DNA of 35,975 nucleotides. It comes from an uncultured virus (IMG/VR IMGVR_UViG_3300005239_003333). Its lineage: Duplodnaviria > Heunggongvirae > Uroviricota > Caudoviricetes. The stretch lies in the IMG/VR virus record IMGVR_UViG_3300005239_003333. The stretch is one strand, 5' to 3'. Every line of letters begins with the position of its first letter. Within the stretch, counting starts at the first letter, position 1. The notes beneath the pieces were generated by a model that was given only the letters and a program-made list of their open reading frames with translations, was not told the origin of the DNA and ran no database searches. Of the stretch, positions 1-35,975 are shown one piece after another. A program made the position numbers and the translations under genes.

Positions 1-58
1 TCTTTACCTTCTGATAAAACATCGAAATTACCCCATCTTGTTTTGTTATTTTTCCCAT
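1..58 (-). CDS. 5' part of a mannose-6-phosphate isomerase-like cupin (runs off the window; reading frame broken by an apparent 1-nt indel)
   Basis: One minus-strand frame reads KTRWGNFDVLSEGK, matching the R-x-W-G-x-[FY]-x-V-L start of ManC-type cupins. It is out of frame with both the ATG at 58 and the upstream cytidylyltransferase. Confidence 0.55.
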   Translation of the reverse strand, partial: MGKITKQDGVISMFYQKVK

Positions 59-483
59 CTTTGTAATATCCAACTACTACTATTTTTTTTATCTGCACCG
101 CCAACCCCGTATATAAAAATAATTTCTTTATCATCAAATAATTCAGGAGCTTCTTCCGGAACGTTACCTTGTTTTCTATCTCCGCCATTAGCAAATATAA
201 TCCTGTCAAAGGGGAATAACATTATAACATTCTTTATGGCCTCAATTGCGGTACCATCGTCATCATTAAAAAGAATGCAGTTATCAACGTATTTCAATGC
301 TGATACAATTTCAAATCTTTCTGCTAAAGGTAAAAAGTTTTTACCTTTTTTTCGTTCTAACCAAGAATCTGAATTAACCCCGACAATTAGTTTATCTCCT
401 AGCTTTCGAGCTGCTTTAAGATACGCTAGATGACCTGAATGTAATGGGTCAAATCCCCCTGTTACTAAAACTACTGTTTCCAT
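46..483 (-). CDS. Cytidylyltransferase-like nucleotidyltransferase (TagD/RfaE domain II family)
   Basis: TGGFDPLHSGH (HIGH-type motif), LIVGVNSD, FANGGDR, C-terminal KNSSS. Confidence 0.9.
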   Translation of the reverse strand: METVVLVTGGFDPLHSGHLAYLKAARKLGDKLIVGVNSDSWLERKKGKNFLPLAERFEIVSALKYVDNCILFNDDDGTAIEAIKNVIMLFPFDRIIFANGGDRKQGNVPEEAPELFDDKEIIFIYGVGGADKKNSSSWILQRWEK

Positions 484-1136
484 TTCTTTATAAAGTAGTC
501 TTGACCCTTGTAAAACTCTTCGTTAGGATTAGTCAATCCAGGACTCTGGTGAATTATAGGTATATCTACTACACCTATTTTAACACTGTTCCTATTACAC
601 TCAAGAGAGAAATCTAAATCGTAGTAGTGAAACTTAGATGGGTATGTTTCGTCAAACTTTACCTCGGCAGGCAGGTTATTAATATTAATCCCAATAAGAA
701 CGCCGTCAATAAGTAAACTCCTACTAGGTAGAGGACCAAAAGAAGTATAAGCATATTGCTCTCTCGTCCCGTGAGCCACACATCCTCTTTGGTCTTGCTT
801 TTCGGACATAAGATGCCATAAAGCTGGATTGCCAATTTTGCAGGATACAGCGCCAGCCACCCCAAACACGGGAAAACTTTCTGCGCTATCAATGAGACGA
901 GGGTAAAGATCAGCGCAATTAACATGGACATCATCGTGTATAAGAAGAGCAATGTCAATACTATTAGATCGAGCATGTTCAATAAACCCGTTGTAACACT
1001 TTTGTAAGCTTTCAGTATTATTTTCTTTAATGATAAGGTCTTTATATGCATAACAAGATTTATATTCTTTTATTGATTTATATATGTTCGTATCTTCTTT
1101 TTTACCTTTTGTAGCTGAGTATATTTTAATGTTCAT
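471..1136 (-). CDS. GT-A (family 2-like) glycosyltransferase
   Basis: SLQKCYN, LLIHDDV (DxD-like), GVAG, LIDGVLIG, FHYYDLDFSLE, IIHQSPG. Confidence 0.8.
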   Translation of the reverse strand: MNIKIYSATKGKKEDTNIYKSIKEYKSCYAYKDLIIKENNTESLQKCYNGFIEHARSNSIDIALLIHDDVHVNCADLYPRLIDSAESFPVFGVAGAVSCKIGNPALWHLMSEKQDQRGCVAHGTREQYAYTSFGPLPSRSLLIDGVLIGININNLPAEVKFDETYPSKFHYYDLDFSLECNRNSVKIGVVDIPIIHQSPGLTNPNEEFYKGQDYFIKKWKQ

Positions 1137-2229
1137 TTATATATGGTTCGATTTTTAAAGTATTAGAGATGTTCTTTATGAAATTATTTCTTTCACTATT
1201 ATTATAGAATACATATATCGAATATCCACCGTGACCTCCGCCGCAATATTTTTTTGCAATTGCAGTTCTAACTTCAGGCAGTTCATCCATGCCCTCTTTT
1301 ATCTGAACATCGTAGTTTAAATTTATACCATCACATAATAGTTTAAGATCGTTATTCTGAACACCAGTTGCTGCAATGCGACTTGCTCTTGCTAATGAAT
1401 TATAATCTCGTTCATAGCTACAATATGCCGGTGTATTATGTTGGTTACCAGTATAGAGTATAGCCATTTTACCTTTTAGTAAATCCCCGTTTCTCTTAAA
1501 AGATAGACGCGGAAGTTTACCGCTTTCCCATACACATAATCCTGTCTCTTTAATAATCGCAGGATCTTGCCAACCTACACCCATCTCCAATTCACTAGCG
1601 ACCCCGTCCTTCCCGTTTAATAGTGACCATGCACCGCTACCGCCTAGCCCAGATTGCTTTTCATAGGGCCAATTGGTTAAGGATACTTTAGGCGAAATTG
1701 CACAATTAACAATAAAGCCATCATCCCTAGAATGTTTAGGTACATCTAACCAACCACCAGCTAAATCTACTCTCATAGGCGCTTCGCTCGGTGTAAGGAT
1801 ATTATTAATAATAGAAGATGTAGATATGGGCTCAAATTTTGGCGGGGTTTTTGGTAAACATATATAATCTATACCTAATTCTTTACATATACTCTGCTTT
1901 TTAAATCTAAAGGTTTCATCATCTGTAGCAACTAAGATATCCGGAGATATTTCCTCTATTACATCTCTAAAATTTAGCCCCACATCATCAGTACTGCTTC
2001 CTATTACAACTTCATCAATAAAGGGTAGGTTGGATAATATTTCAATTTTATGTTCTATAGGTATACTAGGTCGTCTATTTTTATATAGATATAAAACTTC
2101 ATCAGAAGGTATACAAACTATTAATTCATCCCCTAATGCTTTAGCTTCTTTAAAAAATTGAATATGACCGGCGTGTAAGATATCGTAACAACCTGAAACA
2201 AATACTTTACTCATATTCTCCCCTATCAT
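1126..2229 (-). CDS. Bifunctional cytidylyltransferase-like domain plus GHMP sugar kinase (HddA-like); probable start at 2214 (MSKVFV)
   Basis: N-terminal SGCYDILHAGH and ISTSSII. C-terminal APMRVDLAGGWLD, SGLGGSGA, GWQDP, KYCGGGHGGY (GHMP motifs). Confidence 0.85.
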   Translation of the reverse strand: MIGENMSKVFVSGCYDILHAGHIQFFKEAKALGDELIVCIPSDEVLYLYKNRRPSIPIEHKIEILSNLPFIDEVVIGSSTDDVGLNFRDVIEEISPDILVATDDETFRFKKQSICKELGIDYICLPKTPPKFEPISTSSIINNILTPSEAPMRVDLAGGWLDVPKHSRDDGFIVNCAISPKVSLTNWPYEKQSGLGGSGAWSLLNGKDGVASELEMGVGWQDPAIIKETGLCVWESGKLPRLSFKRNGDLLKGKMAILYTGNQHNTPAYCSYERDYNSLARASRIAATGVQNNDLKLLCDGINLNYDVQIKEGMDELPEVRTAIAKKYCGGGHGGYSIYVFYNNSERNNFIKNISNTLKIEPYINEH

Positions 2230-2575
2230 CCATCTCAGGCTTATTATCTCTATTCCATATCATACCCATAATATTCCATAAAGCAGCACCCAAGTGGTCT
2301 TCGCTGTCATCTCCTGTAAAATCTTGCATTAAATGTCTCATTGTACTATCGTATAAAACAGAATGTTTCATACCCTTCTTCCAATTATTTTCACCATAAG
2401 CATCCGCCCCTTGTAAATATCTCATCATTACATCATTCAGTGCTTTATGGGGTACTAAACTCATCCGCATTTTACCGTCAGCATTATCTCGCTGCGCACC
2501 AGTTTCAAACTGACGAGGTGCACCTGTTATTTTTAAATCTTCCATATATTCTCTAAAATTAAATTCTTCGCTCAT
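2207..2575 (-). CDS. dATP/dGTP diphosphohydrolase-like protein (DUF5664 family)
   Basis: RQFETGAQRD..DGK.RMSLVP, GADAYGENNWKKGM, STMRHL, EDHLGAALWN. Start moved from TTG 2608 to ATG 2575, just after the upstream stop. Confidence 0.8.
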   Translation of the reverse strand: MSEEFNFREYMEDLKITGAPRQFETGAQRDNADGKMRMSLVPHKALNDVMMRYLQGADAYGENNWKKGMKHSVLYDSTMRHLMQDFTGDDSEDHLGAALWNIMGMIWNRDNKPEMDDRGEYE

Positions 2576-2576
2576 T

Positions 2577-3110
2577 TTAATTATATAATTTTTGATTAAA
2601 AAAATCAAGCCATAACTTTAGGGACTGATGCTTTAAAGCTCTTACTAAAGCCTCTTCTCCATCATATACATTAGGAATACTACGTTTTAAAATTATATCA
2701 CCTTCATCAACTGCCGGTATAACTCTATGCAAGACAGCTCCTATAATTGTGTGTTTAAGCTCAAAAGCACGCTTCTGCGGATCCTTACCTTTCAATTCTG
2801 GGTACTTTGTTATATAGCCTGGATGACCGTTAAAAATTTTATATTCCTCGCATATTGCTTTAGGTATAATATTCAACCACCCATGCAACGTAATAAAACA
2901 TTCGCTAGGATCGCCGAAAAGCTCCCTCAAGAACTTTACATTCTTTACATCTTTTTTAAGAATTCTAAACCCATAATTATCTATATCTACCCGACCGTCA
3001 ATTACTGACTCGTCTTTCTGATCATAATATACCGTATCTGGTACGTGTCCTTTTTCGATAAGATTCGCTATTTCAGAACCAGTTTGTGAAAATAATGCTA
3101 TATGTCTCAT
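2577..3110 (-). CDS. PurN-like formyltransferase (candidate DpdN-like 7-deazaguanine formyltransferase)
   Basis: IALFSQTGS, LHGWLNIIP, FNGHPG, LKGKDP, GAVLHRV, VDEGDII match formyl transferase N-domain motifs. Confidence 0.8.
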   Translation of the reverse strand: MRHIALFSQTGSEIANLIEKGHVPDTVYYDQKDESVIDGRVDIDNYGFRILKKDVKNVKFLRELFGDPSECFITLHGWLNIIPKAICEEYKIFNGHPGYITKYPELKGKDPQKRAFELKHTIIGAVLHRVIPAVDEGDIILKRSIPNVYDGEEALVRALKHQSLKLWLDFFNQKLYN

Positions 3111-3778
3111 AATGTTAAAAATGGTGAATCGTGAACAAAGCCATCAACAGAAGTTAGACCTTCATACGAAAAATTATACAAAATGCCCTCTTTTACCTCT
3201 CTATAATGCTTACCTTTTACAGAAGAAACGTTTGAGCCTTTATAAAATAAAGTACTACCCTGGCGCGCTATATAAATGTTCATCGTTTTTATATTAACTA
3301 TCCAGAGAGCGAAGGTACCTTTGAGTTGTTCGATAGTATATAATATATTTTGTATTTCGGATTCCGTATCTTCGCATGGTCCGTGTTTATATTCAAATTC
3401 ATCTAACATAGCAGGTATAATACTACTATCTACAGGGTTATCATGAGCCGGTAAATGTTTTTCGACTAGCTCTTTAAAGTTTGTAAGTACCCCATTATGT
3501 GCTACTATCCAGTCTCCATACCAGAATGGATGCGCTAGTTCTTCTTCCCATATCCTACCAGCTTCAGTAGGTGCTTGATTATGGCCTAGGTATATAAATC
3601 CTTTCTCACTAGGTAGAGTAGTTTTATTAAAGTCCACACCCCCCTCTTTCTTTACAACTTTATAGTTAGCATTATTATAGCAGTAAAATATACCAGTAGA
3701 GAAATTTCCCCGTTTTCTATTAGCTTGCTCTAATATTTCAAACGTACTTAAGTCATTACTACAATATATACCGCACAT
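3107..3778 (-). CDS. Stand-alone class II (Ntn) glutamine amidotransferase
   Basis: N-terminal MCGI (catalytic Cys2), RG, LGHNQAPT, AHPF, AHNGVLTN, VDS, GTFA. Confidence 0.85.
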   Translation of the reverse strand: MCGIYCSNDLSTFEILEQANRKRGNFSTGIFYCYNNANYKVVKKEGGVDFNKTTLPSEKGFIYLGHNQAPTEAGRIWEEELAHPFWYGDWIVAHNGVLTNFKELVEKHLPAHDNPVDSSIIPAMLDEFEYKHGPCEDTESEIQNILYTIEQLKGTFALWIVNIKTMNIYIARQGSTLFYKGSNVSSVKGKHYREVKEGILYNFSYEGLTSVDGFVHDSPFLTL

Positions 3779-3786
3779 ATATCTAT

Positions 3787-3814
3787 ATTATAGTAGAATT
3801 TCCTCAGAAATCAA
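3787..3814 (-). promoter_or_regulatory. Sigma70-type promoter for the amidotransferase operon
   Basis: TTGATT-N16-TATAAT-N8-ATG(3778). Confidence 0.7.
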
Positions 3815-3820
3815 TAAATA
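3815..3820 (+). promoter_or_regulatory. T4-type late promoter core TAAATA
   Basis: AATAAATA-TTATT-ATG(3826), matching the recurrent N5 spacing. Confidence 0.7.
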
Positions 3821-3825
3821 TTATT

Positions 3826-5207
3826 ATGAACTTGGTATCTTGGAACACAAAACAAATTATTAAAGAAAGTAATACAAACTATTTTCCCGGGCCCGGGGAA
3901 GATGCCGGCGGAAATGATGATTCTGATGCTGGTGAAGTTATGGATGAGCCGATTTTGGAAAGCATTTCTAAAACTCTTAAACCAGTTATGAACAAAATGA
4001 AGAAGTTGAATATAGGGCTGCCTTATAGAGACGCTCGTTTGTTCTTTTTTCAATTTTTAAAAGAGAAACATCCAAACTTAGTACCTCAAGGGTTCGAGAC
4101 AAAGAAGCCATCAGCAAAAGATGTTAATGCAATCGTAGGTCAAATCGCTATTGAACAGCCAGAATTACTTGATAAGTTCAGTCAAGAGTTCGAAGCTTAT
4201 TCTCAAGAACAGACAGATGCAGGGCTAGATAAGGTCTCACAATTTTTAAATGTAGCGGCTACAATGAGAACAGGTAAGGGTGTTAGACCATCTAGAACAG
4301 CTGCTGATACGCAAGGTTATGTTAAGAAAGATTATAGTAAATTAACAGCTCAAGAAATTGCAGACGCAACAACTGATGCTATTAAAAAGAAAGAAGCTGA
4401 TTTTGAAGCTGGTGATGATGTATCGGATGAAAAGCTTTTAGTTAAACAGTATCAAGTAGTGTTTTAACTAAGCTTGCTGATGAAGATTTAAATCCACAAG
4501 CTTTAAAAAATGTTGCCGATGCAATGACAAAGATTGAAACTTTGTCAAGATTTAAACAATTCTTAGAATACATTGGTAAGATGGAAGAGTATAGTGTTAT
4601 TCACCAGTACCTTTCTGATCAGTTGGATGTAATTGAAACTAATCTTGAAGATATGCAAACCGGGAAAGAAGATGCTGAAATGGAAGCTCAGGAAGGTAAT
4701 ATTCATGATGAAGTTAAACAAGATCCTCGCGAAGTTGATCCTACTACTGATGACATTGAACAAGCTAAAGAAGAAGATGCTGAGAGATGTCCCATTACTG
4801 GTAAATTGAGAAAGAGTGATGAAGAGACTACTCTAGATAATACCTCTTTAGAAGATCTATCAGTTCTTTCACCTGAAGAGTATGATATGGTACAGAATTT
4901 TGCAAATTTTGATGCTGATGATTGGGGATATAATAAACTTCAGAAATTTTACTTCCGTAAAAGAGAAGGCGGGGAAGATGAAGAAAAGGCTAAAAAAGAT
5001 CACGACGGTGATGGTAAGCTAGAATCATCAACAGCCGAATATATGGGCTCTAAAGATAAAGCTATTAAAGCTGCAATGAGTAAAGAAGAAGAGAATGAAG
5101 AAGTCGCTCTATCACCTCAAGAAGTTGCTAGACAGATGCTAATACAGCGACAAAATGAGATGCAAAATTATTATACTCAAGAAAGATTAAACCGTTACGG
5201 TTACTAA
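3826..5207 (+). CDS. Acidic late hypothetical protein, probably one gene (3826..4467 + 4524..5207) split by a 1-nt deletion near 4444; candidate internal head protein
   Basis: The frame of the second ORF is open from 4446 (TVSSSVLTKLADEDLNPQALKNVADAMTK). Adding one A in GTTAAACA fuses both ORFs. C-terminal KDHDGDGKLESSTAEYMGSKDKAIKAAM module. Confidence 0.65.
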
Positions 5208-5807
5208 GAAATAGGTCTACAATTATTATCTCTATAAACCGCCTCGAGCTTATCTTGCTGTTTATACTCTAAAGGGTCTTGTAATCCTGCATCTACAAAT
5301 CCTTTTAATCTAAGAGCACTACTCGCACTATTAGCATCGCATGGGTATTCTCCGGAATAACATGTATAAGTATCTGCAAAAATAACTCCTAGATCAACCC
5401 CATTTAGTATAATATCCTTCTTACTCATTTCAAGGAGAGGGGCTCTTACTCTTATATCTATTTCACGGTTTAATAAACAAATTTGATTCATCTTATCAAC
5501 AAACTGTACTGAACCATCCCAGTAACCGGCAAGACTGTCAGCTTCTGCTGCGCCGTACCATACTTCATCCGCTTTTAATTTTTCAGCATATGAAAGTAAA
5601 ATACTCAGAAACATCAAATTGCGGAACGGTACATATGATTTAGGCTGAGCTTCACCCATAATTTCTTTAACGTCAGGAGTCTCAATATCATTATTAGTCA
5701 GAGATGATGTATCTGCTATATCCTTAATATATTTTACATCAAGAACTTTATTAGTAAATGTTACGTCTGGAAAATGTATTTTAGCATTTACTAATTGCTT
5801 TCAGCTG
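5204..5807 (-). CDS. queC: 7-cyano-7-deazaguanine synthase QueC-like (5' part in N-gap; frameshifts near the contig edge)
   Basis: SSLT, SYVPFRNLMFLS, GYWDGS, APLLEMSKKDII, TYTCYSG, LRLKGF, DPLEY. The frame upstream of the called ATG continues (IKDIADTSSLTNNDIETPDVKEI). Confidence 0.85.
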
Positions 5808-6490
5808 NNNNNNNNNNNNNNNNNNNNNNNNNNNNNNNNNNNNNNNNNNNNNNNNNNNNNNNNNNNNNNNNNNNNNNNNNNNNNNNNNNNNNNNNNNNNN
5901 NNNNNNNNNNNNNNNNNNNNNNNNNNNNNNNNNNNNNNNNNNNNNNNNNNNNNNNNNNNNNNNNNNNNNNNNNNNNNNNNNNNNNNNNNNNNNNNNNNNN
6001 NNNNNNNNNNNNNNNNNNNNNNNNNNNNNNNNNNNNNNNNNNNNNNNNNNNNNNNNNNNNNNNNNNNNNNNNNNNNNNNNNNNNNNNNNNNNNNNNNNNN
6101 NNNNNNNNNNNNNNNNNNNNNNNNNNNNNNNNNNNNNNNNNNNNNNNNNNNNNNNNNNNNNNNNNNNNNNNNNNNNNNNNNNNNNNNNNNNNNNNNNNNN
6201 NNNNNNNNNNNNNNNNNNNNNNNNNNNNNNNNNNNNNNNNNNNNNNNNNNNNNNNNNNNNNNNNNNNNNNNNNNNNNNNNNNNNNNNNNNNNNNNNNNNN
6301 NNNNNNNNNNNNNNNNNNNNNNNNNNNNNNNNNNNNNNNNNNNNNNNNNNNNNNNNNNNNNNNNNNNNNNNNNNNNNNNNNNNNNNNNNNNNNNNNNNNN
6401 NNNNNNNNNNNNNNNNNNNNNNNNNNNNNNNNNNNNNNNNNNNNNNNNNNNNNNNNNNNNNNNNNNNNNNNNNNNNNNNNNNNNNNNNNN

Positions 6491-6875
6491 AGTCAAAAAT
6501 AGTATTACGACATTCTTCAATACTAAAAACAGGTACATATTTTACCTTACTAACATCTAAACCTAATGCTTCTGCCCCATCTTTATCAATAGCATTTTCA
6601 CTATCAAAAATAACTGGTATTAATCCTTCTTTTTGAGCATTAGCTAAAATCTTCTGCAATATAAAACTTTTACCAGTCATGCTAGGACCTGCCAACAGCG
6701 TCATTCTATTCTTTGGAATACCTCCAAATAACGACCCTGAAACAATACCGTTAAGTACCATTGAACCGGTATCTAACCAACCATCTACATTACTAATAGC
6801 GCTTTCATTTAAGAAAGATGCATATGGATTAGATTTATCAATTACAGATAAAATATCATCAATTTCTTTACTCAT
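6491..6875 (-). CDS. uvsX: UvsX/RecA-like recombinase (3' part in N-gap)
   Basis: LDTGSMVLNGIVSGSLFGGIP, Walker A GPSMTGKS, FDSENA. Confidence 0.9.
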
Positions 6876-6882
6876 ATATACT

Positions 6883-6910
6883 ATTATAGTATATAATTAT
6901 CGTTTATCAA
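6883..6910 (-). promoter_or_regulatory. Sigma70-type promoter, leaderless geometry, for uvsX
   Basis: TTGATA-N16-TATAAT-N7-ATG(6875). Confidence 0.75.
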
Positions 6911-7751
6911 TATCTGGTCTATCAATTTTTTCATTTCTTTTTATAACGGCATCTATAATGGGTGTGTCTACTCCATTCATTTTACCATAAGAAGCAAGAG
7001 CATGAATATCTTTCGGAAAGCATGTTCCACCGAAGCCTCGTTTTCCGTCAGGCCCTGGTACCATTGTGTGACCATCGCCAATCCTTTCATCTTGAGTAGC
7101 GATGGCTCGAATAGTCTCATAGTTTAAACCTGACTTTGTGCATATAGATTCTAATTCGTTAAAGAAACCAACCTTAACACTAAGAAAAACATTCTTTAGA
7201 TATTTAATCATCTCTGCTTCGCCTGGAGTTGTACGGATCACTTCTTTATTTACCACTGAACCATTTCCATATCCATGAGCGATAGTAAACATTTCCTTTA
7301 CCTTTTTATATAACTCATCATTATTTGTACCAAGAATCCACTGTGAACAATTTCTAAAATCTGCTTCCCAATTTCTTTCCGTGAGAAATTCTGGCATAAA
7401 GTTAACGTTAAGGTTTTCAGAAGTTCCAGAAGGAACTGTTGATCGTAATACAATATGTTTATCTTTATCTATTAATTTTATTTCTTTACAAACTGAAATA
7501 ACAATATCAAGATTTGCGCTGCCGTCACTATTCTTTGGCGTAGGTACAGCAACAAATATAATTTCAGATTCTTTTACGAATGTTTCAATGTTAAGCGTTC
7601 GCGGGTCTCTTTTTTCTGGTATAATATCCCACACTAATACATCTATTGATGGGCGAAGTAATGTCATTGCGTGGCCGACGAAGCCATTTCCAACAACACC
7701 TATTTTAATTTTTTTACTCTGTGTTGATAAATTCAACCCTATTCTTCCCAA
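6897..7751 (-). CDS. UDP-glucose/GDP-mannose 6-dehydrogenase (short form lacking the C-terminal domain)
   Basis: GVVGNGFVG, FVAVPTP, RSTVPSGT, PEFLTE, AEMIKY, GFGGTCFPKD (catalytic Cys). Confidence 0.9.
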   Translation of the reverse strand: MGRIGLNLSTQSKKIKIGVVGNGFVGHAMTLLRPSIDVLVWDIIPEKRDPRTLNIETFVKESEIIFVAVPTPKNSDGSANLDIVISVCKEIKLIDKDKHIVLRSTVPSGTSENLNVNFMPEFLTERNWEADFRNCSQWILGTNNDELYKKVKEMFTIAHGYGNGSVVNKEVIRTTPGEAEMIKYLKNVFLSVKVGFFNELESICTKSGLNYETIRAIATQDERIGDGHTMVPGPDGKRGFGGTCFPKDIHALASYGKMNGVDTPIIDAVIKRNEKIDRPDIDKR

Positions 7752-8311
7752 ATTTTTTCTGTGTCCAGAAGTAATTTTTTAATTTTAACTGATATGTAAT
7801 TACTTTTCCATTTGTAATCTTCCAGAAATTTTTTCCAAGACATTATAGTCTTTCGAACTCTCTCTAATTCTTCTTGATTGTAACCTTTTTGCGATTTACC
7901 GTATTTTATAATATCTACTAAACCGTTTAAAAAATCTTGAGGTGTACCTTCTATAAATTCTGTTACGTCATCCGATATAAATTCCGGTTCTTCTGGAATA
8001 TCAAAATGTCTTTTTTCTCGTTTCAACGATTCAATTTCTTTTTGTTGACTTTCCATTCTTGTTCTGTATCTTTCTTCAGCTTTTTCTTTTTCCTCTTTAA
8101 TTTTACCCTTTAAAGCTTCAATTTCATTATTAAGTTTAGCTATTTCTGAATCTTTATCGGTTACTATTTTATGAATAGCTTGATTAGCTTCATTACGAAC
8201 TTGTTGGTTAATTTGTTCGGTCAATTCTTGAACCCTTTTATCATTAACCTTGTCAAAATAAGATGATTTATCTGATGGCGGTCTCCAACTTTCTGTATTC
8301 CAATCATTCAT
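7739..8311 (-). CDS. Hypothetical coiled-coil protein
   Basis: 190-aa E/K/Q-rich helical ORF with its own promoter; overlaps the next gene's start. Confidence 0.7.
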   Translation of the reverse strand: MNDWNTESWRPPSDKSSYFDKVNDKRVQELTEQINQQVRNEANQAIHKIVTDKDSEIAKLNNEIEALKGKIKEEKEKAEERYRTRMESQQKEIESLKREKRHFDIPEEPEFISDDVTEFIEGTPQDFLNGLVDIIKYGKSQKGYNQEELERVRKTIMSWKKFLEDYKWKSNYISVKIKKLLLDTEKIWEE

Positions 8312-8317
8312 AGCCTT

Positions 8318-8345
8318 ATTATATAATATTTAAATAAAATATCAA
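8318..8345 (-). promoter_or_regulatory. Sigma70-type promoter, leaderless geometry
   Basis: TTGATA-N16-TATAAT-N6-ATG(8311). Confidence 0.75.
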
Positions 8346-8349
8346 GTAA

Positions 8350-8850
8350 TTAGTAAGATTTAATCTGTAAACCTCTACCCATTAACTTTACAACATAGTG
8401 ACAACCATAAAATAAACTGCTAAATGTTAATGTACTAATTAACATTCGAAAATCAAAGGGAATAGCTGCTAAGTAAGTCTGGGTAATAGATACTGCTCCG
8501 AGTCCATTGAGATAGACGCCAAAATTTACAATAATATGCCAAAGCAAGACGCTTAAGCAAGATGTCTTTAAAATACTTGTATATTTACCGTCGTAAGTTT
8601 TTATAGATAATAGGCTAATCAATAAAAAAGTGCCATATGTGAAGAACATGGTTGCACCATAACCTCCAATAAAAATATCAGTTATAAGTAAGACGCTAAT
8701 AGGTAGTAGTATTTGAAAATGTCTATTATTAGTAACATAGGGTAAAAATACAGCCATAGCTATCATAGGCGTTATATTAGCTGGTAAAGCAAAACGAGTA
8801 AGAATTATACATAATAAAATAAACAATACACTTTTAATTGTTTCAACCAT
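8350..8850 (-). CDS. Multi-pass membrane protein, DUF6580-like putative vitamin (B12) transporter S-component
   Basis: About 5 hydrophobic segments. R..LPANITPMIAMAVF, TDIFIG, HIIVNFGV, YLAAIPF resemble the R.LPH.PNFTP..A.ALF pattern. Confidence 0.65.
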   Translation of the reverse strand: MVETIKSVLFILLCIILTRFALPANITPMIAMAVFLPYVTNNRHFQILLPISVLLITDIFIGGYGATMFFTYGTFLLISLLSIKTYDGKYTSILKTSCLSVLLWHIIVNFGVYLNGLGAVSITQTYLAAIPFDFRMLISTLTFSSLFYGCHYVVKLMGRGLQIKSY

Positions 8851-8855
8851 AATAT

Positions 8856-8861
8856 TATTTA
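8856..8861 (-). promoter_or_regulatory. T4-type late promoter core TAAATA
   Basis: AATAAATA-ATATT-ATG(8850). Confidence 0.65.
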
Positions 8862-8872
8862 TTTTAGAACAT

Positions 8873-8897
8873 AAAAAAAGCCTCTAACGAGGCTTTT
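8873..8897 (-). terminator. Rho-independent terminator
   Basis: Inverted repeat AAAAGCCTC-TAAC-GAGGCTTTT. On the minus strand the GC stem is followed by T7, about 20 nt after the stop of 8917..9291. Confidence 0.8.
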
Positions 8898-8916
8898 GGT
8901 AGATTGGTAAGTTTTT

Positions 8917-9291
8917 TTATTTCTTTTCTTCTTCGTCAAAAAGTTTTATAACTTCCGGTTCAACCGGCTGATCTGTCGGGACTAGGGTTGGGTTAACAAT
9001 CCTCTCATATTGTTCAACAATACGTGGGTCAATTTCAAAATCATTAGCTAAAGCAATAGAAGATTTTGGATATGTAAAAGCACTACTGCGCTTGTCGTCC
9101 GCCCCTGGTTGAATAAACTCAGCAAAGAAAAGAGGGTATAGCTGTACAGCCATTTGACCATTCTCCTGTTGTTGCACGAGAATCATAACAGGATTACCGA
9201 CTTTGACATTTGTATCGGTATCCGCTAGTGATTCACCAAAGATATTTCGACCTGCGGAATCAATAAATGTAATATAATTTTTATCAGACAT
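8917..9291 (-). CDS. Hypothetical protein (small beta-rich protein downstream of gp43)
   Basis: Clean 124-aa ORF with its own promoter and terminator. Confidence 0.75.
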   Translation of the reverse strand: MSDKNYITFIDSAGRNIFGESLADTDTNVKVGNPVMILVQQQENGQMAVQLYPLFFAEFIQPGADDKRSSAFTYPKSSIALANDFEIDPRIVEQYERIVNPTLVPTDQPVEPEVIKLFDEEEKK

Positions 9292-9297
9292 ACATAT

Positions 9298-9325
9298 ATT
9301 TTATATTATAAATACTATTAATCAA
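9298..9325 (-). promoter_or_regulatory. Sigma70-type promoter, leaderless geometry
   Basis: TTGATT-N16-TAAAAT-N6-ATG(9291). Confidence 0.7.
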
Positions 9326-11877
9326 CTTAAAAGATCGAATAAGTTAGTCTGCGTTAAAGATCCGGGCTTTTGTACTGCCCATTTAACATTCTCATAAAAT
9401 CTTTCAATAGCATTGAAGACAATCTTTTCAAACATTACCTCATAATCTAAATTAAAAGCTTTCTTAAACTCTTTCGGGTAATAATACTTGTAAGCAATAT
9501 TATTAAGATTATACGGGTTAGGCTTTTGTACATAAAAGTACCGTACCTTATCCCCGCTGCTTATCTCTTCATATTCTTTATCAATATTAAATCTTTTAAG
9601 TAATAAATTATGGTAGTAGGCAGCTTTAACATGGTTTGGCATACCCTTAGCAGTTTTAAATCCATCGCAGTCTGTTGCGTATTTTTCATACCCCTTTATA
9701 CCAGAAACAAACGCAATATCTTCGATAGGCAAATCTTTAAATATTTTATAAGTTTCGTTTAAGATGGTATTAGTCTGAGTTATATCTTGAGTACTCAGCA
9801 TTGTTTCGATAATCTTCTTAACATACGGTTTGATAGCTGCGGGCATTGTACTTCTCACAACTTCAACACCAGTATACTTGTATTTGTCCATCGGGATACC
9901 TTCATCATCGAGGATGTGCAATACATAACGCTTCTTCTGCAGAAATACCCCAACATCGGCGATTACCTCTCGTTTAAAAACAAACCTACAATCACTACTA
10001 TTCAATGACTTCACTCCCCAAACTTTGATTTCATCATTTAGAAAGTCTTCAATGTTCTGAACTTCGTTATGAAACTCCTCTGTAAGTTTGCCTTTATCGT
10101 TAACAAAGGTCAACCCAGCGTCAACAAGGGGCTTTACAGATATATAGCTACTATCAGTATCGTTGTATACCACAGTACTATCAAGTATCTTCTCATCTTC
10201 GATACCAGTCTTCTGCTTAATGTACTTTTTTAGTAAATCGTTAGATTTCTTAATAACAGCCTGGCCAGTTAAGGTAATAGATGATGCAATATCATCGTCT
10301 CCAAACGGGGCGTTCTTATTACCGAAATAGCCATAAATCGAGTTAATAAAAATCTTAATACATAATTGCTTAGCGTCCAATTGATCCATCTTAACTTTAG
10401 TAGCAGGATCTTTCTCTTTACTATATTGCTTACGCAGCTTATTTAACTCCTTCTTTACTTCGACTCGCTTGTTATAATACTCGTCGAGGATTTCCGGCAT
10501 AACGCCTTTCTTCTTCTGAGTAAATAGAACGTTCGCACGGCTTACAGCAATTTCTTCATCTTTTACAAACTTGGCGAAGTTCGACAGTGTTAACGTAAAG
10601 ATCTTTCCATTAGCATGACGTATAGTAACTTCTTTATCATTCTTATCTTCAATTTTACCTATCTTCGTTTCCGGAGACATATTCAATGATATCATCACAT
10701 TCGGGTATAGAGAATTAGCATCAAAAGAAATAATATTCTCTTGAAAACCGTTCAACGGTTCGCCAACATATGCGCCGGGGTTCTTACCAGTATCTTCATT
10801 TCTAATAAAGGTATGTATAACTTGACCTCGGCGTCGACCTCTAATAGCTGTAGCACCATTAATAACGGAAAGCGCTCCCATTGCAGCTTCAAAAGTAGTT
10901 AAGCCCGTATAAGCTAACATCCGCAATAGATCTAAATACTTTAACTTTTCTTCTAGGTGCTTAAGCAATCTAACGTCTTGAATATTATAGTCAACGAACG
11001 TTTGCCAATCATCATCGGATAAAGTCGCGAGGTTCATATTACCAAACTCAACTTTTTTCTGACCTAATTCTATTTCACCGATAGCATCTAGCTTATAGCT
11101 CTCACGTAAACCTTGGGTAAACTTTTTATATACATCGAGGTAGTCAATTAGAGATATACCTTCAATATACCATTTAACTTGTTCTCTACCGAACGCACCT
11201 CGAATAGTTCTACTGTGTACGTTACCCGTCGGAGATAATCTAGCTACCCATTCATCACCAAGTATTCGCTGACACCTGTTAATAATATAAGGTATATCAA
11301 AGAACTCGGAATTCCAACCTGATAATATATCAGGGTAGTCTTTTTCTAGATATATTATAAATTCTTTAAATACTTCTTTCTCATCTTCGCACTCGATATA
11401 AGTCACATCATCTTGGGTATTTTTATAGCCTTTAATGCCCCAAGTAATAAAGTTATCATTTAAAGAATCATAAACCGTTATAACAGTTACCGGGTGATTA
11501 GCTGTTATAATATTAGGAAAATCATCCGGGGAATAAGTTTCAATATCTATAAACATCGTCTTTATCGGATGTGTATTGAACCCAGGCTCTTCGTTTTGCT
11601 TCCAATACGTATCAACCAAGAACTGCTGCGGTTGAGGTATATTCTCAAACACTCGCTTAATATTCGAATCTTTTATAAACTTATAGCGATTATATTGACT
11701 ATTAAATTTCTTCTTTATAAGCTTCGTACCGAAAATCGATTCATAGTTACCGTTACCCTCGAGGTATAGATAAGGCTCGACGGTAGTTTCAATACGCGTA
11801 CGGTTACCATCCTCATCCCAGGTAAATAGCGTTACAGTCCCTTCACGACCATTATATATAGCATTACGATAGCTCAC
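9322..11877 (-). CDS. gp43: Family B DNA polymerase (T4 gp43-like)
   Basis: Exo I DIET, Exo II GWNSEFFDIPY, Exo III YNIQD. Pol A SFDANSLYP, Pol B KIFINSIYG, Pol C YNDTDS, KKRY. Confidence 0.97.
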   Translation of the reverse strand: MSYRNAIYNGREGTVTLFTWDEDGNRTRIETTVEPYLYLEGNGNYESIFGTKLIKKKFNSQYNRYKFIKDSNIKRVFENIPQPQQFLVDTYWKQNEEPGFNTHPIKTMFIDIETYSPDDFPNIITANHPVTVITVYDSLNDNFITWGIKGYKNTQDDVTYIECEDEKEVFKEFIIYLEKDYPDILSGWNSEFFDIPYIINRCQRILGDEWVARLSPTGNVHSRTIRGAFGREQVKWYIEGISLIDYLDVYKKFTQGLRESYKLDAIGEIELGQKKVEFGNMNLATLSDDDWQTFVDYNIQDVRLLKHLEEKLKYLDLLRMLAYTGLTTFEAAMGALSVINGATAIRGRRRGQVIHTFIRNEDTGKNPGAYVGEPLNGFQENIISFDANSLYPNVMISLNMSPETKIGKIEDKNDKEVTIRHANGKIFTLTLSNFAKFVKDEEIAVSRANVLFTQKKKGVMPEILDEYYNKRVEVKKELNKLRKQYSKEKDPATKVKMDQLDAKQLCIKIFINSIYGYFGNKNAPFGDDDIASSITLTGQAVIKKSNDLLKKYIKQKTGIEDEKILDSTVVYNDTDSSYISVKPLVDAGLTFVNDKGKLTEEFHNEVQNIEDFLNDEIKVWGVKSLNSSDCRFVFKREVIADVGVFLQKKRYVLHILDDEGIPMDKYKYTGVEVVRSTMPAAIKPYVKKIIETMLSTQDITQTNTILNETYKIFKDLPIEDIAFVSGIKGYEKYATDCDGFKTAKGMPNHVKAAYYHNLLLKRFNIDKEYEEISSGDKVRYFYVQKPNPYNLNNIAYKYYYPKEFKKAFNLDYEVMFEKIVFNAIERFYENVKWAVQKPGSLTQTNLFDLLS

Positions 11878-11880
11878 AGT

Positions 11881-12168
11881 TTAATTATAGTATCTTTTCT
11901 GTGGATATCTACTCTCATATATTTCATCAGCGTATTCATAACCTTTAGTAAACGCTTGAGGTAATCCGATTATACCTTCAAAACTTTCACCGGTACTGGC
12001 GCATAGTATATAGTGGTTAGGATCTCGACCTTGCCTGGCATCTGTTTCCAGTTTAGTAGGTCGAATGGTCATGTAAATTGTTTTGTAATCCTTACACTCC
12101 CAACAATCATTACCTACATGCGCAAATACTTGCCGAGAAGGATCTTTAGATATAGTCATTTTTCCCAT
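11881..12168 (-). CDS. Hypothetical protein
   Basis: 95-aa ORF filling the space between the GT and gp43, preceded by TAGGTA-N16-TATAAT-N5-ATG. Confidence 0.65.
   Translation of the reverse strand: MGKMTISKDPSRQVFAHVGNDCWECKDYKTIYMTIRPTKLETDARQGRDPNHYILCASTGESFEGIIGLPQAFTKGYEYADEIYESRYPQKRYYN
11884..11911 (-). promoter_or_regulatory. Sigma70-type promoter, leaderless geometry, for gp43
   Basis: TAGATA-N16-TATAAT-N6-GTG(11877). Confidence 0.65.
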
Positions 12169-12188
12169 ATCTTATTATATGACTGTTC

Positions 12189-13394
12189 CTAGTTATACCT
12201 ATTGAGATTTACTCTTTTCGAATCACCTACATCATATTGATAAAGCTCTGAATAGCAGTCTATATTTCTATCATCCTCTAACCATCTGTTATCTACATAT
12301 TGTGATGCCTTTCTAGATAAAGCTTTATAACGCTTTCTATCTTGCAGAGTATGTTCAATACGGGCTATCATTTCATCGCCAGTTTTAAATTTAATTGGCG
12401 CGTGTTCATATGTGCACATGTCTTGGCAAGCGATAGGTAAACCTAAGGCGCATGCTTCAATATGTTTTAAATCAGATTTAGAGCGATTGAAAATATTATC
12501 TTGTAAAGGAGCTACAATCATATTAACATTTAAATCGTAAAGCTTTTGACTATATTCGTAAAGACGTACCCATGGATGAAATTCAATCTTACCAGCATCA
12601 ATTAAGGGCCTTAGGGGTAGGGGAAAAGCACCTAGAAAAACCCATTGATATTTATCGACTGTCTTAGCTATAACTTCAACAACATGCTGAAAATCGTCTC
12701 TTTGTTTAACTCTATTATCTACATCGAAATGTGCACCAGAACCAGCATAAAGTATCCGCGGCTTTTTCTTATTCTTATCATAACTTTCCATTGTACGAGT
12801 TATATTAGACTTATTACCAAGCCAAAATTTAGGCATAAAGTTCGGTATAACTGTTACGTTTTTATTACCTGTCTTTTCTTTGTAATAATCTCTCATAAAC
12901 GGGCAGGTAACTGTAATTTCATCACACATAGCCATCATCTCTTGTGACGCCTGTCTTATCTTTGGATCAACAAAAGCTGATTTATACTTGTTATAATCAG
13001 GTATATCTTCGTGAAAGCATATATCATCAATTTCATAAATTAATCTAAATTTATTAGTATCAGCCATCTTTCTTAGGAACTTAACAAACTCTAATTGTTG
13101 TGGTGTTGCTTGTCTCTGAATGCGTACTCCTTTAACTGCGCCGTAATATCTCGGATCAACATTCATAACAGTGGTGCCATGGACAACAGCTTTATTATGA
13201 GCGTTTAATACTTGCTCCGGCCATATCATTCTCCAGTGACCACACCCGGAATAATCTGCATAATAATTTAAAAATCTCGGTAAACCCGTCTCCGGGGTCC
13301 CTGGATTTACTACAACAGGTGCCGGCTTGTTTATAATACCTGGCGGTTTTTGTCCCATCGGTAGGTTTTGAAATGGTTTATTACCTAAAATCAT
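12189..13394 (-). CDS. GT-B fold (GT4-like) glycosyltransferase
   Basis: SGCGHWRMIWP, IQRQ, IYEIDD, VIPNF, ILYAGSGAH, APLQDNIFNRSKSDLKHIEACALGLP. Confidence 0.8.
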   Translation of the reverse strand: MILGNKPFQNLPMGQKPPGIINKPAPVVVNPGTPETGLPRFLNYYADYSGCGHWRMIWPEQVLNAHNKAVVHGTTVMNVDPRYYGAVKGVRIQRQATPQQLEFVKFLRKMADTNKFRLIYEIDDICFHEDIPDYNKYKSAFVDPKIRQASQEMMAMCDEITVTCPFMRDYYKEKTGNKNVTVIPNFMPKFWLGNKSNITRTMESYDKNKKKPRILYAGSGAHFDVDNRVKQRDDFQHVVEVIAKTVDKYQWVFLGAFPLPLRPLIDAGKIEFHPWVRLYEYSQKLYDLNVNMIVAPLQDNIFNRSKSDLKHIEACALGLPIACQDMCTYEHAPIKFKTGDEMIARIEHTLQDRKRYKALSRKASQYVDNRWLEDDRNIDCYSELYQYDVGDSKRVNLNRYN

Positions 13395-13412
13395 ATATGT
13401 TTAATTATCAGA

Positions 13413-15218
13413 TTAATCGACAAACTCAACGCGCTTTGTTATACCGTTATGTTTTTCTAGAAAAATAATATCACCGGTTGCAGATTTAATACTTTCCTTA
13501 CGGTGGCTAATAACAAATATACACTCGTCAAGCTGATCAACGCGCTCGTTTAAAATCTCTAAAACCAGATCAACTCCTTTTTCATCTAAGCTACTATCAA
13601 ATAATTCATCGTAAAAGCTGATATTATAATGGACATCACCTTGAGCTTTTCTCATATCCATAAACGAAAAGAGGCATGCTAAATCAATAGCTTTTCTTTC
13701 AGCCCCAGAGAAGTTATTATAGAGACAAATTTTGCCTTTCTCATTAACAATTTCCTCTTCAAAGTATTCATTAAAAACGCAAATACTATTACTATCTAGT
13801 TTTTTTAGATAGTGTGTAAGCTTAGAATTAAAATTACGTAAAATCTTCTTAACAATAAAACTCTTTACACCTTCCTCACTTACAACAAACTTAACGACAT
13901 CTAATAAGTCTAAACTCTTTTTAATTGTACTAATTTCACCAGATATATTATTTACCTTTTCGCTTAATTCATCTACAATAACTTTAAAGGTATTTGCTTC
14001 ATCATCAATTGTACTGAATTCCGTATCTATTTCACTAATACATTTTTTAATATAATTAATAGATTCTTGTATATGGCTTGTACTGTATTTTTGGTTTTGT
14101 ATAGCTGTTATTTTCTCGTTAACTATGGATATAGCAGAATTTATTTTAGTCGTCTCCTTATTATAACCTTCAATCTTTTCTAACCCAGCTTCGACACCTT
14201 GCTTTTCACCGACAAGAAACTTCTTTATATTTTTCTTTTCTTCTTCTACTTTTTCATGGTCATGGTCTTCCATGGGTCTTAGACAAACAGGGCATGTATC
14301 TTCTTCCGTACCTAATTTTTTAAGAATCTCCACATTAGTTTTAATAATTTGCTTCTGAGAACTAACGCTATGATTAACATTATCTCTATCTCCATTAAGA
14401 GATGTTAATCTATTTTCTAACTCTGTAACTTTATCCTTATAAGGCTGGTCGTCTAGTGAATTTATTTTATTAAGTTTGTCTTCAGCGTCTTTTAAATCTT
14501 GCTTATGCTGATTAATAGTACTTTGCATAGTACTCTTTTTTCTAGCTTTATTATCTTCAAAACTATTTGATTGCGCTTTTTGAGATGTCAGGTAATTGTT
14601 TGTCTCTTCTAATCTAGTGATATTAATATCAAAATCTCTTTTTATTTCTGCTTGATCAGATCGGAGATCATTTAACATTTTAGAGAAAACTTCTAGGTTA
14701 AAAATCTTTTCGATAAATTTACGTTTATCGTTTTTATTTTTAGCCATAAACGGTATATGATTATTGAGCGTCATTATAACGCAGTTTTGAAATACTTCAG
14801 GCGAGGAGGACAATACGGTTTGAATATATGTATCAGTATTACCTATAGTTGACTGCGTCTTGTCAGCGCCGTTTTTAAATACCATACATTTAGAAGGTGA
14901 TAAAGTTCTTATTATATGAAATTCATTCTTACCATAATATGGGTCATCGACAGTAAAGAGTAACTCGACTTTTGTCTTACCTTCAGTTAAATTATTAGGT
15001 ATAAAGTTTTTCTTGATATCGCGCAAGGTACTTCCAAATATAGAGAAATAAAGAGCATCGGCAACAGTACTCTTACCTACCCCATTTCTTCTATCTTCTT
15101 TATCTCTATTGATACCTGTAACGATATGAAGACCTTTCTTAAAGTCTATCGTTACAACTTCTTCTCCAACAGATAAGAAGTTCTGTATTTTTAATTCTGT
15201 AAATGTTACGTATTTCAT
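13413..15218 (-). CDS. gp46: Recombination endonuclease ATPase subunit (gp46/SbcC/Rad50-like)
   Basis: NFLSVG, Walker A NGVGKST, zinc hook CPVC within a coiled coil, signature FSGAE, Walker B YDELFDSSLD, ISH. Confidence 0.95.
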   Translation of the reverse strand: MKYVTFTELKIQNFLSVGEEVVTIDFKKGLHIVTGINRDKEDRRNGVGKSTVADALYFSIFGSTLRDIKKNFIPNNLTEGKTKVELLFTVDDPYYGKNEFHIIRTLSPSKCMVFKNGADKTQSTIGNTDTYIQTVLSSSPEVFQNCVIMTLNNHIPFMAKNKNDKRKFIEKIFNLEVFSKMLNDLRSDQAEIKRDFDINITRLEETNNYLTSQKAQSNSFEDNKARKKSTMQSTINQHKQDLKDAEDKLNKINSLDDQPYKDKVTELENRLTSLNGDRDNVNHSVSSQKQIIKTNVEILKKLGTEEDTCPVCLRPMEDHDHEKVEEEKKNIKKFLVGEKQGVEAGLEKIEGYNKETTKINSAISIVNEKITAIQNQKYSTSHIQESINYIKKCISEIDTEFSTIDDEANTFKVIVDELSEKVNNISGEISTIKKSLDLLDVVKFVVSEEGVKSFIVKKILRNFNSKLTHYLKKLDSNSICVFNEYFEEEIVNEKGKICLYNNFSGAERKAIDLACLFSFMDMRKAQGDVHYNISFYDELFDSSLDEKGVDLVLEILNERVDQLDECIFVISHRKESIKSATGDIIFLEKHNGITKRVEFVD

Positions 15219-16691
15219 TTGCTCCTATCTTGGGATCTCTTATATAATTCTGTTGTATACTTGCTCACCTCGTTTTTATNNNNNNNNNNNNNNNNNNNNN
15301 NNNNNNNNNNNNNNNNNNNNNNNNNNNNNNNNNNNNNNNNNNNNNNNNNNNNNNNNNNNNNNNNNNNNNNNNNNNNNNNNNNNNNNNNNNNNNNNNNNNN
15401 NNNNNNNNNNNNNNNNNNNNNNNNNNNNNNNNNNNNNNNNNNNNNNNNNNNNNNNNNNNNNNNNNNNNNNNNNNNNNNNNNNNNNNNNNNNNNNNNNNNN
15501 NNNNNNNNNNNNNNNNNNNNNNNNNNNNNNNNNNNNNNNNNNNNNNNNNNNNNNNNNNNNNNNNNNNNNNNNNNNNNNNNNNNNNNNNNNNNNNNNNNNN
15601 NNNNNNNNNNNNNNNNNNNNNNNNNNNNNNNNNNNNNNNNNNNNNNNNNNNNNNNNNNNNNNNNNNNNNNNNNNNNNNNNNNNNNNNNNNNNNNNNNNNN
15701 NNNNNNNNNNNNNNNNNNNNNNNNNNNNNNNNNNNNNNNNNNNNNNNNNNNNNNNNNNNNNNNNNNNNNNNNNNNNNNNNNNNNNNNNNNNNNNNNNNNN
15801 NNNNNNNNNNNNNNNNNNNNNNNNNNNNNNNNNNNNNNNNNNNNNNNNNNNNNNTTATAGTTTTGCAACTAATAAGTCTAAATGCTCAGTATTAATATTT
15901 TTATCAACAATAAGTTTAACTATATTATTTGATACAATTTCGTTAAAGAACATCGTAGGATCTTGTTCATATATTAGTTTTGAAAGAAACACTTTTATAT
16001 GCTTAGGTGTAATTGTATTTTCTATAAACTCGTAATTTAATGCGTCGTCAAATATATAGAATCCTTTCGACTGCATAGAGTCTCCAAAATCCATCTCATA
16101 CGGGTTACCGACATATATGATATCGTTGCTACCGAAAGTTCTGTTAGCTCTTAAGTGAAAGTGGCCGGAGAAGATTAATGGCGCTTTACTAGACAGCTCT
16201 TCAGGATTATCCCCGTGGTCGCAAATCTTAAATGAATTCATTTTAAAATTTACTAGCTCGAAATGACCGAATATTAGATCACTTTTAGGTATATCACTTA
16301 TAGCAGTCCCCCATGGGCAAAAAGTTACCTTATGATTATTGATCGATGTAGTATGCATTTTATCATAGACTGTTATATTTTCATACCCCTTTAATATACT
16401 CAAACTGTTTATCTCGCTCGTGTCTTTATACCAGGCATCGTGATTACCGGTTATCATAGTAATTTTAAAATTTGCAAATTTATCTAAAAAATCTTTTGCA
16501 AAGTTTAAAGTTTTAACAGATATTTCGTCTCTATAATGAAAGAAATCACCACAAAATATAACATCGGTAATACCTCTATCGTTAAGCTCGGTAATATACC
16601 AATCAGCCCACTTATTAGCTACACCCAACCAGAAATCACTATTTTGATGGACTCCGAGATGTAGGTCTGAAAATATAGCAGTCTTAGCCAT
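15215..16691 (-). CDS. gp47: Recombination endonuclease nuclease subunit (gp47/SbcD/Mre11-like), interrupted by an N-gap
   Basis: SDLHLG, GDFFH, GNHD, GHFE, SGHFH, YVGNPY. The C-terminus (..ELYKRSQDRSK) lies after the gap and overlaps the gp46 start. Confidence 0.92.
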
Positions 16692-17169
16692 CTTTACTAC
16701 CGTACTCTAAATCATCCGGGTTAGGTTTAACATATACCATTCCATCAGTCGCGTCATCCATCTCTTCTTGATAAATCTTTTCTTTATAGTCGGTGAGCGT
16801 TTGATGATGCTTTTTTTCCTTTTTTATTCTATTAATAAACGCGTGGAATGCTATAGTGGTAAAATAAGAAAAAGGGTTATATTTCGTATCGACGTCAAAT
16901 TTATGATTCTTAAGAGCGGTATACATCTTTACCAATGCATCGCCAATCATCTCATCTTTATATGTATAGTTTATAAAGTTAGATTTATTACCTAGCCCAT
17001 ATGCAATCTTTTTAAGGGAATTAGCCAGGTCAAAGATACAATCATCTGTTTTATAGTATGTTCTTATCTGGTTTTTAAATACTTCCGGGTTAACATAATA
17101 CTCATCTATCTTAGGTTTCGGCCCTCTTTTTTTAGGCTTCGGTTTTTCGGTCACAGGTTTGTCAGTCAT
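16684..17169 (-). CDS. gp55: Late-transcription sigma factor (gp55)
   Basis: YYVN, NFINYTYKDEMIGDA, NPFSYFTTIAFHAFINRIKKEKK; located next to gp47. Confidence 0.93.
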   Translation of the reverse strand: MTDKPVTEKPKPKKRGPKPKIDEYYVNPEVFKNQIRTYYKTDDCIFDLANSLKKIAYGLGNKSNFINYTYKDEMIGDALVKMYTALKNHKFDVDTKYNPFSYFTTIAFHAFINRIKKEKKHHQTLTDYKEKIYQEEMDDATDGMVYVKPNPDDLEYGSKDG

Positions 17170-17180
17170 AGTATGCCTTA

Positions 17181-17209
17181 ATTATAGTACATAAACAGTT
17201 ACTTTTCAA
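17181..17209 (-). promoter_or_regulatory. Sigma70-type promoter for gp55-gp47-gp46
   Basis: TTGAAA-N17-TATAAT-N11-ATG(17169). Confidence 0.7.
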
Positions 17210-18620
17210 CTATCTCTGTTATATTAAATGGTATTTTTTCTTGTATATATATTTCTTTGCGTTTTTCAATATGACGCTGACCATATCTTAAATCATCTGC
17301 GAGATCAATAATCATTAATTTTTCCTTATCATCATGAAGTCTTAAACCACGCCCAATTGATTGAATAGTCCTTATAGAGCTTTTACCACCAGCAGCAAAC
17401 ATAATCATATGTATATTTTTAATATTAATACCTGTGCTAAAAATAGAACTCATCGCAATACATATAATATTACTCTTAGTTTCCATTATTTTTTTTATCT
17501 TATCTCTCTCTTCAACCTCAACTTCGCCCTTAACAAAAAATACTTGCTTATCTGCATATTGACTTAGCTTATCATATAAAGCGTCTCCGTGTATAAGGTG
17601 GTTTACTAATACGAGTGAATTATTATTAAACTTACCGCATATATTGTATATAACATCGTTACGGAAATTATTAGCATATAAAAAATCTAACTCTATTTTA
17701 TAATTATTTTGACCTGATGCATATAGAGGCTTATCTTTATACTCTATTTTTAGGATAGACGTTTTCGCGATAGTTAAGTGTTGCTCTGTTCTTAAGCTAT
17801 AGCTATCCTTCTCGTATACTATAGTACCTATTTTACCTAAAATATTCCACTCGTCTGGTTTGTTATCAGGCAGGGTACCAGTTAAGCCAAATTTATGAAC
17901 AGTTTTAATAGATTGAACCATCTTATTAATTTTATTATTTTTCTTTAGCTTATGGCACTCGTCAATAATAACCATATCAACATCCTGTAACCAGTCATTG
18001 TCTTTGAATTGACTTTGTAATATTCCTAAATTAGCAATAATTACGTTAGCGGTTAAATCTGGCTTAATCTTACCAGTCCATCTCGTATACTTAAACAGGG
18101 CGTTGTAGTCCTCAAAATCTTGAAAAGTTTGATTCACCAATCCCAAATCTGGTACTATCAATAGGCATTTAAATTTACTCTTTCGTTGCAAAAAAGTACT
18201 CATTAATATTGAGCATATAGTTAGAGTCTTACCAGCGCCTGTACCCATCTTTAATATACCTCTACCGAATTTAATGGCATTTTCACACGCTGCTATTTGA
18301 TAATCTCTTAATTTATGTGTAAGATTATCGTAAACTCTTGCGTCTTTAAGACCAGGTTTTACTATAGCTGTTATAGTAGGGTCTATACGAATTTCTTCCG
18401 AGGGGTAACGTTCTTTTATATGTCTTAGTATATCGTAAAACATGCCCGGTTCAAATAATCCTGTAGGGGTTATACAGTATAACCTACTCGCAAAAAAGCG
18501 TGCGCGACCTCTCATACGGAAGCGAGCTGTTTCATCCTTCACACTGAAGTGTTCGCGGATATCAGAGAAAGAATCTCCGCTCATGCGTATTTTACTACGC
18601 TCATATATAAATTCTATCAT
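17199..18620 (-). CDS. uvsW: UvsW SF2 DNA helicase
   Basis: LRDYQ, GTGAGKT, DECH, GLTGT, FSTGINI, QSIGRGLR. Confidence 0.93.
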   Translation of the reverse strand: MIEFIYERSKIRMSGDSFSDIREHFSVKDETARFRMRGRARFFASRLYCITPTGLFEPGMFYDILRHIKERYPSEEIRIDPTITAIVKPGLKDARVYDNLTHKLRDYQIAACENAIKFGRGILKMGTGAGKTLTICSILMSTFLQRKSKFKCLLIVPDLGLVNQTFQDFEDYNALFKYTRWTGKIKPDLTANVIIANLGILQSQFKDNDWLQDVDMVIIDECHKLKKNNKINKMVQSIKTVHKFGLTGTLPDNKPDEWNILGKIGTIVYEKDSYSLRTEQHLTIAKTSILKIEYKDKPLYASGQNNYKIELDFLYANNFRNDVIYNICGKFNNNSLVLVNHLIHGDALYDKLSQYADKQVFFVKGEVEVEERDKIKKIMETKSNIICIAMSSIFSTGINIKNIHMIMFAAGGKSSIRTIQSIGRGLRLHDDKEKLMIIDLADDLRYGQRHIEKRKEIYIQEKIPFNITEIVEK

Positions 18621-19015
18621 AGAGTTTCCATCTTCATAATTTCAACAATATTCTTAATGTCAAAACTAAGTGCGCTGAATGTTTTCTCAACTTTTTCTAG
18701 AAACTCAACAGCTAATTCTTGTTCATCGATTCTAGATTGTAGCTCTACCATCCTTTCATGTTGGTATGCAGTCTTTTCAGCTAGCGGTAGCGTAATTTTT
18801 ACTGGAGACTGTTGAATAATCTGCTTTGCTATTTCTTTCTTCAGATTAAATCTCTCAGCTTTTAAGTCTATGAGACGCTTCTTATGATTAATAAGCTTAG
18901 TTACCCAGTGATGCTTCCTACCGGGAGTTTTCATCGAGACTTCCTTAATGTTGAATTCATCAACTTTTAACTCGTCCTGTATTTCTTTTGCATATTGATC
19001 TATAATACTCACCAT
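18617..19015 (-). CDS. uvsY: UvsY recombination mediator (start ATG 19015 or GTG 19012)
   Basis: Helical protein of about 132 aa directly upstream of uvsW, ending FDIKNIVEIMK as in the UvsY family. Confidence 0.75.
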   Translation of the reverse strand: MVSIIDQYAKEIQDELKVDEFNIKEVSMKTPGRKHHWVTKLINHKKRLIDLKAERFNLKKEIAKQIIQQSPVKITLPLAEKTAYQHERMVELQSRIDEQELAVEFLEKVEKTFSALSFDIKNIVEIMKMETL

Positions 19016-19018
19016 TCT

Positions 19019-19046
19019 ATTATAAATACATTTATGGAAAAAACAA
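19019..19046 (-). promoter_or_regulatory. Sigma70-type promoter for uvsY-uvsW
   Basis: TTGTTT-N16-TATAAT-N6-GTG(19012). Confidence 0.6.
19021..19028 (+). promoter_or_regulatory. T4 late promoter TATAAATA
   Basis: Perfect consensus followed by CATTT-ATG(19034). Confidence 0.8.
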
Positions 19047-19411
19047 GTCTTTATAAAAAGTATTTTTTAGAATCTATTAATGTGCGCAAAAATAGTAAGG
19101 GGCTAATGGGATCTAAGACCCGTGTGCATAAGGATAAGAAGAAAGAAGAATCTAAAAAGAAAGGTAGAGGTAGTGTAAAGGCAGAAGATGAAAATACAGT
19201 AGGTGGCGGTGCTTTAGGTACAGCTGCAGGGGCTGGTAATACGCAGGGCGACTTTTACGCGCCCGGTGATGCCCGTATACCGAGTGTTTTAGGGGGTAAG
19301 ATTCAAAAAAGAAATCCACCTGCCTTAACAATGAATTTATCTAAAGATAGCATCTTTTCTGGAAACGTATCCACAAAAAAGAAACGTAGAAAAAATAAAA
19401 AGAAGAAGTAA
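19034..19411 (+). CDS. Lys/Gly-rich late hypothetical protein (candidate internal head protein)
   Basis: Start reassigned to ATG 19034 from the late promoter. Contains DFYAPGDARIP and a basic tail KKKRRKNKKKK. Confidence 0.7.
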   Translation: MEKTSLYKKYFLESINVRKNSKGLMGSKTRVHKDKKKEESKKKGRGSVKAEDENTVGGGALGTAAGAGNTQGDFYAPGDARIPSVLGGKIQKRNPPALTMNLSKDSIFSGNVSTKKKRRKNKKKK

Positions 19412-19420
19412 GTACTTCAA

Positions 19421-19852
19421 ATGGATACGGGTATATGGAAAGTTTACGGTGAAATACCGGCAGACGCTTTTGGGTTTATATACGAGATTACTAATATTAC
19501 TAATAGTAAAAAATATATTGGTAAAAAACAGATGGTGCGTAAAATTAGACGTCAACCTCTAAAGGGTAAGAAGCGTAAGCGTATAGATTTTGTTGAAAGT
19601 GACTGGAAAACCTATACGGGCTCGTCAGATGCTCTTAATATAGACATAGCCACATTAGGTCTAGATCAATTTGTATTTAAAATTTTAAAATTTTGCGGTA
19701 GTAAGTTCGAACTCTCTTATTTTGAAGCTAAAATGCAGTTTGAAAAAGATGTATTATTGAGTGAAGACTATTATAATGGTATTATAAACTGCAGAATAGG
19801 TAAAGCTCCGAAACTGTTCTTGGAACAGTATTATAATCAAGATAATGGCTAA
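19421..19852 (+). CDS. GIY-YIG family nuclease (Seg-like catalytic domain only)
   Basis: GFIYEITN..KKYIGKK, ESDWKTYTGSS, conserved E (YFEAK) and YYN. Confidence 0.85.
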   Translation: MDTGIWKVYGEIPADAFGFIYEITNITNSKKYIGKKQMVRKIRRQPLKGKKRKRIDFVESDWKTYTGSSDALNIDIATLGLDQFVFKILKFCGSKFELSYFEAKMQFEKDVLLSEDYYNGIINCRIGKAPKLFLEQYYNQDNG

Positions 19853-20405
19853 CCTTGATCTTGGAGTTTATAACTTATCCCTAGTTAATTGCAATAGAAT
19901 ATTTGTAAAATATGCTAGTGATAGTATAGTAAATGACCTCCACAAATATGGGTTATTAGAAAAAAGCTTATCAAATACGACCGTTCGTAAGATATTCTAC
20001 CACTACACCATTCTTAATTTTTGTGATGCTATCCTAAAAAATAAAACAGATAAGAAAAGTGTACTGTTTTTTAACAATACTCAATTAGAGGACTGCTCTT
20101 TATTACAGTTTTTTAACGAAGACGAAGTTATAAAGTATATTTCAGCAGTTATTAATAGAATGAAGCTTATTTTACCCGTTAAAACATATATTAGTAGATA
20201 TAGTATACCATATTTTAAACATTTATTAGAAAAACAACAAGGTCGAGGACATATGTTATTGAATGATATTCAGCAAAATACAGCGAAAGACTTTACAAAG
20301 TATTCTTTTAGTAGAGCAAAGCAATTTGCTAAGAGGTATGAGCTGATATGGCTCAATCAAGAGTATTTTAACTATTTGTCAACTAAATTTCTATTGATTA
20401 AATAA
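19845..20405 (+). CDS. Hypothetical protein
   Basis: 186-aa ORF overlapping the upstream stop; TATAAT-N7-ATG. Confidence 0.65.
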   Translation: MANLDLGVYNLSLVNCNRIFVKYASDSIVNDLHKYGLLEKSLSNTTVRKIFYHYTILNFCDAILKNKTDKKSVLFFNNTQLEDCSLLQFFNEDEVIKYISAVINRMKLILPVKTYISRYSIPYFKHLLEKQQGRGHMLLNDIQQNTAKDFTKYSFSRAKQFAKRYELIWLNQEYFNYLSTKFLLIK

Positions 20406-20408
20406 ATA
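20403..20408 (+). promoter_or_regulatory. T4-type late promoter core TAAATA
   Basis: AATAAATA-TTATT-ATG(20414), the same 16-mer as at 3813. Confidence 0.75.
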
Positions 20409-20413
20409 TTATT

Positions 20414-20743
20414 ATGGATAACTATACAAAGCTAGCAAATTCTATTCTTAGAGAATCATCACCAACGTTTTCTTTAGAGATTGAAACAGAAGAAGAAGAG
20501 ATTCGCTCATTAGATGGGTTTTTTAGTGATGAAGAAGCTTATGTTGAAGATGATGAAGGTTTAAAAAAATTAGGCCTCACTGATGATGATATTAATGCAG
20601 TTAATGTCGCGAAGAAGCTCGCTACTAAGGCAGGAGGAGCAGGAGCTGCCATGTTAACGCAAAATAGAATGAACGCAGCTTACGGAGATCTAATGAGAAA
20701 AGTTGCTAAAAAAGTAAGTACTGTAGCGAAGGCTATAAAATAA
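20414..20743 (+). CDS. Late hypothetical protein (acidic N-half, basic C-half)
   Basis: Late promoter; N-terminus ends ILRE|S. Confidence 0.7.
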   Translation: MDNYTKLANSILRESSPTFSLEIETEEEEIRSLDGFFSDEEAYVEDDEGLKKLGLTDDDINAVNVAKKLATKAGGAGAAMLTQNRMNAAYGDLMRKVAKKVSTVAKAIK

Positions 20744-20750
20744 TTTTAAA

Positions 20751-21065
20751 ATGAAATTTCTTAAAAAGGTATATGATCTTAATTTAATTAACGAAGCTGA
20801 TGAAGCTCCGCCACCTCCTGGTATGGAAGCTGAAGAGCCTGCAGAAGCTACGGCACCTGAAGAGGTAACTACCCCGTTATCTCCCGAAGCTGAGGTAATG
20901 TATATTAGATTACTCAAAAAAGCTATGGTAATGAAATTAGATCCTGAGGATTTAGATGCTGTTGTAGGCTTGGCGGATGTAAATGAATCAAATGCTAAAT
21001 CCGTTTTTGCTGATATTCTTAAAGTAATAAAAAGCTATTCGACAGAGATAGATATTGACGTATGA
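20751..21065 (+). CDS. Acidic/Pro-rich late hypothetical protein
   Basis: Co-oriented operon member; N-terminus MKFLKKVYDLNLINE|A. Confidence 0.7.
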   Translation: MKFLKKVYDLNLINEADEAPPPPGMEAEEPAEATAPEEVTTPLSPEAEVMYIRLLKKAMVMKLDPEDLDAVVGLADVNESNAKSVFADILKVIKSYSTEIDIDV

Positions 21066-22300
21066 GCTGGAAATCGTTAACAGATGTTTACTTGCAGGAA
21101 GCTGCTGGTAAAAATGTACCTAAATTACCGAGACAACAGGTAGTTGGCGAAGGATCGGCTGCAGATCACAATATTAACGATAGAAATAATATCGGCTATA
21201 AAGACCCTAAGACGAAAGAGTGGGTATTTATGAGAGCGTCTGACACATATGTTGATAATATTACAAAAGCTTCTTTGGATGTTACAGAATCTGGGTCATA
21301 NNNNNNNNNNNNNNNNNNNNNNNNNNNNNNNNNNNNNNNNNNNNNNNNNNNNNNNNNNNNNNNNNNNNNNNNNNNNNNNNNNNNNNNNNNNNNNNNNNNN
21401 NNNNNNNNNNNNNNNNNNNNNNNNNNNNNNNNNNNNNNNNNNNNNNNNNNNNNNNNNNNNNNNNNNNNNNNNNNNNNNNNNNNNNNNNNNNNNNNNNNNN
21501 NNNNNNNNNNNNNNNNNNNNNNNNNNNNNNNNNNNNNNNNNNNNNNNNNNNNNNNNNNNNNNNNNNNNNNNNNNNNNNNNNNNNNNNNNNNNNNNNNNNN
21601 NNNNNNNNNNNNNNNNNNNNNNNNNNNNNNNNNNNNNNNNNNNNNNNNNNNNNNNNNNNNNNNNNNNNNNNNNNNNNNNNNNNNNNNNNNNNNNNNNNNN
21701 NNNNNNNNNNNNNNNNNNNNNNNNNNNNNNNNNNNNNNNNNNNNNNNNNNNNNNNNNNNNNNNNNNNNNNNNNNNNNNNNNNNNNNNNNNNNNNNNNNNN
21801 NNNNNNNNNNNNNNNNNNNNNNNNNNNNNNNNNNNNNNNNNNNNNNNNNNNNNNNNNNNNNNNNNNNNNNNNNNNNNNNNNNNNNNNNNNNNNNNNNNNN
21901 NNNNNNNNNNNNNNNNNNNNNNNNNNNNNNNNNNTTATCTGACTTCCTAGGCGACATGAGCGGTGTTGGGATAGATTCAGCTGATATATCAGCGTTTAAT
22001 AACATTAAAGTAACTGATTGGTTTGATCAAAATAATAAGGCGGCAAGAGGCTATGGCGGTGATTCTACTTATAATACATTAGTACACCTTATTGGTGCTA
22101 TTCAAATGAAAGATTATTTTAATAAAATAAAAGAGTTTCAATACCTTGGTGTCTTTAATGAAAGAGGTGATATAGCTGGATTTAAAAGAGAGGCAATAAC
22201 TAATTCCTCTGCGCAAGATATTGTTAATATGTTAAAAGCTAAAGGAGTATACTTTACGCCGAGACTAGATAAGGAAGGATTTTCTGTAACTTTAGGATGA
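21062..22300 (+). CDS. Hypothetical protein interrupted by an N-gap (one gene or two)
   Basis: Open on both sides of the gap, with ATGA overlaps to both neighbours. Confidence 0.55.
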   Translation: MSWKSLTDVYLQEAAGKNVPKLPRQQVVGEGSAADHNINDRNNIGYKDPKTKEWVFMRASDTYVDNITKASLDVTESGSXXXXXXXXXXXXXXXXXXXXXXXXXXXXXXXXXXXXXXXXXXXXXXXXXXXXXXXXXXXXXXXXXXXXXXXXXXXXXXXXXXXXXXXXXXXXXXXXXXXXXXXXXXXXXXXXXXXXXXXXXXXXXXXXXXXXXXXXXXXXXXXXXXXXXXXXXXXXXXXXXXXXXXXXXXXXXXXXXXXXXXXXXXXXXXXXXXXXXXXXXXXXXXXXXXXXLSDFLGDMSGVGIDSADISAFNNIKVTDWFDQNNKAARGYGGDSTYNTLVHLIGAIQMKDYFNKIKEFQYLGVFNERGDIAGFKREAITNSSAQDIVNMLKAKGVYFTPRLDKEGFSVTLG

Positions 22301-24195
22301 AGACTTTCAAACAACATCACGATGTAATATTAGAATTTTTTGACGCAATTGACGGAGCTGTAAAGCATATCGATCATTTAGAAGAAAATATACTTAATAA
22401 AGGTAAGCAGGGTGTTATAGAAGCTATAAAACAAATTGAATCGTCTATTTCATACTTTGTAGATGAGTCTGACTATAAAATCTCTACTAAATTTGACGGA
22501 GCTCCTGCTATCGTTGCAGGATTAGATACAAACGGTAAGTTTTTCGTTGCTAGTAAGTCAGCTTTCGCTAAAAATCCCAAAATTAACTATACTGACCAAG
22601 ATATCGTTGATAATCACGGTACGGGTGGCTTAGCTGATAAGTTAAAGCTAGCTTTACGCTATTTACCATCATTAAACCTTAAAGGTATCTATCAAATGGA
22701 TTATATGTTTGATCCTCAAATGAAAGAGTACGAAACTCCTGAAAATATTGATGGTGTTAAGAATGAAAATCGATTTTTAACGTTTACACCTAATACAATT
22801 AAGTATGCTGTAACGGGTAATAGCCCATACGGTGATCAGATCGCTAAATCTAAAATTGGAGTAGCCATTCATATCGAATATATGATACAAAACGGTATTT
22901 TGAAGGTTAAAAAGTATACTTCATCTCCAGACGAGTTTACACCATCAAATACTGTATTTGTTTTTAATGTATTAGCTGATAAACCCAAGAATAGTAAGTC
23001 AACCTTCAGTAAATTACTGCTAAAAGACGTACAGACTAAGAAGAAACGGTTAATTAAGTTAGCTGACAAGGTAGATTTTAGCGCTCTAGACGATTTTACG
23101 GCGACTCTCAAGGCGTATATTAATTCGGAAATAAGATCCGGCAGATTTCTAGAAGATACTGCGATATCTACTGAAGAATATGTAAATTACATCTCAAATC
23201 GCTTTGCTAAAGATATGGAAAAGCTAAAAAGTGAAAAAGGTAAGGCTAAAAAAGCAGAACAAATGAAGTCAACTATGTCTTCTCTTAAAAAACTTAAGCC
23301 ATCTATTAAGAATGCTTTTGAAATTACTAAAATCATAGCTAATCTAAAGAATAATCTTATAAAAATCTTTAATGAAATAACTCAGAACGATCTTTTAGGT
23401 ACATATCTAGAGGAAAGCCCAAATAATTGGCAGACAACAGCGCCAGAAGGGTTTGCTTTATCGAAAGTTACAGCAGACGGTGCTCAAATTACTAAAATGG
23501 TTGACAGAGAAGAGTTTAGTCGTGCTAATTTCGGTACAGGTAAGCCAACTTCGCCTGAAACTAAAGAAGATCAAGAGTCATACATAAAAAATCCTCCAGT
23601 GCGTGGAGATTTCTACGGTAAAGGACGATTTTCAATGACTGTCGGCGAGAAGTTTAAGAGTTTATATGATAATATCGTAAATGAAAGTGAAGATCGTGAA
23701 ACTGTAGCGTTATACCCCGGGGGCTATAAGCCACCTACAAAAGGTCACTACCATTCATTCGATTATATCTTACAAGATGCAGATAAAGGTGTTATTTTTA
23801 TAGGTAAAAAAGAAAGAGACGGTATTACTGCAGAACAATCTAAGCAAATATGGGAAATCTACGCAAAAACGTTAGGTAAGCCAGTTGAAGTTATAATTTC
23901 TGATGTAACTCCTGTAAAATCTGTATATGATTATGCTGATAGTAATAAAGATCTTAATATTATCGTAGGGGCTGGTGATAAAGACGATGACGTTGCAAGA
24001 TATTCATACTTTGAAAAGAATATAGAAACATATCCACTAGTTAGAGTGGTTAAAATACCTATTCAATCAGAAGGTATATCAGGTACTAAGACTAGAGAGT
24101 TAATTTCTCAAGATATCGATAAAGCTATCGAATATTTCGTACCTAGTTCAGTATCGCCCGATGATAGGTCTAAGATTCGCGATCTTCTACGTTAG
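22297..24195 (+). CDS. DUF6267-like ligase-fold nucleotidyltransferase fused to a HIGH-type (cytidyltransferase-like) domain
   Basis: HIDHLEE, TKFDGAPA (KxDG), YQMDYMF, FTPNTIKY, PEGFAL, KMVDREEFSRANF. C-domain YPGGYKPPTKGH and ISGTKTRE. Confidence 0.8.
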   Translation: MKTFKQHHDVILEFFDAIDGAVKHIDHLEENILNKGKQGVIEAIKQIESSISYFVDESDYKISTKFDGAPAIVAGLDTNGKFFVASKSAFAKNPKINYTDQDIVDNHGTGGLADKLKLALRYLPSLNLKGIYQMDYMFDPQMKEYETPENIDGVKNENRFLTFTPNTIKYAVTGNSPYGDQIAKSKIGVAIHIEYMIQNGILKVKKYTSSPDEFTPSNTVFVFNVLADKPKNSKSTFSKLLLKDVQTKKKRLIKLADKVDFSALDDFTATLKAYINSEIRSGRFLEDTAISTEEYVNYISNRFAKDMEKLKSEKGKAKKAEQMKSTMSSLKKLKPSIKNAFEITKIIANLKNNLIKIFNEITQNDLLGTYLEESPNNWQTTAPEGFALSKVTADGAQITKMVDREEFSRANFGTGKPTSPETKEDQESYIKNPPVRGDFYGKGRFSMTVGEKFKSLYDNIVNESEDRETVALYPGGYKPPTKGHYHSFDYILQDADKGVIFIGKKERDGITAEQSKQIWEIYAKTLGKPVEVIISDVTPVKSVYDYADSNKDLNIIVGAGDKDDDVARYSYFEKNIETYPLVRVVKIPIQSEGISGTKTRELISQDIDKAIEYFVPSSVSPDDRSKIRDLLR

Positions 24196-24790
24196 CATTT
24201 AATGCTTCGTATTCCATATAGTGGAAAACTGATGACAAATAATCAGCTGCTTTCGTTATTTTACTAGCTGTCCATCCCTCAAGGTTATCTACATTTTCAA
24301 TATGGTTAAATAATTTAACTGCGTAGTCAGCTGCTTTAAGTAATTCAGCTCTAGCCATGTCAAGTTCACCGTCGTAATCAACGTCGCCCTCTTCCTGATC
24401 GCACCCGCAATCATCTTCGCATCCACAACCATCACTCTGTTCATCAGTGTCACCAGCTTGTATATATATATGCTCTTCATCAGACGATTGTCGTATAGGT
24501 GCACCTGCGCCTCTTTTTAAAGGCTTTGTATTGCCGATTGCAGTTATAGTTATCGTTGAAGGAGTGTTAGGACCTAATCCCATATCATCTTCTTCTGCTG
24601 CCTTCTCTTCTTCATCGTTTGGATTAACATATGTAGGATCTGATCTATATTTCGGCCCGCCTCTGCCATCAGAATCAGCGTCACCTTTTCTTAACCTACC
24701 AGCGCTATCAAAATGCTTCCCTTTAGGCGCCTCTTTCGCTTCATTTATTATATTATATTGGCTAAATATTTGACTAGACTCGTTATCCAT
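24170..24790 (-). CDS. Late hypothetical protein with a helical C-terminal module (MARAEL..LEGWTASKITKAADYL)
   Basis: Start reassigned to ATG 24790 by TAAATA-N5-ATG. The C-terminal module resembles one recurrent in marine T4-like phages. Confidence 0.7.
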   Translation of the reverse strand: MDNESSQIFSQYNIINEAKEAPKGKHFDSAGRLRKGDADSDGRGGPKYRSDPTYVNPNDEEEKAAEEDDMGLGPNTPSTITITAIGNTKPLKRGAGAPIRQSSDEEHIYIQAGDTDEQSDGCGCEDDCGCDQEEGDVDYDGELDMARAELLKAADYAVKLFNHIENVDNLEGWTASKITKAADYLSSVFHYMEYEALNANVEDRES

Positions 24791-24795
24791 ATTAT

Positions 24796-24808
24796 TATTT
24801 ATTAAATA
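24796..24808. promoter_or_regulatory. Back-to-back late promoters
   Basis: TAAATA on minus (24801-24796, N5, ATG 24790) and on plus (24803-24808, N5, ATG 24814). Confidence 0.8.
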
Positions 24809-24813
24809 ATTAC

Positions 24814-25125
24814 ATGACCTTCGACAAACTTTATAATACATTAATGGAATCATTTGATGAAGATGCGGAATACAGGGGTAGAAAAGTTAGTCTCAATAAA
24901 CCAACCCGTGGAGATGTTAAGAAATTTAAAGTTTATGTAAAGGATCCAAAGACAGGTAATGTAAAAAAAGTTAACTTTGGACATGGCGGTACTTCTGCTA
25001 AAAGAAAGACGATGAGAATTCGAAAGAGTAATCCAAAAGCTCGTAAATCCTTTAGAGCTCGTCACAATTGTGATAGCCCGGGACCTAAAACAAAAGCAAG
25101 ATATTGGTCTTGTAGAAAGTGGTAA
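24814..25125 (+). CDS. DUF6321-like basic protein
   Basis: AEYRGRKVSLNKP, KKFKVYV, KKVNFG, RKSFRARHNC, ARYWSCRKW. Confidence 0.75.
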   Translation: MTFDKLYNTLMESFDEDAEYRGRKVSLNKPTRGDVKKFKVYVKDPKTGNVKKVNFGHGGTSAKRKTMRIRKSNPKARKSFRARHNCDSPGPKTKARYWSCRKW

Positions 25126-25130
25126 ATAAT

Positions 25131-25499
25131 ATGAAAACGTTTAAAATATTTTTTGAAGATAAATCAAGCTACATTGGCAAGACTGTAGTGTATGCAACTC
25201 GAGATACCTCGGGTGGAGGGACAACAAGCTTTACCAGAAAGAGTGAAGTTGTTGACCATAATGAGAAATTTAATGTCCTCACACTTGCCGATGGTACAAA
25301 GGTTAACACTGTAGTACATCAGCGAAAGGATAAGAATCTTTATAATAAAAGAGACTTTTACATCGATAGTTCAGTCTCCGAAGAAGATGCTCAAGATAGA
25401 TGTAAAAGAAAAGCTGATAGCGTATATGGTAAAAAGACTTCAGCTTATAAGTCTGGCGCTATAGTTAGATGTCGTAGTGGTAAAATCTGGAAAAAGTAA
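25131..25499 (+). CDS. Late hypothetical protein with a C-terminal D-x-C...SAY.SGA.V.CR module
   Basis: ATG 25131 gives MKTFKIFFE; C-terminal DRCKRKADSVYGKKTSAYKSGAIVRCR. Confidence 0.7.
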   Translation: MKTFKIFFEDKSSYIGKTVVYATRDTSGGGTTSFTRKSEVVDHNEKFNVLTLADGTKVNTVVHQRKDKNLYNKRDFYIDSSVSEEDAQDRCKRKADSVYGKKTSAYKSGAIVRCRSGKIWKK

Positions 25500-25510
25500 T
25501 AAATCTTTAT

Positions 25511-26161
25511 ATGAGAGATAAGCTTACTGTCCTTGTAAATACTTGCGATAAATATGAATTTTTATGGAATGATTTTAAAGAATTGTATGATAAAAATTTT
25601 CCTAATGCTTTAAATTTAGAAGTATGTCTATTATCTCAAACCAAGACATCTCCACTATTTGATAGATGTTTTACCCCAGGTCCAATTCAATTTAGTAATG
25701 CAGTTGAATATGCATTAGATAAAATAGAAACTCCATATATACTTTGGCTCCAAGATGATTACTTTTTTACAGATAAAGTAACATCAGATGAAATGTATCG
25801 GTATTTAGATTTATGTGACAAATATAAGGCTGATAGATTGGCTGTAAGTTATAATGGACATACCTACAGTAACTTTAGAATACCGTATGAAGATAATCTA
25901 TTTAAGTTTCATGAACAGAGTGATTATACTATATCTCTACAGACTTCAATTTTTCGAAAAGATTTTCTACTCGATATATTAAAAGGGGAATCATGGAGCC
26001 CTTGGCAGTTAGAAATAGATGGTACGAGAAAAATAAACACTCAAGGTAAATCAATAAATATATATATGTGTGAGAGACGCTTTTACGAAGAAGCAATGCG
26101 CAAGGGTCAACCGACAGATTTTTATAAAAAATTCCTACGAGAAAAATATGAGACAGTTTGA
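25511..26161 (+). CDS. GT-A-like glycosyltransferase
   Basis: VLVNTCDKY..LW, IETPYILWLQDDYF, ISLQTSIFRK, SPWQLE; preceded by TAAATC-N5-ATG. Confidence 0.65.
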   Translation: MRDKLTVLVNTCDKYEFLWNDFKELYDKNFPNALNLEVCLLSQTKTSPLFDRCFTPGPIQFSNAVEYALDKIETPYILWLQDDYFFTDKVTSDEMYRYLDLCDKYKADRLAVSYNGHTYSNFRIPYEDNLFKFHEQSDYTISLQTSIFRKDFLLDILKGESWSPWQLEIDGTRKINTQGKSINIYMCERRFYEEAMRKGQPTDFYKKFLREKYETV

Positions 26162-26429
26162 TACATTAGTTGAATACTACCTAACAGAAGCTAGTGATAG
26201 TTTACATCAGTGGTTTAAGAGAGGCAGTACAGATCCCAAGACCGGTAAAAAGTTTAAGGGTTGGATAAACTGTAAGACCGGGGGACCTTGTGGTCGAAAA
26301 TCTAAAAAATCCAAAGGAAGTTACCCGGCTTGTCGGCCTACGAAAGCTGCATGTAAAAAAATTAAGGGTAAAATGTATAAAAAAAAGAGCTCTAAGAGAG
26401 TTAATTGGAAAAAAACTAAAAGTCAATAA
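26148..26429 (+). CDS. Small basic Cys-containing protein (DUF5872-like)
   Basis: Start ATG 26148; SLHQWFK, GWINCKTGGPCGRKS, YPACRP. Confidence 0.7.
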   Translation: MRQFDTLVEYYLTEASDSLHQWFKRGSTDPKTGKKFKGWINCKTGGPCGRKSKKSKGSYPACRPTKAACKKIKGKMYKKKSSKRVNWKKTKSQ

Positions 26430-26432
26430 ATA
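26427..26432 (+). promoter_or_regulatory. T4-type late promoter core TAAATA
   Basis: AATAAATA-TTGAC-ATG(26438). Confidence 0.7.
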
Positions 26433-26437
26433 TTGAC

Positions 26438-27397
26438 ATGGCAATTGTCCCGTTAGCTAAAGATGTCAGTGTTAAAACGATCCGTGATGTTATAAACCAA
26501 AAAGCAATCATGCTTGGTCAAGTGAGATCTCGTGGCACATCCTATACCAACTATGGTTACGATAAAAAGACTGGTTATGTACAGGCTCATATAAAGAATA
26601 TATCAGCTAGTACTATTAACATTACCGCCACATTAGAAAAAGCTACCGGCAATGTACAGGAAACTTTTAATTTAGCAGCAGGAGCTACAAAATTTTTGGA
26701 TTATCAAGGGTTACGTGGTAAGGTAGGAGGATATACTAAAGCACGTTGGACGGGAGGTAACCCTGCTGCGTCATATACCGGTAATCGAGATCATGATTTA
26801 TCATTTGTAGAGAACGCAGGTGGTGGTCGATCAGCGAGCGTCAATAATATTAATATACATACTAAAAGCTCGAAACATTACTACCCCGTTGTGTTTGGAA
26901 ACAATTATTCTGTCGTTAATATTAGTCATACAAATAACTGGAATATTAAAGACGGTATAAATCAACCACCAATTCTAGAAGGCACTCCAAATTCAATTGA
27001 TAATAAGTTAAGTAATTGGAGAGGTGCGCAAGTTATGCAAGGGACGGCCGTCATACGGTCTTCTAGGTTAGGTTATTATGGCGATGATAAAAAAGAGGGT
27101 TATATATCTGTCAGGCTTGATCCCCCTGCGTTCAGTACTGGTCCGATTACTGTTTCTATACGTAATAGCACTATAAACAAAGATATAACTAAGACTATAT
27201 CTAGTAGCAACAGTACTACCTTTACATTTAATAATTTATTAGGCGCGCGTACATTTAAAATATATATTAAAGACACTTTAACAGGTACAAGTATGATGCA
27301 GACATATGGAATAAGCCAAGTATCATATAACCAATCTAAAACCCATAAATCATACTCATTTAATGGCCCTGATCGCTTCCTAGCTTTCACTTTTTAA
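26438..27397 (+). CDS. S/T/N/G-rich beta-strand protein, possible virion surface/fibre protein
   Basis: Late promoter; composition typical of structural proteins; no catalytic motif seen. Confidence 0.55.
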   Translation: MAIVPLAKDVSVKTIRDVINQKAIMLGQVRSRGTSYTNYGYDKKTGYVQAHIKNISASTINITATLEKATGNVQETFNLAAGATKFLDYQGLRGKVGGYTKARWTGGNPAASYTGNRDHDLSFVENAGGGRSASVNNINIHTKSSKHYYPVVFGNNYSVVNISHTNNWNIKDGINQPPILEGTPNSIDNKLSNWRGAQVMQGTAVIRSSRLGYYGDDKKEGYISVRLDPPAFSTGPITVSIRNSTINKDITKTISSSNSTTFTFNNLLGARTFKIYIKDTLTGTSMMQTYGISQVSYNQSKTHKSYSFNGPDRFLAFTF

Positions 27398-27415
27398 GAC
27401 GATAAATATTTTATT

Positions 27416-28120
27416 ATGATATGTGATATAATTAAAGCTATCAACAGCAAGGTTAAAATCTGTCTCAAAGATTCATCAGAATACTATTTTATTGAAAGTT
27501 TAACGCTTATAGATGGTAATTCTATAGAGTTTGAAGATTCTCTTAGTAGGAAAAAAATTACTTTACAAAATATCCTGGTTGAGGAAATGAGTATAATAAC
27601 TTTCGGTATTAATACAGTACCTACTCAATCAATTATTAATGATATTAATGACGGTGTTAATGATTTTTTTACAGAAAATCAAGAAAGTCATAATATATCT
27701 AATAAGGAGTTTGATGCTCTAGTAGATAAATGTAGAGAATATATTGAGTATTTTAATGATAGCATTGTGCTGATAAAAAAAGCTGTTGTAGAAAATAATA
27801 CAGTAGATTTAGAACGTCTGAAAGCTTTAGGCTCTAATAGGGTAATATCATTACCGTTAGCAACTATGGAGGAAAATTTATATATTAGAAATTTATACTG
27901 GAAACTTATAGATACAAAATTAAACGAAGCGATTGCTGAAATTGATAGTAGTTTAGAGGGTATCGATGATGAAGATTTTATAGAAGAAGCTAAAATTATA
28001 AAAAGTGATCTTCAACAAAATGTATTAGATTTTGAAGAGCATATGAAGGGGGTTACATACGATAGGTTGTTTAATCAATGGCCTACTCTTTTGAATCCGT
28101 CTCCATTTAGCAATGTCTAG
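27416..28120 (+). CDS. Acidic hypothetical protein
   Basis: 234-aa ORF after GATAAATA-N7-ATG, ending WPTLLNPSPF. Confidence 0.65.
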   Translation: MICDIIKAINSKVKICLKDSSEYYFIESLTLIDGNSIEFEDSLSRKKITLQNILVEEMSIITFGINTVPTQSIINDINDGVNDFFTENQESHNISNKEFDALVDKCREYIEYFNDSIVLIKKAVVENNTVDLERLKALGSNRVISLPLATMEENLYIRNLYWKLIDTKLNEAIAEIDSSLEGIDDEDFIEEAKIIKSDLQQNVLDFEEHMKGVTYDRLFNQWPTLLNPSPFSNV

Positions 28121-28697
28121 TATAATTATAGTAGGCAACGGCGAGGGCGTCTTAGATAAAAAAAATGGCGATTTAATTGATAGTTTCGAAACAGTCGTTC
28201 GTTTAGGAAGATATGTTACAGACGGGTTTGAGGATTTTGTAGGTTCAAAAACAGATATTATATCAACAATTTATTGGAAGTTAGATATAGATAGGCTTGC
28301 TAAGACAAAGGTTATATTGAATGTGCCTCTGCATTTACAGGCTAATTTTTTAGAAAGTGAAGAATATATAGAGGATACACTCTCGTCATATAAATCTAAT
28401 ATAATATATTTAAATAAAGAAGAAGATAAAGAGCAGTTAATTAAAGAGTATACTGATATTTTACCGCCTTTTAGAGATATACAAAATATTAATTTTTCAC
28501 TAGGATTTAAAACTTTATTTTTTATAAAAAAACTTTTTCCAGAAAAAAAGATATTTACAACAGGCTTTGACTTTTTTAAAACCGGGTGGTATTGGGATGT
28601 AAATCATAATAGAGACGATACAAATATGCATCCATATACCTGGGAGAGACTTTGGTATGCGAGAATGAAAAGTATGGGCAACATAAATGAAATCTAA
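28113..28697 (+). CDS. GT29 (sialyltransferase-like) glycosyltransferase
   Basis: Sialylmotif L-like IIVGNG..L...GDLIDSFETVVR...GFEDFVGSKTD, S-like SLGF...TGFDFF, VS-like HPYTWE. Confidence 0.75.
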   Translation: MSSIIIVGNGEGVLDKKNGDLIDSFETVVRLGRYVTDGFEDFVGSKTDIISTIYWKLDIDRLAKTKVILNVPLHLQANFLESEEYIEDTLSSYKSNIIYLNKEEDKEQLIKEYTDILPPFRDIQNINFSLGFKTLFFIKKLFPEKKIFTTGFDFFKTGWYWDVNHNRDDTNMHPYTWERLWYARMKSMGNINEI

Positions 28698-29577
28698 TTA
28701 CATAATATCTGTAAAAAGCTCTGGGCTATGCTTTAATATTATGCGGCTTATTATCTTAACTAAATTAGCTAATGATTTTGGGCGTAAATTAATATTTTTA
28801 ACTAAACCGGATCATATACCTATTCTAAAAAAATTTAATAATAAATGTACTTTAATACCGTATGTTAGAGGGCATACAGACCAGTTTAATAATTTTACTA
28901 GAAATAAAAATATACATATTGTATATGATTTAAAATATATACGGTTTTTAAAATCTAACTATTTAAATAAAATTTTTGGTGATTTAAAGATTAATGAATT
29001 TGCTTATGTTAATGGATGCATGTATGATATCACAAATATATTAAACAAGCATATTATTGTTGATTATAATGATGGTCAGTTTGATAGTAAGATTATAAAC
29101 TCTATCGATATACCGAGCATTAGAATTAATAAAAGTTTAATAAAATATCCGAGCGATATGTTAACTATTAACGTTAAAATTAACGATCCTAATAATACTA
29201 GAATTTACGATCTCTGGGACGAAATAATACCTAAATTGCAGAAAGATTATATGAAAGATATTTTACTAATATCCGGTAATAACGATATAAAACAATACCT
29301 CGGTAAGAAATACAATTGTATTTTTGAGAATTTAGATACAGAAACTAACTTTTCTAACGTTAGAGGAAATGATATTGTTAGGGGAAAAGCAAATACAATA
29401 TATCGTGATTTAGTAACATGTGCACATACCCGCTTTATACCCTTTATAGAGCTAAGAGAAAAATATAAAGATATTTTACACCGATACGAGGATTTAAATT
29501 TCGTCCTTCAAAAAGAAGAAAAATTTGATATCTTGGTTGAATATATGCGTAATCGCTTTCTTACTCTGGAACCTTAA
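28687..29577 (+). CDS. Hypothetical protein, weakly fucosyltransferase-like
   Basis: N-terminal SGLCFNI, ILLISGNNDIK, IYRDL; shares a motif with 31562..32539. Confidence 0.45.
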   Translation: MKSNYIISVKSSGLCFNIMRLIILTKLANDFGRKLIFLTKPDHIPILKKFNNKCTLIPYVRGHTDQFNNFTRNKNIHIVYDLKYIRFLKSNYLNKIFGDLKINEFAYVNGCMYDITNILNKHIIVDYNDGQFDSKIINSIDIPSIRINKSLIKYPSDMLTINVKINDPNNTRIYDLWDEIIPKLQKDYMKDILLISGNNDIKQYLGKKYNCIFENLDTETNFSNVRGNDIVRGKANTIYRDLVTCAHTRFIPFIELREKYKDILHRYEDLNFVLQKEEKFDILVEYMRNRFLTLEP

Positions 29578-30151
29578 ACTCGGTTTCAAATGTACAGTAG
29601 TTTACCATTACTGCACGTCTTCTCTCTTTTATATCAACCGACTCTAAACCATGCCATGTATCGTTGTTCGGATAAAAGTAAAATCCTTCATTGTTAATAT
29701 ATGGTACAGTCTTAACATACTCTTTATTCTTATCATATAGAGCTGTACCAATACTCTCGGACTCTTCAGTATTATTAAGATAAACGAGAAAACTCATTAT
29801 CTTTTCGCTTATATCGACATGAGGCTCAAGCCAGGACTTTTCACTATCTTCTATAAGTTCGATACGCAAATAGTTACCTCGTATCTTAGTATTAGATTCT
29901 TCCTCAAACATATCTATTATCTCATCTCTTAAGAAAAAATCTACTGTTCTATTTAAAGCAGAATTGCTCCACATATTTTCTTTATCAACAAAGAATCTAT
30001 TATTATTTGTAGTACGCGCGCCCCCAAGAGAAGCTGTATGATTGCTCATCTTGATTTTATCAATATCAGCTAACTCCTTTTCGCAAAAAAATTCTGTAAA
30101 CGTATAATGCTTAAAAGGGTCAACGTTACACTGCTTGTTTCGAAATTTCAT
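29561..30151 (-). CDS. 2OG-Fe(II) oxygenase
   Basis: DPFKH, LEPHVD (HxD), LVYLN, GTALY, TWHG, RRAVMVNY. Confidence 0.85.
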   Translation of the reverse strand: MKFRNKQCNVDPFKHYTFTEFFCEKELADIDKIKMSNHTASLGGARTTNNNRFFVDKENMWSNSALNRTVDFFLRDEIIDMFEEESNTKIRGNYLRIELIEDSEKSWLEPHVDISEKIMSFLVYLNNTEESESIGTALYDKNKEYVKTVPYINNEGFYFYPNNDTWHGLESVDIKERRRAVMVNYCTFETEFKVPE

Positions 30152-30674
30152 TTATTTTATTATATATTATATCTATATATTTATCAAGATACTTCTTTAT
30201 ATCGCATTCATTTTTATGTGATGTTACAATATCATGATCTTTTATAATTATAGGTATATGATGACTTTCATCGCGAAGAGTCATTATAATAAAAACAAAT
30301 AGTTGTGAAAGGACGTTATTTCTATTACAAATAAATAAAATATTACTCTCTTCTTTAGATAGCTTATGTATAAACTCACTTTGTGTACCTATAATTTGCT
30401 CTCTAAGCTTACGTCTAAGATCTACATCACTATCCATCCTATCAATAGGTGGTATATTTTTTATACGTAAGAGATCTTTATTATTAAAAATATCTTTACA
30501 TTTTATATTATTACATAGTAGTGATAATCTATGGCATGAATTTAGTAAATTACACTCTGTCAAGTTAATTACAAATTTAATATTATATTTTATAAGGTTG
30601 GATAGTTCATTATCGACATCTTGATCAAAGTTTTTATATGTTTCGATATATAAATTTCTAAATATTTGCTTCAT
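30126..30674 (-). CDS. Degenerate dual-specificity phosphatase-like protein
   Basis: LIKYNIKFVINLT and NILFICNRNNVLSQ align with DSP motifs but lack the CX5R arginine. Confidence 0.45.
   Translation of the reverse strand: MKQIFRNLYIETYKNFDQDVDNELSNLIKYNIKFVINLTECNLLNSCHRLSLLCNNIKCKDIFNNKDLLRIKNIPPIDRMDSDVDLRRKLREQIIGTQSEFIHKLSKEESNILFICNRNNVLSQLFVFIIMTLRDESHHIPIIIKDHDIVTSHKNECDIKKYLDKYIDIIYNKINEISKQAV
30159..30187 (-). promoter_or_regulatory. Sigma70-type promoter, leaderless geometry, for the oxygenase
   Basis: TTGATA-N17-TATAAT-N7-ATG(30151). Confidence 0.65.
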
Positions 30675-30707
30675 TGGATAAGTTTGTTTTCCCCTTTAAA
30701 TATTTAC

Positions 30708-31565
30708 GTGATAGCAAATGATAAGCAAGATATTATTGATTTGAGAAAGCGGCAAATCGCTGAAGATATCGAAAAGACTCCAATGAAGGCGTTGCAGAGT
30801 ATTACTATCAACCCTACGGAGCTTTGTAATAGAACATGTCACTTCTGCCCACGTAGTGATCCAAAAGTATACCCTAATCAAAATTTACATATTACTGAGG
30901 ATACTGTTCGAAAATTGAGCTCTGAGCTTAAGTTAAATAACTACTCGAACCGAGTCGGGTGGTCTGGTAATGGCGAGCCTTTATTAACTAAAGATTTTTA
31001 TAAATTAGTTAAAATAATAAGCAGTGAAAATCCTCAGCTAAGAGTACATGAAATTAATACTAACGGGGATAAAATAAAAGAAGGTACAATTGAAAAGATT
31101 TATGACGCTGGTATTAACCATATCGTCGTAAGTTTATATGATGGAGATGAGCAATTAGAAAAATTTAGTAAAATGTTTGAAGGGTATGATTCGGATATGT
31201 TCACTTTAAGAAAAAGTTATTACCATTCTAACAATTTTTCTGGATTTACCAATAGAGCTGGCGCAGTAAAAGTTAATACTGAACTGCTAAAAGATAATAT
31301 AAAAAATAAATGTTATTTACCATTCTACAAACTCTTTATTGATTGGAATGGTGATCAAATATTATGTTGCGAGGATTGGTTTAAGCTATCAAAAAATAAA
31401 CTAAATATTAACACTCACTCATTAAAGGAAATATGGGAATCTGAATTTTTAAACAAATATCGAACACATCTTAAGGCTGGAAAGAGAGATTTAGCGGTTT
31501 GTAATAGATGTAATATTCATGGAGAGAAAGTTGGAAAACAATATACGGAAAATTTTAAATTATGA
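30708..31565 (+). CDS. Radical SAM protein with SPASM/twitch domain
   Basis: CNRTCHFC (CxxxCxxC), SGNGEPLL, INTNGD, NRAG, CYLPF...CCEDW...CNRC. Start reassigned to GTG 30708 by TAAATA-N5-GTG. Confidence 0.9.
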   Translation: MIANDKQDIIDLRKRQIAEDIEKTPMKALQSITINPTELCNRTCHFCPRSDPKVYPNQNLHITEDTVRKLSSELKLNNYSNRVGWSGNGEPLLTKDFYKLVKIISSENPQLRVHEINTNGDKIKEGTIEKIYDAGINHIVVSLYDGDEQLEKFSKMFEGYDSDMFTLRKSYYHSNNFSGFTNRAGAVKVNTELLKDNIKNKCYLPFYKLFIDWNGDQILCCEDWFKLSKNKLNINTHSLKEIWESEFLNKYRTHLKAGKRDLAVCNRCNIHGEKVGKQYTENFKL

Positions 31566-32539
31566 TTTATTTCGCGCAAGCTGTTAGAGAAAGAAGAACA
31601 TATACTGATTTTATGATCGGTTTAATTATGTTAACTCAATATTATAAAAAATATAAAAAAACGTTTTATATAAAAGAAGATATATATGATGTTTTTGAAA
31701 GTAATAAATGTGACTTCTATAATATTGAATCAAATAATTATTATAAACTTTTTTATAAGATGAGAATCAATGCTGTTAAGAACGTAAGGGAAGATCCTAT
31801 GCATCGCGACGATACAATGTTAAAAAATCTTTATATAAAACGTTTGGCCAAAAAAGAAAATATAAATGATATGTATTTAAATGGTCTTAAGAAGGGTGAC
31901 AATTTTTTACTTGATAATACTGTTAAATTTTACTATCTCGATAAGCATGATAGAGGTCTTCTACATTATGAAGATAATAAATCTAAAGCTAAGAATGATA
32001 GTAGTTTAAAGATAAAAATTAAAACACCTTATGTGGATGAAAAAATAAAAGAGTTCACTAAAGATAAGTGGTTTATAACCTTACCTACTTTTCGTATAAA
32101 TGAAAAGGAAGATATAAAAATGCTAGATATATTCTGTGAATTTATAACAAAAGAAAAGGATTATAAAAATATTATCCTAATTAGCGGTAGTAATGAGTAT
32201 AAGGATCACTTTTGTAGTAAATTTAATTTCGAAACTACACATATTTATGATGATGGCTTTACCAGTAAAAAACTAGGTTATCGGAAGCAAGAAGCTGGGT
32301 TTACGTGTAAAGAAAAAGGAAGTTTAGAAAGTGTATTGGCAGACTCCTTATATATACAAAATTCAGAAGCTGGTTATATAGATTTTATGCAGGTCTATAA
32401 TCATCATAGAGATGAGTTGTTAAAATATGGTATGGATAAATTTAGTAATTCTTATTATGATACTTTTATAACAAGAAATAAAAGTCAGGCTATTGATATT
32501 ATTGGTCGCGAGTTGAAGCAGAATACAGTTTTTTATTAA
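31562..32539 (+). CDS. Hypothetical protein, weakly fucosyltransferase-like (paralogue of 28687..29577)
   Basis: IILISGSNEYKDHFCSKFNF, SVLADSL; ATGA overlap with the radical SAM gene. Confidence 0.45.
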   Translation: MIYFAQAVRERRTYTDFMIGLIMLTQYYKKYKKTFYIKEDIYDVFESNKCDFYNIESNNYYKLFYKMRINAVKNVREDPMHRDDTMLKNLYIKRLAKKENINDMYLNGLKKGDNFLLDNTVKFYYLDKHDRGLLHYEDNKSKAKNDSSLKIKIKTPYVDEKIKEFTKDKWFITLPTFRINEKEDIKMLDIFCEFITKEKDYKNIILISGSNEYKDHFCSKFNFETTHIYDDGFTSKKLGYRKQEAGFTCKEKGSLESVLADSLYIQNSEAGYIDFMQVYNHHRDELLKYGMDKFSNSYYDTFITRNKSQAIDIIGRELKQNTVFY

Positions 32540-33198
32540 TAATTTAACCACTTATCAGCATAATCGCAATGCTCATACTCTGGCAACCACGGACCACCTT
32601 CAGTATAGTGCAGAGCCATTGGCTCCCCGTCCTGAGGCTCTTTGTACCAATCGACTAACCAATTCCATTGTAACGGTAAAGCCCCAATCTCTGTATCTTC
32701 TAACCATTTAAATCTATGTAAGAATGCACCGGACTGATTGTTAATTGTAAGAGGGTTTAAAGTTTTATTTTTTGGGTGTTCATTATTAAAAATCATTAAA
32801 CTGCTCCAGTTCTTACGAGGCCAAGATGTTTGAGGTTTACCGTCCATCTTCTGCAAATTAGTTGGATTGTACTCATGTTTGCAACATTGTATAGCATACT
32901 TCGGGTCATATAAATCTAATAATCTATCGATAGATTCAAGAAAAAGAAAATCTCCGTCGAGGAATACGCTTATACCTTTATAATCACTTTGATAAGGTAC
33001 AAAAAATCTAGCAAATGCAAATTGTGTAGATTCATATGGGTCTTTTTTTCTACCATAATTTTCTACACTATTATAATTTATAGGTTGTATATCAAGCTCG
33101 TACCTGTTATTCTTATCTGTTATGCTCCTTATACACCTATCGTATGCAATTTTATGAGGGTCGTCTAACCCAACAAATATTTTAATTTTCTTTTCCAT
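32536..33198 (-). CDS. GT8-like nucleotide-diphospho-sugar transferase
   Basis: IFVG, STQFAFARFFVP, FLDGDFL (DxD), PRKNWSSLMIFN, LHRFKWL, WNWLV, HYTEGGPW; start ATG 33198. Confidence 0.85.
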   Translation of the reverse strand: MEKKIKIFVGLDDPHKIAYDRCIRSITDKNNRYELDIQPINYNSVENYGRKKDPYESTQFAFARFFVPYQSDYKGISVFLDGDFLFLESIDRLLDLYDPKYAIQCCKHEYNPTNLQKMDGKPQTSWPRKNWSSLMIFNNEHPKNKTLNPLTINNQSGAFLHRFKWLEDTEIGALPLQWNWLVDWYKEPQDGEPMALHYTEGGPWLPEYEHCDYADKWLNY

Positions 33199-34234
33199 AA
33201 TAATCTTTAAATAATTTAAACGAATCTGCACCATANNNNNNNNNNNNNNNNNNNNNNNNNNNNNNNNNNNNNNNNNNNNNNNNNNNNNNNNNNNNNNNNN
33301 NNNNNNNNNNNNNNNNNNNNNNNNNNNNNNNNNNNNNNNNNNNNNNNNNNNNNNNNNNNNNNNNNNNNNNNNNNNNNNNNNNNNNNNNNNNNNNNNNNNN
33401 NNNNNNNNNNNNNNNNNNNNNNNNNNNNNNNNNNNNNNNNNNNNNNNNNNNNNNNNNNNNNNNNNNNNNNNNNNNNNNNNNNNNNNNNNNNNNNNNNNNN
33501 NNNNNNNNNNNNNNNNNNNNNNNNNNNNNNNNNNNNNNNNNNNNNNNNNNNNNNNNNNNNNNNNNNNNNNNNNNNNNNNNNNNNNNNNNNNNNNNNNNNN
33601 NNNNNNNNNNNNNNNNNNNNNNNNNNNNNNNNNNNNNNNNNNNNNNNNNNNNNNNNNNNNNNNNNNNNNNNNNNNNNNNNNNNNNNNNNNNNNNNNNNNN
33701 NNNNNNNNNNNNNNNNNNNNNNNNNNNNNNNNNNNNNNNNNNNNNNNNNNNNNNNNNNNNNNNNNNNNNNNNNNNNNNNNNNNNNNNNNNNNNNNNNNNN
33801 NNNNNNNNNNNNNNNNNNNNNNNNNNNNNNNNNNNNNNNNNNNNNNNNNNNNNNNNNNNNNNNNNNNNNNNNNNNNNNNNNNNNNNNNNNNNNNNNNNNN
33901 NNNNNNNNNNNNNNNNNNNNNNNNNNNNNNNNNNNNNNNNNNNNNNNNNNNNNNNNNNNNNNNNNNNNNNNNNNNNNNNNNNNNNNNNNNNNNNNNNNNN
34001 NNNNNNNNNNNNNNNNNNNNNNNNNNNNNNNNNNNNNNNNNNNNNNNNNNNNNNNNNNNNNNNNNNNNNNTTTTATCTACCTAGGGCAAAAACACATTTG
34101 CGCGTACATATCTCAGTTACATTTACATCAATAATTTGTAATGCAGACATAATATTATCTTCTTCTATTACAAAAGTATCAAATATGTTCTTTCGAAACT
34201 CAATAAACTCGTTAGTTGGTTTATTATCCATCAT
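33182..34234 (-). CDS. Second radical SAM protein (not in ORF track; middle in N-gap)
   Basis: 5' part reads MMDNKPTNEFIEFRKNIF...LQIIDVNVTEICTRKCVF, with the third Cys restored by one extra T in a T-run. It parallels LQSITINPTELCNRTCHFCPR of 30708. The 3' part after the gap reads YGADSFKLFKDYYGKEN-stop. Confidence 0.75.
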
Positions 34235-34238
34235 ATAT

Positions 34239-34266
34239 ATTTTAATATATAAAATAGGATTTTCAA
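34239..34266 (-). promoter_or_regulatory. Sigma70-type promoter, leaderless geometry
   Basis: TTGAAA-N16-TAAAAT-N7-ATG(34231). Confidence 0.65.
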
Positions 34267-34292
34267 GTTAACTTGCTATCATTCATACAAGC

Positions 34293-34300
34293 TATAAATA
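34293..34300 (+). promoter_or_regulatory. T4 late promoter TATAAATA
   Basis: Perfect consensus, N8 before ATG 34309. Confidence 0.7.
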
Positions 34301-34308
34301 TAATTCTT

Positions 34309-34503
34309 ATGGAAGATATTAAATTAAACATTGAAAAACTAGCTGAAAATCACGGACATTTTTCTGCTGACGTAGAAAATTTCCTTGAAAAGGGTAATAA
34401 ATCCGCCGCTACACGCGCGCGGAAAGCATTGTTGGAGATCTCTAAACTCTGTAAAGACGTAAGAAAGCAGATTCAAGAGATTAAGAACAGTGGAGGAGCA
34501 TAA
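34309..34503 (+). CDS. Hc1-like (histone H1-like) small protein
   Basis: EKGNKSAATRARKALLEISKLCKDVRK matches the KGNKAAxxRxR motif of the Hc1 N-terminal domain. Confidence 0.75.
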   Translation: MEDIKLNIEKLAENHGHFSADVENFLEKGNKSAATRARKALLEISKLCKDVRKQIQEIKNSGGA

Positions 34504-34511
34504 ATAATAAT

Positions 34512-34934
34512 GTGATTACCTTTAAAAAATTCTTTGAGTCTAATAAGCCCCTCGGTTTAATAGAAACTATAACATTTAAAGAATTGGGTCCCATTGAAGC
34601 TAAAGTTGATAGCGGCAATGGGGCTTACAATGTCTTGCACGGTATAAACTTGCAATATGATGATAATAAATCTATCGTTACTTTCGAAACTATAGATAAT
34701 AAGAGTTTAAGTATGCCGGTAGTTGAGTTTATAGATATTAATATAGGCTCAGGTAACATCGAAGAGAGACCGGTTGTAGAGTTTGATATTGAAATCGGTG
34801 ATGAAGTTTACCCTAAAACAAAATTTTCGATCGGCGATAGAGAAGATAATGACTATAAAATATTAGTCGGTAAAGATTTCATCGAACAGCTCGGTGGGAT
34901 GATCGACGTCAGCGCTGAAGGTAATCTAGACTAG
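34512..34934 (+). CDS. Retropepsin-like aspartic protease (RimK-associated 'ATP-dependent zinc protease' family)
   Basis: IEAKVDSGN (DSG), ERPVV, FSIGDR, ILVGKDFI; TAAATA-N5-GTG. Confidence 0.8.
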   Translation: MITFKKFFESNKPLGLIETITFKELGPIEAKVDSGNGAYNVLHGINLQYDDNKSIVTFETIDNKSLSMPVVEFIDINIGSGNIEERPVVEFDIEIGDEVYPKTKFSIGDREDNDYKILVGKDFIEQLGGMIDVSAEGNLD

Positions 34935-34937
34935 CTC

Positions 34938-35171
34938 CTAAAAGAAAGTACTAGATATAACAACGCCTGTACCGCAGCCTAAACTACAACCGATACTATA
35001 TTGCAGTTTTTCCTTTAAGCTTCCTTTTGCTACCCCAGTAACACTGTAACACCAGACAATACCTATAAGGAAAGAAAATATAATGCTATATAATATTCTG
35101 CCAGTAGCAATATTATAAGTATTCATGCTCAATAATAACAATTGAACATAAGAATAGAGTAAAATTTTCAT
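34938..35171 (-). CDS. Small membrane protein
   Basis: 77 aa with three hydrophobic segments, directly downstream of folE2. Confidence 0.65.
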   Translation of the reverse strand: MKILLYSYVQLLLLSMNTYNIATGRILYSIIFSFLIGIVWCYSVTGVAKGSLKEKLQYSIGCSLGCGTGVVISSTFF

Positions 35172-35174
35172 CTA

Positions 35175-35975
35175 TTACCGTAATCCGGTCGATTCGAATA
35201 CATCTCTAGCAACACCTGCTGAAAAGCCTCCTTCTACGCCTTTAACTATAACTGATATAGCATTATGGCTATGAAGACTCTCATTATGAGATGCTACAAT
35301 CTTAAAGTCCTTAATACGAGACTCACTACTAAGCTTTTCATACATTAAACGTACTGCATCTTCTACAAACTTTAGATTAGAACCGTTAAGTTCAGCAAAC
35401 GCTTGCTCATCTTCTCTCTTAACCATAACTTGAGTCTCAGTTTGTAGAGCAGCTAAGCATAACTCTTGTATATCTTCTATCCATAGCATATCGTCGAACT
35501 TAACACTAACTCTTGCAACACTTCGTTGACTATGAGGTACTGTAGCGCGATTACGATACTTCTCAGCATGTTCACTCAATTCAAAACTACAAGGGCATGC
35601 AGATGAATATACAAAATCAAAGTGAATATACTTCTTAAATTCACCATCTTTAGTAAGATCACCTTCAAATACTACGTCATAATATTGATAACCGTCTAAA
35701 CCACTACGTAAACTAGTTTGTTTGATAGGATATGAAATCTTAAGCATAATTCTTGAGTCAAATACCTTTAGATTTTCTCTATATGATTCTAGTACATCTT
35801 TAATATTATCAATACTAAATAGATCATCCTTATGATCGTAAAAACTTCTCATAATACGAGACATATTAATACCCTTCTTATGAGCTTCTAAACTAACACT
35901 ACCCGTTACACTAGTTTCGAGATTAATAGTCTTACCATCTCTCTTTTTATATGTAAGTGGTAACTAAAATTGTGT
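35175..35975 (-). CDS. folE2: GTP cyclohydrolase I type B (FolE2), 5'-truncated by the window edge
   Basis: LETSVTGSVSLEAHKKGINMSR (frame open upstream of the called ATG), SACPCS, PHSQRS, VKREDEQAFAELN, KFVEDAVR, ESLHSHNA. Confidence 0.93.

Follow-up and report, generated by a model that had tools for sequence, protein, structure and literature searches.

A phage that replaces its guanine with a formylated 7-deazaguanine has been described: as reported by Cui et al. 2023 (PMC10516641), all G in the DNA of Flavobacterium phage immuto is replaced by formyl-preQ1, with fdPreQ1, whose [M+H]+ is given as 324.1, amounting to 345,000 per million nucleotides. According to the same report, immuto encodes DpdA3, FolE and QueD/E/C/F, its gene for YP_010114479.1 was renamed DpdN, and in other phages Gat-QueC fusion proteins have been connected with dG+. 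The window analysed here, the whole stretch of 35,975 nucleotides, is probably a fragment of an uncultured marine T4-like phage belonging to a clade with this published DpdA3/DpdN-type 7-deazaguanine DNA modification. This phage carries part of the known gene set for exchanging guanine for formyl-7-deazaguanine, beside optional sugar-activation genes derived from bacteria (Table 1).

Table 1. Coordinates and supporting matches of features in the window.
Feature	Position	Strand	Remarks
Cupin, mannose-6-phosphate-isomerase C-terminal type	2-73	-	first 24 codons; gene cut by window edge
Small nucleotidyltransferase, 145 aa, RfaE domain II / TagD-like	46-483	-	PF01467 E 2.3e-16; phrog_7878
GT221, GT-A fold glycosyltransferase, GT2-like	471-1136	-	PF13712 32 bits vs cut-off 27; G011 orthologue 62.6 bits
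Fusion of HldC/TagD-like nucleotidyltransferase (N-terminal) and GHMP-type anomeric sugar kinase (C-terminal)	1126-2229	-	PF01467; GHMP motifs conserved in alignment
MazG-like all-alpha NTP pyrophosphohydrolase (PF18909/DUF5664)	2207-2608	-	PF18909 E 1.2e-19, 70.6 bits
DpdN-type formyltransferase, predicted preQ1/dPreQ1 N-formyltransferase	2577-3110	-	PurN-like; PF00551 34.1 bits vs cut-off 26.1
Class II (Ntn) glutamine amidotransferase, stand-alone	3107-3778	-	GATase_6/7/4 and GlmS/PurF N-terminal domains
Sigma-70-like promoter match	3787-3814	-	TTGATT, 16-base spacer, TATAAT, 10/12; directly 5' of amidotransferase start
Acidic protein gene	3826-5207	+	two ORFs here, 3826-4467 and 4524-5207
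queC, 3' two thirds	5204-5807	-	PF06508 E 1.9e-28; TIGR00364 positions 52-194 of 201
Short UDP-glucose-dehydrogenase-like protein (context)	6897-7751	-	PF03721 and PF00984, N-terminal and central domains only
Putative glycosyltransferase, 401 aa (context)	12189-13394	-	phrog_7162 E 1.1e-23
folE2 (GTP cyclohydrolase IB)	35175-35975	-	PF02649 E 9e-56; NF010200 220 bits vs cut-off 215

The first-pass annotation had described a tightly coupled minus-strand run with queC upstream, a cupin gene at its end and folE2 at the far end of the window. The gene identities and the overlapping stops and starts between the genes at 46-3778 (Pfam, PHROGs, NCBIfam) agree with this, and folE2 lies where it was placed. 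However, queC is outside the run, separated from it by the plus-strand acidic gene, the promoter-like site and a terminator-like hairpin 3' of queC (5202-5190); the promoter is a match to the consensus only, with 37 such sites found vs 24.2 expected. The acidic gene, the product of which gave no family match in profile searches of Pfam and PHROGs, is a single 447-aa ORF in the relative L001, and its split here comes down to one base in an A run, since contigs of two runs have an extra A after 4443. While a cupin gene does exist at the end of the run, only 24 codons of it are inside the window, and the 69-aa ORF at 3-209 was rejected as the cupin, being another frame within the nucleotidyltransferase gene. 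We identify the cupin through its 108-aa L001 orthologue, because the latter matches PF01050 (E 2.9e-20; also TIGR01479 positions 362-460); the first 10 of the 24 residues in the window match this orthologue.

Among cultured phages, the formyltransferase is closest to the published DpdN: it matches four of 50,697 phage records, all of them immuto variants and all at the DpdN gene, with 40% identity to YP_010114479.1 over 173 residues (E 3e-39, pairwise). The first-pass annotation had proposed such a relationship, which is supported, as well as a search of relatives for queD, queE, queF and dpdA. G001, a collinear relative of 61 kb, has QueD and QueE-like genes. Each of the four relatives with a completeness of 88% or more (G006, G007, G011 and G012) carries DpdA3-like, kinase and QueF genes, which lie ~80 kb from the locus, and G015 has these genes as well; DpdA3 and QueF were not found in the 36-kb window nor in the 61 kb of the closest relative. 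The DpdA3-like proteins share 49-51% identity with immuto DpdA (E 1e-71 to 3e-75) and the QueF proteins 46-48% with immuto QueF; QueF is bona fide bimodular and adjoins DpdA3 in every complete relative. Together with FolE2 and QueC in the window, these genes and the DpdN relative support the earlier view of the locus as one of 7-deazaguanine DNA modification. The further suggestion, that having both an amidotransferase and a formyltransferase points to a derivative beyond those described, is not supported: as the relatives have QueF and DpdA3, the known route from preQ0 through preQ1 to formyl-preQ1 accounts for the formyltransferase, and the amidotransferase is best read as a glutaminase partner of QueC.

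The acyl slot of the operon is variable. A GNAT occupies it in 47 of 63 distinct related stretches and the formyltransferase in 14, while two have neither; this takes nine changes on the tree, 4-5 of them forced by well-supported branches. In G011 a GNAT lies between DpdA and the kinase, the position of DpdN in immuto. The complete relatives open to checking all carry the GNAT and none the formyltransferase.

The explanation that we favour, and consider probable, is that the known DpdA3/DpdN pathway yields fdPreQ1 and that the sugar genes make up a modular layer of their own. FolE2, QueD, QueE and QueC would make preQ0, with the stand-alone glutaminase probably serving as the ammonia source for QueC; QueF would convert preQ0 to preQ1, a DpdA3-type transglycosylase would exchange guanine for the deazaguanine base, and the DpdN orthologue would formylate the aminomethyl group to give formyl-preQ1. 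The MazG-like enzyme plausibly shrinks the dGTP pool, aiding complete replacement. GT221 would be flanked by optional cassettes making its nucleotide-sugar donor: here the bacteria-derived kinase-nucleotidyltransferase, a second nucleotidyltransferase and the mannose-isomerase-like cupin and, in the upstream slot of one relative, a GDP-mannose dehydratase with a fucose-synthase-like reductase.

In the source phage itself the preQ0 branch may have a gap. The visible queC sequence spans 5204-5800, and the 5' part of the gene is inside a masked N run (5808-6490). The window queC is one base shorter than that of L001 and L003, with a frameshift near 5797-5803 and therefore an in-frame stop at 5801-5803. 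Since contigs of runs X1 and X6, from two studies, have the same frameshifted state, the phage may depend on host QueC or lack this step. The relatives encode an intact 248-aa QueC with an SGGMDS loop (TIGR00364 162 bits vs cut-off 150). The 5' end of folE2 is cut by the window edge, and the G001 orthologue is 350 aa long.

As judged by its sequence, the amidotransferase belongs to the class II glutaminases and has its catalytic residues intact, with Cys2, the RGNF and HNG motifs and Asp117 invariant in 14 orthologues. It most likely serves as the glutaminase partner of QueC: each of the two proteins matches a different half of phrog_10428, a fused family, and in L261 the amidotransferase directly follows queC. 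Complex prediction for the pair scored 0.55 vs 0.00 for the best control, a weakly supportive result of a kind that, absent a good prior, is wrong more often than right: of 157 solved complexes 116 attained the mark, as did two of 215 mismatched pairs, and scores reaching it at no more than 0.60 came from only 18 of the solved complexes plus both mismatches. Three runs share at least 68% of contacts, with partner pLDDT of at least 87. In L261 and L263, the most distant relatives, what stays constant is the adjacency of the amidotransferase and GT221, and the two could act jointly in some other reaction.

Very improbable, in our judgement, is that the split glutaminase and QueC act in a Gat-QueC-like manner to make archaeosine (G+), the amidine of which the formyltransferase or GNAT would acylate to an undescribed acyl-G+. 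The link of the fused proteins to dG+ in phages (PMC10516641) and a weak match of the window glutaminase to the Gat part of an 'archaeosine synthase' from a Providencia phage (27% identity, E 2e-4) point that way; the bimodular QueF beside DpdA3 argues against it, as do the QueC proteins of the relatives, which score as ordinary preQ0 synthases above the equivalog cut-off, and immuto DpdN, which works without a glutaminase.

The true start of the MazG-like gene is probably the ATG at 2575. Its product matches phrog_801, dATP/dGTP pyrophosphohydrolase (E 2.1e-17), and homologues are found in 378 phage records, mostly of actinophages. Within the clade the gene is present in 44 of the 63 stretches and undetected in 19. 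The family is common in phages without que genes.

The sugar-activation genes are of another kind. The kinase-nucleotidyltransferase is an optional gene of bacterial origin. Its product shares 55-58% identity, from end to end, with proteins of Verrucomicrobiota, Planctomycetota and Bacteroidales; by fold it matches HldC (5xf2, 30% identity), WcbL (4usm), which is a heptokinase, and FKP (9iip) in its fucokinase part. It occurs in seven of the 63 stretches, the small nucleotidyltransferase (TIGR02199 rfaE_dom_II E 4.7e-21, under its cut-off) in ten, with six changes on the tree, and a cupin gene downstream of GT221 in eight; overall, the tree requires several gains or losses of sugar-activation genes. 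In L105 the slot upstream of GT221 is taken by Gmd (GDP-mannose dehydratase; TIGR01472 416.7 bits vs cut-off 415) and an Fcl-like protein. The 80 bacterial loci with kinase-nucleotidyltransferase homologues contain WecG/TagA transferase (22), UDP-glucose dehydrogenase (26) and epimerase (25) genes, and not one of the 80 has a que gene or a gene for an amidotransferase, formyltransferase or GT221 in its vicinity. This optional distribution, repeated gain and loss and the surface-glycan setting of the homologues run counter to the proposed connection of the sugar genes with the deazaguanine, and come close to what the first-pass annotation had named as evidence against it, namely sugar genes whose homologues do not co-occur with que genes. 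The sugar-activation genes probably supply the nucleotide-sugar donor for GT221.

GT221 itself is a phage-specific transferase conserved in every relative. Its AlphaFold model (pLDDT 91.4) is closest in the PDB to majastridin (2nxv/2qgi, TM 0.73 and 0.70), with other GT-A transferases next. We collected 271 homologues; among the 120 matches listed none has an organism name, the Atlas clusters are viral, and there is no match among the 50,697 phage records. What GT221 modifies bears on three alternatives to the favoured explanation. It is decidedly unlikely that the amidotransferase, formyltransferase, sugar-activation genes and GT221 form one pathway to a new sugar-bearing 7-deazaguanine or a formamido-sugar on DNA. 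The genes all belong to one early-type operon that lies among replication genes and shows translational coupling throughout, GT221 and the amidotransferase always adjoin queC in the clade, and the glycosylated preQ0 natural products huimycin and dapiramicin, as described in a 2026 bioRxiv preprint, indicate that the scaffold can take a sugar. However, the transferases which the preprint describes for these products are of the PF13439 type vs PF13712 for GT221, fdPreQ1 has no free hydroxyl or amine for a sugar, and the formyltransferase is orthologous to DpdN of immuto, a phage without amidotransferase and GT221. Furthermore, in G011 the acyltransferase is with DpdA and apart from GT221, sugar-activation genes are confined to 7-10 of the 63 stretches, and our search of the literature found nothing on glycosylated deazaguanine DNA.

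Unlikely, too, is a second, independent modification in which GT221 glycosylates a DNA base other than deazaguanine, in a T-even-like way and with swappable donors. GT221 lies between uvsX and the gp41 helicase gene, with which it is co-transcribed; no T4 late-promoter motif was found in 1-5807; a second conserved putative transferase gene (12189-13394) lies between the DNA polymerase and gp46-like genes; and donor cassettes differ among close relatives, as an arms race would predict. This second transferase is kept in the relatives (64-82% identity), with neither a Pfam nor a PDB sequence match. Against such a modification, there is no known acceptor and no hydroxymethylase was found (PF00303 in one of four records, PF02511 in none), the single PF00303 match, in G007, scoring strongly as thymidylate-synthase-like, with Asn at the position that specifies dUMP; GT221 is also near neutral (median pI 6.9) and of GT-A fold. 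It is possible, if doubtful, that GT221 and the donor cassettes act on targets other than DNA, for example proteins of the virion or the host's envelope, and are mere neighbours of the deazaguanine genes. The derivation of the kinase-nucleotidyltransferase from bacterial surface-glycan loci would fit, as would related nucleotidyltransferases, common in marine T4-like cyanophages beside epimerase and carbamoyltransferase genes, and further glycan genes elsewhere in the genome. One gene outside the run, the UDP-glucose-dehydrogenase-like gene at 6897-7751, lacks the PF03720 C-terminal domain (Pfam) and is present in few relatives only. Yet GT221 is fixed within the early replication operon in 63 of 63 stretches, unusual for a virion-glycosylation or envelope gene, and no structural gene is near it.

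Compared with described systems, the fusion of kinase and nucleotidyltransferase resembles the HldE and HddA-HddC nucleotide-heptose pathways and Fkp fucose salvage in combining an anomeric kinase and a nucleotidyltransferase in one protein, but differs in domain order and families: here the N-terminal part is an HldC/TagD-type transferase and the C-terminal part a short GHMP kinase, whereas HldE has a PfkB kinase and Fkp a different pyrophosphorylase. On the T4 map, a transferase and an NTP pyrophosphohydrolase lie among the replication genes near uvsX and gp41, and the locus shares this arrangement with the T-even system of glucosyltransferases, dCTPase and dCMP hydroxymethylase; unlike in that system, no hydroxymethylase was found here, GT221 has a GT-A fold and the modified base would be a deazaguanine. 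The locus shares with the Gat-QueC fusions known from Crenarchaeota and dG+ phages the association of a class II glutaminase with a QueC PP-loop enzyme, but as two genes in separate transcription units with an opposite-strand gene between them, and the presence of QueF in the relatives argues for preQ1 rather than G+. The actinomycete huimycin and dapiramicin clusters, as the preprint presents them, likewise have preQ0 core genes together with a glycosyltransferase; their products are free small molecules, with DNA not involved. Immuto is like the present clade in its DpdN, DpdA and QueF proteins and in the order of DpdA, P-loop kinase and QueF, which is common to the relatives. In contrast to immuto, which has no match to the window glutaminase or GT221, the clade here is T4-like, spreads the pathway over three loci, uses FolE2 instead of FolE, has the acyltransferase not beside DpdA but in the queC operon, alternating with a GNAT, and adds a glutaminase that stands alone, a MazG-like enzyme and a GT-A transferase.

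The minus-strand run at the start of the window held up under profile searches, with stops and starts overlapping along it (see the table) and, as first described, FolE2 at the far window end. The identity of the cupin stands as well, although it is taken from the related locus L001, the window holding only 24 codons of the gene. The queC gene, which the first-pass annotation had noted upstream, does not belong to the run: a plus-strand gene encoding an acidic protein (3826-5207) intervenes. Consensus matches suggest a promoter-like site ahead of the amidotransferase and, behind queC, a terminator-like hairpin; the T4 late-promoter motif is matched three times in the window against 12 expected, with none in 1-5807, which is a weak indication. 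Replication genes in the window are of T4 type (DNA polymerase, UvsX, UvsY, gp46/47-like proteins, a gp55-like sigma factor and helicases); the polymerase shares only ~31% identity with those of cultured cyanomyoviruses, and blastn with 1-5807 against phage records returned no match. Four stretches of the window are N-masked, one of which (5808-6490) abuts the locus. A SegE-like GIY-YIG homing endonuclease is encoded at 19421-19852.

Genes of the minus-strand run, with the Pfam family matched where given
Feature	Coordinates	Strand	Family
Class II glutamine amidotransferase (glutaminase)	3107-3778	-	
PurN-like formyltransferase	2577-3110	-	PF00551
MazG-like pyrophosphohydrolase	2207-2608	-	PF18909
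Nucleotidyltransferase fused to GHMP-like kinase	1126-2229	-	
Glycosyltransferase-like GT221	471-1136	-	PF13712
Small nucleotidyltransferase	46-483	-	

The formyltransferase, which scores 34.1 bits against its Pfam profile, is a relative of DpdN, as had been surmised: it groups with the published DpdN and not with other phage formyltransferases. Only four of 50,697 phage records matched the window protein, all of them at the DpdN gene of Flavobacterium phage immuto; the two proteins are 40% identical over 173 residues and have in common an NGHPG...YPELKGKDPQ block and a VDEG motif. According to Cui, Hutinet et al. 2023 (PMC10516641), the gene matched in immuto was renamed DpdN, and immuto DNA lacks dG and contains 345,000 formyl-preQ1 (fdPreQ1) per million nucleotides.

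Inside the window, the deazaguanine pathway is represented by FolE2 and a frameshifted QueC. The remaining genes that the first-pass annotation had proposed to look for in relatives (queD, queE, queF and dpdA) are indeed present there. The 61-kb record G001, collinear with the window and 90-98% identical to it at the protein level over most shared genes, encodes QueD and a QueE-like protein beyond FolE2, and DpdA and QueF turned up only in records less closely related to the window, every one of them with a GNAT. In tblastn searches with the immuto proteins, DpdA, a P-loop kinase and a bimodular QueF lie side by side in records G006 (88% complete) and G007 (100% complete), with DpdA of the relatives 49-51% identical to that of immuto; immuto DpdA had no match in the window or in G001. 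With the G006 DpdA as query, we found matches in G015 and in G011 and G012, both of which have terminal repeats, and none in the fragments G013 and G014. A DpdA3-like gene is present in four of the four records that are at least 88% complete (G006, G007, G011 and G012). The PF01702 (TGT) profile detected nothing in the relatives and nothing in the immuto genome used as control; these negatives carry no weight, since the profile misses the genuine immuto DpdA. We rejected as uninformative one DpdA candidate, a 490-aa protein encoded between folE2 and queD in G001 (L009:3324-4796), which has no Pfam, PHROG, NCBIfam or PDB-sequence match and is absent from both G006 and G007. A nucleoside 2-deoxyribosyltransferase-like gene (PF15891, E 3.3e-32) lies between the GNAT and the MazG-like gene of G007 (L153:8338-8823), and a xanthine-PRT-like gene is found elsewhere in the same record; together with the P-loop kinase beside DpdA, these genes fit the idea that the base might be swapped on nucleotides before replication.

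Three scans of IMG/VR yielded 7, 80 and 80 loci from 7, 256 and 206 confirmed relatives, respectively. All of these loci share one backbone: DNA polymerase, small genes, UvsX, QueC, the opposite-strand acidic gene, glutaminase, a variable middle, GT221 and the gp41 helicase. After examining 154 loci and the window, requiring full-length glutaminase and GT221 and removing identical DNA, we retained 63 distinct stretches; one further locus (L147/L228), which carries the formyltransferase and the kinase-nucleotidyltransferase, fell just under the length filter and is outside this count. The slot between glutaminase and GT221 that holds the acyltransferase contains the formyltransferase in 14 stretches and is empty in two, its place being taken by a GNAT acetyltransferase in 47 (L003:9219-9692 and 46 other relatives). 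A quick-search tree of the concatenated glutaminase and GT221 proteins (63 rows) requires nine changes of the acyl gene, four to five of them forced by well-supported branches, and either enzyme is found on near-identical backbones. The gene for the acyl group of the modified base is carried on a hot-swappable cassette. In G011, the slot is empty and a GNAT gene sits between DpdA and the kinase instead, at the very position that DpdN has in immuto; as this GNAT adjoins DpdA, the acyltransferase belongs with DpdA and QueF rather than with the glutaminase or the glycosyltransferase. The GNAT of the slot and that on the DpdA side of G011 (L266:2295-2840) are only 19% identical. We predict an acetyl-preQ1 DNA base in the carriers of the GNAT variants; no such base was found in searches of open-access papers and bioRxiv.

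The glutaminase is of the class II (Ntn) type, with the N-terminal Cys and the Arg, Asn-Gly and Asp of the glutamine site all in place: Cys2, R23-G24-N25, N95-G96 and D117, comprising all class II catalytic residues, are invariant in 14 orthologues. Its Pfam scores fall slightly short of the cut-offs. The protein has no synthase domain. The PP-loop enzyme QueC requires ammonia. A fused phage family (phrog_10428) has one half matched by the glutaminase and the other by QueC, in locus L261 they are encoded by adjacent, yet separate, genes, and prediction of a complex between them scored 0.55 versus 0.00 in three controls, which we rate as weak support. Whereas Gat-QueC is one fused polypeptide, here an opposite-strand gene separates the two genes, which lie 1.4 kb apart. 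Our reading of the glutaminase as a partner of QueC has roughly even odds. Vibrio phage glutaminases from amidoligase/ATP-grasp clusters, which match the window protein weakly, were discarded as a functional guide, being too distant at 24-30% identity.

The queC gene itself is only partly visible. Compared with L001 and L003, it is one base short, resulting in an in-frame stop at 5801-5803, and at 5796-5807 the PP-loop part and the remainder are in different frames. The frameshift looks real, because at this point the window is matched by contigs from two runs belonging to two studies; in this sub-lineage, queC may be a genuine pseudogene or a split gene. For runs X1-X3, the comparison is confined to those parts of 3800-5807 that their contigs cover. 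In contigs of the same two runs, an extra A behind 4443 would place the acidic gene, split in the window, in one frame. Its product has a pI of about 4.5 and no family match, and the gene lies between queC and the glutaminase gene in most relatives.

The MazG-like gene was detected in 44 of the 63 stretches. Its product matches PF18909 with 70.6 bits against a cut-off of 27, and this domain is common to the MazZ-type dATP/dGTP diphosphohydrolase of 2-aminoadenine phages; neither PurZ nor DatZ, the partner enzymes of MazZ in those phages, is among the annotated window genes. The family is widespread in phages without que genes. The enzyme may lower dGTP.

The first-pass annotation had also tied the sugar genes to the deazaguanine pathway, a link for which we found no evidence: the genes are optional, and at 80 bacterial loci no homologue of QueC, GT221, the MazG-like protein, glutaminase, formyltransferase, GNAT or cupin is encoded within 8 kb of the kinase-nucleotidyltransferase gene. 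The most frequent neighbours at these 80 loci are instead UDP-glucose dehydrogenase (26), NAD epimerase (25) and WecG/TagA transferase (22); FucU is found at 4. The kinase-nucleotidyltransferase has thousands of homologues, and its full-length identity to proteins from Verrucomicrobiota, Planctomycetota, Bacteroidales and other groups is 55-58%. Its structural model matches HldC, a heptose-1-phosphate adenylyltransferase, as well as GHMP kinases, among which the heptokinase WcbL and the fucokinase part of FKP come first. In HldE, an N-terminal PfkB-type kinase precedes a C-terminal cytidylyltransferase-like domain, while the window protein has its nucleotidyltransferase first and a GHMP-type kinase second. 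The gene is present in seven of the 63 stretches, and in L105 its slot holds a GDP-mannose 4,6-dehydratase and a GDP-fucose-synthase-like protein instead. On the 3' side of GT221, the small nucleotidyltransferase is found in 10 and the cupin in eight of the 63; on the same tree, the kinase-nucleotidyltransferase changes three times and the small nucleotidyltransferase six times. Optional genes for manno-type sugar nucleotides thus lie on either side of GT221, which argues that these genes supply its donor and that the hosts do so when they are absent.

The model of GT221 (pLDDT 91.4) shows a confident, Rossmann-like GT-A fold; Foldseek returned 219 matches at E<=0.001, those listed being of GT-A type with majastridin first. 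The protein has an invariant HDD motif of the acidic DxD type and matches its Pfam family above cut-off, and we predict it to be a GT-A (GT2-like) glycosyltransferase. We detected 271 homologues; the 120 listed are unnamed metagenomic proteins, and the Atlas clusters are viral. Neither tblastn against phage records (no match) nor a profile search of PDB sequences (chance-level matches) added relatives, and isoelectric points gave no signal of DNA binding. Glutaminase and GT221, an invariant pair, might function as one unit. It is possible, if unlikely, that the phage genome or its nucleotide precursors are glycosylated by GT221 in addition to a complete replacement of G by formyl-preQ1, with swappable cassettes supplying the donor, namely the salvage kinase-nucleotidyltransferase here and the GDP-mannose dehydratase with the fucose-synthase-like protein in a relative. 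If true, glycosylation of the DNA by GT221 would give this very abundant clade of marine phages a second, modular layer of DNA modification built on sugars. No description of glycosylated deazaguanine DNA, or of this operon, was found in open-access papers and bioRxiv. Glycosylation of hydroxymethyl-pyrimidines in T-even phages involves a hydroxymethylase, whereas we found no dCMP/dUMP hydroxymethylase in the four records of the clade searched (PF02511 in none, PF00303 in one). The sole PF00303 match, in G007 (L192:1498-2397, 269 bits), is thymidylate-synthase-like and keeps the Asn of the PFN motif. Ahead of the catalytic Cys it has WCH rather than the residues normally found there. From its sequence, we read the protein as a probable thymidylate synthase rather than a dUMP hydroxymethylase. 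A conserved phage-only glycosyltransferase whose donor-supply genes differ by exchange among close relatives provides a tractable system for asking what transferases of replication operons modify.

Elsewhere, the window encodes a UDP-glucose-dehydrogenase-like protein of 284 aa that lacks the C-terminal UDP-binding domain (6897-7751); the short form is not an assembly artefact, since the L001 orthologue is also short (281 aa). An island at 26438-33234 encodes a GT29-like (sialyltransferase-like) N-terminus, a 2OG-Fe(II) oxygenase and a radical SAM/SPASM enzyme; another such enzyme lies beneath a masked run. Two of the island genes are 45-48% identical to G001 as compared to ~90% or more for most flanking genes, and the island resembles a hypervariable region for glycan or peptide modification. 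A chlamydial-type histone-like Hc1 protein (PF07432, E 6.7e-19) is encoded at 34273-34503. Beyond the end of the window, G001 (L009:9423-14503) carries genes for CsgF- and CsgG-like curli secretion proteins, a FecR-like protein and a CHASE2 adenylate/guanylate cyclase, with an Fe/Mn superoxide dismutase nearby.

From the combination of amidotransferase, formyltransferase and sugar genes, the first-pass annotation had inferred a possible undescribed deazaguanine or a formamido-sugar on DNA. No base beyond those described is demonstrated in the window, and the locus is a variant of a known system; what is novel here are the modular acyl and sugar cassettes and the conserved, unexplained glutaminase-GT221 pair. 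In marine viromics, DNA as heavily modified as this can skew the results of sequencing and of restriction-based methods. Known from a single cultured Flavobacterium phage, the DpdA3/DpdN system probably extends to uncultured T4-like phages of seas and lakes, a large clade with at least 206-256 related stretches in IMG/VR.
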